64,000 nucleotides of DNA. Origin: an uncultured bacterium (lineage in GTDB: Bacteria > Krumholzibacteriota > Krumholzibacteriia > Krumholzibacteriales > Krumholzibacteriaceae). This document shows positions 1-64,000 of this stretch, in pieces. The translations under genes were made by a program, and so were the position numbers. The notes below the pieces were generated by a model that saw only the letters and a list, made by a program, of their open reading frames with translations, searched no databases and was not told where the DNA came from. Location of the stretch: contig CAYWGA010000002.1 in assembly GCA_964457905.1 (NCBI GenBank), positions 3,475 to 67,474 on the forward strand, given 5' to 3'. How positions within the stretch are numbered: the stretch's first letter is position 1; each line of letters opens with the position of its first letter.

Positions 1-879
1 ATCGAGAACCCCAACACTGGATCGGGATCGGGAGAACAGATCGCGTTTGTCGACGAGAACGGAACAGTCGCAGGAATAAGGTTTTATGACGACACTGCGG
101 TATCCACATACGCCGGATCGATGGCGATATACAACAACAGGCCTTCAGGCTCTATACTTTTCAGGACCGGCGGCGTGGACAGGATGAAAATACTGGAATC
201 GGGTGTGCTCTCGGTAATAGGGACGGGCGGGAACGCGTCGGTCGGCCTGCCGACCGACGCTGTCTCCGCGCCGGAGATTCTCGATGAACCGGGTACAGCA
301 AGCTCGACATCCAACACCTCCACTCTTATCAGCACTACGGCGACAGTACTTCTCTCGAGGACGATCACCGTCCCGGATGACGGGTATGTCTTCGTCATCG
401 GAACCACGCAGGCCCAGATCGGGCATTCAGTCGGTACCAGCTCGACCCTGAATGTAGGGGTATCCAACAGTGCTTCCGTTCTTCCGGTCAACCAGGATGT
501 CGGCTGGCTGATACCGCCCGGCTCTTCGACAGCTACCTACACCCTGCCGATAACCGTGCAGGGACTTTTCGAGGTTTCGGCCGGCTCCAATTCCTTCTAC
601 CTGCTGGGTTTAAGCGCCACCGCAACCGCTACGATGTACGGCCTGGACAAACAGCTGACGCTCATCTATATCCCGACCAATTACGGCACCGTCATGCCGA
701 CACTGGTCTCTTCCAGTCTGGCGGACAGCGACGTGCCGACGGACAGGGGTATGAGCTCCGGGGATCTCTCGGCAGAAAGAGCGGCATCTGAAGCTGTGAA
801 CAACGACCGCATCGAGCGCGAACTCGCCGCGATGAGGGACCGGATAGCAACTCTTGAAAATGAGCTCGGCAACAAGTAG
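1..879 (+). CDS. Tail-fibre-like repeat surface protein, 5'-partial; paralog of the 874-aa protein at 1889..4513
   Basis: Frame 1 is open from base 1. The translated N-terminal segment (IENPNTGSGSGEQIAFVDENGTVAGIRFYDD...MAIYNNRPSGSILFRTGGVD) is near-identical to residues ~495-560 of the downstream 874-aa protein. The C-terminal ~200 aa are also shared and end in a heptad coiled coil (RIERELAAMRDRIATLENELGNK). Confidence 0.6.
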   Translation: MENPNTGSGSGEQIAFVDENGTVAGIRFYDDTAVSTYAGSMAIYNNRPSGSILFRTGGVDRMKILESGVLSVIGTGGNASVGLPTDAVSAPEILDEPGTASSTSNTSTLISTTATVLLSRTITVPDDGYVFVIGTTQAQIGHSVGTSSTLNVGVSNSASVLPVNQDVGWLIPPGSSTATYTLPITVQGLFEVSAGSNSFYLLGLSATATATMYGLDKQLTLIYIPTNYGTVMPTLVSSSLADSDVPTDRGMSSGDLSAERAASEAVNNDRIERELAAMRDRIATLENELGNK

Positions 880-903
880 AAACAAACTGCGGATTCGAAA
901 TAA

Positions 904-939
904 AGGGGGCGGGGCATCAGGTCCGCCCCCTTTGTGTTT
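904..939 (+). terminator. Rho-independent terminator-like hairpin (GGGGGCGG...CCGCCCCC followed by TTTGTGTTT)
   Basis: 8-bp GC stem with ~10-nt loop followed by a T-rich run, directly after the stop at 879. Confidence 0.45.
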
Positions 940-1064
940 GACCTTGCACGGGAAGTTAGATTGTGAGAATGTACGTTCGAACGGGGTAATATTCTATAAA
1001 ATTTCGGGAAGCCGCCTGACAAGCCGGCATTTTCAATTTCAGAGATCGATCACAGGAGGTCTCG

Positions 1065-1865
1065 ATGAGAGAGATGAGACGGGCACTGCTCGTACTGGTC
1101 CCCCTTATTGTGCTATGTCCGGTCGTCGCGTCGGCACAGTACATGGTGCTGCACGACGTGCAGGGAAGCGCGGGGGGAACAGCGAGCGGGAGTCACATAG
1201 TATTGTTCACTGCGGGCGAAACGCAGATCTTCTACAAGACGGGACCGGACAACACTGTCTTCCCCGGATTCTGGCAGATCGCGGGATTGTCCTCATCGGT
1301 AGAAGTCGCAATCGCGTCATTCTTCGGGGAACTGAGTCACGGAGTGGTCGAACTGACCTGGGTCGCATCCACGACAGGGTCACTCGACGGCTTCAACATC
1401 TACAGGGGTGAAGGTGAAAGCCCCGAACAATTCGAGAGACTAAACGACAAACCGTTCGGCACTTCGGGCACAAACATCTACCACGATGAGACGGCTTTGC
1501 CCGGTAAAACATACACATACCAGGTCGGAGGCTTACAGAGCGACAGGGAGTTCCTCTCCTTCACACTGACCCTCGATGTGCCCGAGATACCTCTGACCCT
1601 CTATCAGAACTATCCGAATCCGTTCAACCCTTCGACTTCGATCTCGTTCTACATACCCGGCCCCGAAAGGGTCCGCCTGGAGATCTTCGACGTTCAGGGA
1701 AGAAGGATCAGGACACTTGCCGACCGCCAGATGGAAGGCGGCAGGCATACGTTCCACTGGAACGGCATGAACGACGCCGGGAGCAATGTCTCTTCCGGGG
1801 TATATCTCTACCGCCTCGTGTGCGGCAAGAAGGTACTGACACGTAAACTCGTGATGATGAGATAG
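1065..1865 (+). CDS. Secreted FN3-like protein with type IX secretion (Por) C-terminal sorting domain
   Basis: N-terminal signal peptide (LLVLVPLIVLCPVVASAQ). C-terminal LYQNYPNPFNPSTSISFYIP...GVYLYRL motif is typical of T9SS CTD (TIGR04183-like). AGGAGG RBS 8 nt upstream. Confidence 0.6.
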   Translation: MREMRRALLVLVPLIVLCPVVASAQYMVLHDVQGSAGGTASGSHIVLFTAGETQIFYKTGPDNTVFPGFWQIAGLSSSVEVAIASFFGELSHGVVELTWVASTTGSLDGFNIYRGEGESPEQFERLNDKPFGTSGTNIYHDETALPGKTYTYQVGGLQSDREFLSFTLTLDVPEIPLTLYQNYPNPFNPSTSISFYIPGPERVRLEIFDVQGRRIRTLADRQMEGGRHTFHWNGMNDAGSNVSSGVYLYRLVCGKKVLTRKLVMMR

Positions 1866-1888
1866 AACGAGACGAAAGGAAGACGGAG

Positions 1889-4513
1889 ATGAAGACAATA
1901 CTGATAATTCTGGCAGTCATCATACTTGCCACTCTCCCCACCTCAGCACAGATCCCGCGGCTGATAAACTACCAGGGCGTACTGACGGACGACATGGGCG
2001 TTGTTGTGGCGGACGACTCGTACAGCATGACATTCAGGCTCTACGACACACCTTCCGGAGGAACACAGCTCTGGGAGGAGACGATCGCTGTCAACGTCAG
2101 CAAGGGAATCTTCAACACGACCCTCGGGCATGATGTTGTCATTACGGAGTTCTTCGACAAACCCCTCTATCTCTCGATCGAGATCGATGGAGGCGGCGAG
2201 CTTTCTCCGAGGAGGATCTTTACTGCGAACGCATACGCGTTCAGCACACGGGCGGTCTATGGAGTCAGCAATGTATTCCCGGCGGAGGGAAATGTCGGGA
2301 TCGGGATCATTAACCCGGCCCCGGAAGCGCCGCTGCACCTGTACACGAACATATCTGACAGCAATCAGCCGTCCCTGCTTATCCAGAACGTCGGCGGTCA
2401 GAGCTCTATCGATTTCAGGATGGCGCTGGTGACCGAGGCAAGGATCAGGAAGTCCGGCGGAGGGGACCTCTTCATTGGAACACTGACCGGGCAGGGCATT
2501 ACGTTCCAGCTGGGCGGTTCATACCTGCACCGCATGCTCCCCGACGGCAGTTTCGGTATAGACAATATCGCTCCGCTGGAGAAACTCGATGTCGGCGGCG
2601 CCATCAGGCTCGGCACCACGGCGAACAGCAACGCCGGAACGCTCAGATGGACCGGGTCGGATTTCGAGGGATATGACGGATCGCTCTGGCAGTCGCTGAC
2701 AAGCGGCGGCGGGAGCAGCTTGCCTACGGGCGGTTCGACAAATACTCTTCGCCACAACGGAGCGGACTGGGTCGCGGCGACAAACCTGTCCAACGACGGA
2801 ACTAACATAGGTATAAACACTGCTTCACCGTCCGTCCCCCTTCATATCGTTCAGCCTTCAGGCCAGGTCGCGCTTCGTGTCGATGGATACAACGCATCCT
2901 ACGCGTCGATCTATGTAAACGCCGCCACGGCTCCCGCCGATCCTGTGTATGGATACCTTAGAGGAAGTACGATCTACGGCTACCACTACCTTGAATCGGA
3001 CTACAGCTGGAACCTCAATCTGAATAGTGGCCTGGCCCTGCATGTGGAGCCGAACGGGTGGACCTCGTTCGGTAACGTCGGGCTTTCCGAATCTCTGAAC
3101 ATCCCCGGAGCACTGAGGCTGGGAAACACGACAGGCAACACTGCCGGCTCGATCCGCTACACCGGCACCGATTTCGAGGGATACGTCGGCGGGATGTGGA
3201 ACTCCCTGACCGCCGGAAGCCTCCCTGCTGGAACTTCCGGCCAGACTCTCCGCTATAGCGGCGGATGGATCGCCGACGGCTCCCTGTACAACAACGGCAG
3301 CTACATCGGTCTCGGAACGACCTCGCCTGATGAGAACCTACATATCTACGAAGACGTCGACGCCTGGATGGGCATCACGATCGAGAACCCGAACACGGGC
3401 TCCGGTTCGGGAGAGCAAATCACATTCATCGACGAGAATGGAACACTCGCGGGAATCCGTCTTTACGACGACCTGTTCGCCGGCGCCTATGCCGGAGCGA
3501 TGGCGATATATAACAACAGGCCTTCCGGCTCCCTCCTGTTCAGGACAGGCGGAGTAAATCAGATGAGGATAACGGATTCGGGGGAGCTCGAGACCTATGG
3601 CACAACGGGTAACAGGTCATTGTACGGCTGGAACAACCCGGTCGGGGGCAACTTCGCAGTCTACAATGAAACAGGCTCCTACACAACGGTCAGCCTCGAG
3701 GGCGACGGCAGCGGTGAAGGCGGATTCATCTGGGTGAGGAGAGATAACACTAACGCCGGATTTACCGTCGACGGCAATCACAATGGAACCAGGGACACAA
3801 AAGTAGGGATCTACGGAGCTCTCAGATCGGCCGAGTTCAACATGAATGAATCGGGAGACGATTCGGTCGACCTGCCCTCAAGCTCGGTATCAGCGTCTGA
3901 GATACTCGACGAGCCAGGGATCGCAAGCGCGACGGAAGGCACGTCAGCCGTGCTCATTCTGGTGACTCCGACTACCATCAACTTTCGTTCGTTTGATGCT
4001 CCGGCGGCCGGATACGCCCTTGTCATCGCCTCAGGGCAGGGACAGATGATTCATACGAACGGAGCCACATCGTATATAAACTTCGGCGTATCCGACGATT
4101 CCGGGTCACTACCCGGCAACCAGGATATAGCGTGGCAGATCGACCAGGCGGGCGCGACGGGAACGTATTCGACACCGGTGACGGTCCATGGCCTGTTTGA
4201 GGTCACGGCCGGCGTGAACACCTTCTATTTCCTTGGTACTAAAGGAGCAGCGAACGGAAACTCGTACTGCTTCGATGTACAGTTCACCGTCATGTTCATC
4301 CCGACATCGTACGGCACCGTAGTTCCGACGCTGGCTGGAGGCATGGACATCCCCGACACTGAAGCGCCTCTCTCCAGCAGGTCCACTGCGGATGTCTCGA
4401 GCGAACGAGCGGCCTCCATAGAGGCGAACAACACCCGTATTGAAGCGGAGCTGTCCAGGATGCAGGCGCAGATCGAAAAGCTCCAGGCCGAGCTGGATAA
4501 TCCAAACCGGTAG
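1889..4513 (+). CDS. Large secreted tail-fibre-like repeat protein (874 aa) with C-terminal coiled coil
   Basis: Signal peptide MKTILIILAVIILATLPTSAQ. Recurring motifs NVGIGIINPAPEAPLHLY / NIGINTASPSVPLHIV / YIGLGTTSPDENLHIY and GTLRWTGSDFEGYDGSLWQSLT / GSIRYTGTDFEGYVGGMWNSLT. C-terminal heptad coiled coil RIEAELSRMQAQIEKLQAELD. Confidence 0.6.
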   Translation: MKTILIILAVIILATLPTSAQIPRLINYQGVLTDDMGVVVADDSYSMTFRLYDTPSGGTQLWEETIAVNVSKGIFNTTLGHDVVITEFFDKPLYLSIEIDGGGELSPRRIFTANAYAFSTRAVYGVSNVFPAEGNVGIGIINPAPEAPLHLYTNISDSNQPSLLIQNVGGQSSIDFRMALVTEARIRKSGGGDLFIGTLTGQGITFQLGGSYLHRMLPDGSFGIDNIAPLEKLDVGGAIRLGTTANSNAGTLRWTGSDFEGYDGSLWQSLTSGGGSSLPTGGSTNTLRHNGADWVAATNLSNDGTNIGINTASPSVPLHIVQPSGQVALRVDGYNASYASIYVNAATAPADPVYGYLRGSTIYGYHYLESDYSWNLNLNSGLALHVEPNGWTSFGNVGLSESLNIPGALRLGNTTGNTAGSIRYTGTDFEGYVGGMWNSLTAGSLPAGTSGQTLRYSGGWIADGSLYNNGSYIGLGTTSPDENLHIYEDVDAWMGITIENPNTGSGSGEQITFIDENGTLAGIRLYDDLFAGAYAGAMAIYNNRPSGSLLFRTGGVNQMRITDSGELETYGTTGNRSLYGWNNPVGGNFAVYNETGSYTTVSLEGDGSGEGGFIWVRRDNTNAGFTVDGNHNGTRDTKVGIYGALRSAEFNMNESGDDSVDLPSSSVSASEILDEPGIASATEGTSAVLILVTPTTINFRSFDAPAAGYALVIASGQGQMIHTNGATSYINFGVSDDSGSLPGNQDIAWQIDQAGATGTYSTPVTVHGLFEVTAGVNTFYFLGTKGAANGNSYCFDVQFTVMFIPTSYGTVVPTLAGGMDIPDTEAPLSSRSTADVSSERAASIEANNTRIEAELSRMQAQIEKLQAELDNPNR

Positions 4514-4547
4514 TCTGCTGGTGAATGAATCCTGGTTTCAATCGCAC

Positions 4548-4584
4548 AAAAAAAGGGCGGGCCGTATGGCCCGCCCTTCTGTCT
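4548..4584. terminator. Bidirectional rho-independent terminator (AAAAAAA-GGGCGGGCC-GTAT-GGCCCGCCC-TTCTGTCT)
   Basis: Perfect 9-bp GC stem with 4-nt loop. A-run on one side and T-rich run on the other. Sits between convergent genes (1889..4513 + and gdhA 4606..5946 -). Confidence 0.6.
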
Positions 4585-4605
4585 GCATAGTACAGAGGAT
4601 CGTTG

Positions 4606-5973
<1,368 letters not shown>

Positions 5974-6214
5974 TCACGCACTTTGCCCCAGAGGGGCACT
6001 TCTTGAACGGTATGACCCCGGCTGCCGGAAGCGACCGGGAAAGGTACGATACTAGGATGGGTAGCCCCTTGTCAACCCCCTTGAAAAATTATTTTTCTAT
6101 ATCTGAATCCGGGGAGTGCATAAAGGTATATCATGTTCACTGACAATAACTTGCGATTGCAATTATTATGGGTGGATATTGGCGTTTGAGGTGTCTGGCG
6201 ACTGGAGCCCCGGA

Positions 6215-6634
6215 TCAGGATGCGACTCTCGGGATAAGTACCTTGCTCAGTCCGTCCCGCAACTCGTCAGAAGTGTATGGTTTGGGAATCACGCCACGGA
6301 AACCGAACTCGCGGTAGTTCTGCAGCACCGTATCGCCGACAAAACCGCTCGAGACGAGAGCGATCACGTCCGGATCGTACTCTACGAGCTTCTCTGCCGC
6401 TTCCCGGCCGCCCATTCCATCGTTCACACTCAGGTCGAGGATGACAGCGTCAAAACGTGAACCGTTCTCCGCAGCCTCAATATAGAGCCGCAGCGCCTCA
6501 TCGCCGTCAGCGGCAGCTACGACATCGTATCCCATGATCTCAAGCATCCTGGATACAACGCTGCGAAGCATCTCTTCGTCATCCATGAACAGGATTCGTT
6601 TGCGTCCCTCAGAAATTTCCCCTGGACCGGTCAT
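6215..6634 (-). CDS. Stand-alone response regulator receiver (CheY-like REC) protein
   Basis: ILFMDDEEMLRSVV...DGDEAL...FDAVILDLSVNDGMGG...VIALVSSGFV has acidic pocket, phospho-Asp and conserved Ser/Lys positions. No output domain. Confidence 0.75.
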   Translation of the reverse strand: MTGPGEISEGRKRILFMDDEEMLRSVVSRMLEIMGYDVVAAADGDEALRLYIEAAENGSRFDAVILDLSVNDGMGGREAAEKLVEYDPDVIALVSSGFVGDTVLQNYREFGFRGVIPKPYTSDELRDGLSKVLIPRVAS

Positions 6635-6758
6635 GCTTATCCCTCCCAGATACCCGGAAAGTCTTGATTGTTCCTGAACCAGTCGTCCGCTTATAACCCC
6701 TACTTATATTATTCCATATATTTCGGTGGATGTCTACCGTCAAATCCGCCGCCGGCCG

Positions 6759-7346
6759 TCAGGAACCCTCCGCGATCTCTTCCATGGTCCGTCCCGACGA
6801 GACCGATGTGTCGAAACTGCCGACGGGGTCGGCAGGGATACCTAACAGCTCGTCTTTTTTCTTTAAAAGGAGCCACCTCGCCTTCTCGCCCTTCCCGGTC
6901 CTGATAAGGGCCCAGGCGCCGCGGAGCCGCTCTCCATCGAGAAGGACCTCGACCTTTCCCTCCTCGAGCGATCTCTCCATATCGGCCCCGTCCCCCTCCT
7001 TCTCCGCCCTGACGTTCCCGTAGGTGCCTCTGTCCCAGATCATTACGGTGCCGCCGCCATACTCTCCCTCAGGGATCGTCCCCTCGAATCCGGCGTAGTC
7101 GTAAGGATGGTCCTCGGTCGGGACGGCAAGCCGCCTGTCGGCAGATACAGTCGACGGGCCCTTTGGAACGGCCCACGACTTGAGCACCCCTCCGACCTCG
7201 ATCCTGAAATCAAAGTGCAGCGTGCTTGCCGCATGTTTCTGGATAACGAAGATCGGACGGCCGCCCGGGCTCTCTCCCCCGCCAGGTTCGTGCGTCAGAT
7301 CGAAATCTCTCTTTTCCCTGTACCTGTCCAGTGGTTCTTCACTCAT
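6759..7346 (-). CDS. DNA ligase D 3'-phosphoesterase (PE) domain protein, stand-alone
   Basis: KRDFDLTHEPGG...PIFVIQKHAASTLHFDFRIEVGGVLKSWAVPKGPS matches LigD N-terminal PE domain signature. Confidence 0.7.
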   Translation of the reverse strand: MSEEPLDRYREKRDFDLTHEPGGGESPGGRPIFVIQKHAASTLHFDFRIEVGGVLKSWAVPKGPSTVSADRRLAVPTEDHPYDYAGFEGTIPEGEYGGGTVMIWDRGTYGNVRAEKEGDGADMERSLEEGKVEVLLDGERLRGAWALIRTGKGEKARWLLLKKKDELLGIPADPVGSFDTSVSSGRTMEEIAEGS

Positions 7347-7403
7347 GCTGCCTCCCTTCGGGAAACATTATAAGATATCTTGAGGACTTTTAACTATTTT
7401 TCG

Positions 7404-7432
7404 TTGACTCACTATAAGCACCCCCTATATAT
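7404..7432 (+). promoter_or_regulatory. Sigma-70-type promoter (TTGACT-N17-ATATAT) upstream of riboswitch/nrdD
   Basis: TTGACT at 7404-7409, 17-nt spacer, A/T hexamer 7427-7432. Lies immediately 5' of the riboswitch aptamer. Confidence 0.4.
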
Positions 7433-7444
7433 TGTGCCTTGCCG

Positions 7445-7625
7445 CCGGTAACCACTCCATATATAGGAGTGCTTACAGGAACCCGGTGAGACTCCGGGAC
7501 TGCCCCGCAGCGGTGAGCAGGAACGAAAGCCGCACGATGGCACTGGCCCCCGCCAGGGAGCCGGGAAGCCGCGGCCGGTAGGCAGGTACCGATACCAGCC
7601 TGCGAGTCCGAAGACCTGCCGGTGG
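7445..7625 (+). promoter_or_regulatory. Cobalamin (B12) riboswitch in the 5' leader of nrdD
   Basis: Contains GGAACCCGGTGAGACTCCGGGACTGCCCCGCAGCGGTGA (the conserved AGGGAA-CGGTGnAAnTCCG-GC-G-CCCGC-AC-GTnA core), the B12-box-like GGCACTGGCC, GGGAAGCC, and the 3' AGTCCGAAGACCTGCC element. About 200 nt of expression platform precede the AAGGA RBS of nrdD. Confidence 0.75.
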
Positions 7626-7827
7626 CCCGCGAAGACAATCGCGGATATATGGGCCGAACCCTTCGAGGGAAGGACCGGCCTGACAGGCAGATTTTATGGC
7701 GCATATGCTTCTCGAATGACACGATGCCTCTCTGCCGCCAGGCGAACTTTTTCTCTCATATCGAAGGAAGCGAACGGGACCCGAGGGCATGGGGCCCCGG
7801 TAGCTTTCTGCGGACGAAAGGACATTC

Positions 7828-9972
7828 ATGCAGACCACCTCTACCAGGGGCAAGACGGATTCTGTCCGCGGCAGCTCGACGGTATCGTTTACTTCGATCC
7901 GTAAAAGAGACGGACGCATCGCCGACTTCGACGCCGACAAGATCACCAGGGCGATCCTCAAGGCGGGACGTGCCTCGGGAGAGTTCACCGAGGATATGGC
8001 GCGCAAGCTGACGATCCGTGTACTCGGCCTCACGCAGGTGATGGCGCAGAGCGAGGTCCCGACGGTCGAGGAGATCCAGGACATTGTCGAGGATGTGCTC
8101 CTTACATCCCCCTTCAAGAGGACGGCAAAGGCCTACATCCTCTACCGCGACCAGCACTCACGGATCAGAGAGATGATAAAGCAGGCCGACGTCGACCTGA
8201 TCGACAACTACCTCGAGAAGCTCGACTGGAAGGTCAAAGAGAACAGCAACATGGCCTACTCCCTTCAGGGCCTCAACAACTACATATCGAGCGAGGTCAG
8301 CAAGACATACTGGCTCAACAAGATCTACACGGCGGAGGTCCGGGAGGCGCATTCGTCCGGCGCGCTCCACATACACGACCTCGGCCTCCTCTCAGTCTAC
8401 TGCGTCGGGTGGGACCTTCACGACCTTCTCCGAAGCGGTTTCCGCGGAGCAGCGGGCAAAGCTGAAAGCTCGCCGGCGAAACACTTCAGCACCGCTCTCG
8501 GACAGATCGTCAATTTCTTCTACACGCTGCAGGGCGAGGCTGCCGGCGCGCAGGCATTCTCTAACTTCGACACCCTGCTGGCGCCGTTCATCAGATATGA
8601 CAAGCTTACATACAAGCAGGTAAAGCAGGCGCTGCAGGCATTCGTCTTCAACGTGAACGTCCCGACGAGGGTCGGCTTCCAGACCCCCTTTACAAATCTC
8701 ACCCTCGACCTCCAGCCTCCATCCGCTCTGGCGAAGGAGCCTGCCATCATCGGCGGCAAGCCTATGAAGGAAACGTACAGTGAATTCGGCAAGGAAATGG
8801 TGACGCTCAACCGCGCATTCCTCGAGGTACTCTCGGAGGGAGACGCCCGCGGCCGGGTCTTCACCTTCCCCATCCCGACCTACAACATATCGTCCGATTT
8901 CGACTGGGACGCTCCGGGCCTCGAGCGGCTCTGGGAAGTAACCGGCAAATACGGGATCCCCTACTTCGCCAACTTCGTGAACTCCGACCTCTCCCCCGAC
9001 GACGCACGGTCGATGTGCTGCAGGCTGCGGCTCGACATCAGGGCGCTCGAGAAGAGAGGCGGCGGCCTTTTCGGCGCCAACCCACTGACCGGTTCGATCG
9101 GCGTGGTGACGATCAACATGCCACGGATCGGGCATCTTTCCGAGACAGAGGAGGAATTCTTCGGCCGCCTCGGCCACCTGATGGAGATCGCTCGTACCAG
9201 TCTCGAGACAAAACGCAAGGTCCTCGAGGGATTCACAGAAAAGAACCTCTATCCCTACACGAAGTACTATCTGCGCAACATGCGCGAGAGGCACGACTGC
9301 TACTGGTTCAATCATTTCTCGACGATCGGACTGGTCGGCCTCAACGAGGCATGCCTCAACTTCCACGGTGTTACTATCGGCGACCCGAAGGGCGCCGAGT
9401 TCGCATGCAGGACCCTCGACTTCATGAGGGAAAAGCTGAGCGTGTTCCAGGAGGAAACGGGTAACTTCTACAACCTCGAGGCGACTCCAGCCGAGGGCAC
9501 CGCCTACCGTCTTGCGAGGATAGACCGCGAGAAGTTCCCCACCATCATGTGCGCCAACGACAAAGGTCCGGATAAAAACATCGAGCCGTTTTACACCAAC
9601 TCGAGCCAGCTTCCCGTCGATTTCACCGACGACATCTTCGAGCTGCTCGACCTGCAGGATGAGATCCAGTCGAAGTACACGGGCGGAACAGTCCTTCACG
9701 TCTTCCTCGGCGAATCCGTGGCTGACCCTGACGCGATAAAGAATTTCGTGCGCAAGGTGTGCAATGACTACAGGCTCCCCTACTTCACTATTTCCCCGAC
9801 CTTCTCAGTGTGCCCCGAACACGGATACATCCGGGGAGAGGTGGCCCGATGCCCCGACTGCGCGAGAGAGACTGAGATATATTCGCGCGTCGTCGGCTAC
9901 CTCAGGCCGGTCGACCAGTGGAACGAGGGGAAACAGGCCGAGTTCGAGATGAGGAAGAGGTATTCGATCTGA
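7828..9972 (+). CDS. nrdD: Anaerobic ribonucleoside-triphosphate reductase (class III RNR)
   Basis: N-terminal ATP-cone. C-terminal Zn-ribbon CPEHGY...CPDC and glycyl-radical motif SRVVGYLRP. Length 714 aa. Confidence 0.9.
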   Translation: MQTTSTRGKTDSVRGSSTVSFTSIRKRDGRIADFDADKITRAILKAGRASGEFTEDMARKLTIRVLGLTQVMAQSEVPTVEEIQDIVEDVLLTSPFKRTAKAYILYRDQHSRIREMIKQADVDLIDNYLEKLDWKVKENSNMAYSLQGLNNYISSEVSKTYWLNKIYTAEVREAHSSGALHIHDLGLLSVYCVGWDLHDLLRSGFRGAAGKAESSPAKHFSTALGQIVNFFYTLQGEAAGAQAFSNFDTLLAPFIRYDKLTYKQVKQALQAFVFNVNVPTRVGFQTPFTNLTLDLQPPSALAKEPAIIGGKPMKETYSEFGKEMVTLNRAFLEVLSEGDARGRVFTFPIPTYNISSDFDWDAPGLERLWEVTGKYGIPYFANFVNSDLSPDDARSMCCRLRLDIRALEKRGGGLFGANPLTGSIGVVTINMPRIGHLSETEEEFFGRLGHLMEIARTSLETKRKVLEGFTEKNLYPYTKYYLRNMRERHDCYWFNHFSTIGLVGLNEACLNFHGVTIGDPKGAEFACRTLDFMREKLSVFQEETGNFYNLEATPAEGTAYRLARIDREKFPTIMCANDKGPDKNIEPFYTNSSQLPVDFTDDIFELLDLQDEIQSKYTGGTVLHVFLGESVADPDAIKNFVRKVCNDYRLPYFTISPTFSVCPEHGYIRGEVARCPDCARETEIYSRVVGYLRPVDQWNEGKQAEFEMRKRYSI

Positions 9973-10604
9973 TGAGGATCGGCGGATTCCAGAAATTCAG
10001 CCTCAGCGATTTTCCGGGTCACCCGGCGGCGATAGTCTTCACACAGGGATGCAACTTCCGCTGCCCATTCTGCCACAACGGCGACCTGATTCCGGAGACG
10101 CCTAACGACGGACTTCTCATCCCCGAGGATTTTGTGCTATCCTACCTCCGTTCCAGAGCGGGAAAGCTGGACGGCCTGGTCGTGACTGGTGGCGAACCGA
10201 CACTGCAGACGGACCTGGCCTCTTTTCTGAGCAAGGTCCGGAAGATCGGGTACAGGATCAAGGTCGACACAAACGGCAGCAGGCCGGATGTGCTCGAGCT
10301 TCTGATATCCGGGGGTCTCGTAGACTTCATATCGATGGACGTAAAGGCCCCTGCCCGGTCGTACGACAGGTTGACAGGCGTGAACGCCCCGATCGATGAG
10401 ATCACCCGGTCGATCGACCTGCTTTCCTGCTGCGGTATAGAGCACGAGTTCAGAACGACGCGCGTGTCCCCGCTCCTCTCCGATGACGAATTGGATGGAG
10501 TGGCCGGGATGATACCGGATGGTTCGACGTTCAGGCTGCAGACCTTCAATCCCTCTCGGGCTTTCGACAGGTCACTGAGGCCAACGGACGAGACGAGTCG
10601 CTGA
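9972..10604 (+). CDS. nrdG: Anaerobic RNR activating protein (radical SAM)
   Basis: CNFRCPFCHN radical-SAM CxxxCxxC cluster. Start ATG overlaps the nrdD stop (TGATG), indicating translational coupling. The longer track ORF from 9918 was trimmed to the NrdG-like N-terminus MRIGGFQKFSLSDFPG. Confidence 0.8.
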   Translation: MRIGGFQKFSLSDFPGHPAAIVFTQGCNFRCPFCHNGDLIPETPNDGLLIPEDFVLSYLRSRAGKLDGLVVTGGEPTLQTDLASFLSKVRKIGYRIKVDTNGSRPDVLELLISGGLVDFISMDVKAPARSYDRLTGVNAPIDEITRSIDLLSCCGIEHEFRTTRVSPLLSDDELDGVAGMIPDGSTFRLQTFNPSRAFDRSLRPTDETSR

Positions 10605-10642
10605 CAAGAGATACAAATCGGAAATTCAAACGGAGACTTGTA

Positions 10643-13177
10643 ATGACGATAAGCAGGAATGAGATGTTCAGAAAGTGGGGGATCTTCCACAAGTCATACG
10701 ACGCAGCGGGGATCCTCAATGATTTCGCCAACCACATCGAATATTCCCGGTCAAAGGACCAGTTCACAGCCACACTCAAGGACCTCTATTTCTCCCTGGC
10801 CCTGACAGCCCGCGACAGGCTCGTCGAACAATGGATCAAGACGCAGCAGGTATACCACCAGAAAAACGTCAAGCGGGTCTATTACCTCTCCGCTGAATAC
10901 CTTATGGGCAGGGCGCTGGTAAACAACCTGATCAATCTCGACATCTACGGGCCCACGTGCGAGGCGATGGACAAGATCGATCTGGACATAGAAAGGCTGA
11001 TCGACCAGGAGCCCGATGCCGGCCTCGGCAACGGGGGCCTCGGACGGCTCGCCGCCTGCTTCCTCGATTCGCTGGCAACCCTGATGATTCCGGCTGTCGG
11101 ATACGGCATCCGCTACGAATACGGCATCTTCGAGCAGGAGATCAGGGACAACGCCCAACACGAGTGTCCCGACGAGTGGCTCAAGTACGGCAACCCGTGG
11201 GAGATCGAGCGGCCCGAGTATTCATTCGTAGTCAAGTTTTTCGGAAGGGTCGACGAGGAATGGGGGCCGGGCGGAAAAACGCTCAGGGAGTGGACCGACA
11301 CACAGGACATCATCGGAGTCGCGTACGATACACCTATCACCGGGTACGGAAATATCACCGTCAACACTCTGAGACTCTGGGCGGCGACCGCGACAACAGA
11401 GTTCAATCTCGACTATTTCCAGAACGGCGACTACCTCAAGGCTGTGGAGGAGAAAAACCTGTCGGAGAATATTTCGAAGGTCCTCTATCCAAACGACAGC
11501 ACGTTCGAAGGCCGGGAGCTGAGACTGATGCAGCAGTACTTCTTCGTCTCATGCTCGATCCAGGACATCATCAGAAGGTACCTGATCGATCACAAGAACT
11601 TCGACGAATTTCCCGACAAGGCGGCCATTCAGCTCAACGACACTCATCCCTCTCTCGCGATCGCCGAGCTGATGAGGCTGCTGATAGACGAACACAGGGT
11701 GAGCTGGGACAAGGCCTGGGACATCACGACAAAATCGTGCGCCTACACGAACCACACCCTGCTGCCAGAGGCACTCGAGGAATGGCCGGTGTCGATGTTC
11801 GAAAAGCTGCTCCCCCGCCACCTCCAGATCATACGCAGGATAGACGTGATGTTCCGCAAACGGGTCTCCCTGCGATACCCGGGCGACACCGCCAGGCTCG
11901 GGCGTGTATCGATAGTCACGGGCGACCCGAACGCCAAGGTGAGGATGGCCCATCTCGCAGTAGTGGGCACCCACTCGACTAATGGCGTCGCCGAACTGCA
12001 CACTAAGCTCCTGAAGAAATTCCTCCTCAAGGATTTCAATGAGATCTTTCCGGGCAGGATCAACAACAAGACTAACGGGATCACACCGAGACGATGGCTG
12101 CTGGCGGCAAACCCCGGACTCGCCTCACTGATAACAGAGAAGATCGGCAGCGGCTGGGTAACCGCCCTCGAACAACTGCGAAACATCGAGGAATACGCCG
12201 GCGACGAGGAATTCATGGAGAGATACGCCGCCGTCAAGAGCGCCAACAAGGAAAAGCTGACAAAACTCACCGGCAGTCTGACCGATTACACGATCGACCC
12301 CTCATCGATCTTCGACGTACAGATCAAACGTTTCCATGAGTACAAGAGACAGCTCCTCAACATCCTCCATGTCATGTACTCGTGGCTCAGGCTCAAGGAG
12401 GATCCCGCGTACACTCCATGCTCACGGACCTATATCTTTGCCGGAAAGGCCGCGCCGGACTATCTCATCTCAAAACTTGTGATCAGCCTCGTAAACCATG
12501 TCGCCGCGATGATAAACGACGACAGGGAAACGGGCGACCTGTTGAAAGTGATCTTTCTGCCGAACTACCGCGTGACGCTGGCAGAGGCGATCATTCCCGC
12601 GGCCGATGTTTCCGAGCAGATCTCGACAGCGGGGTACGAAGCGTCGGGAACGGGCAACATGAAGCTTGCTCTCAACGGGGCCCTGACCGTCGGTACTCTC
12701 GACGGAGCCAACATAGAGATCATGGAGGAAGTCGGAGAAGAAAATATCTTTATCTTCGGGATGAACGCCCAGGAGGCAAGAATAGCCGCGGCGGATTATG
12801 ATGCCCGGAAGTACCTCGCAAAAGATCCGATCCTGAAGAAAACACTGGAGCTTCTGCGAAACGGATTCTTCTCTCCGAAGCAGAAGGATCTCTTCCGCCC
12901 GCTGGTCGACGCAATAACGGGGGTCGACCGGTTCCTCGTCCTCGCCGATTTCGACTCGTACCGGCTGGCGCAGGAGCAGGTGTGCAGGGAGCACTCGGAC
13001 CCTGAGATGTGGAACAGGAAATCTCTTATCAATGTGGCACGATCAGGAAGGTTCTCCTCTGACAGGACGATCCTCGAGTACAACAAGGAGATCTGGGAGG
13101 CTGAACGCCTGATCATCCCCGCCGAGAAGATGGTGGCGACTTCGGCCGATCCGGCCTTCATCGACCGGGAGGACTGA
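10643..13177 (+). CDS. glgP: Glycogen/alpha-glucan phosphorylase
   Basis: 844 aa. PLP-lysine motif EASGTGNMKLALNGALTVGTLDGANIE. N-terminal LYFSLA...YYLSAEYLMGRAL typical of GT35. Confidence 0.9.
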   Translation: MTISRNEMFRKWGIFHKSYDAAGILNDFANHIEYSRSKDQFTATLKDLYFSLALTARDRLVEQWIKTQQVYHQKNVKRVYYLSAEYLMGRALVNNLINLDIYGPTCEAMDKIDLDIERLIDQEPDAGLGNGGLGRLAACFLDSLATLMIPAVGYGIRYEYGIFEQEIRDNAQHECPDEWLKYGNPWEIERPEYSFVVKFFGRVDEEWGPGGKTLREWTDTQDIIGVAYDTPITGYGNITVNTLRLWAATATTEFNLDYFQNGDYLKAVEEKNLSENISKVLYPNDSTFEGRELRLMQQYFFVSCSIQDIIRRYLIDHKNFDEFPDKAAIQLNDTHPSLAIAELMRLLIDEHRVSWDKAWDITTKSCAYTNHTLLPEALEEWPVSMFEKLLPRHLQIIRRIDVMFRKRVSLRYPGDTARLGRVSIVTGDPNAKVRMAHLAVVGTHSTNGVAELHTKLLKKFLLKDFNEIFPGRINNKTNGITPRRWLLAANPGLASLITEKIGSGWVTALEQLRNIEEYAGDEEFMERYAAVKSANKEKLTKLTGSLTDYTIDPSSIFDVQIKRFHEYKRQLLNILHVMYSWLRLKEDPAYTPCSRTYIFAGKAAPDYLISKLVISLVNHVAAMINDDRETGDLLKVIFLPNYRVTLAEAIIPAADVSEQISTAGYEASGTGNMKLALNGALTVGTLDGANIEIMEEVGEENIFIFGMNAQEARIAAADYDARKYLAKDPILKKTLELLRNGFFSPKQKDLFRPLVDAITGVDRFLVLADFDSYRLAQEQVCREHSDPEMWNRKSLINVARSGRFSSDRTILEYNKEIWEAERLIIPAEKMVATSADPAFIDRED

Positions 13178-14309
13178 CGACCCGGCCGTATAGAACAGGA
13201 TCGGTAATACCTTCCGTTGAAATCAGCAGCACATCAGGATCAGGTCCGAGACCCATCGATGCCAGGATGCTCCGCGTCTCCTCATCGCGCATAAGCGCGC
13301 CGACTCCCGCCAGTCCGGCCGATCCGGATTCGCCTGAGACGATCCCGTCAGCGGCGAGCATCCTCATCGCCTCGAACGCATCCTCGTTCTTAACCGATAC
13401 CATGCAATCTGCGCCGCCTCTTATCACCGGCCAGGCAAGACTCGAAAGGGTTCCGCAGTTAAGGCCGGCCATCACCGACCTGTGCGGCCCCGGAACCGTG
13501 ACGATCTCCCCCGCCCTGACCGATTCAAAACCACATGCAGCCTCGTCAGGCTCTACTCCGGATATCAGGGGCTGCCGTCCACACGGCTTCGACCGGAAAT
13601 GTTCTATGACAGCGGCGGCGAGACTCCCCACTCCGATCTGCACTGCCACGAGGCCGGGAGCATCTCCACCCGTGGAACCGAGCTGTTCTTCCATCTCCTC
13701 CATGATAGTCGCGTACCCGTCGACGATCCATGCCGGGATACGCTCGTATCCCGGCCACGACGTATCCTGGATGAGCCAGGTATCCTTAGCGGCCCGCGAT
13801 GCCGCTGCCTCGACCGCGTCATCGTAGTCGCCTCCGATCACTGTCACCCCGGCTCCCTCCGATTCCATTCCCTCGATCCGTGCAGCAGCGGTTCCCTCGG
13901 GAACGAAGACCTCCGCCTCTACTCCGAACCACGCGGCGACCCTGGCAACCCCTCTTCCGTGATTCCCGTCTGTCGCGGTTACGAGGCCGCGTGGAAGAAT
14001 GTCTCGACAGAGGTCCGCGAGTCGATCCAGGTCGTTCCACTCATCCTCGGCGAATCCTCGCCTGCGCTTCAGTTCCATGTAGAAAGCGAACGACGAGCCG
14101 AGGATCTTGAACGAGGGAAGCCCGAACCTGTCCGATTCGTCTTTCAGAAGGATGCTCCGGCAGCCAAGCATCTTAGCCGCGCTGACGGCGGACCTGAGAG
14201 GCGAAGGAGCGTATCCGGGGAGTTTGCGGTGGAACGAGATAGAAGAAGAGCCGGGGGACCGGATAATCTCCGGAACCCCGGCTCTGTCATTGACAATAAA
14301 TGCACTCAT
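13158..14309 (-). CDS. PLP-dependent fold-type II enzyme, diaminopropionate ammonia-lyase-like
   Basis: LKDESDRFGLPSFKILGSSFA resembles the DpaL/YgeX lysine motif (KDES-RFGL-AFK-LGG). Tryptophan-synthase-beta-like length (383 aa). Confidence 0.5.
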   Translation of the reverse strand: MSAFIVNDRAGVPEIIRSPGSSSISFHRKLPGYAPSPLRSAVSAAKMLGCRSILLKDESDRFGLPSFKILGSSFAFYMELKRRRGFAEDEWNDLDRLADLCRDILPRGLVTATDGNHGRGVARVAAWFGVEAEVFVPEGTAAARIEGMESEGAGVTVIGGDYDDAVEAAASRAAKDTWLIQDTSWPGYERIPAWIVDGYATIMEEMEEQLGSTGGDAPGLVAVQIGVGSLAAAVIEHFRSKPCGRQPLISGVEPDEAACGFESVRAGEIVTVPGPHRSVMAGLNCGTLSSLAWPVIRGGADCMVSVKNEDAFEAMRMLAADGIVSGESGSAGLAGVGALMRDEETRSILASMGLGPDPDVLLISTEGITDPVLYGRVVSPPGR

Positions 14310-14333
14310 CGTGCTCCCGCCGCGCGGGCCTGC

Positions 14334-15362
14334 CTACATACTCGGAGCGAAAGCCGAATCGGCATACTCGATCGAGGAGGCATCGCGCAGTGAGGTCATA
14401 TACGTGTTCATCTCGTCCTGCTTCTTCATGTCGGCGAGATAATCGATGATGCTGGCTTCCACTTCAGAGAAATCCGTGGTGCCGGCTTTTTCCTTTTCCG
14501 TGACCCTGATCACGTGATATCCGAACCTCGTCTCAACGACGGGACTGATCTGACCCACGTCGAGGGCGTATGCGGCATCTTCGAACGGCTTGACCATCTG
14601 GCCCCTGCCGAAGAAACCAAGGTCCCCACCCTTGTCTTTGCTCGGACAGTCTGAATTCGCCATGGCCAGCGCGGCCAAATCGGCGCCCGCTACGAGCTGG
14701 GCGTGAAGATCGTCGATCTTCGCCTTCTTCTGTTCGCGGGTGATCTCTGTATCTGTTTCCGCTACGGTGATCAGGATATGCGAGGCACGGACCCTCTCGG
14801 GTGTCGTGAATCTATCGGAATTCGAAGCATAGAATTCCTTCGCCTCTACCGCGGTCGGAGCGGTGATATCAGCGGTCTTGATATTGACCAGTTCCTCGAG
14901 CTTCATGCCGCGCTCGACTTCCACACGGAACTCGTCGACAGTCATGTTGCTCCTGCTCAGCTGAGCGATGAATGTCTCCTCATCGGGGAAGTTGGCCCTG
15001 ATCTCTTCGTACTTCGCGTCGACCTGATCGTCCGAAATCGCGATGTTTTCATTCTTCGCGGCCTCTGTGAGCAGAGCCCTGTTCACGAGGTTGGCAACGG
15101 CCTGCTGCTTGAGCATCGGCTCCATCGAGCCAAGCTGCTCTGCGCTGACTCTGCCGGCCATCTGCTGCTTGAGCATCGCCAGTTCCTGGGAGAGTTCCTT
15201 TTCTCCGATGACGACACCGTTTACCTTAGCTATGTAACCTGCCCCGTCTCCCATGGGAGTGTCCATGCTTTCACTGCTCTCTTTCTTCTCGTCGCCCCCG
15301 CACCCGGCAATGGCAGCCACCATGACAAAAAGCAGGATAAACGCGATCTTCGTTCTTAACAT
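14334..15362 (-). CDS. Parvulin-type peptidyl-prolyl isomerase lipoprotein (SurA/PrsA-like)
   Basis: Lipobox AIAGCGG after signal peptide. C-terminal parvulin motif FGYHVIRV. Start moved to the ATG (MLRTKIAF...) preceded by GGAGG; the upstream extension in the track lacks an RBS. Confidence 0.7.
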   Translation of the reverse strand: MLRTKIAFILLFVMVAAIAGCGGDEKKESSESMDTPMGDGAGYIAKVNGVVIGEKELSQELAMLKQQMAGRVSAEQLGSMEPMLKQQAVANLVNRALLTEAAKNENIAISDDQVDAKYEEIRANFPDEETFIAQLSRSNMTVDEFRVEVERGMKLEELVNIKTADITAPTAVEAKEFYASNSDRFTTPERVRASHILITVAETDTEITREQKKAKIDDLHAQLVAGADLAALAMANSDCPSKDKGGDLGFFGRGQMVKPFEDAAYALDVGQISPVVETRFGYHVIRVTEKEKAGTTDFSEVEASIIDYLADMKKQDEMNTYMTSLRDASSIEYADSAFAPSM

Positions 15363-15596
15363 CGGATGGTTCCTCCCTCCGATAGAATAAATGCGGCGGT
15401 CCTCCCCGGCAGCAAGGCCGGGCGCTCGACACGAGAGCTCAACAGCCTGTACGGGAATTTTTTCTGGGTACCGCCTGATGCCCTTCCCCGCCATTCTTGC
15501 TGCGGAGCGGGCTGGTTCCCTGCAAATTAGCACCTGAACGGTCAAAAATCAATCACTGTGATTGAATCGGCCCGTCATTTGTAGGAATATGGGGAT

Positions 15597-15875
15597 ATGG
15601 AGGATGAATTCGGCCCTGTAGAACTGCCCATCGACGGAATCCTGGACCTTCATGCGTTCGATCCGTCCGATGCGAAGGAGCTCGTTACGCATTACCTCGA
15701 GGAATGCCGGGCCCGCGGCATATTCGAGGTGAGGATAATCCACGGAAAAGGAACCGGAGCGATGCGTGAGACCGTTCACGCCCTTCTGGCAAAACTCCCC
15801 TTCGTTATGTCATACAGGCTCGCTGGCGAGGATGAAGGCGGCTGGGGAGCGACACTCGCCTCTCTCAATCCCTGA
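15597..15875 (+). CDS. Smr domain protein
   Basis: LDLHAF...ELVTHYLEECRARGIFEVRIIHGKGTGAMRETV is the Smr (MutS2 C-terminal) nicking-domain signature. Confidence 0.65.
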   Translation: MEDEFGPVELPIDGILDLHAFDPSDAKELVTHYLEECRARGIFEVRIIHGKGTGAMRETVHALLAKLPFVMSYRLAGEDEGGWGATLASLNP

Positions 15876-16359
15876 AATCAGATGCTCCTTCGAGTTCCAG
15901 CAGCTTTCTCTTCAGTCCGATTCCACCCCCGAAACCGGTCAGCCTGCCGTCTGCCCCGATGACCCTGTGACATGGCACTATAATAGATATCGGATTCTCG
16001 CCGTTCGCGCCTCCGACGGCCCTGGAAGCCTTTGAATTGCCTATCCTCCGCGCCTGCTCCCCGTACGATATAGTCTTTCCGTAAGGGATGCGCCGAAGCT
16101 GCCGCCATGCGGCAAGCTGGAAAGGAGTGCCCTCCGGCGATAGCTTCAGGTCGAATTTCTTTCTCTTCCCGCTGAAATACTCCTTCAGCTGTTTCTTCAC
16201 CTCAACGAACTGCTTGTCCGACTTCTCCCACAACGGACCGGGAAATCCCTTCCGCGGCCTGCGGAAAAGGACGTCGGTCAGCTTCCCGTCCCATCCGGCG
16301 ATAAAGAGTTCTCCGAAGGGGGTCTTCATCGTGGTCCAGTATTTTTTCTTTTCTTTCAT
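15865..16359 (-). CDS. ogt: Methylated-DNA-protein-cysteine methyltransferase
   Basis: Active-site IIVPCHRVIGADG and the helix-turn-helix preceding it. 164 aa. Confidence 0.85.
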   Translation of the reverse strand: MKEKKKYWTTMKTPFGELFIAGWDGKLTDVLFRRPRKGFPGPLWEKSDKQFVEVKKQLKEYFSGKRKKFDLKLSPEGTPFQLAAWRQLRRIPYGKTISYGEQARRIGNSKASRAVGGANGENPISIIVPCHRVIGADGRLTGFGGGIGLKRKLLELEGASDFRD

Positions 16360-16464
16360 GGTCCTCTCCGTTCCTGATATGTCAGCATCTCTCCCGGTAT
16401 TGTATACCCCCTACCTTTCAAAATCACTTCTTTAACAGCGGTTCGGCGGTTACAATCGCCTGAT

Positions 16465-18291
16465 ATGAAACTCAGGACCGGCATATACACTTTCGTGATC
16501 CTTTTCCTCCTGACAGGAACGGCCGCGGGCCAGTTCACAAAGGAGATACCGGACACGATTTCGTCTTCAAGCAACGAGAAGATGGATTCGCTGCAGAGCC
16601 AGGTCGCGAGAAACTCACTCGGCAAGCTTCTTAACGACTATGTATTTGTAACGAGGATGGATACGGCAAGCGTCGGCCGTGGAGCGGAAAAGAGTGAGGA
16701 TCCATTCGTTCCGTTCGTAGGCCGGTTCATCCGCCATGTCGAGATATACAGGTTCAACATCTTCAGTGACATCGAAGCCACAACGGACAATTCCGATTCC
16801 CCGGGATTTGTCAGGGCGCTCGAGTGGATCCATGTCGATACAAGGATCAACAAGATCGCCGGGTTCCTCCTCTTCGAGGAAGGCGATCCCGTCGATCCGT
16901 ACGCCTTGTCTGACTCGGAACGCCTACTCAGGGAGACCTCGTTTATTCAGGATGCACGAGTCAATATCATCCCCGTTGAGGGGAGCCCCGACTCGGTCGA
17001 CGTCCGGGTCCTGACAAGGGATGTCTGGTCGATAGGCGCAAGCTACACCTGGATCACCGAGGACCGGCACAGGGTCAAGTTTTACGAGAGAAACCTGGGT
17101 GGATACGGTCAGACCATCCAGTGGGAAGGTTCGCTCGACTTCAGCAGGACGAGGTACATCGACCATAGTCTCTACTACGGCGCTCCAAATATATATGGAA
17201 CATTCATCGACGGGTCGGCGAGGTGGGTCGACGCTGTTGCCTACAGGTACAACGAATGGGCACTCAGGCGAGGATATGTCTCACCTGAGATCAAATGGAT
17301 AGGCGCAGTATCGATAGAAGGAATGGACGACGTCGACGAGAATCCAGGGAAGATAAAGAAATGGGACCGCGAGGATTTCTGGATCGGCCGGTCCATCCGC
17401 ATCGGCAAGGGTTATACCGAAGAGGGAAGCAGAAGGAGGGTGATCCCGGCCATCAGGGTCCAGAGGACGGACTATCATGTGCGTCCCACAGTCAGCGCTG
17501 ACCTGAACCGCAGTTATCATGACAGGGTGTTGTATCTTGCCAGCCTTTCGTTTACCGAACGCTCTTTCCGGAAGATGAGGATGGTCTTCAGCTTCGGAAG
17601 GACGGAGGATATACCTTACGGGGCACTCGCCACAGTCACAGGTGGAACGAGTGATTCCGAGTTCTACAACAGGCCTTATCTCTCATTCGACCTCGCATAT
17701 TCCAGTTTCGTTGGAAGTTCGGGGTACCTTGCCGCGAGGGGAGCCCTTGGCAGCTACAAGAGGAACGGCCGGACCGAGGACGGGACACTTTCCCTGAACT
17801 TCGGCGGTTTTACCAGCCTGCTGCCCGCCTGGCGCGCGATGGCGAGGCATTTCTTTGTCATAGACTACATCTACGGGTATAACAGGCTCCCGAACAACGA
17901 TGTCGCTCTGGAATGGCCGAGAGGGGAACTGAGGGGGCTGTCCAACACGGGTGTCGAGGGCCATCAGCGGCTTACGATCAGCTGGGAGGGCATCCTCTTC
18001 GCCGACTGGGACTGGTACGGGTTCAGGTTCGCCTCGTTCGGATATGCTGAAGCTGGACAGTGCGGCCCGAACTGGGACTCGTTCCTCGACGCGAAGTATT
18101 ACTTCAGCCTCGGCGGCGGATTCAGGGTGCATAACGAAAGGCTGATCTTCGACGCCTACGAGGTGCGGTTCATGTACCATCCTGTCGTACCCGAAGGAGC
18201 GGACACGCAGGTTTTCAGGTTTGAGGCGGTCAAAAACCTCAGGATCCCCTTCCTCTCCCCCGGCGCTCCGAGGGTCCTCAAGTACGAATAA
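16465..18291 (+). CDS. Hypothetical secreted protein (608 aa)
   Basis: Signal peptide MKLRTGIYTFVILFLLTGTAAGQ. No recognisable catalytic motifs. Confidence 0.4.
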   Translation: MKLRTGIYTFVILFLLTGTAAGQFTKEIPDTISSSSNEKMDSLQSQVARNSLGKLLNDYVFVTRMDTASVGRGAEKSEDPFVPFVGRFIRHVEIYRFNIFSDIEATTDNSDSPGFVRALEWIHVDTRINKIAGFLLFEEGDPVDPYALSDSERLLRETSFIQDARVNIIPVEGSPDSVDVRVLTRDVWSIGASYTWITEDRHRVKFYERNLGGYGQTIQWEGSLDFSRTRYIDHSLYYGAPNIYGTFIDGSARWVDAVAYRYNEWALRRGYVSPEIKWIGAVSIEGMDDVDENPGKIKKWDREDFWIGRSIRIGKGYTEEGSRRRVIPAIRVQRTDYHVRPTVSADLNRSYHDRVLYLASLSFTERSFRKMRMVFSFGRTEDIPYGALATVTGGTSDSEFYNRPYLSFDLAYSSFVGSSGYLAARGALGSYKRNGRTEDGTLSLNFGGFTSLLPAWRAMARHFFVIDYIYGYNRLPNNDVALEWPRGELRGLSNTGVEGHQRLTISWEGILFADWDWYGFRFASFGYAEAGQCGPNWDSFLDAKYYFSLGGGFRVHNERLIFDAYEVRFMYHPVVPEGADTQVFRFEAVKNLRIPFLSPGAPRVLKYE

Positions 18292-18323
18292 TGCCGGAAT
18301 CTGACCCCGCATAAAATTTTTTC

Positions 18324-18352
18324 TTGACTTACTGTGCAACACACAGTATTAT
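18324..18352 (+). promoter_or_regulatory. Sigma-70 promoter TTGACT-N17-TATTAT with embedded inverted repeat TACTGTG-N5-CACAGTA (candidate PadR operator)
   Basis: Exact consensus -35 and near-consensus -10 with 17-nt spacer, 13 nt upstream of padR start. The 7-bp inverted-repeat arms occupy the spacer. Confidence 0.5.
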
Positions 18353-18364
18353 GTATCACACAAT

Positions 18365-18703
18365 ATGACGAAGAAAGACGGCATAACCGCGGGAAGCATC
18401 ACACATGAGCTCAGAAGAGGGGCTCTCGTGCTTGCGATCCTCAGCCAGCTTGCAGAGGAACACTACGGATATTCCCTGAGGGAAAGTCTCGCGGCAAAAG
18501 GACTGGATATCAACGAGGGGACTCTTTACCCCCTCCTTCGCCGTCTCGAAGCACAGGGGCTGCTGAAAAGCAACTGGAAGGTCGAAGGCAGCAGGCCGCG
18601 GCGGTATTACGTTATATCCGCAAAGGGCCGGAAGACACTCGCCGAGGTCACAAAGGAATGGAACGAGCTAGGCGACGTGATGAAGCGCCTGCTGTCAAAG
18701 TAA
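18365..18703 (+). CDS. PadR-family transcriptional regulator
   Basis: HYGYSLRESL...GTLYPLLRRLEAQGLLKSNW...RRYYVISAKG is a winged-helix PadR signature. Confidence 0.8.
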   Translation: MTKKDGITAGSITHELRRGALVLAILSQLAEEHYGYSLRESLAAKGLDINEGTLYPLLRRLEAQGLLKSNWKVEGSRPRRYYVISAKGRKTLAEVTKEWNELGDVMKRLLSK

Positions 18704-18715
18704 AAGGAGAATGAG

Positions 18716-19717
18716 ATGGAACTGGTAGACAGGTATGTACTCGAAGTCAGGCGGCACCTCCCCCGCGACATCAGGGACGACGTCGCAAGGGAGATAGGCT
18801 CATCGATAGATGACGCGATTGATGCGAGGATAAAGGAAACTGGCTGTTCGCCAGACGAAGCGGCCTCGGAAGTACTGAAGGAATTCGGGCCGCCGAAAGA
18901 GATCGCCGGTTCATACCTCTCCCCTGGCCTCTGCCTGATAGGCCCCCGGCTCTACAGGCCCTATCTCAGGACGCTGAAGATCGCGATCATCGGTGCCTAC
19001 TCGATAATGATCGTCTTTATCCTGACCTACCTGATCTCGGGAAACGTCGGCCCCGAGCTGTTCCTCAAGTCCGTACTCAGCGCTACAGGGCGGTTCCCGT
19101 TCAGGGCCCTGATCATATTCGGGCTCGTCACGGCAGTTTTCGCGCTTGTCGAACGCTTCGGCTCACCGCGAGCTTCAGCGGAAAAAGAATGGGATCCCGA
19201 AAACCTGCCCCTTGCCGCGGATGTAAAGCGGGTCAACAGGGCCGGACTGATCGTCCACAGTTTCATCCTCGCCGGGCTCCTTCTTCTCTTCAATTTCGCA
19301 TGGCAGTGGATCGGCGTGATCAACAACTACGGCGGCCAGTGGATATTCGTGCCGCTCGCCGGCGGAGGCTTCCTGAGGATGCTCGTATGGATCGACTTCT
19401 ACCTGATCCTGGCCCTCGCGCTCAACTTCATCGTCCTGCGAAGCAACACATGGCACATCGCGGCGAGAATATTCCGCCTCGCCCTGACCGTGATACTCGG
19501 AATCCTGCTCTACCGGCTCGCCACGACACCTGATCTCACCGGGATGTTGCCCGGATGGCATGCTGGCCCAATCGTTCCACGCGAGTACCCCGAACTGTTC
19601 GAGACAGCCGTCTACCCCATGGTTGCGAAAGGGGTCAGGGCACTCCTGCTGGTAGCGATAATCCCTGTCATAGTCAACGTGGTCCGTCAGACCGTCAAGC
19701 TGCTGAGGAACCGCTGA
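18716..19717 (+). CDS. PadR-associated membrane protein (DUF1700/HAAS-like N-terminus plus multiple TM helices)
   Basis: N-terminal YVLEVRRHLPRDIRDDVAREIGSSIDDAIDARIKE helix typical of partners of PadR regulators, followed by 5-6 hydrophobic segments. Confidence 0.5.
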   Translation: MELVDRYVLEVRRHLPRDIRDDVAREIGSSIDDAIDARIKETGCSPDEAASEVLKEFGPPKEIAGSYLSPGLCLIGPRLYRPYLRTLKIAIIGAYSIMIVFILTYLISGNVGPELFLKSVLSATGRFPFRALIIFGLVTAVFALVERFGSPRASAEKEWDPENLPLAADVKRVNRAGLIVHSFILAGLLLLFNFAWQWIGVINNYGGQWIFVPLAGGGFLRMLVWIDFYLILALALNFIVLRSNTWHIAARIFRLALTVILGILLYRLATTPDLTGMLPGWHAGPIVPREYPELFETAVYPMVAKGVRALLLVAIIPVIVNVVRQTVKLLRNR

Positions 19718-19768
19718 ACGCAGTCGAAACAGGTGGATTTCAGGCCCGTTTTCGATTAACATTCTCCA

Positions 19769-21484
19769 ATGAATGAAAACAATGCAAATACGCCGGAGAC
19801 CGGCGGAGGGGAAACCCGCTCCGTCGATTTTATCAGAGCGATAATCGAGGATGATATCAGGACCGGGGAGCATGACGGACGGGTACATACAAGGTTCCCG
19901 CCCGAGCCGAACGGGTACCTGCACATAGGACACGCCAAATCGATATGCCTCAACTTCGGCATCGCCCAGCAGTACAAGGGCCTCTGCAACCTGAGGTTCG
20001 ACGACACGAACCCGAGCAAAGAGGACGTCGAATATGTCGACTCGATAAAAGAGGACGTCAAATGGCTCGGCTTCTCCTGGGACGACCGCGAGTACTACGC
20101 ATCGGATTACTTCGAGCAGCTCTACGAGTTCGCGATCCAGCTGATAAATGACGGCAAGGCGTTCGTCTGCGACCTGACCGCCGAAGAGGTCCGCAAAACG
20201 CGCGGAACACTGACCGAGCCGGGCACCGAGAGTCCTTTCCGCAAACGCGGCATCGAGGAAAATCTCGACCTGTTCAAACGGATGCGCGCCGGCGAATTCG
20301 AGAACGGATCGAGGACCCTCCGCGCGAAGATCGACATGGCGTCGGGGAACATCAACATGCGCGACCCGGTGATGTACCGCATCCTGCGCGCGACTCATCA
20401 CCGCACAGGCGACGACTGGTGCATCTACCCGATGTACGACTGGGCCCATGGATGCAGCGACTCGATCGAGAAGATCACCTATTCGATCTGCACACTCGAG
20501 TTCGAGGCTCACCGCCCCCTCTATGACTGGTACCTCCGCGAGCTCGGGATATTCCCCTCGCGTCAGATAGAATTCGCCAGGCTCAACCTGACATATACGA
20601 TCATGAGCAAGCGCAAGCTCCTGATGCTCGTCGAAGAAGGCAAGGTCTCCGGTTGGAACGATCCCCTGATGCCTACGATCTCGGGGCTTCGCCGCCGTGG
20701 ATATACGCCGGAGGCGATAAGGAACTTCGCCGCCACGATAGGCGTCGCCAAGAAAGACAACAGAGTCTCGATCGACCTTCTCGACCACTGCCTCCGTGAG
20801 GATCTAAACAAGAGGGCCCCGCGATTCATGGGAGTGCTGAATCCGCTCAAGGTCGTCATCGAGAACTACCCCGAGGGTCAGGAAGAAGCGCTCGAGGCGA
20901 TAAACAACCCCGAGGACGAGACGATGGGCACGAGGATGCTCCCCTTCTCCCGCGAGATCTATATCGAGCGCGAGGATTTCATGGAGGATCCGCCCCGCAA
21001 GTTCTTCCGCCTCGCCCCCGGCCGCGAGGTAAGACTCAAACATGCCTACTTCATCACCTGCAACGAGGCGATAAAGGACGAAAAAGGCGAGGTCACCGAG
21101 CTGCGCTGCACATACGACCCCGAAACGAAGGGCGGCGACGCCCCCGACGGAAGAAAGGTCAAGGGGACCCTCCACTGGGTCTCGGCCCGCCACGCCGCCG
21201 ACGCGACGATACGCCTCTACGGCCGGCTCTTCACGCAGGAGAATCCCGACGACACGGCGGAGGGTGAGACTTTCATGGATCACATCAATCCCGACGCCCT
21301 CGAGGAGCTGACAGGCTGCAAGGTCGAGCCTTCGCTGAAGGAATCGGTCCCCGGCAAGCACTTCCAGTTCTTCAGGCACGGTTATTTCTGCGAGGATATT
21401 GATTCGACGGCAGGCACCCTCATCTTCAACCGCACCGTCCCTCTACGGGACAGATGGGCGAAGATCAAGAAGAAGCAGGGGTGA
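19769..21484 (+). CDS. glnS: Glutaminyl-tRNA synthetase
   Basis: HIGH motif ([14 protein letters not shown]), KMSKS-like IMSKRKL, 571 aa class I architecture. Confidence 0.9.
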
Positions 21485-21494
21485 TCCCGTAGTC

Positions 21495-22343
21495 ATGACC
21501 GAGTGCTTTTTTGTCTCAGATCTTCACGGCAAGACCAACCGGTACGAAAAGTTGTTCGGTGCGATCAGCAGGGAAAAGCCGGCGGCGGTATTCATCGGCG
21601 GAGATATACTTCCCTCAATCGGATCTACTGCGCCCTTTCACGATTTTCTGTCCGATTTTCTTTACGCAGGCCTGGACCGTCTTCGCTCTTCATTGGGCGA
21701 TAGCTACCCCGCGATCTTCATCATACCGGGCAATGACGACTACCACTCCATAGTGGAAGAGATTGATGCCCTCGCCGATACGGGTCTCCTGTTCAGTATG
21801 CATGGCAGGGTGGAACCTTTCGGCTTATGGAAGATATTCGGATATTCATTTACTCCACCCAGTCCATTCATGCTGAAGGACTGGGAGAAGTACGACGTCT
21901 CCCGCTTCACCGACCCGGGCTGTGTCTCTCCCGAGGAAGGCCGCTATACATTCGAAATCCCGGACTCGGAGAAACGCTACGCGACGATCGCCGCCGATCT
22001 CGAGTCACTTGCCGGCTCTGAGGATCTGGAGAGTGCCGTTTTCCTTTTCCATGCCCCTCCATACAAGACAAATCTGGACCGAGCCGATCTCGACGGCAGG
22101 TATGTCGACAGCATCCCGATGGATGTCAACGTAGGAAGCATAGCGATACGCAGGTTCATCGAGGAGCGTCAGCCCCTCTTGACGCTTCATGGGCATATAC
22201 ATGAATCGGCAAGATTAACGGGAGAATGGAAAGACACAATAGGCGAAACGGTGATGTTCTCGGGAGCCCATGACGGACCGGAACTCGCGCTGGTCAGGTT
22301 CAGGCTGGAAAATCCGGGGAAGGCAGAAAGAGAACTCCTCTAG
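21495..22343 (+). CDS. Calcineurin-like metallophosphoesterase
   Basis: FFVSDLHGK...AVFIGGDILP...IIPGNDD...LTLHGHIHE matches phosphoesterase motifs I-V. Start trimmed to the first ATG after the glnS stop. Confidence 0.6.
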   Translation: MTECFFVSDLHGKTNRYEKLFGAISREKPAAVFIGGDILPSIGSTAPFHDFLSDFLYAGLDRLRSSLGDSYPAIFIIPGNDDYHSIVEEIDALADTGLLFSMHGRVEPFGLWKIFGYSFTPPSPFMLKDWEKYDVSRFTDPGCVSPEEGRYTFEIPDSEKRYATIAADLESLAGSEDLESAVFLFHAPPYKTNLDRADLDGRYVDSIPMDVNVGSIAIRRFIEERQPLLTLHGHIHESARLTGEWKDTIGETVMFSGAHDGPELALVRFRLENPGKAERELL

Positions 22344-25300
22344 CCTTCGCCCGGATCTTTCAGCTTCAAGGGACGGGCGGGGTCCGTCACTGCGCCTATT
22401 TTTACCGCATAACTTGTCTTGTTCTCAATATCCTCATCTGTCACAACGTGTACATCGAGCAGCCCCCCGGAGCGATATCCGGTCCGGTTATAGTTGATCT
22501 CGTCGAGACACAGGCTCCACGCTTCAAGCCAGGTCATCAGATCATTACGCTGATCCTGTGTTCCGCGGAAGTGGACGAGAAGGTCGATATCGCTGGCTAG
22601 CCCGGCAGTTGCGTTCTTCGTGCTTCCAAAGACGTAGAAACCAACTACTCCGAAACGTTCGGGATCGAGTCGGGAGGCGATGTGCTCAGCCATCCTCAGG
22701 CGCCACATCCAGAGATGGTCGGTCGGTTTTTTTGCCTCTGCCTCCATCTCGGTGATCTCTTCCCTGTCCTCTGTCGGATCGGCAAGGATACCAAGTGCCT
22801 CACCCAGATCGGCGTTCATCAGTACCCTCAGGACCCTGCCCTTTGTCGCTTTGGGCACATCGATCAGTTTTATCGTATCGGCCAGCCCGGCATACTCGGG
22901 AAGCACGTCGGGAAGAAGATTTTTCGAGATTGAAAAGAACCTGTCGTTGAAAACGGTTCCCTCATCATCGGGATACAGCGGAAGGTATCTTATCTGTCCT
23001 TCCACGAGATCCTGGAAAAAATGTGTCCCAAACGAAAGATCCGGCTTATAGCCACCTTTGCTGCGTGCGATCTCCATCAGGACCGCTGTATTGTTGATGT
23101 CGGAATATGTCACGCTCACACCGAGTCGTATATCGCCCCTGCTCCCCCATCTGCCCGGTCCCATGAGTACGAACTGGCGCTTGGGCAGGATCTTGTTCAG
23201 CCGGCTGACTGCCCGTCCTACCTCCAGAAGTTCCTCACGGGAGGATATTTCGCCGTATTTCACCGGGTCCACGTATACCACGTGCGTGATATCCGGCACG
23301 CGCCCGTTGGATACATACCTGTCCGCTGAAAATACGATATCCTTCTCGGAGACATCCTTGGGGATGGGAGACGGCGCGATATCTTCCGAATAGCTCTGGG
23401 GCCTGCACTGGAGAAGATAGAAATCGTTGCCGTCATGAGCGAATTCGATGTCGACGGGATTACCGATAGTCTCTTCCAGGGTCTCAAGGATCGCCCGTAC
23501 TTTCCTTACGAATGGCGTATCGCTCAGGAGCCCCTCACACGTCATCAACAGGTCGTCCTTTTCGAAATCGATGCTCATCGGCATCGGCTTGTGCATATGA
23601 CCACCCTTATTGACCAGTACCATCTTTTCAATATTCGGATAGTCGTCGCCATGTGTCCTGAGCAGTTCGCTGATCTCGACCGTTTCGAATGTATTGCTCC
23701 GGAGGTTGATCACATCGATCATCTTCGGGGAATAATGCGCGATCTCTTCGGGAGCCACGTTGACGCGAAGACCGGGTTGTCCCGGCGCCACCAGGATGGG
23801 ATAATCGTCGCTTACCCTGTCGACTGCCCGCGTGCCAAGGCCCGGGACGAGCCTTATCAATCCGTCCTCCCTCTTTATCCTGGGAGACCACCTGAATTCG
23901 TTTCTGCTGAACGCCACCCCGGCGAATGCCGGCAGGAAGTAATCACCCATCCTCGTCCCGATGACCTCCTGGATGAGAATTCCCATCTCCTCGGCAAAAT
24001 CGAGGAGCCCCCTCTCAGCCCTGTATTCGATCGGATCCGGCCCGAAGGAGGAGGCATAGACCTCGGCGATGGCATCCATGAGGGCCTCGAGACACTCCCG
24101 CTTGGATCCCTGGTTGGCAAGAAACAGGCTTTTGTATTTACCGGAAAAAGACGCACCGAGGCTGTCCTCAAGCAGGCTCGAGCTACGGATGATAAGCGGC
24201 TTCCCCTCGCATTCATCGAGGACCATGGACAGCCCCTGAACGACCTCAGGAGGGAACCGTCCATTTTTGAACGATCTTATGACATTCGGATATTCGACTC
24301 TGACCTGATTGATGCTCTTGTACTTTTGCTCCACGACTTCATCCATGTTGTTATACTTCAGGAATCCAAGCAGGATGTCGGAAGTCATGTACCAGCTGTT
24401 GGGGACCTTGATGCTTGAAAGCTCCTCGTCTTCCGCGAAACTTTTTCTGATTATCTGTTTCGCCATGACCAGGCCGGCGCATTTACCCCCGAGCCGTCCA
24501 TGGCTTCCAGTCATATAGATCGTCTTGTCGAGAAACTCGAAGAAATCCGCGATCTCAAAATAATTCTTGGCGATGTTTATATAGTCGAGCTGCGAAGAGA
24601 GGAATCTTCTGACCAGAGATACTATGACTCCGAGCTTGGCGCTCGGAGAGAGATCTATGTTCTCGGAGACCGCATCCCTGTACTGCCTCAACGCTGCAAT
24701 CACATCGGGAAGAGTAAGGTTCCTGTTAGCGATATGTATCAGGTATTTCAGCCTGTCATCCTGGATCCATTTCTGCAGGTATGCATATATCTGGTCACCG
24801 GTGAACTGACTTGTAGCAATCCGGAATATCTCGAAACTCATATCTTCCGTCAGCCTGAGATTACCACTTCTCATCGGCCGGTTCTCGTCCTCCTGGCCCC
24901 TCGCTCCATTCTCATAATAATCCGGCACTATCTTCTGCTGCAGTTTTTCAGCGGCTGAGACACCTTCCCAGCACAGATGATTGAGCATCCTCTCGGTCAC
25001 ATTGTAATAAAGGTCCTTGTCTGTGAACCGCAGAAGGTTCAGGATGACTTTCCAGTCTTCCTTGCCGGAACTGTCCGCCGGCTCGCCCGATAATCCGGCC
25101 TTCACCTTCATATCATCCTGCTGGAGAAGACTGCCGATCCTATCGGCGATGGTCGAAAGCAGCTTTTTCTCCTGCCTCAGAAAGGGACCATCGTCCGCTT
25201 CCGGCATCTCTCGGCTGTAGAAGACAGACAGCTTCCCGGCCTGTCTCTTGCCGACAATGATATCCGCGCTCTGCATCCATGAGGTTTCGGTGAATCCATA

Positions 25301-25519
25301 TTCGCTGTAACTGTCAGGTCCCAGTTCGATTCTCACGCGGCAGTATTTTGGATACTGCCATCCGGACGGAATCGCTGAGACAATCTTCATGCACGTATCC
25401 CCGATATTCCCCTCATGATCCCTTACGATCTCCTCGATGCGGTACAGGCACTCAAGTTCCTTCTCTCTTTCAACAAAGAAACGCATGAGATCATCCGGAT
25501 TATCTTTTTGGTCATGCAT
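22340..25519 (-). CDS. Multidomain protein: N-terminal unknown region, PEP/pyruvate-binding (PPDK_N, ATP-grasp-like) domain, C-terminal Pol-beta-type nucleotidyltransferase
   Basis: RLGGKCAGLVMAKQII and IIRSSSLLEDSLGASFSGKYKSLF are PPDK_N hallmarks. C-terminus FYVFGSTKNATAGLASDIDLLVHF is the G[SG]x9-13Dh[DE]h minimal NTase motif. Its 5' end overlaps the upstream paralog by 8 nt. Confidence 0.6.
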   Translation of the reverse strand: MHDQKDNPDDLMRFFVEREKELECLYRIEEIVRDHEGNIGDTCMKIVSAIPSGWQYPKYCRVRIELGPDSYSEYGFTETSWMQSADIIVGKRQAGKLSVFYSREMPEADDGPFLRQEKKLLSTIADRIGSLLQQDDMKVKAGLSGEPADSSGKEDWKVILNLLRFTDKDLYYNVTERMLNHLCWEGVSAAEKLQQKIVPDYYENGARGQEDENRPMRSGNLRLTEDMSFEIFRIATSQFTGDQIYAYLQKWIQDDRLKYLIHIANRNLTLPDVIAALRQYRDAVSENIDLSPSAKLGVIVSLVRRFLSSQLDYINIAKNYFEIADFFEFLDKTIYMTGSHGRLGGKCAGLVMAKQIIRKSFAEDEELSSIKVPNSWYMTSDILLGFLKYNNMDEVVEQKYKSINQVRVEYPNVIRSFKNGRFPPEVVQGLSMVLDECEGKPLIIRSSSLLEDSLGASFSGKYKSLFLANQGSKRECLEALMDAIAEVYASSFGPDPIEYRAERGLLDFAEEMGILIQEVIGTRMGDYFLPAFAGVAFSRNEFRWSPRIKREDGLIRLVPGLGTRAVDRVSDDYPILVAPGQPGLRVNVAPEEIAHYSPKMIDVINLRSNTFETVEISELLRTHGDDYPNIEKMVLVNKGGHMHKPMPMSIDFEKDDLLMTCEGLLSDTPFVRKVRAILETLEETIGNPVDIEFAHDGNDFYLLQCRPQSYSEDIAPSPIPKDVSEKDIVFSADRYVSNGRVPDITHVVYVDPVKYGEISSREELLEVGRAVSRLNKILPKRQFVLMGPGRWGSRGDIRLGVSVTYSDINNTAVLMEIARSKGGYKPDLSFGTHFFQDLVEGQIRYLPLYPDDEGTVFNDRFFSISKNLLPDVLPEYAGLADTIKLIDVPKATKGRVLRVLMNADLGEALGILADPTEDREEITEMEAEAKKPTDHLWMWRLRMAEHIASRLDPERFGVVGFYVFGSTKNATAGLASDIDLLVHFRGTQDQRNDLMTWLEAWSLCLDEINYNRTGYRSGGLLDVHVVTDEDIENKTSYAVKIGAVTDPARPLKLKDPGEG

Positions 25520-27269
25520 GGAGGATCACCCCCCGGCCGCTCTTTCCGTCGACCTTTACAGTCAGCGGACTGTCGAGTCTGATATGCCGGACATGTTTTG
25601 TCTCGAAACAGGATTCTTTGGTTTTCAGCCATTTCCAGTCTATCGAACGATCGTCGTCATGTCGCATGGAAAAATAGAAGACCTTGAAGCTGGTCAGGTT
25701 GTGGAAGAAATGCGAACCCTGGCTCATCATGTACCCGAAGTTGGAAAGAGAGATCTCCACTATAACCTTCGCTCCGGATATCTGGCCGAAATCGACTGGG
25801 ATCCCGCCCATCTGGTCCGTCGTCCCCCAGCGTCCGAAGCCTACCAGAATGTATTTCCTGCCCTCTCCGACCAGCCTTTCGTTTATCGTCTCTATTTCAG
25901 AAGCGATCTCCCGGGACCTCATTATGTCGAATGTGTCGGGATCGATATATACCAGGTCGGAGATCGAATCATCGGCCCCGTTTCCCAGAACCGTGGTAGA
26001 AGAGATCAGCACTCCCGGATCGTCAAGCTCCTCCTCCGCAACGGTCACTTCAGACTTCGAAACGACCATCGGACGGGCCTGAAGAAATCCGAAATCGGCA
26101 GGTTCACCGAGCGTGCTTCCAAGTCTCATCGCGAACTCGATCTCCACCTTCGCTCCGAGCCGTTCCTCGCATTCCCTCATGACTGTCTTGAGGAGCTCGC
26201 TGAAATGGAAATCCCTGCCTCGAAGGATCGGCGAGAAATCAATGACCCTCGGCCCGTCACGAAAGATTCCGCTCTCGAGACGGTCATCCCTGTGATTATA
26301 TGTCGAGGCGATCAGGCCAAGGGACCCGTCATACTCGCAGTCCTTCAAATCGAATCGATCAAGGTACTCCATCTCTTCAACAGGACTGTATGTATGCAGC
26401 TTCCCCATATTCACTGCCCAGAACCCGGTCTGAGTATGCTTGAGCATATCACCGGTCGACTTGAACGGAGGACCGACAGCGGGCCATTCGGGCGAAAAGG
26501 CCCATGAGATCCCGTCATCGACAATCGTCCTCCCGAGACCGAGTGCCAGCTCGACTACCCCCTCCTCCGGTTCTGCCCTGCCGAAAGGATAAAAATTGAA
26601 CGATCTCATCACGCCTGATACGTGAGGGTAATACCTGTCCCCGAATCTCGTGCCGATGATATCCTGAATTATCACAGCCATCTTTTCATCCTCGATCGAA
26701 TGGCTCACGACCTTCATGTAGTCCCCTGCAGACTTGAAGAATGTAGAGGCATAGATGAATTTTACCGCCTCGGCCAGCTTCTGAAATCTGGAATCCGTAT
26801 CGGGAAGATTGTTGGGGACCATCTTTGTCGCGTAGACACTGGCGAAAGGCTCGAACATGGCATCCTCCAGCAGGCTCGAGGACCTTACCGCCAGAGGTGT
26901 GTGGACCTGCTGCGCGATAGCTCTCAGATCGCCGGCAAGCCCGACAGGAAGGGAAGCTCGCAGAAAAGCGTGGGCCTTGATCTCATCGCGCCTGTCGGAG
27001 AGCGCGATATCGTAGAGGTCGTTCTCCCGCATGAAGAGATCGAAAAACTCCGTTGTAATAACGGTCAGCCTTGGAATAGCGACCGATATAGCCGGTTCGA
27101 ACAGAGGCTTTACCTTATTTCCCAGCGCTTCACCCATCTTCGCCAATCCGTGAGCCTTGCCACCCAACTCACCGGAACCGATGAAAGTAAACCGCTCTTT
27201 CCCGGTAAAGAACTCCCGTTCGAACCGGCTGACAGTAAATTCATCCCTTATGCCGGATTCTTCAGACAA
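25512..27269 (-). CDS. PEP/pyruvate-binding (PPDK_N) domain protein, paralog of 22340..25519 without NTase
   Basis: ELGGKAHGLAKMGEAL and VRSSSLLEDAMFEPFASVYATKMVPN motifs. Shares the post-PPDK_N module (ILVGFGRWGTTD vs VLMGPGRWGSRGD) with the neighbour. Apparent TTG start 6 nt after the gdh stop. Confidence 0.55.
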   Translation of the reverse strand: MSEESGIRDEFTVSRFEREFFTGKERFTFIGSGELGGKAHGLAKMGEALGNKVKPLFEPAISVAIPRLTVITTEFFDLFMRENDLYDIALSDRRDEIKAHAFLRASLPVGLAGDLRAIAQQVHTPLAVRSSSLLEDAMFEPFASVYATKMVPNNLPDTDSRFQKLAEAVKFIYASTFFKSAGDYMKVVSHSIEDEKMAVIIQDIIGTRFGDRYYPHVSGVMRSFNFYPFGRAEPEEGVVELALGLGRTIVDDGISWAFSPEWPAVGPPFKSTGDMLKHTQTGFWAVNMGKLHTYSPVEEMEYLDRFDLKDCEYDGSLGLIASTYNHRDDRLESGIFRDGPRVIDFSPILRGRDFHFSELLKTVMRECEERLGAKVEIEFAMRLGSTLGEPADFGFLQARPMVVSKSEVTVAEEELDDPGVLISSTTVLGNGADDSISDLVYIDPDTFDIMRSREIASEIETINERLVGEGRKYILVGFGRWGTTDQMGGIPVDFGQISGAKVIVEISLSNFGYMMSQGSHFFHNLTSFKVFYFSMRHDDDRSIDWKWLKTKESCFETKHVRHIRLDSPLTVKVDGKSGRGVILHA

Positions 27270-27275
27270 CCGTTA

Positions 27276-28562
27276 TCACACCCATCCCCGGTCCTTGCAT
27301 GCCTGGGCCACACGGCCTACAGCGATGACGTAGGCGGCATCCCTCATGTAGATCTTCTTCTTCGCCGCGAGTGTGCTTACTGCCTCGAAGGCCGACGTCA
27401 TCTTCGAATCAAGCTTTCCGAGGACCTCATCCTTTTCCCAGAAGTAGTTCATGTTACACTGCACCTGCTCGAAGTAGCTGCAGGTCACCCCGCCGGCGTT
27501 CGCCAGAAGGTCGGGGATCATGAAAATCCCTCTTTCGTGGATGGTCTTATCGGCCTCGGGGGTGGTAGGGCCGTTCGCGCCCTCAGCGATGATCTTCACC
27601 GAGTCACTGATCAGGCTGACGTTCTCCTTCGTGATCTGGTTCTCGAGCGCGGCCGGGATTAGTATGTCGACCTCCTGCTCAAGCCAGGCACCGCCATCGA
27701 GGGCCTCATACCCGAGCTTTTCCGCTTTATCCTTCTGGATCCCACCGAAACGGTCGGTTATCCCCCTGAGGACTTCGAGGTCGACACCGTCTGATTTCCT
27801 GAAGCTGTACGACTTCTGTTCCTTCTGGTCCCAGCAGGATACGCAGATGACCTTTCCGCCTAGTTGCTGGTAAAGCTCGATCGCGTGCTGAGCCACATTG
27901 CCGAATCCCTGGACGCTTGCCTTCGTCTTCGAGGGCGGTATGCCGAGCTCCTTCAGCGCTTCCCGGACAGTGAATATCACTCCATATCCGGTCGCTTCGG
28001 TGCGTCCGAGTGAGCCGCCCATACCTACAGGCTTGCCCGTGATGAAACCGGGGAGCCTCTCGCCCCTGAGCATCTCGAACTCGTCGAGCATCCACAGCAT
28101 ATGCTGAGGATTGGTCATGACGTCCGGTGCCGGCACGTCGTTGACAGGTCCCATGTCTCTTGACAACTGCCTGACCCACCCCCGGCAGATCTGCTCCTGC
28201 TCGCGGGCGCTGAGGTTATGGGGATCGCAGATGACGCCGCCCTTGGAGCCTCCCAGTGGAATATCTACTACTGAGGTCTTCCAGGTCATCCACATCGAGA
28301 GCGCCCGGACCGTATCGATCGTCTCCATCGGGTGGAACCTTATCCCACCCTTGGCGGGCCCCCTGGCATCGTTGTGCTGGACCCTGAAACCGCGGAACAC
28401 CCTGGAGCTTCCATCATCCATGACGACAGGGATGCTCACATGATATTCCCGCATGTTGGTGCGAAGAAGTTCCCTGGTCCCCTCATCAAGGTCCAGAACA
28501 TCCGCCACATTGTCGAACTGCTCCTGCGCCATCTCGAAGGCGTTATACGAACGGTCCGCCAT
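27276..28562 (-). CDS. gdh: Glutamate dehydrogenase (~420-aa Thermotoga/Pyrococcus-type family)
   Basis: GGIRFHP...DIPLGGSKGGVICDP active-site motif. C-terminal Rossmann domain. AAGGAGG RBS. Confidence 0.85.
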   Translation of the reverse strand: MADRSYNAFEMAQEQFDNVADVLDLDEGTRELLRTNMREYHVSIPVVMDDGSSRVFRGFRVQHNDARGPAKGGIRFHPMETIDTVRALSMWMTWKTSVVDIPLGGSKGGVICDPHNLSAREQEQICRGWVRQLSRDMGPVNDVPAPDVMTNPQHMLWMLDEFEMLRGERLPGFITGKPVGMGGSLGRTEATGYGVIFTVREALKELGIPPSKTKASVQGFGNVAQHAIELYQQLGGKVICVSCWDQKEQKSYSFRKSDGVDLEVLRGITDRFGGIQKDKAEKLGYEALDGGAWLEQEVDILIPAALENQITKENVSLISDSVKIIAEGANGPTTPEADKTIHERGIFMIPDLLANAGGVTCSYFEQVQCNMNYFWEKDEVLGKLDSKMTSAFEAVSTLAAKKKIYMRDAAYVIAVGRVAQACKDRGWV

Positions 28563-28584
28563 GACTGTTCCTCCTTATGAAACA

Positions 28585-30006
28585 TTAGCTGACGCTTGTT
28601 GTGCTCTGCATCGTTCCCGAGGCACCTTTTTTCTCCTGGTCATCCGGTTTCCTGGCACCGGTCATACTTTTCGCAACCATTCCCGCCGCCTTCATGAGCG
28701 GATATGCCGCGGGAGACGCTGTCAATAACGGGTGGGTGCCGATCTGGGATGTCAGGATCGTGTTTATACTCATCCTGCCCTGTATCAGGAATCCGATCAG
28801 ATTAGTCAGCTCTCCTGTGCTCGGTCCTCCGGAGACCTCTCCGCCCAGCAGCACTCCGGATTCCCTGGCGGCAATGAGCTTCACTTTCTGTTTGTGGGCA
28901 CCGGGCAGTGTCCCGGGGTGCTTGTCCACACCCTCGAAGACGCCGGTGACCATATCGAATCCTTCCTCCCTTGCCTTTGTCTCGGTAAGACCGGCAACGC
29001 CGAATCCGTGGTCGCCGAGGGCCGTGGAGAAGATCGAGATCGTCCCGCTGAAAGTCTTCACGGCTGAAAGTCTGAAAAGATTCATACCGGCGGTTCTCGC
29101 TTCGGCGCAGGCGGTCGATGCAAGCATGGCGTTGCATGGTTTTCTCGTTACGAAATCACGCTTCTCCGCGCAATCCCCGACAGCAAATACATCGGAATCT
29201 TCCGTTCTCATATATTCATCGACACGGATAAATCCCTGTTCTGTCAGGGACAGTCCCGTTTTTTCCGCGAGTACTGTATTCGGGCGGTACCCGACCGAGA
29301 GCACGACTGAATCTGCGTCGATGACCTTGTTGTCATCGAGGATGATTCCAGTGACCTTCTTGTCGCCGATTATCTGCTTGACCCCGTTACCGGTTATCAG
29401 CTTGACCCCTCTTTCCTTCAGGATCCCTTCGGCCTCGATCGCTATCTCCTCGTCAAAGGCCAGCCCGAGCACGTGGGGAAGTATCTCCACGAGGGTCACG
29501 TCCTTGCCCGCCTTGTTCAGTTCGTCCGATAGCTCGACGCCGATGAATCCGCCGCCGATGACGACGACCTTTTTCAATACGTTTATCGAAAGCTGGGTGC
29601 TGTCGAGATATACCTTGTCCTTCGGAACGGTAAAGACGTTCTCCAGGTCCGCGCCCTTGAGCCAGCCGGGACTGTTCGGAATCGAACCGCTGGCGATGAT
29701 CAGTTTCTCGTAACCGATCTCGTCGCCATCTTTCGTGGAACATACCTTTTTCTCTCGGTCGATCCCTGTGACCTCCGCGATGAGTTCTCTTATCCCGGCC
29801 CCGGCAAAGACCTTTCCTGCGGGAAGGAGGTCATTCTCTGTGCTCCCGACCGTACCGAAGATATACGGAATACCGCAGGGTATCAAGACCTTACCATCCT
29901 TGTGGATCACGAGGACATCCTTGTCCGGATAGTGAGTCTTGACTGTCGTTGCCGCAACAAAGCCGGCAGCGCTGCCACCGATGATGATTACATCTGCTTT
30001 ATCCAT
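28585..30006 (-). CDS. FAD-dependent pyridine nucleotide-disulfide oxidoreductase, NADH oxidase/CoA-disulfide reductase family, with ~100-aa C-terminal extension
   Basis: N-terminal VIIIGGSAAG FAD fold. Single redox Cys in VLIPCGIPY (Nox/CoADR class). Second Rossmann motif VVVIGGGFIGVE. GGGAGA RBS. Confidence 0.7.
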   Translation of the reverse strand: MDKADVIIIGGSAAGFVAATTVKTHYPDKDVLVIHKDGKVLIPCGIPYIFGTVGSTENDLLPAGKVFAGAGIRELIAEVTGIDREKKVCSTKDGDEIGYEKLIIASGSIPNSPGWLKGADLENVFTVPKDKVYLDSTQLSINVLKKVVVIGGGFIGVELSDELNKAGKDVTLVEILPHVLGLAFDEEIAIEAEGILKERGVKLITGNGVKQIIGDKKVTGIILDDNKVIDADSVVLSVGYRPNTVLAEKTGLSLTEQGFIRVDEYMRTEDSDVFAVGDCAEKRDFVTRKPCNAMLASTACAEARTAGMNLFRLSAVKTFSGTISIFSTALGDHGFGVAGLTETKAREEGFDMVTGVFEGVDKHPGTLPGAHKQKVKLIAARESGVLLGGEVSGGPSTGELTNLIGFLIQGRMSINTILTSQIGTHPLLTASPAAYPLMKAAGMVAKSMTGARKPDDQEKKGASGTMQSTTSVS

Positions 30007-30065
30007 TCCCGTTCTCCCTTCAAAGTCCTTGTCATGATGCGGTGTCCGTGCGAAACACTAGCAGG

Positions 30066-30080
30066 GCAATGGCCGTGCCA
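30066..30080 (-). promoter_or_regulatory. Sigma-54 promoter (-24 TGGCAC / -12 TTGC) reading toward the nox-gdh-PPDK_N operon
   Basis: Minus-strand sequence TGGCACGGCCATTGC matches TGGCAC-N5-TTGC exactly. About 60 nt upstream of the operon start codon at 30006, directly downstream of the sigma-54 activator gene. Confidence 0.6.
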
Positions 30081-30194
30081 TAAGGAAATAATTCTATAAG
30101 TGATTATATAACAATGCGATATGAATCAGGCGGAAGGAAATGGAAACTAAAAACGTTCCATTATGAAACGGCCTTAATACCGAACTGAAACCAC

Positions 30195-31820
30195 TCAGGG
30201 GTCGATGCCCGATTCCTTGAGTTTGCGCCACAGGGTAGTCTTGCCGATGCCGAGGATATCGGCAGCCTTCGAGCGGTTTCCATTCGTTGTCTCGAGGACC
30301 TTTCTGATATATTCCCGCTCCATCTCGGCCATCGTCATAGCTTCACCGTCCGCTCCGAACGCCATCCGGCCCTCAGCTTCCAACAGTTCCCGCGGGAGAT
30401 GTTCCGGCCGTATCCAGCCGTCATCGGTCAGCACCGCCGCCCGCTCCAGAACATTCTCCAGCTCACGGATATTCCCGGGCCAGTAGTATCTTTCCAGGTG
30501 CCTGATCGAGGCGGGCGCCAGTTTCAGCTTTTCGATCTTGAGCTTTCCGGAGAGACGGGACACAAAGAATCGCGCCAGCGGAATGATATCTATCTTGCGG
30601 TCCCGCAGGGGCGGGATCTCTATCTCTACGACCCCCAGCCGGTAGTAAAGGTCCTCCCTGAACCTTTCCTCCCGGATGAACTGCTTGAGAATCCGGTTGG
30701 TGGAGGCGATAACCCTGACGTCCACGGGCCTGTTGCGGTTATCCCCCACGCGGCGGATCTGTCTTTCCTGAAGCACGCGAAGAAGGGCTATCTGAAGGGC
30801 GGGAGAGATGTCGCCTATCTCGTCGAGCAGGATCGTCCCTCCGCTCGCTTCCTCGAAAAGCCCCACACGGTCGCGCACTGCCCCGGTGAATGATCCCGCG
30901 ACATGCCCGAACAGCTCGCTCGTCAGAAGCGTTTCAGGAAGCGCCGCGCAGTTCATCGCGACGAACTGCTTGTGTTTTCTCGGCGAACTGTCGTGGATGA
31001 ATCTCGCGAGCACCTCCTTGCCCACACCACTTTCTCCGGTTATCAGCACCGACGAATCAAAACGCGCCACACGGGAGGCCGTCTCGAGGACCTGCCGGTA
31101 CGGCTTGCTCCTGAGCTCCGGGGTGTTCCCGATGCTGAGGGGCACTATTTGCTGAAGCCTCTTCTGCTTCCGCGCGAGATCCAGGGTCTTCTTTCTCAGC
31201 TCGGTCATCAGGTCCTCTACCTTGCCCTGGATATCCTCCGACGCGAAATCCTCGACGAATTGATCCGCTTCGGCTCCCCACGAGTCGAGATCCTTTCCGA
31301 CGACCTCGCATACCTTGTCACCCCTGCAGCGACAGCTCTCCTCCCTGAAATAGACAGGCTTCTTCAGGCAGTAAGAAGCGTAACCGCTCGCGTAACCCTC
31401 CATTATCCAACACCCGGATTTTTTCGACACCCCTATTTCGATCAGCTGCTCATCGGCCTCGGCAGAATCGAGCCAGAGCACATCCATCTGAAACGTTCCA
31501 TCCTCCCCGACCATCATCTCCACGATCTCAGTCTTCGCCACGCCCTGCAGGGCGTGAAGATGCGGCCCCGCCCTCAACCATTCCTCCCTGCTGTCCCAGT
31601 CGACGATACTCTCCATCGCCGCGGCGTCTGCCTTGCCCCAGTAATAACCGAACCTGGCCAGTATCTTCCTCGTCTGTTCCGTCCCTATGGAGTTGACGAG
31701 GTCCTTTCGAAGCTGGGCCATTGCATGGATGTCATGAAGCACGAGCCTGCGACCTTGAAGACTCAACAGGCCCTCGGAGAAGGAGACGATATCTTCCAGC
31801 TTCAGATCTTCGGCTTTCAT
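30195..31820 (-). CDS. Sigma-54-dependent transcriptional activator with XylR-N/V4R-type sensing domain
   Basis: AAA+ sigma-54 interaction domain (GESGVGKEV, ESELFGHVAGSFTGA). C-terminal Fis-type HTH (AADILGIGKTTLWRKLK). N-terminal ~200 aa resembles the XylR/DmpR effector domain with Cys-rich V4R segment. Confidence 0.85.
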   Translation of the reverse strand: MKAEDLKLEDIVSFSEGLLSLQGRRLVLHDIHAMAQLRKDLVNSIGTEQTRKILARFGYYWGKADAAAMESIVDWDSREEWLRAGPHLHALQGVAKTEIVEMMVGEDGTFQMDVLWLDSAEADEQLIEIGVSKKSGCWIMEGYASGYASYCLKKPVYFREESCRCRGDKVCEVVGKDLDSWGAEADQFVEDFASEDIQGKVEDLMTELRKKTLDLARKQKRLQQIVPLSIGNTPELRSKPYRQVLETASRVARFDSSVLITGESGVGKEVLARFIHDSSPRKHKQFVAMNCAALPETLLTSELFGHVAGSFTGAVRDRVGLFEEASGGTILLDEIGDISPALQIALLRVLQERQIRRVGDNRNRPVDVRVIASTNRILKQFIREERFREDLYYRLGVVEIEIPPLRDRKIDIIPLARFFVSRLSGKLKIEKLKLAPASIRHLERYYWPGNIRELENVLERAAVLTDDGWIRPEHLPRELLEAEGRMAFGADGEAMTMAEMEREYIRKVLETTNGNRSKAADILGIGKTTLWRKLKESGIDP

Positions 31821-31942
31821 CAGACATACCCTTTCATATTGAAATAACTATGTTCCAGTATAGAACGGTGCGCTCACTTTGTCAAATATCCTGTTTTCGT
31901 CCATTTTGTTGCGGCAGTTACAGTTCCAGCATATCGGCCCCA

Positions 31943-31958
31943 TGGCACACAGATTGCC
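31943..31958 (+). promoter_or_regulatory. Sigma-54 promoter (TGGCAC-ACAGA-TTGC) divergent from the activator, reading toward 32013..32606
   Basis: Exact -24/-12 consensus with 5-nt spacer, 55 nt upstream of the ATG at 32013. Confidence 0.6.
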
Positions 31959-32012
31959 ATATAGTTTTTTGAATTGTTATGAATAACTGAGACAGGATTT
32001 CAGGAACGGGCC

Positions 32013-32606
32013 ATGACTTACGACAGGATCTACAGACATGCCGAGTGCCTCCGGACAGAGATGGAGCAATTCGCACATGAACTTGACAGGATAGTGCTGT
32101 CGAGCGGACACGGTGAAGATCCGGCCATCTTTATCGAACGGCATATGTCCACGGAACTCGATTACGACCTTGTCTATCAGGACGCAGCAGGGAACATCAT
32201 CGGCATCCAGGTCGGGGCCGAGGATGGATCTTCCGTCATGCTGAGATCGCACACCGGCGCTGTCGGGATCACTTCCCATATCTACGCGGGGCACATCCTG
32301 GGCGGAACGGGCATCCTGCCGCGAGGAACAGTCGTCGTCGCCTGTTCCTGTCACGAGGGATCACTTATCGAGAAAGGGACAAGGTTCCTGGTTGAGGAAT
32401 CGCTGCCGAGGCTCGGCATCACTGTGGATGCAGCAATACTTGCCGAACAGTCACCTGCCCTCGCCTCCAATATACCTGTAATCGGGAGAGGTCCGGAGCA
32501 TGATAAACAGACAGCCGCTCTCGCAGTCGCGTTGAAACCACAGGGCCTGGTGGAGTCGACATCCAGCACAGCGGCGCTTGCGTATAGATACCTGCTGACC
32601 AGATGA
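32013..32606 (+). CDS. M20-peptidase-like N-terminal fragment (possibly degenerate or truncated)
   Basis: AAGNIIGIQVGAEDGSSVMLRSHTGAVGI aligns with the M20 motif GN-I-...G...L-L-GH-D-V, but the metal-binding Asp is Gly. Only 197 aa versus ~380-400 expected. Confidence 0.35.
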   Translation: MTYDRIYRHAECLRTEMEQFAHELDRIVLSSGHGEDPAIFIERHMSTELDYDLVYQDAAGNIIGIQVGAEDGSSVMLRSHTGAVGITSHIYAGHILGGTGILPRGTVVVACSCHEGSLIEKGTRFLVEESLPRLGITVDAAILAEQSPALASNIPVIGRGPEHDKQTAALAVALKPQGLVESTSSTAALAYRYLLTR

Positions 32607-32855
32607 CATGGGCGGGAAATAATCATTACCGTGATGATACAGCCTATAATAAATGTGAATACTTGAACCCCGTTTTTAAAGACTTCCCTCTTTTTTCAAC
32701 TGAACAAATCCCTTAGTCCTTTGATTATACGATATTTCATCTGAAATTCGCGAGGAAGCCATGGTATTTTTTACTACTAATTTCAGGCGACCCTGTTTAT
32801 TGTTCACCATAGACAGTAGTACTGAGTGATATATCAAGGCTCTGGAGGTCAGATA

Positions 32856-32945
32856 ATGGGAAAAGAAAAAAGCACCAAGAAAGAGACCAAGAAGAAGGCC
32901 ACAAAAAGCCTGAAGGAAAAAAGAAAAGAGAAGAAAGAAAAGTAG
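32856..32945 (+). CDS. Candidate 29-aa lysine-rich micro-protein MGKEKSTKKETKKKATKSLKEKRKEKKEK
   Basis: ATG preceded by GGAGG at -10. 17 of 29 residues are Lys/Arg. Lies in a 354-bp AT-rich convergent intergenic region. Too short for the ORF track. Confidence 0.3.
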   Translation: MGKEKSTKKETKKKATKSLKEKRKEKKEK

Positions 32946-32960
32946 CGGGTACCCGGACGT

Positions 32961-34814
32961 CTACATGGGAACCTGACCATTGCTGGCCAGCGCGTCGGGC
33001 TTGAGGGTCCTTCTGGTCATAGCGGACAGGATAGTCTTCTTCAGTCTGATCGATTTCGGCGTTATCTCCACCATCTCATCGTCGCGGATGAAGTTGATAG
33101 CCGCCTCGATTGTCATAGGTTTGACAGGCGTAAGGACTACGGCGGCATCCTTCCCGGAAGCTCTCATATTCGACAGCTTCTTTTCTTTCGAATGGTTGAC
33201 GTTGAGATCACCGTCCCTGTTACACTCTCCGACGATCATCCCCTCGTATCCCGGGTCCCCTGGCTTGACGAACAGCCGGCCGCGCGCCTCGAGATTGAAT
33301 AGCGCGTAAGCTACTGCCTTGCCTGTCCTGTCCGCGACCATCGAACCGGTCTTCCGGGTAGTGAAATCACCCCTGTACTTCTCGAACCCGGCGAAATACG
33401 AATTCATCACACCGGTACCCTTCGTATCGGTGAGAAATTCGTCCCGGTATCCGATGAGCGCCCTTGATGGGGCGGAGAACTCGACCCTGGCCCTGCCGCT
33501 GTCATCGTGGATGATGTCGGTCATTCGGGCCTTACGCCGCGCAAGCTTCTCGGTGACGACACCGAGGAACTCCTCCTCGCAGTCGACGAAGAGACGCTCT
33601 ATCGGCTCGAGTTTTTTGCCGTCTTTAAACCTGTATATGACATGAGGGCGGCCGACGCAGAACTCGAAGCCTTCCCTTCTCATCGTCTCGATCAGGATGG
33701 CCATCTGGAACTCTCCGCGGCCCTTCACGATAAAGCTGTCACCCTCTGCGCTATCCTCCATCTGGATCGCGACGTTCATCAGGGTCTCCTTGAAGAGACG
33801 CTCGCGGATCTTGGTGGACTGGACGAAACGTCCTTCCTGGCCGCTGAACGGGGAGTTGTTTATCGCAAACCGCATCGAGATGGTAGGCTCATCGATGGTG
33901 ATACGTGGCAGCGCCTTCGGCTGCTCCCTCGTACAGATCGTATCGCCTATCTCGACGTTATCGATTCCGGCGAGGACGGCTATATCGCCCGCTTCGGCCG
34001 ATTCGGCCGGTTTGTACGTCATACCCTCGTATTTCTGGAGCTTCGTTACCTTCAGCGGAACCTGCTCACCTTTTTCATTTATACAGACGAGAAGCTTGTT
34101 CGAGCTGACCGTGCCGTTGATGATCCTGCCCACAGCGAGGCGACCGAGGAAATCCGAATATCCGAGATCAGAGACGAGCATCTGGAACGGCTCCTCAGGA
34201 TCAAATACCGGTGCCGGAATCTCTTCGAGGATCGTATCGAGCAGCTGGTGAATATTGTCGGTCTTTTCCTCGAGTGTCCTCTTGGCGATCCCGTCGCGGC
34301 CTATCGCGTACAGGACGGGAAAATCGATCTGTTTGTCCCCGGCGCCGAGGTCTATGAAAAGGTCGTAAATATCATTGAGTACCTGGCTGATCTGGGCGTC
34401 TTTGCGGTCGATCTTGTTTACAACAACGATGACCTTTAGCCCTGCCTCAAGTGTCTTTTTCAGGACGAAGCGTGTCTGAGGAAGGGGGCCCTCGGAAGCG
34501 TCTACAAGAAGGATGGCGCCGTCGGCCATCGACAGGGCCCTCTCCACCTCGGCTCCGAAGTCGGAGTGCCCGGGTGTGTCGATGATATTGATCTTCACGC
34601 CGTGCCAGGAGACCGAGCAGTTCTTGGCGGCGATAGTGATCCCGCGCTCCCGCTCGAGGTCCATAGTGTCCATCAGACGTTCATCCACGACCTGCCCCTT
34701 GCGGAGCAGCCCACTCTGCCTGAACATCGCGTCGACGAGCGTAGTCTTGCCATGATCAACGTGGGCGATTATGGCGATATTCCTGATATCCTTGTTTTCA
34801 ACACTTCTGCTCAT
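32961..34814 (-). CDS. typA: Translational GTPase TypA/BipA
   Basis: AIIAHVDHGKTTLVD, DTPGH, NKID G-motifs and EF-G-like domain order. Start trimmed to MSRSVENKD, which has a GGAG RBS. Confidence 0.9.
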   Translation of the reverse strand: MSRSVENKDIRNIAIIAHVDHGKTTLVDAMFRQSGLLRKGQVVDERLMDTMDLERERGITIAAKNCSVSWHGVKINIIDTPGHSDFGAEVERALSMADGAILLVDASEGPLPQTRFVLKKTLEAGLKVIVVVNKIDRKDAQISQVLNDIYDLFIDLGAGDKQIDFPVLYAIGRDGIAKRTLEEKTDNIHQLLDTILEEIPAPVFDPEEPFQMLVSDLGYSDFLGRLAVGRIINGTVSSNKLLVCINEKGEQVPLKVTKLQKYEGMTYKPAESAEAGDIAVLAGIDNVEIGDTICTREQPKALPRITIDEPTISMRFAINNSPFSGQEGRFVQSTKIRERLFKETLMNVAIQMEDSAEGDSFIVKGRGEFQMAILIETMRREGFEFCVGRPHVIYRFKDGKKLEPIERLFVDCEEEFLGVVTEKLARRKARMTDIIHDDSGRARVEFSAPSRALIGYRDEFLTDTKGTGVMNSYFAGFEKYRGDFTTRKTGSMVADRTGKAVAYALFNLEARGRLFVKPGDPGYEGMIVGECNRDGDLNVNHSKEKKLSNMRASGKDAAVVLTPVKPMTIEAAINFIRDDEMVEITPKSIRLKKTILSAMTRRTLKPDALASNGQVPM

Positions 34815-35082
34815 AACAGCTCCGTATATTGACAGCTCCCTGGCAGGCTGTGCCTGGCGAATGGTCGGTCCATGTACCGGGGAGCGCACTGGCCTGAGGG
34901 CCAAGCATGCCAAAAGATAGGTGTTCAGGAGCGATTGTCAACCGATAATGGCAGGAGATGCAAACGACTATTTCCACCGGTATTTTCTTGAATCCGTACT
35001 CATCCCGTCATACTGTCTGTGCAGGGGTTCGTTATCGAGCTGCCTGTTGCTGAGGATTCTGATCTAATGAGGAGGGGTAATC

Positions 35083-36144
35083 ATGAGATTTCGGTCCAGG
35101 GGCGTGGTTTCCGCCATTTTCCTGATGGCCGCCGCATTTCTCGCCATCAATGCGCAATACGTTCGTGCAAGCGGGGTCCTGATCCTGGGTCCCAGTACGC
35201 GGGCTTACGGGATGGGCCTTTCCGGCACTGCCGACGTCTCGGATCCATCCAACGCCTTTTACAACCCGGCTAATATCTCTTTTATCAACGGCGCCTACCT
35301 GACGGGGTTCTACAGCAAGCTTGTCCCGGACCTTGCCGATGACGTCTACACCGGGAACCTCGCAGTTGCCGGCGGCACCAGGTTTCGACTTGGAGAGTCT
35401 TACGAGTTAGGGCTGGGAGGCTGCCTGCGGTACCAGAAGCTCGATTATGGAGAATGGGGAACCTTTTCCGGGGGCACGGCGTCATCCTCAGAATATGTCA
35501 TCAGCTTTTCACTGGCAGGCGGCATCAAGATCAATAAGATCTTCAACCTGGGGATCGGACTCTCTGTCAAACCTGTGAAACTCGATCTTGCACCTGCCTG
35601 GAGCACGCCAGATGGCGAATCGCGCGAATCCGATGGAACCGCGTCAGATTTCGGCATATTGCTCGGGGCAGAGCTGCCGATAGGCGAGGAATTTACATTT
35701 TCAGGGAACATCGGCCTCAGCTACCTGAATATGGGCAGCGACTTCGAATTTCAGAACTGGTTCGGGACCATCTCGATGCCGTCAGCAACGCGCTACGGGA
35801 TCGGTATAAGACTCGAGTCACAGCCGCTTACCGGCAACGAGAAGTTCGGGCCGCTTTTCACGCTGGCCTTTAATGTCGATAAGCTGGACCACACTTCCGA
35901 GGCCGATAAAGGGAAATCCGATGAAAGCAGTTACGGAGCGGAGATCGGATTTCTAAGGATGCTGTTCCTCCGTATCGGACGTTGGAAGTACGAATCGGGG
36001 AATATCGATGACAAGACGTTTGGCGTGGGACTGGGAGTCGAGCTTGAGAGTTTCCTCATAAGGCTTGATTGGGCCAGAGTGCCGCAGGCATCGAATCTGG
36101 ACAACGTCAACAAGTTCGGGCTGATCACCGGGATATCCTTCTGA
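35083..36144 (+). CDS. Putative outer-membrane beta-barrel protein
   Basis: Signal peptide. Alternating hydrophobic strands. C-terminal ...GLITGISF with terminal Phe. GAGGAGGGG RBS. Confidence 0.5.
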   Translation: MRFRSRGVVSAIFLMAAAFLAINAQYVRASGVLILGPSTRAYGMGLSGTADVSDPSNAFYNPANISFINGAYLTGFYSKLVPDLADDVYTGNLAVAGGTRFRLGESYELGLGGCLRYQKLDYGEWGTFSGGTASSSEYVISFSLAGGIKINKIFNLGIGLSVKPVKLDLAPAWSTPDGESRESDGTASDFGILLGAELPIGEEFTFSGNIGLSYLNMGSDFEFQNWFGTISMPSATRYGIGIRLESQPLTGNEKFGPLFTLAFNVDKLDHTSEADKGKSDESSYGAEIGFLRMLFLRIGRWKYESGNIDDKTFGVGLGVELESFLIRLDWARVPQASNLDNVNKFGLITGISF

Positions 36145-36152
36145 GCGAGACG

Positions 36153-36749
36153 ATGAAAAAGAACGAGAATAACGAAAAGATGCTGCAGTTCGACAGAGGC
36201 GTTGAGCAGGGTATGACAGAGCGCGACGACGGCTCCAAAGAGATAAATCCCGGAGAATTCAAGGTTTTCCTCGCTGACGGCAGAATTGCATGCCTGTGGG
36301 GCACAAACAGGGCAACAGCTGTTGAATACAAGAGGGTTTCCGACAAGGGCTTCACTGAAACAGAGATAAGGCGAATCCTCAATAATGGTCCCTTTTCAAA
36401 CGACTCCCGGGCAGACTGCGAGAGAATAATATCCGCGCTGCGCTGGACTGAACACATGATGGTGGATGATCTGAAATACTTCCTGAAACTGCTGCGGGAA
36501 TCGATAATCACCGGGAAAAATATTCCCTTCCCCCCGAAATCGGCGGACGAACTTCTCGAAATCATTCACACGGCATATAACGTTTTCAGACTGCCCATGA
36601 ACCTGGAGATCGCCGAAATGTCAAAGCGCCTGAAACTAACCGGGGACAAAGATGCGGATTCAGCCAAGATCTCATCTTTCCTGGACATTATCGAGGCGGG
36701 AAAAATCAGGAAATTCCCGAAAAATGATCATGAAAAGAATTCGAACTGA
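36153..36749 (+). CDS. Hypothetical protein (198 aa)
   Basis: ORF trimmed to the first ATG after the preceding stop. No recognisable motifs. Confidence 0.35.
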   Translation: MKKNENNEKMLQFDRGVEQGMTERDDGSKEINPGEFKVFLADGRIACLWGTNRATAVEYKRVSDKGFTETEIRRILNNGPFSNDSRADCERIISALRWTEHMMVDDLKYFLKLLRESIITGKNIPFPPKSADELLEIIHTAYNVFRLPMNLEIAEMSKRLKLTGDKDADSAKISSFLDIIEAGKIRKFPKNDHEKNSN

Positions 36750-36939
36750 CGATCTTGGCTGATTATCATGACTTCTCCCCCACCACACATGAGGATATTC
36801 CTCACATAAATCCCCTCATGTCTCCGCAACTCTCAACTTTTCAACATCATACACTTCGTTGTTTCATGCAACTTTTGTCATTTATCCCCGTATATCTGGT
36901 ATAGACAACGCAATTCAATAACCAGGGAGAGAGATCGAA

Positions 36940-38010
36940 ATGAAAAACGGAAGAAAGCTCCTGCCGGCGATTATCGCATTGGCCATCCTGGCGATCGCGT
37001 CGTACGGCTGCGGCGGCGATTCGCAGTCGAAGGAGAATGGCGAAGAAGACAAGGATCCTGTAGTTCCCGTAGAGGTAGGCGCGGTCAAGACCGGCGACAT
37101 CTCTGCCTATTTCACCGGCACAGCTAACATCGAGGCCGAAGAGGAGACCGGAGTAGTCGCCAAGGTGAGCGGTGTAGTCGAAGAGCTCTACGTTGAAGAG
37201 GGCGATTTCGTCAAGGCGGGGGCTGTCCTCGCGAAACTCGACGACGAGATGATCGGTGTACAGCTCGAGCAGGCAAAGGCCGACATGAGAAATCAGGAGA
37301 ACAACTACAAGCGTAACCAGGACCTCCACGAGAAACAGCTCGTCAGCACAGAGGTCTTCCAGCAGGTCAAGTTCGAGTACGAGCGTCAGAAGGCTGCATA
37401 CGACCTCGCCGCGCTGAGCCTCAAGTACACATCGATCAAGACTCCGATCAGCGGCGTCGTTTCCGAGAGGAATGTCAAGGTCGGCAACATGGTCCTGCAG
37501 AACCAGGATATATTCAGGGTCAGCGGGCTCGATCCGATTATCGCGATCCTGTACGTTCCCGAGAGGCAGCTCGAGAGGATGAAGGCAGGACAGAGATCGG
37601 TCCTTCATATAGACGCCCTTGGCGGCACGGACTTCGAAGGCTACATCAAACGTATAAGTCCCATCGTCGACTCAGGAACCGGCACCGTAAAGGTCACAAT
37701 CGAAGTCAATGACCCGACAGGCCGGGTCAGGCCGGGCATGTTCGCCCGGGTCAAGATCGTATACAATGTCCATGAGGGCACGACACTGGCCCCGAAGGAC
37801 GGGATAATGGATGAAGACCGTGAATCGACGGTCTTCGTCGTCCAGGACAGCACCGTTTACAAACGAACTGTTGTCCTCGGCTACACCAACACGACCCATG
37901 TCGAGATCCTCGAAGGGCTCATGCCTGGCGACACAATCGTCACCACGGGCAAGGGCAGCCTGAAGGACAGCACAAAGGTCGAGATCGTCAGGTCGGGCGG
38001 CGATAAATGA
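36940..38010 (+). CDS. RND efflux periplasmic adaptor (membrane fusion protein) lipoprotein
   Basis: Lipobox ASYGCGG. Biotinyl-lipoyl-like hairpin and beta-barrel MFP segments (VKVGNMVLQNQDIFRV...). GGGAGAGAG RBS. Confidence 0.8.
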   Translation: MKNGRKLLPAIIALAILAIASYGCGGDSQSKENGEEDKDPVVPVEVGAVKTGDISAYFTGTANIEAEEETGVVAKVSGVVEELYVEEGDFVKAGAVLAKLDDEMIGVQLEQAKADMRNQENNYKRNQDLHEKQLVSTEVFQQVKFEYERQKAAYDLAALSLKYTSIKTPISGVVSERNVKVGNMVLQNQDIFRVSGLDPIIAILYVPERQLERMKAGQRSVLHIDALGGTDFEGYIKRISPIVDSGTGTVKVTIEVNDPTGRVRPGMFARVKIVYNVHEGTTLAPKDGIMDEDRESTVFVVQDSTVYKRTVVLGYTNTTHVEILEGLMPGDTIVTTGKGSLKDSTKVEIVRSGGDK

Positions 38011-41000
38011 AGATAATCGAGATCTCCATCCGGCGGCGCGTGACGATAGCGATGTTCACGCTGGCAGTAATACTATTCGGGGCGGTCTCTTTCTTCCGGC
38101 TCAAGATCAACCTTCTCCCCGAGCTCACATATCCGACACTGACGGTGCGCACCGAATACGCCGGTGCCGCTCCCGCAGAGATAGAAAATGTCATATCGAA
38201 ACCGATCGAGGAAGTACTCGGCGTCGTCAAGAACGTCAACCGGGTAAGCTCGATCTCACGCTCGGGACAGTCCGACGTCATTCTCGAATTCGCATGGGGA
38301 ACGGACATGGACTACGCAGGCCTCGACGTACGAGAGAAACTCGACGTACTGCAGCTGCCCCTTGAGGTCGAACGGCCTACACTCCTGCGATTCGATCCCT
38401 CGCTGGATCCGGTACTGCGTTTCGGCTTCTATAAGGAAAAAACTGCCGATGCGGACAGCGCCGGTGTGGACGATGACTGGTTCGACGAAGAGGAACTGAA
38501 GTTCCTCCGCCGGTTTGCCGAGGAAGAGATAAAAAAGGAGCTCGAGTCTTCACTCGGAGTCGCTGCTGTAAAGGTAAGCGGCGGCCTCGAGGATGAGATC
38601 CAGATATTCATAGATCAGCAGCTCACCGCCCAGCTCGACCTGCCTATCAGCACCCTGGCCGCGCAGATAGGCGCGGAGAACGTCAACCTGTCTGGCGGCA
38701 GGCTCGAGGAAGGCACGCAGCAGTACCTCGTCAGGACGCTTAACGAGTTCGAATCGATCGAGGAGATCGGAGATGTGGTCGTATCCACGAAGGACGGCAA
38801 GCCGATATACCTCCGTGATATCGCCACAGTAAGGCATGGATACAAGGAACGGGAAGCGATTACGAGGCTCAACGGACGCGAGGCTGTCGAGATCGCTATA
38901 TACAAGGAAGGCGACGCCAATACGGTCGCTGTGGCCCGCGATGTCGAGAAACATCTCTCACGCGCGAAAAGGGTTCTCCCGGAAGGATACCGGCTGGTCA
39001 AGGTCTACGACCAGTCGACCTTTATCAGGCAGGCGATAAACGAGGTCATCACGGCAGCCGTTATCGGTGGAATCCTCGCGATTATCATCCTCTACCTCTT
39101 CCTTCAGAATTTCTGGGCAACGGTCATCATATCACTTTCGATACCGGTATCCGTCATCGCGACCTTCAACATGATGTACGGCGCCGACCTTTCCCTCAAC
39201 ATAATGTCTCTGGGAGGAATAGCGCTCGGAATCGGGATGCTCCTGGATAACTCGATCGTCGTACTGGAAAACATATCCCGGCACCGGGCGATGGGGAAGA
39301 ATATCTCCGATTCCGCCAGGGATGGAGCGAGCGAGGTCGGGAAAGCAGTGACAGCTTCTACACTGACCACTGTCGCGGTCTTCCTGCCTCTCGTATTCGT
39401 ATCGGGGATCTCCGGGCAGCTCTTCAGGGACCAGGCCCTTACCGTCACCTTCGCGCTGATTGCGTCTCTCATTGTAGCGCTGACACTGATTCCGATGCTG
39501 GCCTCCCTGCAGGCCAACAAAGTGCCGCCTCCCCCTCCCACTCCGAAAAAGGAGCCGAAGAGGCGTGTCGGCCGATGGTTCACGACTGTCGGAAGATTCA
39601 TATTCAGTACTGTTCCTGTCTTTTTCACTAAAATCATCCTGGGAATCTGCAGTGGGCTTTCAAGGATCTTTTCATTCCTGCTGAGGCCTCTGCTGAAGCT
39701 TTTCACAAGGGTATACGACACCGTCGCCGGATGGTATGACGGCATGCTCGCCTGGTCCCTGGATCACAGGGGCAGGATCATATTTATAGCGTTTGTCATG
39801 TTCGCCGGCACGATGCTGATGGCCACCAACCTCGGCGTTGAGTTGATACCGCAGCTTTCGCAGGGAGAGTTCCGCGTCGAGTTCCGCCTCTCTCCCGGCA
39901 CACCTCTCGAAGTGACAGACAGAGCTATCAGAAGCGTTCAGGAATCGACGACCGATATCGCCGGGATCAGCACCGTCTTCGCTGTAGCCGGAACAGGCAA
40001 CAGGATGGACGCCAATCCCGAACAGGGCGGCGAAAACTGGGGCGAACTCAACGTGGTCCTCCAGCCAGGTTCAGAACGGGACGATGAAGAGCGGGTCATG
40101 GCGCAGATGCGCGGCGACCTGCATCGGGTCCCCGACCTTCAGTACAAGTTCTCGAGGCCGACGCTCTTCACCTTCAAGACACCGGTCGAGATCGAGATCG
40201 CCGGATACGACCTGCGCAGCCTCAAGAAGGTCAGCAACGATATCACTGCGAAGCTCGACTCCAATCCGCGTTTCGCTGACGTAAAATCAACGATGAAAGC
40301 GGGACATCCCGAGATACAGATAAGATTCGACAGGGAAAAAGCCGCGGCGCTCGGATTCCAGGTATACGAGGTCGCGGACCGGGTCGTCAGCAAGGTCCGG
40401 GGTGATGTGGCATCCCGCTACTCGTGGCGCGACCGGAAGATCGACATCCTCGTCCGTGCCAAGGAATCGGACAGGAACTCGGTGGACAAGATAAGAAAAT
40501 TGATAATCAATCCGGAGAGTGAGCATCCCGTCACCCTTGAAGCGGTCGCGGACATCACGCTCGACACCGGTCCCGGAGAGATCAGAAGAATCGACCAGGA
40601 AAGGGTCGCCCTGGTCACGGCCAACCTCAACTACGGCGATCTCGGCACCGCCGCCGAAGAGATCAACGGGATGATCCGGGGCATACCGATGCCCGGCGGA
40701 CTCGCGGTAACTGTAGCCGGGCAGAACCAGGAGATGACGAAATCCTTCAAGTCTCTCCAGTTCGCCCTCCTGCTGGCGGTCTTTCTCGTCTACCTGGTGA
40801 TGGCCTCACAGTTCGAGTCGTTCCTTCATCCCTTCGTTATCCTGTTTTCGATCCCGCTGGCACTGATCGGCGCGGTATGGGCATTGTTCCTGACCGGTTC
40901 GACGATAAGCGTGGTCGTATTCATCGGCCTGATACTTCTGGCGGGAATCGTAGTCAACAACGCGATCGTGCTGATCGACCTTATCAATCAGCTGCGAGAT

Positions 41001-41237
41001 GGCGGAATGGACAGACGGTCGGCTATCCTGGAAGGCGGCAAGTCAAGGCTGCGACCGATCCTCATGACGACTCTTACGACCACTCTGGGCCTCCTACCCC
41101 TGGCCCTCGGAGTCGGAGAAGGCGCTGAAGTGAGGGCGCCCATGGCCATCACAGTCATCGGGGGACTGACCGTATCGACTCTGCTTACGCTCATCGTAAT
41201 ACCTGTCGTATATGACCTGTTCGACAGGAGAAGATAG
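38007..41237 (+). CDS. RND multidrug efflux pump, inner-membrane subunit (AcrB/HAE1 family)
   Basis: 1076 aa, 12-TM plus two large periplasmic loops. Conserved TM4 motif ALGIGMLLDNSIVVLENI and C-terminal AxxGxxRLRPILMTTLTT. Start overlaps the MFP stop. Confidence 0.9.
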   Translation: MKIIEISIRRRVTIAMFTLAVILFGAVSFFRLKINLLPELTYPTLTVRTEYAGAAPAEIENVISKPIEEVLGVVKNVNRVSSISRSGQSDVILEFAWGTDMDYAGLDVREKLDVLQLPLEVERPTLLRFDPSLDPVLRFGFYKEKTADADSAGVDDDWFDEEELKFLRRFAEEEIKKELESSLGVAAVKVSGGLEDEIQIFIDQQLTAQLDLPISTLAAQIGAENVNLSGGRLEEGTQQYLVRTLNEFESIEEIGDVVVSTKDGKPIYLRDIATVRHGYKEREAITRLNGREAVEIAIYKEGDANTVAVARDVEKHLSRAKRVLPEGYRLVKVYDQSTFIRQAINEVITAAVIGGILAIIILYLFLQNFWATVIISLSIPVSVIATFNMMYGADLSLNIMSLGGIALGIGMLLDNSIVVLENISRHRAMGKNISDSARDGASEVGKAVTASTLTTVAVFLPLVFVSGISGQLFRDQALTVTFALIASLIVALTLIPMLASLQANKVPPPPPTPKKEPKRRVGRWFTTVGRFIFSTVPVFFTKIILGICSGLSRIFSFLLRPLLKLFTRVYDTVAGWYDGMLAWSLDHRGRIIFIAFVMFAGTMLMATNLGVELIPQLSQGEFRVEFRLSPGTPLEVTDRAIRSVQESTTDIAGISTVFAVAGTGNRMDANPEQGGENWGELNVVLQPGSERDDEERVMAQMRGDLHRVPDLQYKFSRPTLFTFKTPVEIEIAGYDLRSLKKVSNDITAKLDSNPRFADVKSTMKAGHPEIQIRFDREKAAALGFQVYEVADRVVSKVRGDVASRYSWRDRKIDILVRAKESDRNSVDKIRKLIINPESEHPVTLEAVADITLDTGPGEIRRIDQERVALVTANLNYGDLGTAAEEINGMIRGIPMPGGLAVTVAGQNQEMTKSFKSLQFALLLAVFLVYLVMASQFESFLHPFVILFSIPLALIGAVWALFLTGSTISVVVFIGLILLAGIVVNNAIVLIDLINQLRDGGMDRRSAILEGGKSRLRPILMTTLTTTLGLLPLALGVGEGAEVRAPMAITVIGGLTVSTLLTLIVIPVVYDLFDRRR

Positions 41238-44200
41238 ATGAACCTGACGAACGCATCGATCAGGCGACCAGTGACGACATTGATGATCTTCGTCTGCTTC
41301 ATCGTGCTGGGAATTATCTCGGCAAGACTACTGCCGATGGAATACTTTCCCGATCTTGACGCCCCTTTCATTTTCATAGAGATCCCCTACCCCGGCTCCA
41401 CTCCAGAGGAGATAGAACGTCAGATCACGAGGCCAGCCGAGGAAGTCATCGCGACTATAAGCGGCTTCAAGCGTATGGAGTCCAACTCGCACACTAATGG
41501 TGCATGGATCAGGCTGGAGTTCGAATGGGGAGTCGATACCGATGTCAAGGCCCTTGAAGCAAAAGAGAAACTCGAGGGGATCCGGCACCTCTTTCCCGAC
41601 GACCTCGAACGTTTTCATGTCCTCAAATGGTCGACCGCCGACATGGAGATCCTGACCCTGAGGATCTCGAGCAACCGCGACCTGTCGAATTCGTACGACA
41701 TGCTCAACAGGAACGTGAAACGAAGGATCGAGAGGATCGAAGGCGTTTCCAAGGTGGATCTCTACGGAGTTGAAAAGAAGGAAGTCCGTATCAAGCTGTC
41801 GGCTGACAGGATCATCCAGCACGGGATCGATATCGGCCAGCTATCCCGGACACTCCGACGCAGTAATTTCCTCGTGACAGCCGGGAAGATAACCGACCAG
41901 AACCAGAGGTTCGTGGTCAGGCCGGTCGGAGAGTACCAGTCCATAGAAGAGATCGGCCAGGTCATCGTCGGCGAGAACGGCCTCAAGCTGAGCGATATCG
42001 CGACCGTGACATACGAGCAGCCCGAACGCAACTACGGCCGCCATCTCAACCGGAAATACGCGATCGGCCTCAACGTCTTCAAGGAAGGCGGAGCGAACCT
42101 CGTCGAAGTGACGGACAAGATCGTCGAAGAGATCGAAATAATAAAAGATGTCCCCGAGATGGAGGGAATCAGCATATTCTACATGGACAATCTGGCTGAT
42201 GGCGTGACGAGCTCGCTGAACGAGGTCCTGAAAGCCGGCATGATCGGAGGCTCCCTCGCGATCCTGATCCTTTTCTTTTTCCTCAGGCGCCTGGTAACGA
42301 CCTTCATCGTCGCTCTGGCTGTTCCACTGTCCCTGCTGATCACCCTCACCTTCATGTATTTTTCAGGAGTCACCCTCAACATCCTGTCGATGATGGGGCT
42401 GATGCTTGCTGTTGGCATGCTCGTCGACAACGCGGTCGTGGTGACCGAAAGCATACACCGGCATCAGATCGCCGATCCCGGTTCCCCGACTTCGATCTCT
42501 GCCGGCGTCAAAGAGGTCTCAATGGCGATTACAGCGGGAACTGCTACCACAGGGATAGTCTTCCTGCCAAATATCGTCAGCCCGAATGACGATATCTCCA
42601 TATACCTCAAGCATGTCGGAATCACGATCGTCATCGCCCTCGGTGTCTCGCTCCTGCTCGCACAGACGATCGTCCCTCTCCTTTCGTCGAAGATAAAACC
42701 GCCGAAACCGGTGACCAAAAAGACGATCATCGACAAGTTCATAGGTAAATACGCCATCGCCCTCGAATGGACGATGCGCCACAGGAAAGCGACCGCCTGG
42801 ATCATCATCGGCCTCCTCTTGAGCATCGCTGTTCCCATGAAATTCGTTAAAACGGAGATGTTCGACGAACCCGAGGACAGGCGTATCAGGCTCCACTACC
42901 ATATCAATGGCAGCTATACCCTGGAGAAGGTCGAGGCAGCCATTACCGAATACGAGAACTACCTCTTTGAGAACCAGGAGAAGTTCGAGATCGAATCGAT
43001 CTACAGTTACTTCCAGGGCGATTACGCATCTTCAACTATCCTCCTCAATAAAGAGGGGACGAAGAAATCGACCGAAGAAATAAAAGACGAGATAAAGGAA
43101 GGCCTTCCGAAAATGGCCATCGCCAATCCTTCGTTCACCTGGCGAAACCAGGGAGGCGGCGGCTCCTCTATCGACATCAGCCTTATGGGCAAATCCAGCG
43201 AGAAACTTGCGGAGATATCAAAGGATGTCGCATGGACCCTCAGTCAGCTGCCCGGATTCTCCGATGTCCGCTCCGACGCTGAAATAGGCGAAAAGGAGGT
43301 CCAGATAACGGTGGACCGCCAGCGCGCACGGCAGTACGGATTCTCTGCCGGTGAGATCGCACAGGTCATTTCGGCGGCGTTGCGCGGCGTAAACCTGAGG
43401 AAGATGCACGGAGAGTCAGGCGAGATCGATATCCGCCTGGAGTTCCAGGAGGAAGACCGAGAGACTCTCGACCAGTTGAAGGATCTCCCCCTTCATTCCA
43501 GGACAGGCACGACTGTCAAACTCGCATCACTGGCCAATTTTAAAGTAAGGCGAGGCCCCCGGAGCATCCAACGGGAGGACAGGACTACCTCTCTTGGAGT
43601 CTCCGCGAACCTGACAGACGTCACAAAGGGTGACGCGCAGAAAATGATCTCTTTCGTACTGGCAAACTACAACTTTCCCGCCGGATATTCCTGGAACTTC
43701 GGCCAGAGCTTCGACCACGAGCAGGAAGCGATGAACACGATGCTGATAAACCTGCTCCTCGCTCTGGCTCTGATATACTTCGTGATGGCATCGCTGTTCG
43801 AATCGCTCCTCTATCCTACAGCGATATGGACCCAGATATTATTCTCCATCGTCGGTGTCTACTGGTTCTTCCTTATTACCGGGACCACGATGTCGATCAT
43901 GGCGATGATCGGGATCCTGATATTGATAGGCGTAGTAGTAAACAACGGGATCGTACTCGTTGATCATATAAACCATCTGCGTTCGAAGGGAATGAAAAGG
44001 AACGAAGCCATCGTGCAGGCCGGCCGGGACAGATTGAGGCCCATCCTCATGACTGCCGGTACGACCGTACTCAGCCTTGTTCCGCTTTGCGTCGTCACGA
44101 CACAGATAGGCGGCAACGGACCGCCGTATTTCCCTATGGCAAGAGCGATAGTCGGTGGGTTAACATTCTCTACAGCAATCACCCTTCTCGTCCTGCCTAC

Positions 44201-44312
44201 GATTTACGCACAGCTGGACGATTTAAGAAACTGGTCACGAAGGGTTATCGCAAAAGCAAAGGGCGCGCAACCTGCTGCGCCAGCCGAACCTGAACGGAGG
44301 TTGTCGATATGA
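41238..44312 (+). CDS. Second RND efflux pump subunit (AcrB-like paralog)
   Basis: 1024 aa. Motifs AVGMLVDNAVVVTESI and RLRPILMTAGTTVLSLVP. Start codon abuts the stop of the first pump (TAGATG). Confidence 0.9.
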   Translation: MNLTNASIRRPVTTLMIFVCFIVLGIISARLLPMEYFPDLDAPFIFIEIPYPGSTPEEIERQITRPAEEVIATISGFKRMESNSHTNGAWIRLEFEWGVDTDVKALEAKEKLEGIRHLFPDDLERFHVLKWSTADMEILTLRISSNRDLSNSYDMLNRNVKRRIERIEGVSKVDLYGVEKKEVRIKLSADRIIQHGIDIGQLSRTLRRSNFLVTAGKITDQNQRFVVRPVGEYQSIEEIGQVIVGENGLKLSDIATVTYEQPERNYGRHLNRKYAIGLNVFKEGGANLVEVTDKIVEEIEIIKDVPEMEGISIFYMDNLADGVTSSLNEVLKAGMIGGSLAILILFFFLRRLVTTFIVALAVPLSLLITLTFMYFSGVTLNILSMMGLMLAVGMLVDNAVVVTESIHRHQIADPGSPTSISAGVKEVSMAITAGTATTGIVFLPNIVSPNDDISIYLKHVGITIVIALGVSLLLAQTIVPLLSSKIKPPKPVTKKTIIDKFIGKYAIALEWTMRHRKATAWIIIGLLLSIAVPMKFVKTEMFDEPEDRRIRLHYHINGSYTLEKVEAAITEYENYLFENQEKFEIESIYSYFQGDYASSTILLNKEGTKKSTEEIKDEIKEGLPKMAIANPSFTWRNQGGGGSSIDISLMGKSSEKLAEISKDVAWTLSQLPGFSDVRSDAEIGEKEVQITVDRQRARQYGFSAGEIAQVISAALRGVNLRKMHGESGEIDIRLEFQEEDRETLDQLKDLPLHSRTGTTVKLASLANFKVRRGPRSIQREDRTTSLGVSANLTDVTKGDAQKMISFVLANYNFPAGYSWNFGQSFDHEQEAMNTMLINLLLALALIYFVMASLFESLLYPTAIWTQILFSIVGVYWFFLITGTTMSIMAMIGILILIGVVVNNGIVLVDHINHLRSKGMKRNEAIVQAGRDRLRPILMTAGTTVLSLVPLCVVTTQIGGNGPPYFPMARAIVGGLTFSTAITLLVLPTIYAQLDDLRNWSRRVIAKAKGAQPAAPAEPERRLSI

Positions 44313-45535
44313 AGAAGTTCCTCACGATAGGTATGGTCCTTTTACTCGCCGCCGCGGCGGCTGCCCCATCGTTTGCCGATGGGCGCGGCAGGATCCACGG
44401 ACGTGTGATCACCACTGACGGGGAAAAATACGAGGGCCTTATCAGGTGGGACAAGAATGAGACCTCGTGGGTAGATATGATCGACTGTTCAAAGGAGCTC
44501 GAGCTTGTCAGACGCAAGGACAAAGACGGCGAGAATGTCAAATCGATATATGTATTCGGCATCAGGATCGGAAAGGTGAAGCACAAGGGCGAGTACAACA
44601 TGTCGGCCCAGTGCGCCGTCGCCTTCGGCCACCTCGAGGCTATCGAGTTCATCGAAGACGATGAAGCCCGTCTCATATTCAAATCGGGAGAGGAACTGGA
44701 AGTCAAAGCCAGCTCGACCGATATCGGCGACAACATCCGCGGAATCATCGTCGAAGACGAGGACGAGGGTGAGATAGAGTTCGATTGGATGGACATTGAC
44801 AGGGTCGAATTCAGCCAGGCTTCGCACGAAGTCTATTCGGACCTTGGCGACAGACTGTACGGCACACTTACTACGCGGTCGAACGACACCTTCACAGGCT
44901 GGATCGTATGGGATGCCGATGAGGCCCTGACTGATGACCTCCTGGACGGAGAGCAGCGAAACCGTGACCGCGAGATCCCCTTCGGGAAGATCAGGTCCAT
45001 AGAGCGCCGCAGCTCGAGCAGCGCGCGCATCACCCTCAAGAACGGCGACGAGATAACCCTCAAGGGCACTAACGACGTGAACAGCTCCAACAGGGGCATC
45101 TCGATATTCGTCGAAAACTTCGGCGTGGTCAAGGTAGGCTGGGACGAATTCGACCGTATCGATTTTGAGGAAGCCGCGGCTCCTGTGGAATACAGCCGTT
45201 TCGATGGAGGCAAGCTGCTCAAGGGAACCGTTTATACCGATTCAGGAGAATCGTACTCGGGACATATCCGTTGGGACGACGACGAGGAGTACACGTGGGA
45301 GGTCATCGACACCGAGCTCAAAGGTGTCGAGATGGATATAGAACTCAGTAATATCAGCACCATCCGGCGCAAGGGATGCTGTTCTTCGATCATCACCCTC
45401 TGGGACGGAAGCGAATTCAAGGTCAAGGGCTCAAACGATGTCGATGATGAAAACAAGGGGATATTCGTGATCCTCTCCTCGGGCGAGGAGATCGAAATCG
45501 ACTGGGACGATTTCGATTACATAAAATTCAAATAG
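44309..45535 (+). CDS. Secreted protein with 3.5 internal ~100-130-aa repeats, translationally coupled to the RND pump
   Basis: Signal peptide LLLAAAAAAPSFA. Repeat ends GEIEFDWMDIDRVEF / GVVKVGWDEFDRIDF / GEEIEIDWDDFDYIKF and repeat starts GRVITTDGEKYEGLIRWD / GTLTTRSNDTFTGWIVWD / GTVYTDSGESYSGHIRWD. ATGA overlap with the upstream pump. Confidence 0.5.
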   Translation: MKKFLTIGMVLLLAAAAAAPSFADGRGRIHGRVITTDGEKYEGLIRWDKNETSWVDMIDCSKELELVRRKDKDGENVKSIYVFGIRIGKVKHKGEYNMSAQCAVAFGHLEAIEFIEDDEARLIFKSGEELEVKASSTDIGDNIRGIIVEDEDEGEIEFDWMDIDRVEFSQASHEVYSDLGDRLYGTLTTRSNDTFTGWIVWDADEALTDDLLDGEQRNRDREIPFGKIRSIERRSSSSARITLKNGDEITLKGTNDVNSSNRGISIFVENFGVVKVGWDEFDRIDFEEAAAPVEYSRFDGGKLLKGTVYTDSGESYSGHIRWDDDEEYTWEVIDTELKGVEMDIELSNISTIRRKGCCSSIITLWDGSEFKVKGSNDVDDENKGIFVILSSGEEIEIDWDDFDYIKFK

Positions 45536-45559
45536 GAACCGTACTTGATAAGCAACTTC

Positions 45560-45590
45560 AACGCGCGGGGCTCTGTCCCGCGCGTTTTCT
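45560..45590 (+). terminator. Rho-independent terminator (AACGCGCGGG-GCTCTGT-CCCGCGCGTT-TTCT)
   Basis: 10-bp perfect stem with 7-nt loop and T-rich tail, 25 nt after the stop at 45535. Ends the efflux operon. Confidence 0.55.
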
Positions 45591-45695
45591 ATTAACTGTC
45601 TCCATATCGCTTGACATATAACTGCCTTACAATGGAGAATCTACCCGATAGTCAAATGGCGTACTGTCTAAAACTGAACGGAAGGTGGAGGAACC

Positions 45696-46262
45696 ATGAG
45701 CAGAGCACGTTGCCTTACAGTTTTCGGATTGATCCTTGTCATGGCCGCGATGAGTGTGCCAGTCAACGCACAGTCATCCTCAAGCGATGCACCGCCTAAC
45801 AATCACCTGCTAACGACCAACCCCTTCCTCATCCTCTTCAGCTGGTGGAACGTCGAGTACGAGTACAGGATCGCAAAAACCACGACTATCGGGATCGCAG
45901 GTTCATACAATACATTCGAAGATGATGATGAAGACGACTATGGGGAATCAGCAAAATATCTCAGCGCGTACGGGATCTTCAGATATTATCCCTCTGGAAA
46001 AGCGCATTCAGGATTCTACTTCGGCGGCAGGCTCGGGGTAACGTCCGTTGAGATAGAATACTACGACGGCGAGCCCACCGAAAAGGGCACCGCCTACGGT
46101 TTCGGCCTTGACGTCGGATATACCTGGCTCCTGGGCGACAACCAGAATTTTGCCGTAAGTGTCGGCGGCGGCGCAACGAGGCTCTTCGGCGGCGATCTCG
46201 AGGACGACCAGGCTGCGTTCCTACCGATCATCAGGCTGGTCAACGTCGGTATCGCGTTCTAG
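45696..46262 (+). CDS. Small outer-membrane beta-barrel protein (OmpW/OmpA-TM-like)
   Basis: Signal peptide ending VNAQ. 188 aa with amphipathic strands. C-terminal VNVGIAF. Confidence 0.5.
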   Translation: MSRARCLTVFGLILVMAAMSVPVNAQSSSSDAPPNNHLLTTNPFLILFSWWNVEYEYRIAKTTTIGIAGSYNTFEDDDEDDYGESAKYLSAYGIFRYYPSGKAHSGFYFGGRLGVTSVEIEYYDGEPTEKGTAYGFGLDVGYTWLLGDNQNFAVSVGGGATRLFGGDLEDDQAAFLPIIRLVNVGIAF

Positions 46263-46286
46263 GCAGAAAGACTCTGCAGAGAAAAT

Positions 46287-47380
46287 TTATTCGAGCCGGC
46301 CCGGCTCTGGGTGTGTGCCTGCAGAGGCCCATACTCTCAAGATGTCAAATGCCTGGCCGGTTATCCCCGGTGTGAAATTACAGTGTCCGTCCGCCTCCGC
46401 ATACATCTGCACAAACCATTTCCCGTTCTCCAGCGCACCGGTAATAGTATTGTATACATCGGGCAGAGTTGGCGGAACGCCCGGATCATAAGTCGTATGA
46501 AGGGCAAGTACCGGTCTTCCGGGATTACCGGTAGGCGTGTAGTTGCCGCGAAGATAATAGAGGGCGCCGGCGTCGGCGTCATATCGCGGCACGGCGGAGT
46601 TCATGTCGACAGATGCGATGATATCGGAATAGACCTTGTTGCGGTTCCCGATCGGGTTCCCGCCGGCCCTTTCGACCAGCTCACTGTAGATCATATGATA
46701 GCTGGAGATGATCGCCGCCAGATTCTCCCTTCTGATCCCGCGGCTTGCCGCATAAACGGCCGCCATATCAGGCTTGGAATTCAGCGCGGCCTCTATATCC
46801 TGAGCCTTGAACGCGGCCGACCCGATTACCGGCACCGAACCTTCCGGCAGTCCCTCGCCGAACAGCGCTTCAAATGTAACGAGCATATCGAATATGTAAT
46901 CTCCGAAAAAATGCAGGGCCGGAGCCAGCGGGCCGCACATGGGTAGCGCCCCGTTGTATGAGTCGGAATACGTCTCTATCGTGGCAAGGGTGATGAGCCC
47001 ACCCATCGAATGCCCCGCCACGAATGTCGAATCAGGCTTCCCGTGTAGTTCCGTGAAACGTTTTCGCACTGCCTCGGTCTCGACGACAGCCTCCTCCAGA
47101 GCCCATCCCTGTTTCGAATACCCCGACTCGGCCACGGCAAATCCCCGGTCGAGAAATACCGACGCTATCGAATAGTGCAGCGGGTTCCAGTTCGCGCCAT
47201 TCGGCTTATACCCGTGCGCGTACATGACCAGGTTGCCGTTCCACTCGGCGGGAATACGGATACTGTAAGGCGCCCCGTCTATCTCGCCCTTTTCGCTGAC
47301 GATCTTGCCGTCCTGGGCGGAAACGGCTGACGCGGAAACCATCAAAGCAACAACGAGGATGATACAACCGAAACGGTTCA
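46287..47380 (-). CDS. Secreted alpha/beta-hydrolase (esterase/lipase-type)
   Basis: Nucleophile elbow VAGHSMGG. Signal peptide. Start trimmed to MNRFGCIIL, which has an AGGAGG RBS. Confidence 0.65.
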
Positions 47381-47638
47381 TTCTGCCCCTCCTGAATTGG
47401 TTTGTGAATAGCCTTCTGATATTCTGCCACAATTATGTAACCCATTCAAACACTTTGGTTCCCGGCTGTTCAACACCCGGGGAAAGGGCATGTTGACAGT
47501 CAGGTATTACTTCAATATTATCTCCCTGTACGACAGACCCGGGGAGCCCCTCACCAGATAATGCCGGGGCTGAGAACCTGGAGGAGATCCAGGGACCCGT
47601 CGAACCTGATCAGGCCAGCACCTGCGGAGGGAGCGAAG

Positions 47639-48679
47639 ATGGAACACGAGAAACTTCCCGAATTAGGCAAGATCCACCCCCAGTTCTTCGATCGTGTGAT
47701 ATACCCGCGACTCGGCGTGGATGACGACAGCATCGTCATCGGCCCCCGCCACGGCGTCGATTACGGAGTGATCCGTGTCGGCGGCCAGGCCATCGCGATG
47801 TCGACCGACCCTTTCTTCATCGTCCCCTCTTTCGGGTTTGCCAGGGCCGCCTGGTTCGGCTTCCACATAATATTCTGCGATGTAGCGGTCTCTGGCCTTC
47901 CTCCGAAACATCTCGCAATCGACCTGAACCTTCCGCCGGAGATGACCGAGCAGCAGATAGAAGAGATGTGGGAGACGGTCCATGAAGAATCGGTCAAGTA
48001 CGGCATAAGCATCGTCACCGGGCATACAGCGAGGTACACAGGCTGCAACTACCCGATGGTCGGCGGAGCCACGGCGATCGCTATCGGCGATGAACCCGAC
48101 CTCAGGGGACCCCATAGGGCCGCCGTCGGAGACAAGGTCGTGATAACGAAAGGTCCTGCGATCGAGGCAACCGGCCTGCTCGCCGTACTCTTCCCCGACA
48201 GGTTCGTCGCCGCTGGCGGCGAGGATTTCCAGAAAGAAGCGGCAGGAGTCTTCGACCAGATGTCGGTCCTTGATGAATGCGCTATCGCCAGAAAGTTCCC
48301 CGGGGTTCACGTCATGCATGACGCGACTGAATGCGGGATACTGGGCGGACTTTACGAGATGGCCAGGGCCGGTTCATACGGCCTGAGGATAGAACAGGAC
48401 CTGATTCCGGTTCAGCCGGTGATACAGAAGACAGCGGATCTGTTCGACTTCGACATGTACAGCGCCATAAGCGAAGGTACGCTTCTCGCTATCGTCGCGC
48501 CTGATACTGCTGACGAACTGGTAACTGTGCTGGGTGAGAACGGCATCGAGGGAGCAGTATGCGGAGAGATCGTCCCTGAGAAGGACGGCCTGACACTGGT
48601 CAGCAACGGCGAGGAGTCCGCCCTCGAGCACCCAGTCACTGATCCGTACTGGGCGCTCGCCGCGGAATTTTCCAGCTGA
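47639..48679 (+). CDS. AIR-synthase-related (PurM-like superfamily) protein
   Basis: PurM N- and C-domain pattern: GDDSIVIG...GQAIAMSTDPF and later VTGHTARYTG...AAVGDKVVITKG. No HypE C-terminal Cys motif. Start trimmed to MEHEKLPEL. Confidence 0.55.
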   Translation: MEHEKLPELGKIHPQFFDRVIYPRLGVDDDSIVIGPRHGVDYGVIRVGGQAIAMSTDPFFIVPSFGFARAAWFGFHIIFCDVAVSGLPPKHLAIDLNLPPEMTEQQIEEMWETVHEESVKYGISIVTGHTARYTGCNYPMVGGATAIAIGDEPDLRGPHRAAVGDKVVITKGPAIEATGLLAVLFPDRFVAAGGEDFQKEAAGVFDQMSVLDECAIARKFPGVHVMHDATECGILGGLYEMARAGSYGLRIEQDLIPVQPVIQKTADLFDFDMYSAISEGTLLAIVAPDTADELVTVLGENGIEGAVCGEIVPEKDGLTLVSNGEESALEHPVTDPYWALAAEFSS

Positions 48680-48696
48680 GTTCAGCCTGAGCAACG

Positions 48697-49041
48697 TCAC
48701 ACTTTTTTCAAAACGACCAGCAGCGCTCCATCGGTGGCGCTTGTCTTGACTACCGTAAGCTGAAGCGGAAGCTTTGACTCGCTCTTCGTCCTGAAGTATG
48801 CGGTGTAAGCGGCCGGCACATCGGTATCACCGTGCACTCTTCTTCTGATGAAATCCTGGATCATCTCCATCGATTCCTCGTGGAGAAGACCGATGATGGG
48901 CAGCCCTTTGCATTTCTCCTGCTCGATCTCCAGAAGCTCAGCGAAACGCCTGTTAGCCAGCACGACTTTCTTCCCCTTATAGAAAATCGCCGCTTCACCG
49001 CAATCATCCATGGCATCGAGAAGCTTTTCCATGTTAGTCAT
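48697..49041 (-). CDS. Hypothetical small protein (PAS-like fold possible)
   Basis: 114-aa ORF with no overlaps. Confidence 0.35.
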   Translation of the reverse strand: MTNMEKLLDAMDDCGEAAIFYKGKKVVLANRRFAELLEIEQEKCKGLPIIGLLHEESMEMIQDFIRRRVHGDTDVPAAYTAYFRTKSESKLPLQLTVVKTSATDGALLVVLKKV

Positions 49042-49055
49042 CGGGTCTCCTTTCT

Positions 49056-49694
49056 CTACTGAACCTCGACATCAACGATGTCGAGCTGAACAAACTGTCC
49101 GTCAAAAGGGTCAGGGTATGGCGAGACGCCACTCACTACTATCGGTTCGCCATTGCCGTCCATGTTCAGCGTGCCTAAATTGTCTCCACCTGAACCGGCA
49201 AACAGCGTCAGTGTGGCGCCATGCTCCATCACGATCGTTTTCTGAATATTCAGTTCATAGCATTCATCATACCCGGATGCCCCGGAGTTCATGTAATAGG
49301 TCTGCGCTGGTGCGGATACCTCAAGCCTGAAGATATTCCATGTGCCTCCGTCAGGAGTGCCACCGACTATCCACATCCCGTCACTGTTGGAATAATCAGT
49401 ATATGTCTTCTGCTCCACCACTCCACGCAATCTTATTGTAACTATGTATGTCGTCCCGGCATCGCCGCTGATAGTCGTCGTTTCATCGTCCGCATCGGGT
49501 ATGTAGCAATTCTCACTTGAGCTACCGGACCCTATGCACTGCAGCTCGACTCGAAGTCCATCGATAACCGCAACGGGGTCCTCTCCGGCTATCGTTTCAT
49601 CGGAGCCGCACCCGGCCGCCACCAAAACAAACGCTGCAATCACAAAGCCGAAAAGCCTTCGCATTCCGCTCTCCCCGAGTTCAACTGTTGCCAT
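49056..49694 (-). CDS. Hypothetical lipoprotein
   Basis: Signal peptide with lipobox VAAGCGSD. Confidence 0.4.
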   Translation of the reverse strand: MATVELGESGMRRLFGFVIAAFVLVAAGCGSDETIAGEDPVAVIDGLRVELQCIGSGSSSENCYIPDADDETTTISGDAGTTYIVTIRLRGVVEQKTYTDYSNSDGMWIVGGTPDGGTWNIFRLEVSAPAQTYYMNSGASGYDECYELNIQKTIVMEHGATLTLFAGSGGDNLGTLNMDGNGEPIVVSGVSPYPDPFDGQFVQLDIVDVEVQ

Positions 49695-49816
49695 TCAGGC
49701 GCCTGCAATCCACTGTACAGGACACGCCACAATATCGTCAATTATTCCAGAAACATCAACAGGATGGTTCGTCACTTTTCAGAAAGAAAAGGAAGCCTCC
49801 AAACAGGCCCCTGGCG

Positions 49817-50656
49817 TTATATACCGGCGTAGGCAACCAGATGCCCGCCCATGAGTGTTCTGCGGTAAAGAGCGTTTGCCAGGTTATCGCACGGGCCCTT
49901 CTCCCCCCACTGCTTCGCGGGAGCGCTTATCGAAAGAGGAGAAAGCCCAGCGGCCTCGAGAGTGGCTTTCAGCGTACGCGGAGTGAAGAACCAGAAGTGG
50001 TGATCAGGAGAATAATGTTTCCACCGGTTTTTCTTCAACCCGAAGCGACTCTGGAAGTTCTTGCCCCTGTTGGAAAAGCTCCCGAGGTTCGGCACTTCGA
50101 TCCTGACAACACCGCCCGGGCTGAGCAGCTCCGCTATCTTCTCGAGTGTCATTCGGGGATCGCTGACATGCTCCAGCACGTGATTCATGATAATCGCATC
50201 GAATGAATGCGGAGGCAGATCAAGATCCTCGAGGACCCCCTGGTGAACGGTCAGCCCGAACTTTTCGCGGATATGATGGACCATTACCGATGCTATCTCG
50301 GTCCCCTCGGCCTCCCATCCCCTCTCTACGGCGGCAAGAAGAAGCGTCCCCTCCCCGCAGCCGACATCTAGAAGGCGCCCCTTTCTCCCGACGACAGATT
50401 CGACCTCTGCGACAAGCTGGTCGAAGATCCTCATCCTCCGCTCCTGCTCCTCGAGCGACGCCCTGAAATAGCCTTCGCCGTATATCTCTGCATCGGCATT
50501 ATCGATCTCGGGGTAATCCTCGGCAAACTGCAGACCGCATCGCGAGCACTGCACGATCCTTCCACCGGTGGGTGCGATAAAGACCTGTCTGACCGGACTG
50601 TCAGGACAGTTCGGGCATCTCTGAAGATCACTCATGCCGCGCCACACTCCATCCAA
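49817..50656 (-). CDS. Class I SAM-dependent methyltransferase with N-terminal Zn-ribbon
   Basis: CPNCPDS...CSRCG Zn-ribbon. Motif I LLDVGCGEGTLL. Post-I acidic TEI. Confidence 0.7.
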   Translation of the reverse strand: MDGVWRGMSDLQRCPNCPDSPVRQVFIAPTGGRIVQCSRCGLQFAEDYPEIDNADAEIYGEGYFRASLEEQERRMRIFDQLVAEVESVVGRKGRLLDVGCGEGTLLLAAVERGWEAEGTEIASVMVHHIREKFGLTVHQGVLEDLDLPPHSFDAIIMNHVLEHVSDPRMTLEKIAELLSPGGVVRIEVPNLGSFSNRGKNFQSRFGLKKNRWKHYSPDHHFWFFTPRTLKATLEAAGLSPLSISAPAKQWGEKGPCDNLANALYRRTLMGGHLVAYAGI

Positions 50657-51239
50657 GGCCGATCCATCCTGCTCCCAGCACAGTATTGGCCAGCGCCGCG
50701 CCCCATACTCCCATCATTGCCGGCAGCACCATCACCAGGACAAAGCCGGCTATCACTGATATGGACGCCCAGCGTGGAAGGATCCCGGCACGAAGGGTCA
50801 CGGCAGCCAGAGCGAGCCATCCAAGAACTGACAGACCGAGAGCGATTATTGCTCCCGCATCGAAAAGGGCTGAATCCTCCAGCGCCTCCAGCGCCTCAGG
50901 ATCGACCTTCGCTATTTCGTGTATGGTGAAAACCGATGTCCACTCGTTCGCGAAGAGAGCCGCCATCCCCATGAGGGTCAACAGGAACGCGACGAGTCCG
51001 AACATGCCTGTCTTTTCAGCCTGCAGAACGTAAAGGCCGGTGCAGCCGATGAGAACAAGCAGTGCGGCGAAACCGGCCAGCATCAGACGTACGAAAAAGA
51101 GAGATGATCCTGCCATAACGGAGTATGACGATCCGAGATCGAGCTGCGGCGTGAGAAAGATATTGATAAGAGCGGTAAGAAGTCCGCCCAGAATGAGAGC
51201 GGCGCCCGTTATTGTAAAGAACCCTTCGGGAAGACGCAT
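50628..51239 (-). CDS. Hypothetical integral membrane protein
   Basis: Six hydrophobic segments. Confidence 0.4.
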   Translation of the reverse strand: MRLPEGFFTITGAALILGGLLTALINIFLTPQLDLGSSYSVMAGSSLFFVRLMLAGFAALLVLIGCTGLYVLQAEKTGMFGLVAFLLTLMGMAALFANEWTSVFTIHEIAKVDPEALEALEDSALFDAGAIIALGLSVLGWLALAAVTLRAGILPRWASISVIAGFVLVMVLPAMMGVWGAALANTVLGAGWIGLGWSVARHE

Positions 51240-51241
51240 GA

Positions 51242-51970
51242 TCAGCCTCCAAATACCTTCCTCAGCAGTTCGGTAGTACGCGCAGCCGGATCCTCACGTA
51301 TCTTCTGCTCCTCCGTGGCAAGTATCGCAAACAGCCCGTCCAGCGCCTGGTCCGTCACATATTCATCAAGATCGACAAGCCGGGAAGTGCTGGTAAACGG
51401 AAGATTGTTGTACGCGTCTGCTGCCTGGCCGTACACCCGTGAAAGGCCGATCTCGTCGATCTTCTCTTCGATTATCGGATGGAATCGTTTCCTCAGCTCG
51501 TTCCCTGTCTGCCTGCGAAAATATTCGGTAGCCGCAGTATCGTCGCCATTGAGGATCCCGAAGGCATCTGCCACAGTCATCCCCTTGATCGCGTTCCAGA
51601 AGATATCCCTCGCTTCGACCGCCGCCAGCTCCGCCGCCCTGTTCATCCCGACTTCGATCTCGTCGACATAACTGCCGAGTCCTGCGGTCCGCATCGTCGA
51701 CGCCATCGATTCGAGCTGCTCGGGAAGAGCGATCCGAATCAATTCGTTGCCGAGATACCCGTCCACCTTAGAGGTAGAGATCACCGTGTTCCCCGTCCCT
51801 ATACGAAGTGCTTCCTTGATACCGTCGATAACGACTGACTCGGTGAGTTCTCCATCCCCCGAATCCGTGTCCAGGATGTCACCCATGCTCTCTGAAAGCG
51901 TTGCGCACCCTGAAGAAGCAAGGATCAGAGCGACAGGCAAAAGTAGTCCTAGAGCCTTTTTGAATATCAT
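51242..51970 (-). CDS. Hypothetical lipoprotein
   Basis: MIFKKALGLLLPVALILASSGCAT lipobox. Start trimmed to the second Met. Confidence 0.4.
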   Translation of the reverse strand: MIFKKALGLLLPVALILASSGCATLSESMGDILDTDSGDGELTESVVIDGIKEALRIGTGNTVISTSKVDGYLGNELIRIALPEQLESMASTMRTAGLGSYVDEIEVGMNRAAELAAVEARDIFWNAIKGMTVADAFGILNGDDTAATEYFRRQTGNELRKRFHPIIEEKIDEIGLSRVYGQAADAYNNLPFTSTSRLVDLDEYVTDQALDGLFAILATEEQKIREDPAARTTELLRKVFGG

Positions 51971-51995
51971 CGATGCCTCTCCCGGCAAGAAAACC

Positions 51996-52683
51996 TCAAC
52001 CCCCAAGCTTGCTCTTGAGCCATCCTTTGACCCCTGAGCTCGCGATCTCGTCAGTCACTTTTTTTGTCACAGCACTCAGGATAATCCTGGTGATCTCGTC
52101 CGGTGCCGCGCCATCAGTGCCACCAACATCGTATAGCTCTATCTCGGGAAGAGTGACTGTACGCTTCTCCTGACCCAGAGCCGATGCATCGACTTCGATG
52201 CTGCCCTCTTCGAATACGAACTTCCTGATCCTTATTTTCTTGTCCTTACCCTCTGATCCGCCATTATCTCCGCCCGTACTACCGACGGATGCCTCAACGT
52301 TTTTCCTGATCTCATCTATGTTGCTTGCACCGGACTCATTTATCTCTACATTGACCATGGGAGCAATAATACGGATCTCGTCAATAACAATCAGCTCACC
52401 CCTCATGCTCTGAATATCGATATCGAGCGTGATGTCCCCAAGAGAAAAGGCGTCACCTTTATCGAAACCATCCGGACTCTTCACGCGGAGCCCTTTGATT
52501 GATCCACGGCCCTCCTTGAGTGAGAGCTCGACCTTGGAAACGCTGACCTCAGTCTGGGTGACCTTACTTCCATGCTTCTCGATGGCCTTCGCGACTACGG
52601 AATCGAGATTGGCCAGCAGCAGGAACAGGCCGACGATTACCAGCACTACTACACCGGCAAAAACTATGAGTATCTTCTTCATA
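51996..52683 (-). CDS. Hypothetical membrane-anchored protein
   Basis: MKKILIVFAGVVVLVIVGLFLLLA anchor. Start trimmed. Confidence 0.4.
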
Positions 52684-52756
52684 CCATTCCTTTCTGTTTT
52701 GAGACCTGAACCCAATCTACAGGAAAAACAGATCCCCTAACTACACTTTCCTCCTG

Positions 52757-53881
52757 TCACTCCTCTTTTTCGGCGGCAGCCGCCACCACACTTACCAGCC
52801 TGAAAAGAAGTTCGCTGCCGTTTGCCGCGTCATGGTTCAGAATGCAGCCACTGACGGTAAGATCCAGCGAAGGCACATGATAGGCCAGGGTGTTCCAGAA
52901 TCCCTGGTGGCCGAAAGCTTCGAGTCCGTCGCAATCAAGTACTATCAGGCCGAGGCGGTACGGCTTCGTTCCTCCGCTGGTCATCGCCGCAAGCGTGGCA
53001 TCATCGGCAAGGACCTCACCCTTGAGCAGCTTGCGCATGAACATCGCGAGTTCGCGCGAATCAGTGACAATACCGCCCCCACCGTACAGATCGAAGGACG
53101 CGTTCCACGTCGTGACATCCACTTCCCCGAAGTACTGGTGTGCGCGCGGCCCCGCCGCGGCTGGAGGCTCTTCCATATACTCCCAGTACGTCACCTCAAG
53201 GCCCAGCTTTTCAAAATCGAGCAGCTCCCGCACGGAGGACCCCAGGGTCTTTCCGGTCATGCGCGAAATGATCGTACCGAGGATGACGTACCCGGCATCA
53301 GAGTAGATGTATTTCTCCCCCGGCTCCCCCACCGGTTCCCGCCACTCTACGAGGCACCTGATCTGTTCCTCAGGGGTCCATACATGCTGGTTATCCTCAA
53401 AGAGCATTTTTACAAACAAGGTATCGTTCGTGTGGTCCCCGATGCCGGCAGTGTGGCTGAGGACCTGCGCGATCGTTATAGCGTCGGTATCGTAACCGTC
53501 GCTCACCAGCAGTTCGTTTATTTCAGGCGCAATGTGTGTGCTCAACCTGTCATCCAGTCCCAGGCGCCCCATCTCAACAAGCCTCAGGATGGAAGCGGAC
53601 ACGTAGGTCTTGGTGTTGCTCGCTATCCGGAAGGTGTGGGCCGGTGTCATTGGTGCCATATCGTCTTTCGCGGCGGTACCGGCAACGCCGGACCAGTCCA
53701 GCTGCAGAGCCGGGCAGATAACGCACGCGGATATTCCCGGAGCGATACTGTTTTCGGCCAGGAATTCATCGATCACACCCTGCAGTTCCGTTTCCAGAGC
53801 TGGATTCCCTGCCTGCACAGGCACGGCAGCAAGGCACGATAGACATAGTATCAGAATGATTACGGTCAAATAGCGATACAT
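52757..53881 (-). CDS. Beta-lactamase-family serine hydrolase (class C/PBP-like), secreted
   Basis: Signal peptide. SxxK motif FRIASNTKTY. YxN-like YSDAGY. 374 aa. Confidence 0.7.
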   Translation of the reverse strand: MYRYLTVIILILCLSCLAAVPVQAGNPALETELQGVIDEFLAENSIAPGISACVICPALQLDWSGVAGTAAKDDMAPMTPAHTFRIASNTKTYVSASILRLVEMGRLGLDDRLSTHIAPEINELLVSDGYDTDAITIAQVLSHTAGIGDHTNDTLFVKMLFEDNQHVWTPEEQIRCLVEWREPVGEPGEKYIYSDAGYVILGTIISRMTGKTLGSSVRELLDFEKLGLEVTYWEYMEEPPAAAGPRAHQYFGEVDVTTWNASFDLYGGGGIVTDSRELAMFMRKLLKGEVLADDATLAAMTSGGTKPYRLGLIVLDCDGLEAFGHQGFWNTLAYHVPSLDLTVSGCILNHDAANGSELLFRLVSVVAAAAEKEE

Positions 53882-54035
53882 AAGGCCCCCTCAGCAGATG
53901 GTGTTGAGGGCCATTGTACTCAAATTGCAGAATGAAGTCAAAAAGTGAGGCGCTTTGGCCTTGCGTTCTATCAGCCAGCTTCCTATGTTATCTGGACTCA
54001 ATGGAAGCCGTTAATACACAGGGAGATAGAGACAC

Positions 54036-54413
54036 ATGATTCAGAAATTCGTATGGCTGGCAGTAGCAGGAGGACTGGGAACACTGGCGCGCTATGGGCT
54101 GGCGGGATTTGTACATAAGATCAACGGCGAACCCTCTCTATGGGGAACCGCCATTGTAAACCTTACTGGTTGTTTTGTCGCGGGAATGATCTGGATGCTG
54201 TTCGAAAACCGCTGGACCGTCTCGGCAGAGATCAGGATGCTGGTTCTGGTCGGATTCATGGGGGCCTTCACCACTTTTTCAGCTCTCATTATGGAAACCA
54301 GCGAGTTGATGCGAACTGCGGAGTGGATGCGCGCAGGAATGAACCTTGCCATCCAGAACGGAGTCGGGTTCGTAGCCCTCTTCGCCGGAGCCGCAGTAGG
54401 CCGGATGATTTAA
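54036..54413 (+). CDS. crcB: Fluoride ion channel CrcB/Fluc
   Basis: GGLGTLARY and GFMGAFTTFS motifs. 125 aa, 4 TM. Confidence 0.8.
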   Translation: MIQKFVWLAVAGGLGTLARYGLAGFVHKINGEPSLWGTAIVNLTGCFVAGMIWMLFENRWTVSAEIRMLVLVGFMGAFTTFSALIMETSELMRTAEWMRAGMNLAIQNGVGFVALFAGAAVGRMI

Positions 54414-54685
54414 ACGAGGTGAAGTACGATGATCAGGATCGTAACCATAGCGATGGCAATCATCCAGTAATTGATATTTATATACCAGGACTTCTTTTTC
54501 ATCCCCATCAGCCCTCCCCCCATGGCCACCATTAACGCGGGGATGCTCATATAAAGCTTTCTCATCGGCTCGGGGAGCACCCGCTTGGAGACCCAGGCAA
54601 GGGCGATGATGCTCGCCCCTGAAACCAGGGCCAACTGAATATACTTTGACTGAAAGAACTCTTTGATAAATATCAGAAACTTCAT
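54410..54685 (-). CDS. Hypothetical small membrane protein
   Basis: 91 aa, three hydrophobic helices. Confidence 0.3.
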   Translation of the reverse strand: MKFLIFIKEFFQSKYIQLALVSGASIIALAWVSKRVLPEPMRKLYMSIPALMVAMGGGLMGMKKKSWYININYWMIAIAMVTILIIVLHLV

Positions 54686-54810
54686 GCCATGGCACCCTGA
54701 CTATGGAAAAACCGGATCAATTTTCTCGTGAGAGCCCTCCCAGCTGAACGTTTCATAATCAATACAACTATTGATAAATATTATTCGAGCACCATTCTGT
54801 CATCTATCAA

Positions 54811-55638
54811 TCAAAAGACGAAGGACATCCCGATCACCGGACCGACAACAGATACTGTGGTCTCCAGCTCATCCTCGCCTTCGCCATCCACTCGTTTATA
54901 CCTGAAAGAACGGAATCCTGCTGTGACCGAGATGAGTTTCGAGACCTTGAATGTATTGATGTAGATGAAATCCCACGAATATTTCGAGGCATCTCCGATC
55001 CCGAACCCTCCTCCACTTAGTGACACGCCGAGCAGCACGGACTTGCTCAGGACGAATCTGGCCTTTGCCCCGATCATCGGGTCCCACCAGTCCTGCTTTT
55101 CTGCGAATGTATCCTCGACCAGTGGAGGCCTGCCTTCCAGCCCGAGGGTATAGTCCAGCGAGATATCATTTCGCCAGTATTTGGCCCCGGCATTCACTTC
55201 CAGGGCCCAACCACGGATCACGTCTGACGTGACCTCATCGTCTATCTGCGTCAGGACAAGGTAACCGAGCCGCAGATCAAGCATGTACTGCTTGACGTCC
55301 AGGTTGACCTGTAACATCCCACTCTCGTCACTCTGCGACCCGAGATTGGCGTATGTACCGTCCGCCGTCAGGACCCATTTCCGGAACATCACAACAGTAT
55401 TCAACATGAATCCGAAATTTGTCAGGGAGGACAAGTCATTGAATGACTGGCGTATCTGCTCGCCCCCGACATCGGTGGCCTGGCTGGCCAGCATCGCGTA
55501 GGGGCTGATGATGAACCGCCAGTCGTCATCCTTGGCTTCATAGTCGTTTTCGATAGCGGCTTTATCCTGCCCGAAAGCGCCTCCAGCCAGCAGAATTACC
55601 AGCAACCCAGTCAGAATAATTAAACGCTTGTTCATCAC
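54811..55638 (-). CDS. Putative outer-membrane beta-barrel protein
   Basis: Signal peptide ending GAFGQ. C-terminal GMSFVF with terminal Phe. Confidence 0.5.
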   Translation of the reverse strand: MMNKRLIILTGLLVILLAGGAFGQDKAAIENDYEAKDDDWRFIISPYAMLASQATDVGGEQIRQSFNDLSSLTNFGFMLNTVVMFRKWVLTADGTYANLGSQSDESGMLQVNLDVKQYMLDLRLGYLVLTQIDDEVTSDVIRGWALEVNAGAKYWRNDISLDYTLGLEGRPPLVEDTFAEKQDWWDPMIGAKARFVLSKSVLLGVSLSGGGFGIGDASKYSWDFIYINTFKVSKLISVTAGFRSFRYKRVDGEGEDELETTVSVVGPVIGMSFVF

Positions 55639-55835
55639 TCATCCTCCTCATGGTAAGCCGAATATTCCCGAGTGAAATGATACGCCATTCTCCCTTATTG
55701 ACGAAGAAAATAGTCCACGGCAAAGAAGTAATTCAATGCGGGCAACCCGAAGTCTTGACAATTAATTGATCTTTAGATTATGTTCCTCGAATTATGAATC
55801 GCATCAGTGTCAGCATCTTTGTCAAAGGAGACACC

Positions 55836-56840
55836 ATGTTTAAGTCGCTGCTTCGCTCGCTGCTCGTACTCACCATGCTCGGATTTTTCAGCGGTTGTGG
55901 TGATGACAATAGTCCAACCGAGGTCGATGACGGACTGACCGGTACTTTTTACATTAACGATGATGAAGAAATGACAGCAAGCGTCGATGTCAGCCTGGAC
56001 TTCAACGTTACCGAGGCAGACTCGATGCGTTTCAGTAATGAAGGGGGCGACTGGTCGGACTGGGAGGTGATTCCGGCCGGAGCAACGTCTGCTCCGTGGA
56101 CGATTCCCCCGGGTGACGGCGTAAAGACGGTCCTCGCCCAGTTCAAAACGACAGGTGGATTGTCCCTTTCTCTCGAAGACGACATAGAGCTCGATACCGT
56201 TCGGACCCGCGTCCTGATCCTCGAAGACGGTGGAACCGAGAATAGTGTGGAGACGATACTCGACAACGCCGGATATACGGTCACGATGGGTGGCCCTTAT
56301 GATGAATATGACGGTACCGATTTTAGCGCCTTTGACCTGGTCCTCCTGCTCAATGGTTACTACTACGGCGACACGCTCCAGGCCGGCGTACAGCAGGGCC
56401 TGAAGGACTTCGTCTCCGCCGGCGGAGTGCTCATGACTACAGAGTGGTTGACCTATGAGGGCACGGGTGTCGATTATTGGGATACGCTTATGGGCATTCT
56501 TCCGCTGACCTACAACGACGACTACTGTGACGCTGGTGCAGGCGTTTGTCCTGAGACCTACACCAAGATGGTGGATCATCCGATCACCGAGGGCCTGCCC
56601 GCGTCATTCCTCACCCCCCCTGACTGGACCTACAGTTTCCAGGCAGTCAACAGTTCCTCATTGGCCACCAATATCAAGGTGCTATTCGAGGGCTCGAACA
56701 GTGGAAGCGCAATCGGTGTCGGAGACTTCGGTCTGGGACACACCATCCACTGGAGCATGGCTGGAGTCTACGGCGGTACCGATATCTGGTCGACGGAGAC
56801 CACACGGATCCTGACCAACATCGCTGCTTTCGCCGACTAG
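55836..56840 (+). CDS. Hypothetical secreted lipoprotein
   Basis: MFKSLLRSLLVLTMLGFFSGCGDD lipobox. Start trimmed to this Met. Confidence 0.45.
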   Translation: MFKSLLRSLLVLTMLGFFSGCGDDNSPTEVDDGLTGTFYINDDEEMTASVDVSLDFNVTEADSMRFSNEGGDWSDWEVIPAGATSAPWTIPPGDGVKTVLAQFKTTGGLSLSLEDDIELDTVRTRVLILEDGGTENSVETILDNAGYTVTMGGPYDEYDGTDFSAFDLVLLLNGYYYGDTLQAGVQQGLKDFVSAGGVLMTTEWLTYEGTGVDYWDTLMGILPLTYNDDYCDAGAGVCPETYTKMVDHPITEGLPASFLTPPDWTYSFQAVNSSSLATNIKVLFEGSNSGSAIGVGDFGLGHTIHWSMAGVYGGTDIWSTETTRILTNIAAFAD

Positions 56841-56861
56841 GTTTTTTTCGATGAAATGATA

Positions 56862-56890
56862 CGGGCGCCCCGTCTGACGGGGCGCCCGTC
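56862..56890. terminator. Perfect 12-bp GC hairpin (ACGGGCGCCCCG-TCTGA-CGGGGCGCCCGT), terminator-like but without U-tail
   Basis: Perfect 12-bp GC stem with 5-nt loop, 22 nt after the stop at 56840. A T7 run precedes rather than follows the stem. Confidence 0.4.
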
Positions 56891-57025
56891 CACCCCCCAA
56901 AGCAGCGTCCGCCATATCCTGCCAATGTTCCTTGCGTCGCTTCGAACCAATCGGGTTCTTGACCACCGCCGGTCTGTAATCTAGGATATCCGGCAAGGAA
57001 CACCTGCCCTTCCCTTCGGACAAGG

Positions 57026-58114
57026 ATGCCTGTCGTGCGTCGATACCTTATTATTTTCCTCCTGCTGGCCGTGGGATGCGGCTTAAATGATTCCGGAGAC
57101 ACCTGGGAAATCATCGAACTGGGAACGGATGCCGAATTCCGGGACATCTTTTTTCTCGATTCACAGAACGGCTGGATGGTCGGCGCCGTAGGCGTCTCGG
57201 TCCCCGGGGGCATCGTCGCCCGTACTACCGACGGAGGCCTGACCTGGAAGTACAGGACCGGCGTGACGAGGAAAAGGTACCGCAGCCATTCGGTCGACCT
57301 GAACGCGGTCCACTTCACCGATCTCCAGCATGGTGTCATCGCTGCCGAGGCGGGCACTATCCTGCGCACCATCAACGGCGGCGAAACCTGGAAGGCGATT
57401 CTGCCATCGGGACCGGTCTACGCCCAGAACAGAGACATCTGTTTCGTGGACGACCTCAACGGCTGGATTATCGGACGCGAGGGCGTGCGGCGTACCGAAG
57501 ACGGGGGGGAGTCCTGGCAGCGCATCGACGAAGCGGGGAAAATGACTGGAAACGCGCTCCAGTTCCTCGACCTGGAGCGAGGCTGGGTGGTCGGCAAGTT
57601 CGGTGACGTCCATCGCAGCGAAGATGGCGGAGTGACATGGGAAAAGGTCGAGGCCGCGGGCAATCTAGAGGACAAATCAGGCGACGACAAGCCCAATTTC
57701 CAGGCGGTCCATTTCGTCGACGACAGTCACGGCTGGCTGGCCGGGTACCGGCGCGAGATGCCTGCCCTTGACCAGTTCGATTATGGACTCATCTATCATA
57801 CCGGCGATGGGGGCCAGACCTGGCAAAAGCAGCTGGACCAGCTGGATATACTGCTGCGGGACATCCGGTTCGCCGACCCGCAAAACGGCTGGGCCGTGGG
57901 CTACAATGTAAAGGACGGCACATCGAGCGTGCTGGCCACAACAAATGGCGGCACAACCTGGGAAATCCAGAAGACGGTCTACGGAGAGGAACTGGTCGCC
58001 CTGTTCGAGCGTGACGGAACTGTCTGGGCGGCGGGTGACCGGGTCAGCGAAGAACCGCAGAAACTGTTACGGCTGGTTCCCGCCGAGAACGAGGGTGTCG
58101 ACAATGGCGAGTGA
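57026..58114 (+). CDS. BNR/Asp-box beta-propeller lipoprotein (Ycf48-like)
   Basis: Lipobox LAVGCG. Six TxDGGxTW motifs (TTDGGLTWK, INGGETWK, TEDGGESWQ, SEDGGVTWE, TGDGGQTWQ, TNGGTTWE). Confidence 0.65.
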   Translation: MPVVRRYLIIFLLLAVGCGLNDSGDTWEIIELGTDAEFRDIFFLDSQNGWMVGAVGVSVPGGIVARTTDGGLTWKYRTGVTRKRYRSHSVDLNAVHFTDLQHGVIAAEAGTILRTINGGETWKAILPSGPVYAQNRDICFVDDLNGWIIGREGVRRTEDGGESWQRIDEAGKMTGNALQFLDLERGWVVGKFGDVHRSEDGGVTWEKVEAAGNLEDKSGDDKPNFQAVHFVDDSHGWLAGYRREMPALDQFDYGLIYHTGDGGQTWQKQLDQLDILLRDIRFADPQNGWAVGYNVKDGTSSVLATTNGGTTWEIQKTVYGEELVALFERDGTVWAAGDRVSEEPQKLLRLVPAENEGVDNGE

Positions 58115-58567
58115 GTTTGCCATTTCGGTGAACGCCGGCTCCATCAATTCGAATCGGCCCTGCATCGTGTAGAGAACCAGCAGTTTTTTCTGGTTGAGCA
58201 CGAAAAGATAGCGCTTCCGATACTGGTGGCTGACGTGGTCCCAGGTATCGATCATCCGGGCGTCGCGGCCGCTGACCTGCATGGTGTCCCTCGAGGCGAC
58301 CTCCCTCCTTCCATCCTCCCGAAGCTTTATCATGGCGCGCTCGATGGCCAGTTCGATTTTGCTGCCCAGCCTATCATAATCCTGGATCGCTATACGCTGG
58401 AAATCCTGCCGCCACTGGTGCTGCTGGCCGTAGTCTAAATGTTCCCAGTCGGAGGGAAAGATGACGGTGATGTCATGGGCGCCAACCTGCAGAGGGACGG
58501 GCTCTGGTTCCCCGCAACCTGTCATCAGGAGCACCAGGAACATATACAGAAAACCTGCGCGGCTCAT
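58067..58567 (-). CDS. Hypothetical lipoprotein
   Basis: LMTGCGEPEP lipobox. Confidence 0.4.
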   Translation of the reverse strand: MSRAGFLYMFLVLLMTGCGEPEPVPLQVGAHDITVIFPSDWEHLDYGQQHQWRQDFQRIAIQDYDRLGSKIELAIERAMIKLREDGRREVASRDTMQVSGRDARMIDTWDHVSHQYRKRYLFVLNQKKLLVLYTMQGRFELMEPAFTEMANSLAIVDTLVLGGNQP

Positions 58568-59145
58568 CAGGGCACCTCCAGCGGCGGGAAGGAAATCGTA
58601 TCGACGACCCGCTCAAACAGGGGAAGATTCACCGGCAGGCCCAGGAAGGCTGCCTCGAACAGGCGGTTCTTCTTGAGGACATAGTATTCACGGCCGACCA
58701 GTGACCTCTCGGGCAAGTTCAGGGTGAATTCCAGACGGTAGGCAGGAAGACCAGCGATAGTGTCGGCCACCATAGGCCCGATGATGAAACTGTCAGGATG
58801 GACCGGCCACCCCTCGGTGGTGAACCGGGTTTCTTCAACGACATCGTCCAGGGAAAAGTCCCAGCGATGGCCCGGTTTCAGGCTGTGCTTTCCAATTTTA
58901 ACCAGTTCGGCGATATAGATTCGTTCTCCGACCGACCCCTTGTGGGTGAACCAGACCCCCAGCAGGCCGCCCTGGTTGTGTTTCTGGCGCTCCCAGTCCA
59001 CCGGCGGCGGCTGAAAGGCGATCGGGATGATGCTCCAGTGGAAGGTCTCCGCGGGAAGGAGATGTTCATTGAGGGCCCGTTTTTCCGGCGAATCACAAGC
59101 CAGGAATACGACCAGGACCAAAAGAAGTCTAAACGTCTGTTTCAA
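58567..59145 (-). CDS. Hypothetical lipoprotein
   Basis: VVFLACDSPE lipobox. Confidence 0.4.
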   Translation of the reverse strand: MKQTFRLLLVLVVFLACDSPEKRALNEHLLPAETFHWSIIPIAFQPPPVDWERQKHNQGGLLGVWFTHKGSVGERIYIAELVKIGKHSLKPGHRWDFSLDDVVEETRFTTEGWPVHPDSFIIGPMVADTIAGLPAYRLEFTLNLPERSLVGREYYVLKKNRLFEAAFLGLPVNLPLFERVVDTISFPPLEVP

Positions 59146-59205
59146 GCTGGTTCCTTCCGATCATTCCGCGAGACAAAAACCCTGCACCCGGCCCCAAGGG
59201 CACCA

Positions 59206-59544
59206 TTTATAGTGAGTAACGTTACTGTACACGAGGGTCGCTCTGAAAGTGTAAAGATTTTATTTGAAATGTCCCTGCCCGAAGACCGGGTTGAGGAAGC
59301 CCTTGAAGCCTGGCGCGCAGTGGGCCGATATATGGAAACGCAGGATGGTTTCCTGGGTTCTATGCTCTATCGCAACCGTCGCGATCCGCTCATGTTGATC
59401 AACCACGGCCGCTACACCAGCGTGGAAGCTTTCCTCAAGAGCGTCAAGTCGGACGAGTTCCAAGCCCTGTCACAACGGCTTACCGATCTTGGCGTGGAGC
59501 GTGTCGTCGGCCTGTATGACGAGGTACAAGCTTTCGGGGGCTGA
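59206..59544 (+). CDS. Antibiotic-biosynthesis-monooxygenase (ABM) domain protein; start codon uncertain
   Basis: FIVSNVTVHEGRSE...WRAVGRYMETQDGFLGSMLYRNRRDPLMLINHGRYTSVEAF fits the ABM ferredoxin-like fold. The upstream ATG of the track ORF overlaps opposite-strand lipoprotein genes, so a non-ATG start near 59206-59212 is more likely. Confidence 0.4.
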   Translation, partial: FIVSNVTVHEGRSESVKILFEMSLPEDRVEEALEAWRAVGRYMETQDGFLGSMLYRNRRDPLMLINHGRYTSVEAFLKSVKSDEFQALSQRLTDLGVERVVGLYDEVQAFGG

Positions 59545-59818
59545 TTCCTCGATAGGAGATCGGTGCTTCTTCCGCGCATAGAAGAAGTACTCGATCACGG
59601 CATTGCTTGCTGCAGATCATGCACCAGCCACACGGGGACCGCTGGTACTGGATAAAGAGGTGTTTCTTTGAAGGGAATATTTGGCTCCCCGGATGCAACC
59701 CTATTCATGAACACTCTCAGCTTTAAGGCTACATCACTAGCTTCAGGGGAATCCGCTAAGTGTAATAATAATGGGGACGGAATAAATGAAAGGCACGGCC
59801 GAAATACGCCGTCCAAAC

Positions 59819-60811
59819 TTAATTTCCTGCTTCCTCAAGATAGATTTTCAATCCACTCAGTGAACCGGGTAAGATTCCAATACGATTTTTAGAGACTTCA
59901 CCAAGCATTGATTTTGTTTTAAGATGATTGGCTGCTTCCTCAAGGGAATTGACTTCAAGAGTTATCGAAACTACCGCATCAAAATCACCTTGAACAATCC
60001 GGAGGCACTGATCATCGGCAAAATTGAACGTTACTTCTCCATCTACTGGTTTTCCGAACACAAGAGGAAACTCACCGAGGCAATCCTCCATATCCGATAT
60101 CCCAAGCGTGAGTTCCTTCATCCTTATTACAGAGAGCGGGCCTCCATTATCAGCCTCAAGTTGTTGATTCAGCGATTGTCTCATTTCAGCGTGAGTCCTC
60201 ATAACCATTTTATCGCCTTCCATAACTGGCATCGGCTGGTAATCGCATATAAACATCTTCAGGAGATCTCCATCAAACTGTGTGAGATAAACCAGATTCC
60301 ATAGCAGGGCGTTGCTCCCATCAGGTGTCGGAATAGACCAAGGCTCAACATCGCTGTGTTTTATCCCCCTGTCGTCAAGCTTTTGTATTGCATCCTCGAG
60401 TGCTACCGGCTCGAATGCGACACCGATATATCCGCAGTCGACGGGTGGTTTTTCGGCAATCTCATTTCCTGCCCAGGTCTCGAACTCCAGCGTGACATTC
60501 CCCAGGAAGATACCGCCAGTGTATCCATGTACAGACTTCAATTCCTTTCCTTTCAGGACATTCATCCCTTCCGGTCCCCAGAAAACTGGAAGTTGAAAAT
60601 CATCCCTAAAAATACGCATGAGTTCATCTATCTTCTCCTGTGAAGAAGCGAAGACGACTACATGATCCATGCGCCTCAGGATTATTTCTTCTTCATTTGC
60701 CGCAACAGAAGATGCATGACACCTCCCAATGACCGGAACTGTTACCATGATTATCGCTATCAATACATAGAGTGCATTTACAGACCGCCGACACATGCAT
60801 GAAATTCTCAC
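59819..60811 (-). CDS. Secreted two-module VOC (glyoxalase/bleomycin-resistance/dioxygenase-fold) protein
   Basis: Signal peptide. Two beta-alpha-beta-beta-beta-like modules (MDHVVVFASSQEKIDELMRIF... and LSVIRMKELTLGISDMEDCLGEF...). Region GC ~42%. Confidence 0.4.
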   Translation of the reverse strand: MRISCMCRRSVNALYVLIAIIMVTVPVIGRCHASSVAANEEEIILRRMDHVVVFASSQEKIDELMRIFRDDFQLPVFWGPEGMNVLKGKELKSVHGYTGGIFLGNVTLEFETWAGNEIAEKPPVDCGYIGVAFEPVALEDAIQKLDDRGIKHSDVEPWSIPTPDGSNALLWNLVYLTQFDGDLLKMFICDYQPMPVMEGDKMVMRTHAEMRQSLNQQLEADNGGPLSVIRMKELTLGISDMEDCLGEFPLVFGKPVDGEVTFNFADDQCLRIVQGDFDAVVSITLEVNSLEEAANHLKTKSMLGEVSKNRIGILPGSLSGLKIYLEEAGN

Positions 60812-60989
60812 AATTGTCTCCTTAATGTCAAAAGGGTGATTTCTCTCTTTTCGGTTTCTTTTTACGGTAAATAGTGTGTTTAGGTTACGTCCGTGCCAAT
60901 ATTTATGTTTCAGCTATTCTGTTTCTTCTGTCATTAAAATTCCAGTCGCTGATAAACAGGCCTACACGTGAAACGATGTTTGTTACTGG

Positions 60990-61376
60990 TCAAGTCCAGT
61001 CGTCGGTCATGCAACCGTTGATTGTACCCTCCGGTAGGGGCCCTAATGCTTTTTCCGCCATACTGACCTGCACTCCGTCGCCGGCGAACTTAAAACTTCT
61101 CTTCCAGAAGTTAATGTTTCCGACTTCATTAAGCGTCAGCTGAAACATGTCCTCGAATATCCAGCCCCCCTGAGCAACTGCCGGAATACCGTATTGGCCA
61201 GCACTGGCAAGCGGCAGATCTGCCAGGCCAATAGTGTAACGCCCCGAGTATCCCATGAAGTCGATGCTCAGTTCGGCGGTCACCGGATTCGGAAACGACA
61301 GTGTCATTTCCCTCAACCAGTATGAGTTCGGGTCGAAGACATAACGTTGGTTGGCTATTCGGTTCGCAAGAGCCAT
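60990..61376 (-). CDS. Hypothetical protein (128 aa)
   Basis: Non-overlapped ORF, co-oriented with neighbours. Confidence 0.3.
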   Translation of the reverse strand: MALANRIANQRYVFDPNSYWLREMTLSFPNPVTAELSIDFMGYSGRYTIGLADLPLASAGQYGIPAVAQGGWIFEDMFQLTLNEVGNINFWKRSFKFAGDGVQVSMAEKALGPLPEGTINGCMTDDWT

Positions 61377-61467
61377 AACAGAAAGATTAACTCTTGTCGT
61401 GGATCAGTTTAGTGGGGAAAGGTCAAAAATGCGTTAACCAAAAAGTCGTCAGTTCCGACCAATTATA

Positions 61468-61500
61468 ATTTGGCTCCGCATAGTGGACAGCTTTAGAACA
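61468..61500. repeat. Intergenic repeat copy (AATTTGGCTCCGCATAGTGGACAGCTTTAGAACA)
   Basis: 21 nt (CATAGTGGACAGCTTTAGAAC) are identical to the copy at 62778-62798. The TTGGCTCC head also occurs at 59683, 62720 and 62808, with a variant TTGTCTCC at 62768 and 60812. Confidence 0.55.
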
Positions 61501-61674
61501 GGACCTGTATTTGTCCGGATGGCGGCGGAGCAGGATGTGAATACGGCTACTATAAAGCAGAGGGATACGCTGAGTAGACAGCCGAATCCAGGGAAGACAT
61601 TGTTGAGGAATCCATGCTGATATAAAGATATTATTTGGCTGGATCAGGTCGATTTCGATAGCTTGCGTGCCAGC

Positions 61675-62574
61675 TCACCGCGAAGATGCCGGGGATGAGC
61701 TGGCGGAATTCGAACCGAGCTTCTTGAGCCCTTCTTTCAGCATCTTTTCCGCCTCTTTATCTCTTATTCTCTGGCTTTTCGCCCCGAGCACGACTGCGAT
61801 GACCCTGTGATCTTCATCGACCGCGGTAGCCGCGATGGAAAATCCGGCTGCCCAGAAAAATCCGGTCTTGAGCCCGTCACATCCCTCCATCGTTTTGAGC
61901 AGATTGTTGTGGTTCTCCATGAGGAAGGGCTCGGCCGCCTCTGTCCTGAAGGGACGCCGCCAGGTGGATGTATATCTCAACGCATCGGGCTTCTTCAGAA
62001 GCTCACGGCACAGCTTCGCGATATCACGCGGAGAAGAGACGTCGGGCAGCTGCCCCCTGCCCGGGGGGAGACCGTGCACCGAGTGGAAGACCGTATCCTT
62101 CATCCCTATCCTTTGCGCGCGCTTGTTCATCAGATCTACGAACACCTCTTTGCTGCCCATATAATGTATCGCAAGCGCCACAGCCGCATCATTCGCAGAC
62201 TGGACCATCAGCGCATACAACATCTCATCGACGGGAAACACTTCATTATCCTTTAGGTATACTTGGGATCCACCGATCGTGGATGACTTTGCCGTCACCC
62301 TGACCGGGTCATGGAGAGTCAGATGGTCGGCGTCGACCGCATCAAGGATCAGGAGCAGCACCATCAGTTTCGTGACGCTTGCCGGGTAAGCCCTGGCATC
62401 GGGCTCATCCTCGAAAAGCACATCTCCGGACGCCGCATCGATCACTATGGCGCCCGCATAAGGATCCCTTGACATAATATCCATTGATGCCGCTGAGCCT
62501 GAAACACATGCCAGCACCAGGATGACACCTGTAGTGAGCAGGGTCTTGTTAAGTTTCATATATCTTTCCATCAT
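61675..62574 (-). CDS. D-alanyl-D-alanine carboxypeptidase (S11, PBP5/6-like)
   Basis: SxxK ASVTK, SxN SANDAA, signal peptide, 299 aa. Confidence 0.75.
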   Translation of the reverse strand: MMERYMKLNKTLLTTGVILVLACVSGSAASMDIMSRDPYAGAIVIDAASGDVLFEDEPDARAYPASVTKLMVLLLILDAVDADHLTLHDPVRVTAKSSTIGGSQVYLKDNEVFPVDEMLYALMVQSANDAAVALAIHYMGSKEVFVDLMNKRAQRIGMKDTVFHSVHGLPPGRGQLPDVSSPRDIAKLCRELLKKPDALRYTSTWRRPFRTEAAEPFLMENHNNLLKTMEGCDGLKTGFFWAAGFSIAATAVDEDHRVIAVVLGAKSQRIRDKEAEKMLKEGLKKLGSNSASSSPASSR

Positions 62575-62700
62575 TCCTCTGTCCGGCGTACTGTAAAGCG
62601 GCGAAAGTATATGATACGGCCTCGTCGAGCGTCAATGATTAGCTCTGTGCCGGGGATGATAACGAGGGCAGCCTGCAGATACCGGATCACTGCTGGGGGG

Positions 62701-62860
62701 CGCTGTTCAAAGGTTCCATATATAGAATTGGCTCCCCATAGTAAACTTTATTAGAACTGCCTGAATATAGAGTTGTCTCCCATAGTGGACAGCTTTAGAA
62801 CTGCTCGAGTATAATATTGGCTCCCGATTATGCTCTGGGAAGGGTTCCATCAACTATTTT
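62701..62860. repeat. Tandem array of ~2.5 imperfect ~50-bp units carrying TTGGCTCC(C)CATAGT...TTAGAACTGC
   Basis: Units begin near 62701 (GGTTCCATATATAGAATTGGCTCCCCATAGTAAACTTTATTAGAACTGCC), 62752 (...TTGTCTCCCATAGTGGACAGCTTTAGAACTGC) and 62806 (TTGGCTCCCGATTATGC...GGTTCCATCAAC). Confidence 0.55.
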
Positions 62861-62989
62861 TAGAAGCATTTTAGACACCAGAGTCTCAACTTTCAAAGTG
62901 TCCTGATTACAGCAAAGCTTGCGCACCCATATAGATTCGTACATCGCTGTTCCAGTCAGGTTGATTAATTGTTAGGGGATTAGCCTGAC

Positions 62990-63976
62990 TTATTCTACTT
63001 TTGATGGAGTTAGATTTCTTTCTGTTCTGTTAAGTGCAATTTCAGCTATTCTATGTATTGTTTCCTGATAAGTAATATTAGTATTGATAAAACATGTCCT
63101 TGTAAAATAACTGCAATCTATATCTCTGGGACGCTGTGTCATTCCGGGAACCAGATTTGCTTCAAGAAAATACGGGCATTTATGATCATCCATTAGAATA
63201 TCAATTCTGCCGTAATCTCTCGCACCTAAAGCGATAAAAGCATTTTTAGCGATTGCAACAACACTTTCATATATATCTTTATCATCTATTGCAATTACCT
63301 TTTCTTTATTTTCACTTTTTGTTTTATAGCCAAGAATATTATTGGCTGATTTATTATCCGAAACAATTATTTCTACTGGCATGGTTATTGGTTCACCATT
63401 CGAATCTGAACCTAGTATTGAAACTGTAAATTCTCTCCCACTTATATAATTTTCCACTAAAGCTGATTGTTTAAATAAAGTGCAAATATTATGAATTTTC
63501 TCTTGATAACTTTCAAAATCATAAACCACGGAATCACTTCCAATGCCTTTACTATCACCTTCACGCAGGGGTTTGATAAATAAAGGAAATTTGACAGGAA
63601 GTTCATTAGCACTTTTGTACATGCCGGGGTTGGCAACAAAAAAGGAAGGTGTGTTTATTCCAAATTCTTTTACTCGCATTTTCGCTTCATTTTTACTGAA
63701 TTCTAATTCAATGGCATCTTTGCCTGAACCAGTATAATTTATATCAGCTTCTTCCATATATTCTGATATCCATATTTTATCTTCTCGGTTTTTATTTATT
63801 TCACCTCCATTAAATATTACATATTTAATTCCGGTGAATATTAAATCAGGTTTCCTAAAAACAATATTATTCAGATCTGATATTGTTCTAACGATATTAA
63901 AATTGACATGAGTATATTTTTCAATTAAAGCATTGTAAACACTTCTACAGTTTTCTACAGAACCGAACCCCATCAT
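62990..63976 (-). CDS. D-alanine-D-alanine-ligase-family ATP-grasp enzyme in ~33% GC DNA; may extend 5' beyond the window
   Basis: DINYTGSG...AKMRVKEFGINTPSF, ENYISGREFTVSILG and GARDYGRIDILMDD...YFLEANLVPGMT align with Ddl ATP-grasp motifs. The reading frame is still open upstream of the ATG at the window edge. Confidence 0.6.
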   Translation of the reverse strand: MMGFGSVENCRSVYNALIEKYTHVNFNIVRTISDLNNIVFRKPDLIFTGIKYVIFNGGEINKNREDKIWISEYMEEADINYTGSGKDAIELEFSKNEAKMRVKEFGINTPSFFVANPGMYKSANELPVKFPLFIKPLREGDSKGIGSDSVVYDFESYQEKIHNICTLFKQSALVENYISGREFTVSILGSDSNGEPITMPVEIIVSDNKSANNILGYKTKSENKEKVIAIDDKDIYESVVAIAKNAFIALGARDYGRIDILMDDHKCPYFLEANLVPGMTQRPRDIDCSYFTRTCFINTNITYQETIHRIAEIALNRTERNLTPSKVE

Positions 63977-64000
63977 GGCTAAATCAGCAATATCGGTTGC

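What the first reader, a model, noticed from the sequence alone, without database searches (positions are those of the whole stretch)
1..4513. Tandem giant tail-fibre-like surface proteins with a near-identical internal segment, flanking a T9SS-sorted FN3 protein
Two large secreted proteins share tail-fibre-style motifs (N[IV]GIG..P...LH[IV], G[ST][IL]R[WY]TG[ST]DFEGY) and a conserved ~200-aa C-terminal module ending in a coiled coil. This resembles phage tail-fibre or endosialidase intramolecular-chaperone modules found in FCB-group surface proteins. Window positions 1-190 and 3364-3555 are ~80% identical at nucleotide level, which indicates recent duplication or gene conversion and a substrate for recombinational variation. 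A T9SS-CTD protein sits between them. Together they look like a cell-surface adhesin or S-layer-like fibre locus.
Basis: partly seen in the sequence, partly recalled or inferred. Interest (0 to 1): 0.6.

Follow-up and report, generated by a model that had tools for sequence, protein, structure and literature searches.

The report
Surface fibre genes with T9SS partners
The locus is two tandem copies of a two-gene unit from an uncultured Krumholzibacteriota-type bacterium, each unit encoding a small surface-sorted protein followed by a long phage-tail-fibre-like adhesin related to the Bdellovibrio 'MAT' fibres, and the small protein is a candidate for the fibre's unknown surface anchor.

Summary
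ORF1 (window 1-879, cut at the window edge) and ORF3 (1889-4513) are paralogous secreted fibre proteins. ORF2 (1065-1865) is an FN3 protein with a type-A T9SS sorting domain.

The interpretation needs correcting in four places:
- **No S74 chaperone.** There is no Peptidase_S74 or intramolecular-chaperone module. The shared C-terminal module is a predicted TNF/C1q-like jelly-roll head followed by a conserved heptad helix.
- **MAT relatives.** The stalk is homologous by sequence to crystal structures of Bdellovibrio MAT fibres. The N-terminal domain matches the MAT N-domain model only weakly.
- **The repeated segment.** It is 75% identical, in register at 3380 rather than 3364. It has no exact match of 15 nt or more, and its synonymous sites are close to saturated. 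It is a constrained stalk segment, not a recent conversion tract.
- **The real unit.** The unit is a two-gene cassette, T9SS partner then fibre, duplicated in tandem; the first partner gene lies just upstream of the window. The homogenised tract covers the partner gene and the fibre's N-domain (window 1052-2289, including 200 nt of exact identity), while the tips are old and divergent.

A partner homologue sits directly upstream of 28 of 38 related fibre genes. Its N-terminal segment co-varies with the fibre's N-domain. I read this as a new variant of a known kind, of moderate interest.

The parts
1..879 (+). 3' part of fibre gene A (ORF1). It encodes aa 497-788 of the 788-aa protein P0122; the gene starts 1488 nt upstream of the window.
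   Evidence: Frame-1 translation. L085 is identical to the window over 2144 nt and holds the whole gene at L085 7449-9815. P0122 sequence.
256..678 (+). Fibre A predicted TNF/C1q-like head. Coordinates are approximate, placed by alignment to ORF3 aa 665-805.
   Evidence: 47% identity to the ORF3 C-terminal module. Fold assignment comes from the ORF3 model.
757..870 (+). Fibre A C-terminal heptad helix.
   Evidence: Aligned to ORF3 833-870. Family-wide heptad conservation.
895..943 (+). GC-rich hairpin followed by a U-tract. Likely the intrinsic terminator of cassette A.
   Evidence: RNA fold -30.5 kcal/mol, z -5.1, 0 of 200 shuffles as stable. Sequence. The simple scan missed it.
1052..2289 (+). 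Tract homogenised with the upstream cassette A. It covers the ribosome-binding site, the whole partner gene and the fibre N-domain.
   Evidence: Partner genes are 80-96% nt identical by 40-codon block. Exact matches are 57 nt (1052-1108), 113 nt (1579-1691) and 200 nt (2090-2289). Four-fold-site identity is 0.64-1.00 here against 0.25-0.40 beyond aa 281.
1065..1865 (+). Partner gene B (ORF2, 266 aa). It has a signal peptide (aa 1-24), a conserved N-segment, an FN3-like domain and a type-A T9SS C-terminal domain.
1137..1304 (+). Partner N-segment (aa 25-80). It is conserved (invariant G68 F69 W70 S77) but has pLDDT below 50 in the monomer model. Proposed contact site for the fibre N-domain.
   Evidence: Alignment A4. 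Model. Co-variation with the fibre N-domain: r 0.56, Mantel p 3e-4.
1311..1580 (+). Partner FN3-like domain (aa 83-172).
   Evidence: pLDDT roughly 77-93 by 10-residue block. Foldseek matches to tandem FN3 structures. Precomputed Pfam fn3 in some homologues.
1611..1862 (+). Partner T9SS type-A C-terminal sorting domain (aa 183-266).
   Evidence: TIGR04183 E 2.4e-10, 40.3 bits against cut-off 23. Pfam Por_Secre_tail / FlgD_ig.
1889..4513 (+). Fibre gene B (ORF3, 874 aa). It starts 23 nt after the partner gene, behind an AAGGA-type ribosome-binding site.
1949..2263 (+). Fibre N-terminal beta-rich domain (aa 21-125), similar to the first half of the Bdellovibrio MAT N-domain model.
   Evidence: NF053851 E 1.3e-4 for ORF3. 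53 of 60 relatives hit it, best E 3.2e-10. pLDDT 82-93 over most of the domain (aa 31-110).
2291..3358 (+). Stalk, built from two copies of a ~170-aa module (third loop motif at aa 472). Capping-loop-like motifs lie at 2291-2338, 2804-2845 and 3302-3346. RWTGxDFEGY motifs lie at 2636-2674 and 3146-3184.
   Evidence: Motif positions. Module copy number varies among relatives. Profile hits to MAT crystal structures fall in these modules. MAT capping-loop consensus is from PMC10769870.
3380..3622 (+). Stalk segment (aa 498-578) matching window 1-243.
   Evidence: 72% aa identity. 74.7% nt identity over the first 190 nt. Four-fold-site identity 0.42-0.50.
3623..3853 (+). Beta-rich neck module (aa 579-655), present in ORF3 and most relatives but absent from ORF1.
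   Evidence: Gap in the pairwise alignment. pLDDT about 90. Present in the family consensus.
3854..4303 (+). Tip (aa 656-805). It opens with the conserved EILDEPG motif and continues as a predicted TNF/C1q-like jelly roll.
   Evidence: pLDDT 82-93 over the strand core (aa 681-800). Foldseek: BC2L-C N-domain 2WQ4 TMt 0.63-0.69, PLTL 9IB7, BxpB 8D02, EDA-A1, Sf6 knob, Pgp3 C-domain.
4385..4498 (+). C-terminal heptad helix (aa 833-870).
   Evidence: DSSP helix 833-870. Conserved a/d hydrophobic positions, with R850 and E854 invariant.
4553..4578 (.). GC-rich hairpin between the convergent fibre B and gdhA genes. Likely a bidirectional terminator.
   Evidence: RNA fold -27 kcal/mol, z -6.0. Sequence.

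Best explanation
ORF1 and ORF3 are Sec-exported fibre adhesins, presumably trimeric, of the same broad kind as the Bdellovibrio mosaic adhesive trimer (MAT) fibres.

Each fibre has these parts in order:
- a conserved N-terminal beta-rich base domain;
- a beta-helical stalk built from a variable number of ~170-aa modules with capping-loop motifs;
- a neck;
- a TNF/C1q-like jelly-roll head that would bind the ligand;
- a C-terminal heptad helix that probably helps register the three chains.

Each fibre gene is co-transcribed with a small upstream partner gene. The partner has a signal peptide, a conserved ~55-aa N-segment, an FN3 domain and a type-A T9SS sorting domain. The T9SS would export the partner and attach it to the outer surface.

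I infer that the partner's N-segment binds the fibre's base domain. The partner would then serve as the fibre's surface anchor, and possibly as its carrier across the outer membrane.

The cassette is duplicated in tandem. The partner and base domain are kept nearly identical by gene conversion or recent duplication. The tips are anciently divergent, which gives the cell two binding specificities on a common mount.

**Shown:** paralogy, domain order, stalk homology to MAT structures, the T9SS sorting domain, cassette conservation, and the mosaic pattern of divergence.
**Inferred:** trimer state, surface location, partner-fibre contact, and ligand binding.
For: **Stalk and fold**
- The family profile hits Bd2133 (8OND, E 2.6e-15), 8OJN/8ONB/8ONC (2.6e-10), 8OML (1.8e-7), 8ON4 and 8OL4/8ONF, always in the G.VGIGT..P...LHV modules.
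- The top Foldseek PDB hit of the model is also 8OND.
- The motif matches the published MAT capping-loop consensus.

**N-domain**
- NF053851 Bdello_MAT_N is hit by 53 of 60 relatives, best E 3.2e-10.
- Relatives from Saccharibacteria, Moraniibacteriota, Chitinivibrionia, Ignavibacteriales and Micavibrio also hit it.

**Tip**
- TNF-like lectins and C1q-like heads match with TMt 0.55-0.70 and probability 1.00.
- Phage 'C1q domain containing' fibre proteins are among the viral matches.

**Mosaic tips on the same base and stalk**
- An S74 motif (SDERLK) in Moraniibacteriota locus L082 and RCC1 repeats in L058.

**Cassette**
- A partner gene lies directly upstream of the fibre gene in an orthologous locus that has only one cassette.
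- There are two separate cassettes in GCA_034520215.1.
- Of 38 fibre genes that have this tip and at least 900 nt of upstream sequence, 28 have a full-length partner homologue 23-153 nt upstream on the same strand.
- Strong hairpins follow each fibre gene, and none separates partner from fibre.

**Divergence pattern**
- Partners A and B are 92% identical and fibre aa 51-150 are 94-98% identical, but the tips are 40-48% identical.
- Synonymous sites agree with this, as do the exact tracts of 200 and 113 nt.
- The same base-conserved, tip-divergent gradient is seen in paralogue pairs of three other genomes.

**Partner-fibre link**
- The partner N-segment is conserved yet does not fold in the monomer model.
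- Its pairwise divergence tracks the fibre N-domain (Spearman 0.56, Mantel p 3e-4; 0.44 among distant pairs). The partner's sorting domain, which lies closer on the DNA, does not (0.20; -0.02 among distant pairs).

**Context**
- The surroundings are chromosomal housekeeping genes with no phage genes.
Against: - All MAT_N hits are below NCBI's curated cut-off (20-40 bits against 60) and cover only profile positions 3-77 of 162.
- The models are monomers with pTM 0.32. Trimerisation, the position of the C-terminal helix relative to the head, and any partner-fibre complex were never modelled.
- The tip has no sequence-level match to any solved TNF-like domain.
- 10 of the 38 fibre genes lack a full-length partner upstream, although some are second fibres in partner-fibre-fibre arrays.
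- The same fibre architecture exists in lineages and loci without this partner: Bdellovibrio per PMC10769870, the CPR loci, and L088. So the partner cannot be a universal requirement.
- The mirror-tree correlation uses non-independent pairs and only 30 cassettes.
- T9SS core genes were not seen in the window, and the rest of the genome could not be searched.
- One literature search found no precedent for CTD-less proteins riding on a T9SS substrate.
Confidence: 0.6

Rival explanations
1. The fibre and partner are merely co-expressed, and the partner is not the anchor. The fibre would reach the surface and attach by another route, as it must in Bdellovibrio. The partner would be an independent small surface protein, or an accessory factor such as a periplasmic assembly factor or spacer.
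For: The same N-domain, stalk and tip architecture occurs without any partner gene in other phyla. 10 of 38 related fibre genes have no full-length partner upstream. No structural model of a complex exists.
Against: The pairing is tight and conserved, with a 23-153 nt gap on the same strand. The partner is more conserved than the fibre between orthologous loci: 83-85% against 53-73%. The partner N-segment co-varies specifically with the fibre N-domain. Partner and base domain are homogenised together between the tandem cassettes.
Confidence: 0.25
2. The genes are phage or prophage tail fibres, or belong to a tailocin or other phage-derived particle, rather than being cellular adhesins.
For: The best matches in the viral structure library are phage tail-fibre-like proteins, at E 8e-16 to 1e-7. 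Lambda gpJ, the Sf6 knob and other phage tail parts are among the PDB matches.
Against: Both proteins have Sec signal peptides. No PHROG family matches. The neighbours are Fur, gdhA, nrdD, glycogen phosphorylase and SurA, in conserved synteny across species. There are several copies per genome, each paired with a T9SS-sorted gene.
Confidence: 0.05
3. The conserved C-terminal module would be a Peptidase_S74-type intramolecular chaperone that is cleaved off after trimerisation, as in endosialidases.
For: S74 tips do occur on the same base and stalk in other lineages (L082; the Bdellovibrio S74 MATs). A C-terminal helical element could in principle nucleate trimerisation.
Against: No PF13884 hit in ORF1, ORF3 or 60 relatives. 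No SDxxxK in ORF1 or ORF3, and only 2 of 90 relatives have the pattern by chance. No S74 structure is hit by the family profile. The module is predicted to be beta-rich jelly roll plus a single helix.
Confidence: 0.03
4. The fibres form a structural surface layer or sheath, like an S-layer, rather than acting as ligand-binding adhesins.
For: There are many paralogues per genome, and the family is abundant, with 1372 clusters carrying the tip module. BxpB/ExsF-type C1q-like exosporium proteins are among the fold matches.
Against: Tips diverge fast on conserved bases, which is typical of recognition modules. The closest fold matches are trimeric lectins. Nothing was found that suggests lattice formation.
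Confidence: 0.07

Closest known systems
Bdellovibrio bacteriovorus MAT (mosaic adhesive trimer) fibres, non-S74 class (Bd2133, Bd2439, Bd2734; Caulton et al. 2024, PMC10769870)
   Same: Both have a signal peptide, a conserved beta-rich N-domain, a long beta stalk with VGIGT..P...L capping-loop motifs, and an exchangeable C-terminal tip. Stalk homology is detectable by sequence (E 2.6e-15). Two MATs also have TNF-like tips. Paralogues share N-termini and differ in tips.
   Different: The N-domain scores below the curated MAT_N cut-off and matches only the first half of that profile. The tip is a different sequence family, followed by a conserved heptad helix. The host is an FCB-group Krumholzibacteriota-type bacterium. 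Each fibre gene has a conserved T9SS-sorted partner gene, and no such partner is mentioned in the passages of the MAT paper that I read.
Phage tail fibres and tailspikes with C1q/TNF-like heads or S74 chaperones (T5 pb1, K1F endosialidase, Sf6 needle knob)
   Same: Both are elongated, presumably trimeric, beta-rich fibres with a distal recognition domain. They match at fold level.
   Different: The proteins here are cellular and Sec-exported, have no virion gene context, and have no S74 domain.
Trimeric TNF-like bacterial lectins (Burkholderia BC2L-C N-domain, Photorhabdus PLTL) and C1q-like BclA/BxpB/ExsF
   Same: They are the best fold matches for the ~140-aa head, with TMt 0.55-0.70.
   Different: There is no detectable sequence similarity. 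Ligand and oligomeric state are untested. Here the head sits at the end of a long stalk and is followed by a helix.
T9SS type-A cargo proteins anchored by PorU/PorV/PorZ (for example P. gingivalis gingipains)
   Same: ORF2 has a signal peptide and a C-terminal type-A sorting domain above the TIGR04183 cut-off. In the family alignment a Gln follows the predicted signal peptide in nearly all members.
   Different: ORF2 is a ~160-aa mature FN3 protein with no enzymatic domain. It is dedicated by gene order to a fibre that lacks a sorting domain.

Membership tests
MAT superfamily (Caulton et al. 2024) | [quoted passage not shown] | tested here: inconclusive
   NF053851 Bdello_MAT_N scores 21.8 bits for ORF3, 24.5 for ORF1, and E down to 3.2e-10 in 53 of 60 relatives. 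All are below the 60-bit cut-off and cover only profile positions 3-77 of 162. The model shows a confident beta domain at aa 26-111.
MAT superfamily (Caulton et al. 2024) | Beta-helical stalk with capping-loop motif V-G-G/N-pi-x-x-P-x-x-x-L | tested here: met
   There are three motif copies in ORF3. The family profile hits five sets of MAT crystal-structure sequences in these modules, with E from 2.6e-15 to 1.9e-4. The top Foldseek PDB hit is 8OND.
MAT superfamily (Caulton et al. 2024) | Intertwined homotrimer | not testable with these tools
   Only monomer prediction was available. The trimer is inferred from stalk homology, the TNF-like head and the heptad helix.
MAT superfamily (Caulton et al. 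2024) | Exchangeable C-terminal tip (S74 or another adhesive fold) on a conserved N-terminal part | tested here: met
   The tips of ORF1 and ORF3 are 40-48% identical against 94-98% in the N-domain. The same gradient appears in other genomes. S74 and RCC1 tips occur on the same base in other phyla.
MAT superfamily (Caulton et al. 2024) | Location on the cell surface and binding of a target-cell epitope | not testable with these tools
   This needs an experiment.
Peptidase_S74 intramolecular chaperone | Match to the Pfam Peptidase_S74 model | tested here: not met
   No hit at E up to 1 for ORF1 or ORF3, and none in 60 relatives at E up to 0.01.
Peptidase_S74 intramolecular chaperone | Catalytic SDxxxK motif at the cleavage site | tested here: not met
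   The regex finds none in ORF1 or ORF3, and only 2 of 90 relatives carry the pattern.
T9SS type-A cargo (ORF2) | C-terminal type-A sorting domain above the curated threshold | tested here: met
   TIGR04183 scores 40.3 bits against a cut-off of 23. Pfam PF18962 scores 24.8 against 27, slightly below, and FlgD_ig 39.1 against 27. The model has pLDDT 88-95 over most of the domain (aa 191-260).
T9SS type-A cargo (ORF2) | N-terminal Sec signal peptide | tested here: inconclusive
   Read directly from the sequence (MREMRRALLVLVPLIVLCPVVASA|Q) and conserved in the alignment. No signal-peptide predictor was available.
T9SS type-A cargo (ORF2) | T9SS machinery (SprA/Sov, PorK/L/M/N, PorU/V) encoded in the genome | not testable with these tools
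   None was found among the 20 large window ORFs scanned. The rest of the genome is not available. Another T9SS-CTD protein, a 2451-aa S8 peptidase, lies just upstream.
TNF/C1q-like jelly-roll heads | Ten-strand jelly-roll fold | tested here: met
   Foldseek on the predicted model: 2WQ4 TMt 0.63-0.69, 9IB7 0.63-0.66, 8D02 0.57, 1RJ7 0.55, all at probability 1.00. This rests on a predicted structure, not a solved one.
TNF/C1q-like jelly-roll heads | Assembly into a trimer, with ligand sites at or between subunits | not tested
   No multimer prediction was possible.

The most novel reading that the evidence does not exclude
The small T9SS-sorted FN3 protein is the long-sought kind of surface receptor for the MAT-type N-terminal base domain. 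Its conserved, intrinsically unfolded N-segment would fold onto the fibre base. The fibre has no sorting domain of its own, so it would cross the outer membrane as a passenger on its partner through the T9SS. That would be a 'hitchhiker' mode of type IX secretion.
Probability: 0.3. Interest if true: 0.7.

Novelty: new variant of a known kind. Interest (0 to 1): 0.5.

Why it matters
The 2024 MAT paper states that the surface element bound by the fibre's N-terminal domain is unidentified. This locus, and about 30 like it, couple a MAT-like fibre gene to a dedicated surface-sorted partner whose N-segment co-varies with that domain. That gives a concrete and testable candidate for how such fibres are mounted, at least in FCB-group bacteria.

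The work also shows three broader points:
- The base-stalk-tip design extends well beyond predators, into Krumholzibacteriota, CPR bacteria and others.
- There is a large unannotated tip family: 1372 clusters at 50% identity, with no Pfam model.
- Tandem cassettes keep their mounts identical while their recognition heads diverge.

None of this overturns current ideas, and the organisms are uncultured.

Tried and rejected
- **Family scans of the fibres.** Pfam, PHROGs and a single-sequence PDB search gave nothing useful.
- **Fetching the window's own contig.** An exact look-up of ORF3 failed. The look-up of ORF2 succeeded and supplied the upstream cassette.
- **Terminators.** The consensus scan missed both hairpins because of loop and tail rules. 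Folding the segments showed them.
- **Shorter relatives from other phyla.** Their context was uninformative (L086: no real gene upstream) or lacked a partner (L088).
- **Literature.** The CASP16 paper that matched MAT-related search terms concerns another Bdellovibrio protein. A search for T9SS piggyback or hitchhiker precedents found nothing relevant. A search on Krumholzibacteriota plus type IX secretion found no paper linking them.
- **Rejected: prophage origin**.
- **Rejected: S74 chaperone**.
- **Kammerer R-h-x-x-h-E trimerisation motif.** I considered it for the C-terminal helix. By my own reading of the register it does not fit.

Full report
**What is in the sequence**

Three genes lie on the + strand. 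ORF1 runs off the window start and stops at 879. ORF2 is 1065-1865 (266 aa). ORF3 is 1889-4513 (874 aa).

ORF1 and ORF3 are paralogues. They share 72% identity over 81 aa (ORF3 aa 498-578). ORF3 then has a 77-aa segment that ORF1 lacks. After that they share 47% identity over the last 217 aa.

It scores 74.7% ungapped identity against a background of 25.4% +/- 3.6%. It is in register at 3380, not 3364, and it is not 'near-identical'. No exact match of 15 nt or more links window 1-879 to ORF3.

The two quoted motifs are present in ORF3, at aa 135/306/472 and at aa 250/420. They are absent from the part of ORF1 that lies inside the window.

**The missing upstream half**

An exact look-up of ORF2 returned a 13-kb contig, L085, that is identical to the window over their 2144-nt overlap. 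It shows the following, upstream of window position 1:
- the rest of ORF1, which is a 788-aa protein (P0122) with its own signal peptide, N-domain and both motifs;
- in front of ORF1, a second 266-aa gene that is 92% identical to ORF2.

The locus is therefore two tandem copies of a two-gene cassette, partner then fibre. It is not two fibres flanking a T9SS gene.

Each cassette ends in a strong GC-rich hairpin, at window 895-943 and 4553-4578 (z -5.1 and -6.0). Only 23 nt separate partner from fibre.

**What the fibre is**

Pfam and PHROGs do not recognise it. The database holds hundreds of relatives, all 'hypothetical'. They come mostly from Krumholzibacteriota and Latescibacteria-type MAGs, with several copies per genome.

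Relatives differ in the number of ~170-aa stalk modules.

A profile of 90 relatives hits, by sequence, the crystal-structure chains of Bdellovibrio MAT fibres:
- 8OND (Bd2133), E 2.6e-15;
- 8OJN/8ONB/8ONC, E 2.6e-10;
- 8OML, E 1.8e-7;
- 8ON4 and 8OL4/8ONF, weaker.

It hits nothing else of note. The matches lie in the G.VGIGT..P...LHV modules. These correspond to the published MAT capping-loop consensus.

NCBI's Bdello_MAT_N model is hit by ORF3, by ORF1, by 53 of 60 relatives and by more distant relatives from five other lineages. Every hit is below the curated cut-off and covers only the first half of the profile.

The AlphaFold model has mean pLDDT 74. It shows:
- a confident N-terminal beta domain;
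- an all-beta stalk;
- a confident region at aa 560-805;
- a helix at aa 833-870.

Foldseek against the PDB puts Bd2133 first. Trimeric TNF-like lectins and C1q-like heads follow, with TMt 0.55-0.70. Against viral models the best matches are phage tail-fibre-like proteins, including C1q-domain ones.

The helix has fully conserved hydrophobic positions in 3-4 spacing, with R850 and E854 invariant.

There is no S74 domain. No Pfam hit appears in 60 relatives. There is no SDxxxK motif. No S74 structure is among the profile hits.

The tip-plus-helix module is a large unannotated family. It has 1372 cluster representatives at E <= 1e-3. In the 150 best-scoring proteins listed, it sits at or near the C-terminus of proteins up to about 1400 aa (some listed entries are short fragments). 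Many of those from other phyla begin with the same 'FTYQGxL' N-domain signature.

**What the partner is**

ORF2 has four parts:
- a signal peptide;
- a conserved N-segment (invariant GFW), which the monomer model leaves unfolded (pLDDT below 50);
- a confident FN3-like domain;
- a type-A T9SS sorting domain, TIGR04183 at 40.3 bits against a cut-off of 23.

More than 100 homologues have an almost constant length of 262-270 aa.

**The link between them**

In an orthologous locus of another species the same pair sits between Fur and gdhA, with no second cassette. Another genome has two separate cassettes 5 kb apart.

I counted 38 related fibre genes that carry this tip and have at least 900 nt of upstream sequence. 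Of these, 28 have a full-length partner homologue 23-153 nt upstream on the same strand. Four more have a gene that is similar only in the sorting domain.

Loci from CPR bacteria, Micavibrio and Saprospiraceae share the base and stalk but have no partner.

The partner is more conserved than the fibre between orthologous loci: 83-85% against 53-73%.

Across 30 cassettes I compared pairwise identity matrices for each region:

| Region pair | Spearman r, all pairs | Spearman r, distant pairs |
|---|---|---|
| Partner N-segment vs fibre N-domain | 0.56 (Mantel p 3e-4) | 0.44 |
| Partner sorting domain vs fibre N-domain | 0.20 | -0.02 |

The partner's sorting domain lies closer to the fibre gene on the DNA, yet correlates much less. 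This is suggestive, not proof. The pairs are not independent and the sample is small.

**Divergence pattern of the two cassettes**

Identity runs as follows:
- 92% in the partner;
- 94-98% in fibre aa 51-150;
- 40-84% along the stalk;
- 40-48% in the tip.

Synonymous sites tell the same story:
- Four-fold-site identity is 0.64-1.00 in the partner gene and 0.88-1.00 in fibre aa 41-120.
- It falls to about 0.25-0.40 from aa 281 onward, which is close to saturation.

Exact tracts of 200 nt (window 2090-2289), 113 nt (1579-1691) and 57 nt (1052-1108) link the cassettes.

So the mount is homogenised, by gene conversion or by recent duplication followed by tip replacement. The heads are old. Paralogue pairs in three other genomes show the same gradient.

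**Mechanism proposed**

Shown:
- the domain order;
- stalk homology to MAT fibres;
- the T9SS sorting domain;
- operon-like pairing;
- mosaic divergence.

Inferred:
- the fibre is a homotrimer with a TNF-like head as the binding tip;
- the C-terminal helix helps register the chains;
- the partner is exported by the T9SS and attached to the surface;
- the partner's N-segment binds the fibre base.

Because the fibre has no sorting domain, it may also cross the outer membrane in complex with the partner. I found no precedent for that in one literature search.

The partner cannot be a universal requirement, because the same fibre design exists without it elsewhere.

**Context**

The window is otherwise housekeeping: gdhA, a response regulator, nrdD, glycogen phosphorylase, SurA, GlnRS and RND efflux genes. 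It has no phage genes and no T9SS core genes.

**Verdict**

The locus is a new variant of a known kind: MAT-like chimeric fibres. Its added feature is a dedicated T9SS-sorted partner. Interest is moderate.

Noticed in passing
L085 1-5290 (minus strand), about 3.6 kb upstream of window position 1: A 2451-aa protein (cut by the locus end) with Peptidase_S8, carboxypeptidase-regulatory-like and MAM-like domains and a T9SS sorting domain. A 248-aa GEVED-domain protein lies next to it. The neighbourhood is rich in T9SS cargo.
   Followed up: no
window 1137-1139 (ORF2 Q25) and 1949-1951 (ORF3 Q21): Both mature proteins would start with Gln right after the predicted signal-peptide cleavage site. This Gln is nearly invariant in both families. 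From my own knowledge, Gln in this position is typical of exported proteins in T9SS-bearing Bacteroidota, where it is cyclised to pyroglutamate.
   Followed up: partly
L058, L061, L082, L083 (loci from Moraniibacteriota, Saccharibacteria and Micavibrio): Epibiotic or predatory lineages carry the same N-domain and RWTGxDFEGY stalk, but with quite different tips. The 2343-aa L058 protein has RCC1-like repeats. The L082 protein ends in an S74 motif (SDERLKTNI).
   Followed up: partly
L018 and L023: Other genomes have fibre-partner-fibre and partner-fibre-fibre arrays, so one partner gene may serve two fibre genes.
   Followed up: partly
window 3623-3853: A 77-aa beta-rich neck module with pLDDT about 90 is present in ORF3 and in the family consensus but is cleanly absent from ORF1 and its orthologues. 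It behaves as an optional module.
   Followed up: partly
window 4606-5946 (-) and 27276-28562 (-): Two glutamate-dehydrogenase-family genes lie in one window. The first converges on the fibre gene and shares the hairpin at 4553-4578 with it.
   Followed up: no
window 22340-27269 (-): Two adjacent large genes (1059 and 585 aa) both carry a PPDK_N (PEP-utilising, ATP-binding) domain. The larger also has a weak nucleotidyltransferase match.
   Followed up: no
window 16465-18291 (+), 35083-36144 (+), 44309-45535 (+), 46287-47432 (-): Four sizeable ORFs (608, 353, 408 and 381 aa) have no Pfam match at E <= 1e-5. The 408-aa one directly follows two AcrB-type RND pump genes.
   Followed up: no
window 1137-1304 (ORF2 aa 25-80): The partner's N-segment motif (GGG..S.S..VY.T.GQ..IG...G.....GFW) has no Pfam or NCBIfam model, despite more than 100 full-length homologues.
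   Followed up: partly

What the first reader, a model, noticed from the sequence alone, without database searches (positions are those of the whole stretch)
7404..10604. Cobalamin riboswitch controlling the B12-independent class III RNR operon nrdDG
A canonical cobalamin aptamer (GGTGAGACTCCGG...CCCGCAGCGGTGA, GGCACTGG, AGTCCGAAGACCTGCC) lies in the 390-nt leader of nrdD, behind a TTGACT-N17-ATATAT promoter. nrdG is translationally coupled to nrdD (TGATG). B12 riboswitches on B12-independent isozymes imply that a B12-dependent class II RNR (NrdJ) exists elsewhere in the genome. NrdDG would then be repressed when cobalamin is available. This reads out a physiological trait (B12 uptake or use) from sequence alone.
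Basis: partly seen in the sequence, partly recalled or inferred. Interest (0 to 1): 0.55.

Follow-up and report, generated by a model that had tools for sequence, protein, structure and literature searches.

The report
B12 riboswitch on anaerobic RNR operon
A genuine vitamin-B12-sensing RNA switch sits in front of the B12-independent anaerobic ribonucleotide reductase genes nrdD and nrdG of an uncultivated Krumholzibacteriota bacterium; this arrangement has been known since 2003-2004, and the one less ordinary point is that a binding site for the NrdR repressor overlaps the promoter and the switch.

Summary
Rfam RF00174 (Cobalamin) matches window 7429-7637 (+) at 95.5 bits (threshold 31.5, full model). 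It is the only Rfam hit in the 64 kb. Downstream lie nrdD (7828-9972) and nrdG (9972-10604, TGATG overlap). The organism is a Krumholzibacteriota bacterium.

B12 elements on nrdDG were described for Desulfovibrio and Desulfuromonas (PMC545781), Chlorobium (PMC8620254) and P. acnes (PMC3848588). The riboswitch precedes nrdD in 24 of 80 related genome loci from several phyla. This is a new member of a known kind.

Box 1 (7422-7437) covers the -10. Box 2 (7454-7469) is the aptamer's P2 hairpin. The pair occurs once in the window (0.01 expected). The same register is seen in four lineages.

Relatives that lost the aptamer by internal deletion keep the boxes.

The expression platform most likely attenuates transcription. 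It is a conserved long hairpin (7660-7767) carrying the leader's only U-tract. A copy of the P1 5' strand could act as anti-terminator. This mechanism is inferred, not shown.

The predicted NrdJ could not be tested. The window holds no nrdJ, nrdR, btuB or cob genes.

The parts
7404..7409 (+). -35-like hexamer TTGACT
   Evidence: Consensus scan. TTGAC is conserved in all Krumholzibacteriota relatives.
7428..7433 (+). -10-like hexamer TATATT. The implied transcription start is about 7440-7441, the first base of P1.
   Evidence: The start site itself is inferred, not mapped.
7422..7437 (.). NrdR box 1, CCCCTATATATTGTGC, covering the -10
   Evidence: All six conserved positions (C4, A6, A8, T9, T11, G13; definition from PMC13584703) match.
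7454..7469 (.). NrdR box 2, ACTCCATATATAGGAG, 16 bp after box 1. It is the same DNA that encodes the P2 hairpin of the aptamer (CACUCC-AUAUAUA-GGAGUG, 7453-7471).
   Evidence: 6 of 6 positions match. P2 is assigned from the Rfam alignment. The box is kept in relatives that have lost the aptamer.
7429..7637 (+). Cobalamin riboswitch aptamer (RF00174). P1 is 7441-7448 with 7619-7626; the B12 box is 7605-7620; the P6 extension is present.
   Evidence: 95.5 bits; covariation.
7627..7644 (+). Hairpin directly after P1: CCGCGA / UCGCGG with loop AGACAA
   Evidence: It is 92.9% paired in 7 relatives. No loop complementarity to L5 was found.
7652..7680 (+). Alternative hairpin 'alt-b': GGCCG/CGGCC plus CCUUC/GAAGG. 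It cannot form together with the long hairpin.
   Evidence: -15.3 kcal/mol. One compensatory pair is seen, in L164.
7660..7767 (+). Long hairpin ('rod'), proposed as an atypical terminator. Its four helices are 7660-7666/7761-7767, 7667-7674/7748-7755, 7678-7682/7739-7743 and 7686-7691/7731-7736.
   Evidence: Folds at -38.6 kcal/mol, z -2.5. The helices are 98-100% paired in 7 relatives, with 2 compensatory pairs in 7678-7682/7739-7743.
7734..7742 (+). GCCGCCAGG, a near-copy of the P1 5' strand (GCCGCCGG). It can pair with the P1 3' strand as a proposed anti-terminator.
   Evidence: The duplex is -17.8 kcal/mol, against -19.4 for P1. One compensatory pair supports it; 2 cells in the CCUG/CAGG extension are broken.
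7748..7757 (+). U-tract UUUUUCUCUC, 4 nt after the inner stem. It is the only U-run shared at the same position by all aptamer-bearing relatives; the window also has a UUUU at 7692-7695 that the relatives lack.
   Evidence: It is present in every relative with an intact aptamer. It is degenerate or deleted in relatives without one.
7766..7808 (+). Helix 'e': GGAAGC...GCUUUC enclosing CGGG/CCCG and CCC/GGG
   Evidence: Two compensatory pairs separate the short and long leader forms.
7816..7822 (+). Shine-Dalgarno GAAAGGA, 5 nt before the ATG
   Evidence: Sequence. Predicted to be largely unpaired with the aptamer formed or not.
7828..9972 (+). nrdD, class III (anaerobic, glycyl-radical) ribonucleoside-triphosphate reductase with an N-terminal ATP-cone
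9972..10604 (+). nrdG, radical-SAM activase. Its ATG overlaps the nrdD stop (TGATG).

Best explanation
This is the regulatory region of the nrdDG operon of a Krumholzibacteriota bacterium, and it takes two inputs.

(1) At the DNA level, a pair of NrdR boxes covers the -10 (box 1) and positions about +14 to +29 (box 2). NrdR is the repressor that responds to dATP and ATP. It would block transcription initiation when deoxynucleotides are plentiful.

(2) At the RNA level, the transcript starts directly with P1 of a classical, P6-extended cobalamin aptamer. The cell would then rely on a B12-dependent reductase, presumed to be NrdJ.

The most likely read-out is premature transcription termination. 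With P1 locked, the segment GCCGCCAGG (7734-7742) is free. It then closes the conserved long hairpin 7678-7743 just ahead of the U-tract 7748-7757. Without ligand, the P1 3' strand can pair with that segment instead, hairpin 7652-7680 forms, and RNA polymerase reads through into nrdD.

Shown: the aptamer, the genes, the NrdR-box pair, and the conservation and covariation of the helices. Inferred: the ligand, the off-switch logic, termination as the read-out, and the existence of NrdJ and NrdR in this genome. My sub-probabilities are: real cobalamin riboswitch 0.97; off-switch 0.85; NrdR operator functional 0.8; termination rather than translational control about 0.5.
For: The aptamer scores 95.5 bits over the full model, and 14 of 23 pairs are compensatory across phyla. 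The genes are identified.

The same aptamer sits upstream of nrdD in 24 of 80 genome loci and 19 of 80 metagenome loci.

Published precedent and logic: PMC545781, PMC8620254, PMC3848588.

NrdR operator: the strict box pair occurs once in 64 kb, against 0.01 expected. All 16 strict pairs in 628 kb of loci lie upstream of nrdD. The register of -7 from the aptamer model start is shared by Krumholzibacteriota, Actinomycetota L011, Kiritimatiellia L018 and Phycisphaerae L012. The background rate for 10 or more of 12 positions is 9e-5 per position. The boxes are kept where the aptamer is lost.

Platform: the rod helices are 98-100% paired, and structure 1 as a whole (rod, helix e and the post-P1 hairpin) has 4 compensatory pairs, 2 of them in the rod. 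The rod folds with z -2.5. P1 (-19.4) and the alternative pairing (-17.8 kcal/mol) are nearly equal in energy. The U-tract is conserved in every intact relative and gone in every decayed one. A 74-nt indel next to the Shine-Dalgarno is tolerated in the population, as expected if the decision is made upstream. Equilibrium folding shows no change in Shine-Dalgarno accessibility.
Against: The standard scan finds no canonical intrinsic terminator. The U-tract lies 4 nt from the stem. In the minimum-energy fold it pairs with a purine tract.

The covariation rests on 7 closely related sequences, and the structure was derived from those same sequences.

Two changes that are compensated in the rod break the CCUG/CAGG part of the proposed anti-terminator.

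At equilibrium, P1 plus the hairpin is favoured even without ligand, so any switch must be kinetic.

No nrdJ, nrdR or B12 uptake or synthesis gene is in the window. No binding, transcription or expression data exist.
Confidence: 0.72

Rival explanations
1. The aptamer and the off-switch logic are the same, but the read-out is translational. Ligand binding would lead to sequestration of the Shine-Dalgarno or the start codon. Candidates are CUUUC 7804-7808 pairing with GAAAG 7816-7820, or UCUGCG 7807-7812 pairing with UGCAGA 7829-7834. Transcription termination would not be involved.
For: In Chlorobi, the cobalamin-riboswitch genes are described as mainly translationally regulated (PMC8620254). 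The scan finds no canonical terminator. A small hairpin over the start codon appears in the minimum-energy fold. The B12 box and P1 3' region are complementary to 7793-7832 at -29 kcal/mol. That is the kind of anti-sequestor pairing classical models use.
Against: Predicted Shine-Dalgarno accessibility is the same with the aptamer formed or not, in all six relatives. The candidate sequestering helices are only 4-6 bp. A 74-nt indel directly upstream of the Shine-Dalgarno separates two coexisting forms, so that region is poorly constrained. The strictly conserved segments are 7645-7692 and 7730-7757, far from the Shine-Dalgarno.
Confidence: 0.3
2. The riboswitch in this genome is a decaying relic. 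The window carries the short leader form, which lacks 74 nt, and sister lineages have plainly lost the switch. On this view nrdDG is controlled by NrdR only.
For: Eight related loci show aptamer loss by internal deletion: L003, L005, L063, L084, L162, L163, L165 and L166. The window lacks 74 nt that L002, L004, L006 and L164 have.
Against: The aptamer is intact over the full model at 95.5 bits. The short form is shared by four assemblies whose NrdD is 93-100% identical (L001, L082, L083 and the window). Its helix e carries compensatory changes relative to the long form. The deletion lies downstream of the rod and U-tract and removes none of the proposed switching elements.
Confidence: 0.05
3. 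The NrdR boxes are a coincidence: an AT-rich -10 next to a palindromic P2 hairpin. On this view only the riboswitch regulates the operon.
For: Any good NrdR box is a palindrome and will look like a hairpin. No nrdR gene is in the window.
Against: 12 of 12 conserved positions match at the correct 16-bp spacing, with 0.01 expected per window. The same pair occurs upstream of nrdD in loci that have no riboswitch at all, such as L020, L025-L030, L165 and L166.
Confidence: 0.07

Closest known systems
B12 elements upstream of nrdDG in Desulfovibrio vulgaris and Desulfuromonas (Rodionov et al. 2004, PMC545781, citing the 2003 comparative-genomics study)
   Same: A cobalamin riboswitch sits in the 5' leader of the B12-independent class III reductase operon. 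The proposed logic is the same: repress NrdDG when B12 allows NrdJ to work.
   Different: The phylum differs (Krumholzibacteriota). In those genomes NrdJ was shown to be present, whereas here it could not be checked. No NrdR overlap was described there.
Propionibacterium acnes nrdDG (PMC3848588)
   Same: nrdDG carries both an annotated cobalamin riboswitch in its 5' UTR and a pair of NrdR boxes. The genome also has nrdRJ.
   Different: In P. acnes the boxes lie far downstream of the active promoter. [quoted passage not shown] Here box 1 covers the -10 of the promoter that makes the riboswitch, and box 2 is inside the aptamer (P2).
Streptomyces coelicolor nrdABS (Borovok et al. 2006 and Grinberg et al. 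2006, as cited in PMC13584703 and PMC12528414; the primary papers were not held)
   Same: A B12-independent reductase operon under dual control by NrdR and a B12 riboswitch that acts on transcription. NrdJ is the B12-dependent alternative.
   Different: That operon encodes a class Ia reductase (nrdAB), not class III. How the boxes lie relative to the aptamer there could not be checked.
E. coli btuB and other RF00174 members
   Same: The aptamer architecture is the same: P1, B12 box, and P6 extension.
   Different: btuB is controlled at translation through an L5-L13 kissing loop. No such loop complementarity was found here.

Membership tests
Cobalamin riboswitch (Rfam RF00174) | Covariance-model score at or above the curated gathering score, over the whole model | tested here: met
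   95.5 bits against 31.5, model positions 1-189 of 189, E 1.6e-22.
Cobalamin riboswitch (Rfam RF00174) | Conserved B12 box and core motifs | tested here: met
   AGUCCGAAGACCUGCC at 7605-7620, GGUGAGACUCCGG, and GCACUGG...CGGGAAGC. These columns are invariant or nearly so in 19 aptamers.
Cobalamin riboswitch (Rfam RF00174) | Helices supported by compensatory changes among homologues | tested here: met
   14 of 23 consensus pairs have changes on both sides, and 6 of the 9 P1 pairs do.
Cobalamin riboswitch (Rfam RF00174) | Located in the 5' leader, on the same strand, of a gene connected with B12 | tested here: met
   It lies 190 nt upstream of nrdD. The same position is found in 24 of 80 genome loci.
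Cobalamin riboswitch (Rfam RF00174) | Binds a cobalamin and changes gene expression | not testable with these tools
   This needs binding and expression assays.
Class III ribonucleotide reductase NrdD / NrdG | Curated family score, C-terminal glycyl-radical motif, and a radical-SAM activase with CX3CX2C | tested here: met
   NF006126 at 1060.8 against 548; TIGR02487 at 560.7 against 326; motif SRVVGY. For NrdG, TIGR02495 at 203.9 against 131 and CNFRCPFC.
NrdR operator | Two 16-bp boxes with C4, A6, A8, T9, T11 and G13, separated by 15-16 bp (PMC13584703) | tested here: met
   12 of 12 positions, linker 16 bp. It occurs once in the window against 0.01 expected.
NrdR operator | Lies in the promoter region of a ribonucleotide reductase operon | tested here: met
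   Box 1 covers the predicted -10 of nrdDG.
NrdR operator | The genome encodes NrdR, and NrdR binds the site | not testable with these tools
   No nrdR is among the roughly 50 window ORFs. The rest of the genome was not available.
Intrinsic (Rho-independent) terminator as expression platform | A G+C-rich stem-loop followed immediately by a U-tract | tested here: inconclusive
   The standard scan finds none. A conserved, irregular 66-nt hairpin (-21 kcal/mol) is followed after 4 nt by UUUUUCUCUC.
B12-dependent / B12-independent isozyme switch (NrdJ versus NrdDG) | The same genome encodes a B12-dependent class II reductase, plus B12 uptake or synthesis | not tested
   None are in the window. The only indirect hint is that 28 Krumholzibacteriota MAGs carry cobamide-dependent rdhA-like genes (PMC12219181).

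The most novel reading that the evidence does not exclude
One 16-bp stretch (7454-7469) may be read twice: as DNA it is half of the NrdR operator, and as RNA it is the P2 helix of the cobalamin aptamer. The promoter, operator and riboswitch would then form a single fused module. The same register (-7 to +39/40 from the aptamer model start) occurs in Krumholzibacteriota, Actinomycetota, Kiritimatiellia and Phycisphaerae. Within Krumholzibacteriota the riboswitch half was lost several times by internal deletions that always removed or degraded the U-tract, while the NrdR half stayed. I found no description of this overlap in the searchable literature, but the primary Streptomyces papers were not available to check.
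Probability: 0.5. Interest if true: 0.45.

Novelty: new member of a known kind. Interest (0 to 1): 0.27.

Why it matters
On its own, the finding adds one more lineage, an uncultivated phylum, to a regulatory pattern known for two decades. It gives a sequence-based hint that this organism has access to cobamides and probably owns a B12-dependent reductase.

There is a small added value. The locus shows how a protein operator and a riboswitch can share sequence. The set of relatives also provides natural deletion mutants. These mark which parts of the leader (the aptamer and the U-tract) go together, and they predict which genomes should have lost NrdJ or B12 access.

Tried and rejected
(1) An L5-L13 kissing loop as in btuB. 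The hairpin after P1 (7627-7644) has variable loops (AGACAA, ACCA, UACA) that are not complementary to the invariant L5, and the best L5-platform duplex is uninformative. Rejected.

(2) Shine-Dalgarno sequestration by equilibrium folding. Accessibility does not differ between the aptamer-formed and free models in six relatives. Not supported, but kept as a rival.

(3) A canonical terminator scan of 7300-7900 found none.

(4) Homology of the platform outside the lineage. An nhmmer profile of the platform hits only close Krumholzibacteriota loci, so deep covariation is not available.

(5) A crude search for U-tracts and hairpins in the platforms of other phyla was uninformative, partly because the script's start-codon guesses were unreliable.

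(6) A test for NrdJ, NrdR or B12 genes. Pfam and NCBIfam scans of about 50 window ORFs found none. A homology search with a foreign NrdJ would list only its own close relatives, so I did not run it.

(7) Literature on B12 use in Krumholzibacteriota gave only an indirect mention of rdhA-like genes.

(8) The primary Streptomyces papers, PMC1636249 and PMC1428431, are not held.

(9) A possible third NrdR box at 7391-7406 matches 5 of 6 positions here but only 4 of 6 in L002 (by eye, from the alignment). I do not claim it.
Full report
**Observation**

A scan of the whole 64-kb window against Rfam gives exactly one hit above threshold. It is RF00174 (Cobalamin) at 7429-7637 on the + strand, at 95.5 bits against a gathering score of 31.5, E 1.6e-22, covering model positions 1-189 of 189.

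The quoted motifs are in the sequence. P1 is GCCGCCGG 7441-7448 with CCGGUGGC 7619-7626, and the B12 box is AGUCCGAAGACCUGCC at 7605-7620. The P6 extension typical of the classical adenosylcobalamin class is matched.

I aligned this aptamer with 18 others found upstream of nrdD in other phyla. In that alignment 14 of 23 consensus pairs keep pairing through changes on both sides.

**Genes**

ORF 7828-9972 (714 aa) has an ATP-cone and the NRDD domain. NCBIfam NF006126 scores 1060.8 against a cut-off of 548. The protein ends with the zinc-ribbon cysteines and the glycyl-radical motif SRVVGY.

nrdG begins at the ATG inside TGATG (9970-9974). It matches TIGR02495 at 203.9 bits against 131, and it has the CNFRCPFC radical-SAM cluster. 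The mechanical ORF list starts it at GTG 9918, but the family model starts at the residue encoded at 9972.

The next gene (10643-13177) is a glycogen phosphorylase, not nrdJ.

**Organism**

The NrdD protein is 90-93% identical to proteins of Candidatus Krumholzibacteriota MAGs.

**Promoter**

TTGACT (7404-7409), 18 nt, TATATT (7428-7433) matches 10 of 12 consensus positions. This places the transcription start at about 7440-7441, the first base of P1. The leader is then about 388 nt. The start site is inferred, not mapped.

**How common and how well known**

RF00174 lies upstream of nrdD in 24 of the 80 most similar loci from species-representative genomes. These come from Krumholzibacteriota, Planctomycetota, Kiritimatiellia, Actinomycetota, Clostridia, Bacteroidales and Fibrobacteria. 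A profile of these aptamers also hits 19 of 80 metagenome loci.

The arrangement and its interpretation are published:
- B12 elements precede nrdDG in D. vulgaris and Desulfuromonas, whose genomes also have NrdJ. The proposal there is that B12 represses the B12-independent isozyme (PMC545781).
- The same is reported for Chlorobium (PMC8620254).
- It is also reported for P. acnes (PMC3848588).
- C. difficile shows experimentally that NrdDG and NrdJ can substitute for each other under anaerobic conditions (bioRxiv 10.1101/772582).

The finding is therefore a new member of a known kind.

NrdR boxes are 16-bp partial palindromes with conserved C4, A6, A8, T9, T11 and G13. They come in pairs 15-16 bp apart (PMC13584703).

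The window has CCCCTATATATTGTGC (7422-7437), then 16 bp, then ACTCCATATATAGGAG (7454-7469). That is 12 of 12 conserved positions. The pair is the only such site in 64 kb, with 0.01 expected from dinucleotide shuffles.

Box 1 covers the -10. Box 2 is the DNA that encodes the first hairpin after P1, which is P2 in the Rfam consensus (CACUCC-AUAUAUA-GGAGUG, 7453-7471).

In 628 kb of fetched loci, all 16 strict pairs lie upstream of nrdD.

The identical register, starting 7 nt before the aptamer model and ending at +39 or +40, is found in several lineages:
- every Krumholzibacteriota locus with an aptamer or an aptamer remnant;
- Actinomycetota L011 (12 of 12);
- Kiritimatiellia L018 (11 of 12);
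- Phycisphaerae L012 (10 of 12).

The background rate for 10 or more of 12 positions is 9e-5 per position. Thermoleophilia loci use a different register, with both boxes upstream of the aptamer.

Box 2 is kept at the right spacing in relatives that have lost the aptamer (L165 and L166 at 12 of 12; L163 and L084 at 11; L162 and L005 at 10). It is therefore maintained as an operator and not only as an RNA helix.

Dual control of a reductase operon by NrdR and a B12 riboswitch is known for Streptomyces nrdABS and was predicted for P. acnes nrdDG. I did not find the overlap of a box with an aptamer helix described.

**Natural variants**

Within Krumholzibacteriota the leader exists in several states.
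- Intact aptamer with a 264-nt platform: L002, L004, L006, L164.
- Intact aptamer with a 190-nt platform lacking 74 nt just upstream of the Shine-Dalgarno: the window, L001, L082, L083. These are four assemblies with 93-100% NrdD identity, so this is not an assembly artefact.
- Aptamer 3' half deleted, together with the 3' half of the platform hairpin and the U-tract: L003, where RF00174 scores only 38.9 bits.
- Everything from L5 to the Shine-Dalgarno deleted: L063.
- Aptamer gone, with platform remnants whose U-tract has degenerated: L162, L163.
- No aptamer at all: L005, L084, L165, L166.

All of these keep the promoter, both NrdR boxes, and usually the first bases of P1 (CCTTGCCGC).

**Expression platform**

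The platform can only be aligned within this lineage, so the evidence is limited to seven sequences. Coordinates were verified by script.

A conserved long hairpin spans 7660-7767. It has four helices:
- CCUUCGA / UCGAAGG
- GGGAAGGA / UUUUUCUC
- GCCUG / CAGGC
- GGCAGA / UCUGCC

These helices are 98-100% paired in all seven sequences. GCCUG/CAGGC carries two independent compensatory changes: GUCUG/CAGAC in L083 and GCUUG/CAAGC in L164. The hairpin folds at -38.6 kcal/mol, z -2.5.

Its 3' side contains UUUUUCUCUC (7748-7757), 4 nt after the inner stem. That U-run sits at the same place in every aptamer-bearing relative (the window alone has a second UUUU at 7692-7695), and it is missing in every decayed one.

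The 3' strand of the inner stem, GCCGCCAGG (7734-7742), is a near-copy of the P1 5' strand. It can pair with the P1 3' strand at -17.8 kcal/mol, against -19.4 for P1 itself. One compensatory change in L164 supports this pairing.

A second hairpin (7652-7680, -15.3 kcal/mol, one compensatory pair) cannot form together with the long hairpin.

This is the layout of a terminator and anti-terminator off-switch. Ligand-locked P1 would free 7734-7742 to close the hairpin ahead of the U-tract.

Three points speak for termination over translational control:
- Predicted Shine-Dalgarno accessibility is the same with or without the aptamer.
- The 74-nt indel next to the Shine-Dalgarno is tolerated.
- The strictly conserved segments are far from the Shine-Dalgarno.

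Four points speak against it:
- No canonical terminator is detected.
- The U-tract is spaced from the stem, and it pairs with a purine tract in the minimum-energy fold.
- The covariation is thin and comes from the sequences used to draw the structure.
- The CCUG/CAGG part of the anti-terminator is broken by the very changes that the hairpin compensates.

I put termination at about 0.5 and translational control at about 0.3.

**What could not be tested**

That needs the rest of the genome.

The window's roughly 50 ORFs include no nrdJ, nrdR, btuB/btuFCD or cob/cbi genes. The only indirect hint is that many Krumholzibacteriota MAGs carry cobamide-dependent rdhA-like genes (PMC12219181).

The decay series gives a sharp prediction. 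Intact switches should co-occur with nrdJ, and decayed ones should not.

**Verdict**

The feature is real and correctly identified. It is already understood in kind, so it is of low to moderate interest. The fused NrdR box and P2 hairpin, and the natural deletion series, are worth a short note but do not change the category.

Noticed in passing
window 7422-7469: A perfect pair of NrdR boxes (12 of 12 conserved positions, 16-bp linker). Box 1 is on the -10 and box 2 coincides with the aptamer's P2 hairpin. The same register occurs in four phylum-level lineages.
   Followed up: yes
L003, L005, L063, L084, L162, L163, L165, L166 (regions upstream of nrdD): Krumholzibacteriota relatives have lost the cobalamin aptamer through different internal deletions. 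They keep the promoter and NrdR boxes. The leader's U-tract is lost or degraded in each case.
   Followed up: partly
window 7806-7815, compared with L002 1565-1640: There are two coexisting leader forms. The window, L001, L082 and L083 lack 74 nt that L002, L004, L006 and L164 carry between helix e and the Shine-Dalgarno. The flanks are similar (GAGCCAAGG and GACGAAAGG), which suggests deletion or duplication between short repeats.
   Followed up: partly
window 10605-13177: A glycogen phosphorylase gene follows nrdG after 38 nt, with no promoter-like or terminator-like site between them. The nrdD-nrdG-phosphorylase order is conserved in relatives. It may be co-transcribed and so also under B12 and NrdR control.
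   Followed up: partly
window 7391-7406: A possible third NrdR-like box (TAACTATTTTTCGTTG, 5 of 6 positions) lies 15 bp upstream of box 1 and overlaps the -35. It is weaker in relatives (4 of 6 in L002, by eye).
   Followed up: no
window 60000-64000: G+C falls from about 0.55 to 0.41. A D-Ala-D-Ala-ligase-like ATP-grasp gene (62990-63976, minus strand) has a third-codon-position G+C of 0.19, against 0.6-0.8 elsewhere. It sits next to a D-Ala-D-Ala carboxypeptidase (61675-62574, minus strand). This may be acquired DNA.
   Followed up: no
L039 6130-6335: In a Bacteroidales genome, a second full cobalamin riboswitch (98.5 bits) lies about 1 kb downstream of the nrdD match (3001-5109), in addition to the one upstream of nrdD.
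   Followed up: no
window 22340-27269 (minus strand): Two adjacent large genes (1059 and 585 aa) each carry a PPDK_N (pyruvate phosphate dikinase ATP-binding) domain. The first also has a nucleotidyltransferase domain. Their function is unclear.
   Followed up: no
window 4606-5946 and 27276-28562 (both minus strand): Two glutamate dehydrogenase paralogues lie in one 64-kb stretch. The first matches the NADP-specific family.
   Followed up: no

What the first reader, a model, noticed from the sequence alone, without database searches (positions are those of the whole stretch)
22340..32606. Sigma-54 regulon: XylR/V4R-type activator flanked by two exact -24/-12 promoters, driving a flavoprotein-GDH-PPDK_N-PPDK_N::NTase operon
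The enhancer-binding protein (30195..31820, minus) has a promoter matching TGGCAC-N5-TTGC on each side. One promoter (30066-30080, minus) lies immediately downstream of it and reads into four tightly packed or overlapping minus-strand genes: an Nox/CoADR-like flavoprotein, a GDH, a PPDK_N protein, and a PPDK_N-nucleotidyltransferase fusion. The intergenic gaps are 22 nt and 6 nt, and the last two genes overlap by 8 nt. The other promoter (31943-31958, plus) is divergent and reads into an M20-like gene. Two exact consensus sigma-54 promoters bracketing their cognate activator are unlikely by chance. The V4R/XylR-type sensor implies control by a small-molecule effector. The gene content (glutamate deamination, a disulfide or NADH oxidoreductase, two ATP-grasp-like phosphotransfer modules, one nucleotidyltransferase) does not match any characterised catabolic or biosynthetic operon I know.
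Basis: partly seen in the sequence, partly recalled or inferred. Interest (0 to 1): 0.8.

Follow-up and report, generated by a model that had tools for sequence, protein, structure and literature searches.

The report
Sigma-54-controlled glutamate dehydrogenase–dikinase cassette
A real sigma-54 genetic switch has been placed in front of a glutamate dehydrogenase gene that, in hundreds of bacterial species, travels with two uncharacterised ATP-using "dikinase-like" proteins and a phosphoesterase, which probably form an unknown control system for this central nitrogen enzyme.

Summary
Two exact TGGCAC-N5-TTGC sites (30066-30080 minus, 31943-31957 plus) flank a XylR_N/V4R sigma-54 activator, against 0.03 expected. 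Each has a pair of TTTCA-N3-TGRAA-type sites about 85 and 106 bp upstream. That motif occurs nowhere else in the 64 kb.

The promoter and one site of each pair recur: the site next to the activator's ATG in its orthologues, and the promoter plus both P1 sites in two close relatives. A Zixibacteria genome has the same activator type, the motif and a near-consensus promoter before the same genes.

The interpretation needs revision.
- The divergent "M20-like" ORF is a decayed relic. Orthologous activators drive a full M20 deacylase plus an acetate/propionate kinase.
- The activator and flavoprotein are lineage-specific additions.
- The conserved unit is GDH, a 585-aa PPDK_N protein, and a 1059-aa fusion (GAF, ATP-grasp, a new domain, minimal nucleotidyltransferase), with a convergent metallophosphoesterase.
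- It is found in at least 590 species-level genomes. GDH sits directly upstream in 60 of 67 loci, and natural single-chain fusions of the two partners exist.
- The new domain follows every ATP-grasp examined, has an invariant S-x-G-x-H motif and weakly resembles phosphohistidine swivel domains.

I found no literature, Pfam model, NCBIfam model or solved structure for it. My best guess is a sensor-controlled covalent-modification system acting on GDH. This function is inferred, not shown.

The parts
21495..22343 (+). Metallophosphoesterase (282 aa). It is convergent with the fusion gene and overlaps its stop by 4 nt. It is a member of the conserved cassette.
   Evidence: Pfam Metallophos 3.9e-8. 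The DxH, GD, GNDD, H and GHxH motifs are visible in the translation. The 282-aa start matches the gene called on the same contig. It lies convergent within 400 nt of the fusion in 36 of 69 loci. There is no NCBIfam or PDB sequence match.
22340..25519 (-). 1059-aa fusion protein. Approximate domains: GAF-like sensor (residues 10-140, window 25100-25492); helical region (150-330); PPDK_N ATP-grasp (342-725, window 23345-24496); new conserved C-domain (726-915, window 22775-23344); minimal nucleotidyltransferase (935-1059, window 22343-22717).
   Evidence: Pfam. AlphaFold model with pLDDT 74. Foldseek against PDB: rifampin phosphotransferase 6e-13, HpeI and PPDK for the ATP-grasp; Nlh1 and NifA GAF domains; MNT-type NTases. 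Invariant GGK, RSSSxxED, E-F-A and Q-x-R-P motifs, GS...DxD, and SFGTHFFQD.
25512..27269 (-). 585-aa partner protein: PPDK_N ATP-grasp (residues 34-412) plus the same new C-domain (405-585, window 25515-26057). It overlaps the fusion gene by 8 nt.
27276..28562 (-). Glutamate dehydrogenase (428 aa, hexameric archaeal/Thermococcus type)
   Evidence: Pfam ELFV_dehydrog plus the N-terminal domain. PDB 1euz E=2e-123. It is 56-92% identical in cassette loci, and upstream on the same strand in 60 of 67 loci.
28585..30006 (-). CoADR/Nox/Npx-like single-cysteine flavoprotein (473 aa). First gene behind promoter P1. A lineage-specific addition.
   Evidence: Pfam Pyr_redox_2, Pyr_redox and Pyr_redox_dim. 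NCBIfam CoA-disulfide reductase scores 222 bits, below the cut-off of 458. The motif IPCGIPY is in the translation. It is adjacent to GDH only in the window, L096 and L097.
30066..30080 (-). Sigma-54 promoter P1 (TGGCACGGCCATTGC), 60 nt upstream of the flavoprotein ATG
   Evidence: Exact consensus. Conserved as TGGCAyGGyCrTTGCCCT in L096 and L097 while the flanks diverge.
30155..30169 (.). Putative activator-binding site II (GTTTCATAATGGAAC), centred 83.5 bp upstream of the GG of P1. It also forms a weak terminator-like hairpin for the activator transcript.
30177..30191 (.). Putative activator-binding site I (GTTTCAGTTCGGTAT), centred 105.5 bp upstream of the GG of P1, 22 bp from site II
   Evidence: 14 of its 15 bases (TTTCAGTTCGGTAT) are invariant in the three-way intergenic alignment, which averages 73% column identity.
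30195..31820 (-). Sigma-54 enhancer-binding protein (541 aa): XylR_N, V4R, AAA+ and HTH_8
   Evidence: Pfam. Walker A GESGVGKE and the GSFTGA loop are in the translation. NCBIfam MobR-like scores 393 bits, below the cut-off of 999.
31832..31844 (.). Putative activator-binding site A (TTTCAATATGAAA palindrome), 106.5 bp from the GG of P2, lying in the activator's own 5' leader
   Evidence: Conserved just upstream of the activator ATG in L088, L090, L094, L023 and, degenerately, L091. It is one of only two loci with this motif in the window.
31852..31866 (.). Putative activator-binding site B (GTTCCAGTATAGAAC), 85.5 bp from the GG of P2. It overlaps the -10 of the activator's sigma-70 promoter.
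31857..31885 (-). Sigma-70-type promoter of the activator gene (TTGACA-17-TATACT, 11 of 12)
   Evidence: TTGACA/TTGACT-type -35 hexamers are readable at the equivalent place in the orthologue leaders; this is my own reading of the sequences printed.
31943..31957 (+). Sigma-54 promoter P2 (TGGCACACAGATTGC), divergent from the activator
   Evidence: Exact consensus. A divergent site is present next to the orthologous activators: L088 and L091 exact, L090 one mismatch, L089 and L095 identical to the window.
32013..32606 (+). 197-aa relic of an M20/ArgE/DapE/YgeY-type deacylase, probably non-functional
   Evidence: It aligns to residues 35-177 and 335-390 of the 405-aa L088 protein. A 33-residue deletion removes the metal-ligand stretch, and the lid domain is missing. 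No Pfam hit. In L089 it is truncated after about 42 codons.

Best explanation
The explanation has two layers.

(1) Regulation (well supported). The 541-aa XylR_N/V4R enhancer-binding protein senses an unknown small molecule. It binds pairs of TTTCA-N3-TGRAA-type sites centred about 85 and 106 bp upstream of two consensus sigma-54 promoters.
- P1 transcribes one operon: flavoprotein, GDH, 585-aa protein, 1059-aa protein.
- P2 is the family's ancestral divergent promoter. Here it reads only into a decayed M20 deacylase relic.
- The activator's own sigma-70 promoter overlaps site B, so the activator probably represses itself.
- The switch, together with a Nox/CoADR-like flavoprotein, was grafted in this lineage (probably Krumholzibacteriota) onto a much older cassette.

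(2) The cassette (inferred). GDH, the 585-aa protein, the 1059-aa protein and the convergent metallophosphoesterase form a functional unit dedicated to GDH.
- Both large proteins pair an intact PPDK-type ATP-grasp with a new swivel-like domain that carries an invariant histidine. They probably work like dikinases: ATP to enzyme-His-phosphate plus AMP and Pi, then transfer to an acceptor. They probably act as a heteromer.
- They lack the pyruvate/PEP-binding barrel. The acceptor is therefore something else, most likely GDH itself.
- The long protein adds a GAF sensor and a minimal nucleotidyltransferase.
- I propose a ligand-controlled writer (phosphoryl and/or nucleotidyl) with the metallophosphoesterase as eraser. 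This would be the GDH counterpart of glutamine synthetase adenylylation.
- The flavoprotein would reoxidise NAD(P)H made by GDH during induced glutamate catabolism.
For: Regulation:
- Two exact sites against 0.03 expected. The activator has Walker A, a GSFTGA loop and HTH_8.
- TTTCANNNTGRAA occurs only at 30156-30168 and 31832-31844 (expected 0.18), with matching spacing at both promoters.
- The palindrome and a second site 21 nt away recur upstream of the activator ATG in L088, L090, L094 and L023, with a degenerate copy in L091.
- L096 and L097 (activator 87% and 85% identical) keep the order activator, flavoprotein, GDH. In their intergenic alignment the promoter and both sites stand out as conserved islands.
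- L023 (Zixibacteria, activator 54% identical, same domains) has TTTCAAAATGAAA followed by TGGCAC-N5-TTGT ahead of GDH, the PPDK_N protein and the fusion.
- NtrC-type two-component activators with one-mismatch sites precede the cassette in L049 and L070.
- The sigma-70 promoter scores 11 of 12 and overlaps site B.

Cassette:
- At least 590 species-level genomes carry it.
- GDH is upstream on the same strand in 60 of 67 loci, and some GDH is present in 66 of 67. The 585-aa partner is adjacent in 63 of 80. The phosphoesterase is convergent in 36 of 69.
- The association survives rearrangements (L032, L037, L045, L074). A second paralogue lies in the same locus as a second, 31-36% identical GDH in 8 loci.
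- Unbiased clustering finds no other conserved neighbour.
- Single-chain fusions of the two partners exist: P0241-P0243.
- Both ATP-grasp domains keep GGK, RSSS..ED, E-x-E/F-A and Q-x-R-P.
- The C-domain follows PPDK_N in all nine other architectures examined, some with receiver or other N-terminal domains.
- E, S-x-G-x-H are at least 98% conserved in 154 domain instances.
- GAF and MNT folds were found. The NTase GS/DxD motif is invariant.
- Precedent: SelO AMPylates and inactivates mammalian GDH (PMC12375108).
Against: - There is no transcript, binding or enzymatic evidence at all.
- rpoN could not be checked in this organism.
- Site II is also a weak terminator-like hairpin.
- The promoter-distal P1 site is only a half-match to the palindrome.
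- The L023 promoter has GT instead of GC at -12.
- Most cassettes (65 of 68) have no sigma-54 site upstream of GDH, so sigma-54 control says nothing about cassette function.
- In the full-length model this segment has pLDDT 30-40.
- Nothing shows that GDH is the acceptor. Gene linkage is equally compatible with a shared metabolite.
- No cassette-specific modifiable residue on GDH was pinned down.
- About 13 loci lack the 585-aa partner, and about half lack the adjacent phosphoesterase.
Confidence: 0.5

Rival explanations
1. The cassette is a metabolic pathway, not a regulator. The two proteins form an 'X, water dikinase' that phosphorylates, or with the NTase nucleotidylates, a small molecule linked to the GDH reaction. 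The acceptor would be glutamate, 2-oxoglutarate, ammonia or a nicotinamide cofactor. The metallophosphoesterase would process the product. This parallels phenylphosphate synthase, the HpeHI acetovanillone dikinase and rifampin phosphotransferase.
For: Every characterised PPDK_N enzyme outside PEPS/PPDK acts on small molecules (established knowledge). The best structural matches are rifampin phosphotransferase and HpeI. Linkage to two different GDH subfamilies fits a shared substrate or product as well as it fits a shared protein target.
Against: No recognisable small-molecule binding domain and no further pathway enzyme is conserved nearby. GAF, receiver and other sensor domains at the N-terminus of family members look more like signalling outputs. 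MNT-type NTases of known function modify proteins (established knowledge).
Confidence: 0.25
2. The operon is plain inducible glutamate catabolism. GDH makes NAD(P)H and the Nox-like flavoprotein reoxidises it. The two PPDK_N genes merely ride along in the transcript, with an unrelated function.
For: The flavoprotein is adjacent to GDH, and the operon lies behind an inducible catabolic-type activator. There is a sigma-54 precedent for catabolic GDH: rocG with RocR and SigL (PMC10404663).
Against: The link between GDH and the PPDK_N proteins is far older and wider than the flavoprotein link: 60 of 67 loci against 3. It persists through rearrangements and recurs with a second GDH type.
Confidence: 0.1
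3. Only the divergent upstream activating sequence next to the activator's start codon is a real binding site. The palindrome downstream of the activator gene is just its transcription terminator. P1 would then be activated from 1.7 kb away, by another activator, or not at all.
For: Site II scores as a hairpin followed by a T-run on the activator's strand. The second downstream half-site I first picked by eye (GTTTCCATTTCC) is not conserved in L096 or L097.
Against: The stem is weak (3 G-C pairs). The same motif occurs upstream of the activator ATG in orthologues, where no terminator is expected. The 83.5/105.5 bp spacing mirrors the 85.5/106.5 bp spacing at P2. L023 has the same motif between its activator and the cassette promoter.
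Confidence: 0.1
4. The two TGGCAC-N5-TTGC matches are chance or fossil sequences without promoter activity.
For: P2 now faces only a decayed gene. No expression data exist.
Against: The expectation is 0.03 per window. Both sites are intergenic, correctly oriented and next to an activator. P1 is conserved in L096 and L097, and P2 in five orthologous contexts.
Confidence: 0.05

Closest known systems
XylR/DmpR/MopR-type sigma-54 activators with divergent regulated operons
   Same: XylR_N plus V4R sensor, an AAA+ domain with a GAFTGA-type loop, and HTH_8. Paired inverted-repeat binding sites about 100 bp upstream of a -24/-12 promoter. Divergent arrangement, with the activator's own promoter overlapping a binding site.
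   Different: It scores well below the NCBIfam MobR cut-off (393 against 999). It occurs in an anaerobe of the FCB group. The ancestral target is an M20 deacylase plus an acetate/propionate kinase, not aromatic catabolism. The effector is unknown.
RocR/SigL control of rocG (catabolic GDH) in Bacillus subtilis (PMC10404663)
   Same: A catabolic glutamate dehydrogenase transcribed from a sigma-54 promoter under a ligand-sensing enhancer-binding protein.
   Different: The sensor domain differs: PAS in RocR, from my own knowledge. rocG is monocistronic and has no dikinase-like or flavoprotein partners.
PEP synthase / pyruvate phosphate dikinase
   Same: A PPDK_N ATP-grasp with all nucleotide-binding motifs, followed by a small domain with a swivel-like fold. 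In that domain a conserved G-[ST]-H sits at the start of a helix after a strand, as in the TSH motif.
   Different: No PF00391 or PF02896 match. No pyruvate/PEP barrel. NCBIfam scores are 50-54 bits against cut-offs of 598-883. Extra GAF and NTase domains are present.
Rifampin phosphotransferase, phenylphosphate synthase (PpsAB), HpeHI, PigC/RedH
   Same: These are PPDK_N enzymes that have lost the pyruvate barrel and phosphorylate other acceptors. Some are split into two subunits. They are the best structural hits.
   Different: Those enzymes have canonical PEP-utilizers histidine domains and act on xenobiotics or secondary metabolites. None is linked to GDH or carries GAF or MNT domains.
Covalent control of nitrogen enzymes: GlnE adenylylation of glutamine synthetase, GlnD uridylylation of PII, SelO AMPylation of mammalian GDH (PMC12375108)
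   Same: A Pol-beta-fold nucleotidyltransferase and sensor domain(s) are encoded with, or act on, a central ammonium-handling enzyme. A hydrolytic activity reverses the mark. GDH is a proven AMPylation target in mammals.
   Different: There is no sequence relationship beyond the NTase fold. Modification of GDH here is a hypothesis only. The dikinase-like modules have no counterpart in those systems.

Membership tests
Sigma-54-dependent promoter/activator unit | -24 GG and -12 GC elements with exact spacing (TGGCAC-N5-TTGC) | tested here: met
   Two exact matches against 0.03 expected. P1 is conserved in L096 and L097.
Sigma-54-dependent promoter/activator unit | An activator with an AAA+ sigma-54 interaction domain, a GAFTGA loop and a DNA-binding HTH | tested here: met
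   Sigma54_activat 8e-68, HTH_8 3e-15. GESGVGKE and GSFTGA are in the translation.
Sigma-54-dependent promoter/activator unit | Upstream activator sequences about 80-150 bp from the promoter | tested here: met
   A motif unique to the two promoter regions, with the same geometry at both, and conserved in orthologues. Binding itself was not tested.
Sigma-54-dependent promoter/activator unit | rpoN present in the genome; transcription dependent on it | not testable with these tools
   Only a 64-kb window is available, and there are no expression data.
XylR/DmpR/MobR aromatic-responsive regulators | XylR_N plus V4R sensor architecture | tested here: met
   Pfam XylR_N 2.7e-24, V4R 1.8e-7
XylR/DmpR/MobR aromatic-responsive regulators | Equivalog-level similarity, aromatic effector and aromatic catabolic target | tested here: not met
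   NF041906 scores 393 bits against a cut-off of 999. The targets are an M20 deacylase with an acetate/propionate kinase, and a GDH operon.
PEP synthase / PPDK | N-terminal PPDK_N ATP-grasp | tested here: met
   PF01326 9e-60 and 3e-31, covering nearly the whole profile
PEP synthase / PPDK | PEP-utilizers phosphohistidine domain (PF00391) | tested here: inconclusive
PEP synthase / PPDK | C-terminal PEP/pyruvate-binding TIM barrel (PF02896) | tested here: not met
   Absent from both proteins. NCBIfam PEP synthase scores are at most 54 bits against cut-offs of at least 598.
Rifampin phosphotransferase | Equivalog-level similarity including the rifampin-binding and histidine domains | tested here: not met
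   NF041857 scores 35.6 bits against a cut-off of 999, matching the ATP-grasp only. Foldseek aligns about 400 columns of the ATP-grasp.
Minimal nucleotidyltransferase (MNT / NTP_transf_2) | hG[GS]-x(9-13)-DhD motif plus a third acidic residue | tested here: met
   PF01909 4.6e-7 on the isolated domain. G965, S966, D977, D979, D1022 and D1028 are invariant in 42 sequences. Foldseek finds MNT hits.
Glutamate dehydrogenase (hexameric ELFV family) | ELFV dimerisation and NAD(P)-binding domains with catalytic Lys motifs | tested here: met
   Pfam 8e-70 and 1e-51. 1euz E=2e-123, with KGG and GGSKGG aligned. NCBIfam GdhA_Arch scores 471 bits, below the equivalog cut-off of 750.
CoA-disulfide reductase / NADH oxidase / NADH peroxidase | Pyr_redox_2 plus dimerisation domain, with a single redox Cys near residue 43 | tested here: met
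   Pfam. Cys44 in IPCGIPY. All specific equivalog models score below cut-off (CoADR 222 against 458), so the substrate is undefined.
GlnE/GlnD-type nitrogen-signal nucleotidyltransferases | Demonstrated nucleotidylylation of a target enzyme, and homology to GlnE or GlnD | not tested
   This is a functional analogy only. No GlnE or GlnD model appears among the NCBIfam hits.

The most novel reading that the evidence does not exclude
The 585-aa and 1059-aa proteins together with the metallophosphoesterase would be a previously unrecognised reversible covalent-modification switch for glutamate dehydrogenase. A GAF-sensed metabolite would control a dikinase-type phosphohistidine relay and/or nucleotidylylation of GDH. 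The system would be widespread in the FCB superphylum, Acidobacteriota, Planctomycetota and others. It would be built on a new phosphocarrier-like domain that also serves as an output of two-component and other sensors.
Probability: 0.3. Interest if true: 0.85.

Novelty: new variant of a known kind. Interest (0 to 1): 0.6.

Why it matters
GDH sits at the junction of carbon and nitrogen metabolism, and it is the main deamination hub in protein-fermenting anaerobes. Dedicated enzymatic regulators of bacterial GDH are essentially unknown, in contrast to glutamine synthetase.

A cassette present in at least 590 species-level genomes ties GDH to two intact ATP-grasp enzymes, a sensor domain, a nucleotidyltransferase and a phosphoesterase. 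This points either to a missing layer of nitrogen control or to a missing reaction around glutamate and 2-oxoglutarate.

The new C-domain defines a family with about 2,260 cluster representatives. It has no Pfam model and no solved structure.

The sigma-54 unit is ordinary in kind, but it gives a clean, inducible handle for experiments: promoter, binding sites and activator are all defined.

Tried and rejected
- Sigma-54 control as a general property of the cassette: rejected. Only 3 weak sites occur in 68 GDH upstream regions, which is the background rate.
- The flavoprotein as a cassette member: rejected. It is found only in the window, L096 and L097. L006 has a distant homologue elsewhere in the locus. 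The closest homologue outside this lineage that I looked up (71% identical, L098) is not next to GDH.
- ORF197 as a functional M20 peptidase: rejected.
- Sequence-level homology of the C-domain to PEP-utilizers. Pfam at E up to 10 found nothing. A PDB profile search gave only spurious repeat and longin hits. hhalign against the RPH-like protein of L007 gave probability 0.1. A regex search for histidine domains in 3 Mb of loci found one sequence, too few for a profile.
- Foldseek of the C-domain against PDB: no hit at E of 1e-3 or better. The afdb50 library was unavailable.
- Defence-system reading: PADLOC gave only weak NTase and phosphoesterase hits to candidate systems. The linkage to a housekeeping GDH argues against it.
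- Riboswitch or other RNA in the leaders: Rfam found none.
- Literature: five searches on the family, the cassette and GDH-linked dikinases returned nothing relevant.
- Search for a cassette-specific modifiable GDH residue. Only conserved C112, H115, C126, H154, T333 and C361 differ from Thermococcus profundus GDH. This is not interpretable.
- An unbiased search for further conserved neighbours found only antisense ORF artefacts.

Full report
**1. Observation**

The pattern TGGCACNNNNNTTGC occurs exactly twice in the 64-kb window. One copy is at 30066-30080 on the minus strand and the other at 31943-31957 on the plus strand. The expectation is 0.03, and no shuffle out of 100 gave two. Allowing one mismatch adds a single intragenic site at 45747-45761.

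Pfam confirms each domain call. The activator has XylR_N, V4R, Sigma54_activat and HTH_8. The other genes are a Pyr_redox_2 flavoprotein, an ELFV glutamate dehydrogenase, a PPDK_N protein, and a PPDK_N protein with a C-terminal NTP_transf_2 domain.

The activator translation shows a Walker A motif (GESGVGKE) and a GSFTGA loop. The one inaccurate detail is the divergent 197-aa ORF. It has no Pfam hit and only a weak N-terminal YgeY/M20 match.

**2. The sigma-54 unit is real and has recognisable activator sites**

A repeat search found a 27-nt similarity between the two promoter-upstream regions. Its core, TTTCANNNTGRAA, occurs only at 30156-30168 and 31832-31844 in the whole window, against 0.18 expected.

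Each promoter has two such sites 21-22 bp apart:
- P1 has sites centred 83.5 and 105.5 bp from the GG.
- P2 has sites centred 85.5 and 106.5 bp from the GG.

These coordinates are derived.

I fetched orthologous activators (46-56% identical over the sensor domain) from metagenomes. Four features recur in L088, L090, L091 and L094, and also in the Zixibacteria locus L023:
- the palindrome ATTTCA-N3-TGAAAG sits 10-15 nt upstream of the activator ATG (degenerate in L091);
- a second, weaker site lies about 21 nt further upstream;
- a TTGAC-type -35 hexamer lies upstream, by my own reading of the printed leader sequences;
- a divergent sigma-54 site is present, exact in L088 and L091 and with one mismatch in L090. 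L094 and L023 have none.

In the window the activator's sigma-70 promoter (TTGACA-17-TATACT, 11 of 12) overlaps site B. This suggests autorepression.

**3. Conservation of P1**

Searching with the flavoprotein recovered two short contigs that keep the order activator, flavoprotein, GDH. The protein identities are 87/89/89% in L096 and 85/82/92% in L097.

In the three-way alignment of the region between the activator stop and the flavoprotein start (73% mean column identity), three conserved blocks are:
- TTTCAGTTCGGTAT, which is invariant;
- (C)CGTTTCATAATGGAA;
- TCCTTnTGGCAyGGyCrTTGCCCT.

The leader downstream of the promoter carries an indel and many substitutions.

L023 has an activator of the same architecture. 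It is followed by TTTCAAAATGAAA, then TGGCACCAGACTTGT, then GDH, the PPDK_N protein and the fusion. Two other loci (L049, L070) have a histidine kinase plus an NtrC-type sigma-54 response regulator, with a one-mismatch sigma-54 site, ahead of the cassette.

Sigma-54 control of this gene set has therefore been acquired more than once. It is still the exception. Across 68 cassette loci, sigma-54-like sites upstream of GDH occur at the background rate.

**4. What the activator originally controlled**

In L088 and L094 the divergent sigma-54 promoter region faces a full-length 405-409-aa M20 (ArgE/DapE/YgeY-like) deacylase. This gene is followed by an acetate/propionate-family kinase (TIGR00016, 374 bits against a cut-off of 293).

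The window's ORF197 aligns to residues 35-177 and 335-390 of that protein. A 33-residue deletion removes the metal-ligand stretch, and the lid domain is missing. In L089, which is 94.5% identical in DNA over the shared part, homology to the window ends about 125 nt into the ORF. A glgC-like gene lies on the other strand.

P2 therefore drives a decaying relic. In this lineage the working output of the switch is P1.

**5. The conserved cassette**

The 1059-aa fusion is 57-78% identical over its full length in proteins from many candidate phyla. Their record titles name the following groups:
- Krumholzibacteriales, Zixibacteria, Aminicenantes, Ignavibacteria and Melioribacter
- Bacteroidota, Calditrichota, Cloacimonadota, Fermentibacteria, Eisenbacteria
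- Acidobacteriota classes, Planctomycetota, Myxococcales and Spirochaetes

I searched 87 loci with the window's proteins by tblastn (85 non-redundant, after removing two duplicate contigs). The results were as follows:
- a 56-86% identical GDH lies directly upstream on the same strand in 60 of 67 loci with enough flank;
- some GDH is present in 66 of 67;
- the 585-aa partner is adjacent in 63 of 80;
- a metallophosphoesterase is convergent within 400 nt in 36 of 69. It often overlaps the fusion's stop by 4 nt, as in the window.

The link survives inversions and reshuffling (L032, L037, L045, L074). A third paralogue (37-45% identical to the partner) shares a locus with a second, 31-36% identical GDH in 8 loci. 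In L060 and L064 the two genes lie directly side by side.

All-against-all clustering of neighbouring ORFs found no further conserved gene. Three cluster representatives (P0241-P0243) are single chains that join a partner-like half to a fusion-like half. This is a classical indicator that the two proteins work together.

**6. Anatomy of the two proteins**

Both ATP-grasp domains cover the whole PPDK_N profile. Both keep the nucleotide-binding motifs GGK, RSSS..ED, E-x-E/F-A and Q-x-R-P.

The AlphaFold model of the fusion (pLDDT 74) matched several folds:
- rifampin phosphotransferase (E 6e-13), HpeI and PPDK for residues 340-725;
- the GAF domains of Nlh1 and NifA for about residues 10-140;
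- MNT-type nucleotidyltransferases for the C-terminus, where the GS...DxD motif is invariant.

A domain of about 180 residues lies between the ATP-grasp and the NTase. It also forms the C-terminus of the 585-aa protein. It has no Pfam model and no PDB sequence relative. Modelled alone it folds confidently (pLDDT 86, pTM 0.86).

A profile search of 1.84 billion representatives found 2,263 members. In all nine I examined, the domain directly follows a PPDK_N domain. Some carry a receiver domain or other N-terminal extensions. Across 154 instances, one Glu and the S-x-G-x-H motif are at least 98% conserved. In the model the His begins a helix after a strand and loop, as the TSH motif does in PPDK (together with my own knowledge of PPDK).

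I therefore read each protein as an ATP-grasp plus a phosphocarrier-like domain without the pyruvate barrel. I mark the phosphohistidine step as inferred.

**7. Function**

GDH itself is canonical (1euz E 2e-123, with the catalytic motifs aligned).

My preferred mechanism is a ligand-gated writer of a phosphoryl and/or nucleotidyl mark on GDH, with the phosphoesterase as eraser. It rests on four points:
- the exclusive and ancient linkage to GDH;
- the sensor domains;
- an apparently active NTase of a type that modifies proteins;
- a conserved phosphoesterase with intact metal motifs.

This would be analogous to GlnE acting on glutamine synthetase. There is a direct precedent in SelO-mediated AMPylation, which inactivates mammalian GDH (PMC12375108).

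The main rival is a small-molecule dikinase pathway around glutamate or 2-oxoglutarate. Neither reading is tested. I put them at roughly 0.3-0.35 and 0.25.

The flavoprotein belongs to the CoADR/Nox/Npx family (Cys44 in IPCGIPY). It is below every equivalog cut-off. It most simply serves to reoxidise reduced cofactor when the operon is induced.

**8. Known or new**

Sigma-54-dependent catabolic GDH is known from the Bacillus subtilis system of rocG, RocR and SigL (PMC10404663). XylR-type activators with divergent targets are textbook. On its own, the regulatory unit is a new member of a known kind.

The GDH-linked dikinase-like pair has no NCBIfam equivalog, no domain model for its C-domain, no solved relative and no literature that I could find. 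Its source annotations are only 'PEP/pyruvate-binding domain-containing protein', 'pyruvate, water dikinase' or 'hypothetical protein'.

I rate the whole finding as a new variant of a known kind, with moderate-to-high interest. The interest comes from the cassette rather than from the promoters.

The best hits are named Candidatus Krumholzibacterium or Krumholzibacteria. An anaerobic ribonucleotide reductase lies nearby. Both suggest that the window comes from an anaerobic Krumholzibacteriota genome.

Noticed in passing
L038, L047, L051, L055, L060, L064, L085 (for example L064:2988-6472): A third paralogue of the PPDK_N plus C-domain protein (37-45% identical to the 585-aa partner) occurs in the same locus as a second, bacterial-type GDH (31-36% identical). 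In L060 and L064 the two genes are directly adjacent. L064 has the order paralogue, second GDH, cassette GDH, partner, fusion, which makes a GDH supercluster.
   Followed up: partly
P0241, P0242, P0243 (1523-1654 aa): Natural single-chain fusions of the 585-aa partner with the 1059-aa protein. Other family members carry a receiver domain (P0285), DUF5752 (P0288) or N-terminal extensions of about 440 or 970 residues without Pfam hits.
   Followed up: partly
window 27276-28562 (GDH residues 112, 115, 126, 154, 333, 361): Cassette-linked GDHs share near-invariant Cys112, His115, Cys126, His154, Thr333 and Cys361. These differ from Thermococcus profundus GDH. The cassette GDHs also have two small insertions in the NAD-binding domain. 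The significance is unknown.
   Followed up: partly
window 45747-45761 (-): A one-mismatch sigma-54-like site (TGGCACACTCATCGC) inside a DUF3575 ORF. It has no activator motif nearby and is probably chance.
   Followed up: no
window 1889-4513 (+) and 16465-18291 (+): Two long ORFs (874 and 608 aa) with no Pfam match at 1e-5.
   Followed up: no
window 7828-9972, 10643-13177, 36940-44312: An anaerobic class III ribonucleotide reductase with an ATP-cone, a glycogen/maltodextrin phosphorylase, and an RND efflux set (an HlyD-type adaptor plus an AcrB-type pump, followed by a 1024-aa ORF that I did not scan). The reductase points to an anaerobic host.
   Followed up: no
L007:~2180-5044: A rifampin-phosphotransferase-like PEP synthase homologue with a canonical GGMLVHGAIVARE histidine motif lies 2 kb upstream of the cassette in one Krumholzibacteriota genome. 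It was not seen at that position in the other loci, so it is probably coincidental.
   Followed up: partly
L001:15038-18143, also L015 and L057: In Aminicenantes-type loci a 556-aa protein lies a few kb downstream of the cassette, next to a 481-aa protein. The 556-aa protein is 24% identical to the partner. Neither has a Pfam hit.
   Followed up: no
window 30154-30170 (-): The promoter-proximal activator site of P1 doubles as a weak hairpin followed by a T-run, directly after the activator's stop codon. It may also attenuate read-through from the activator gene into the operon.
   Followed up: partly
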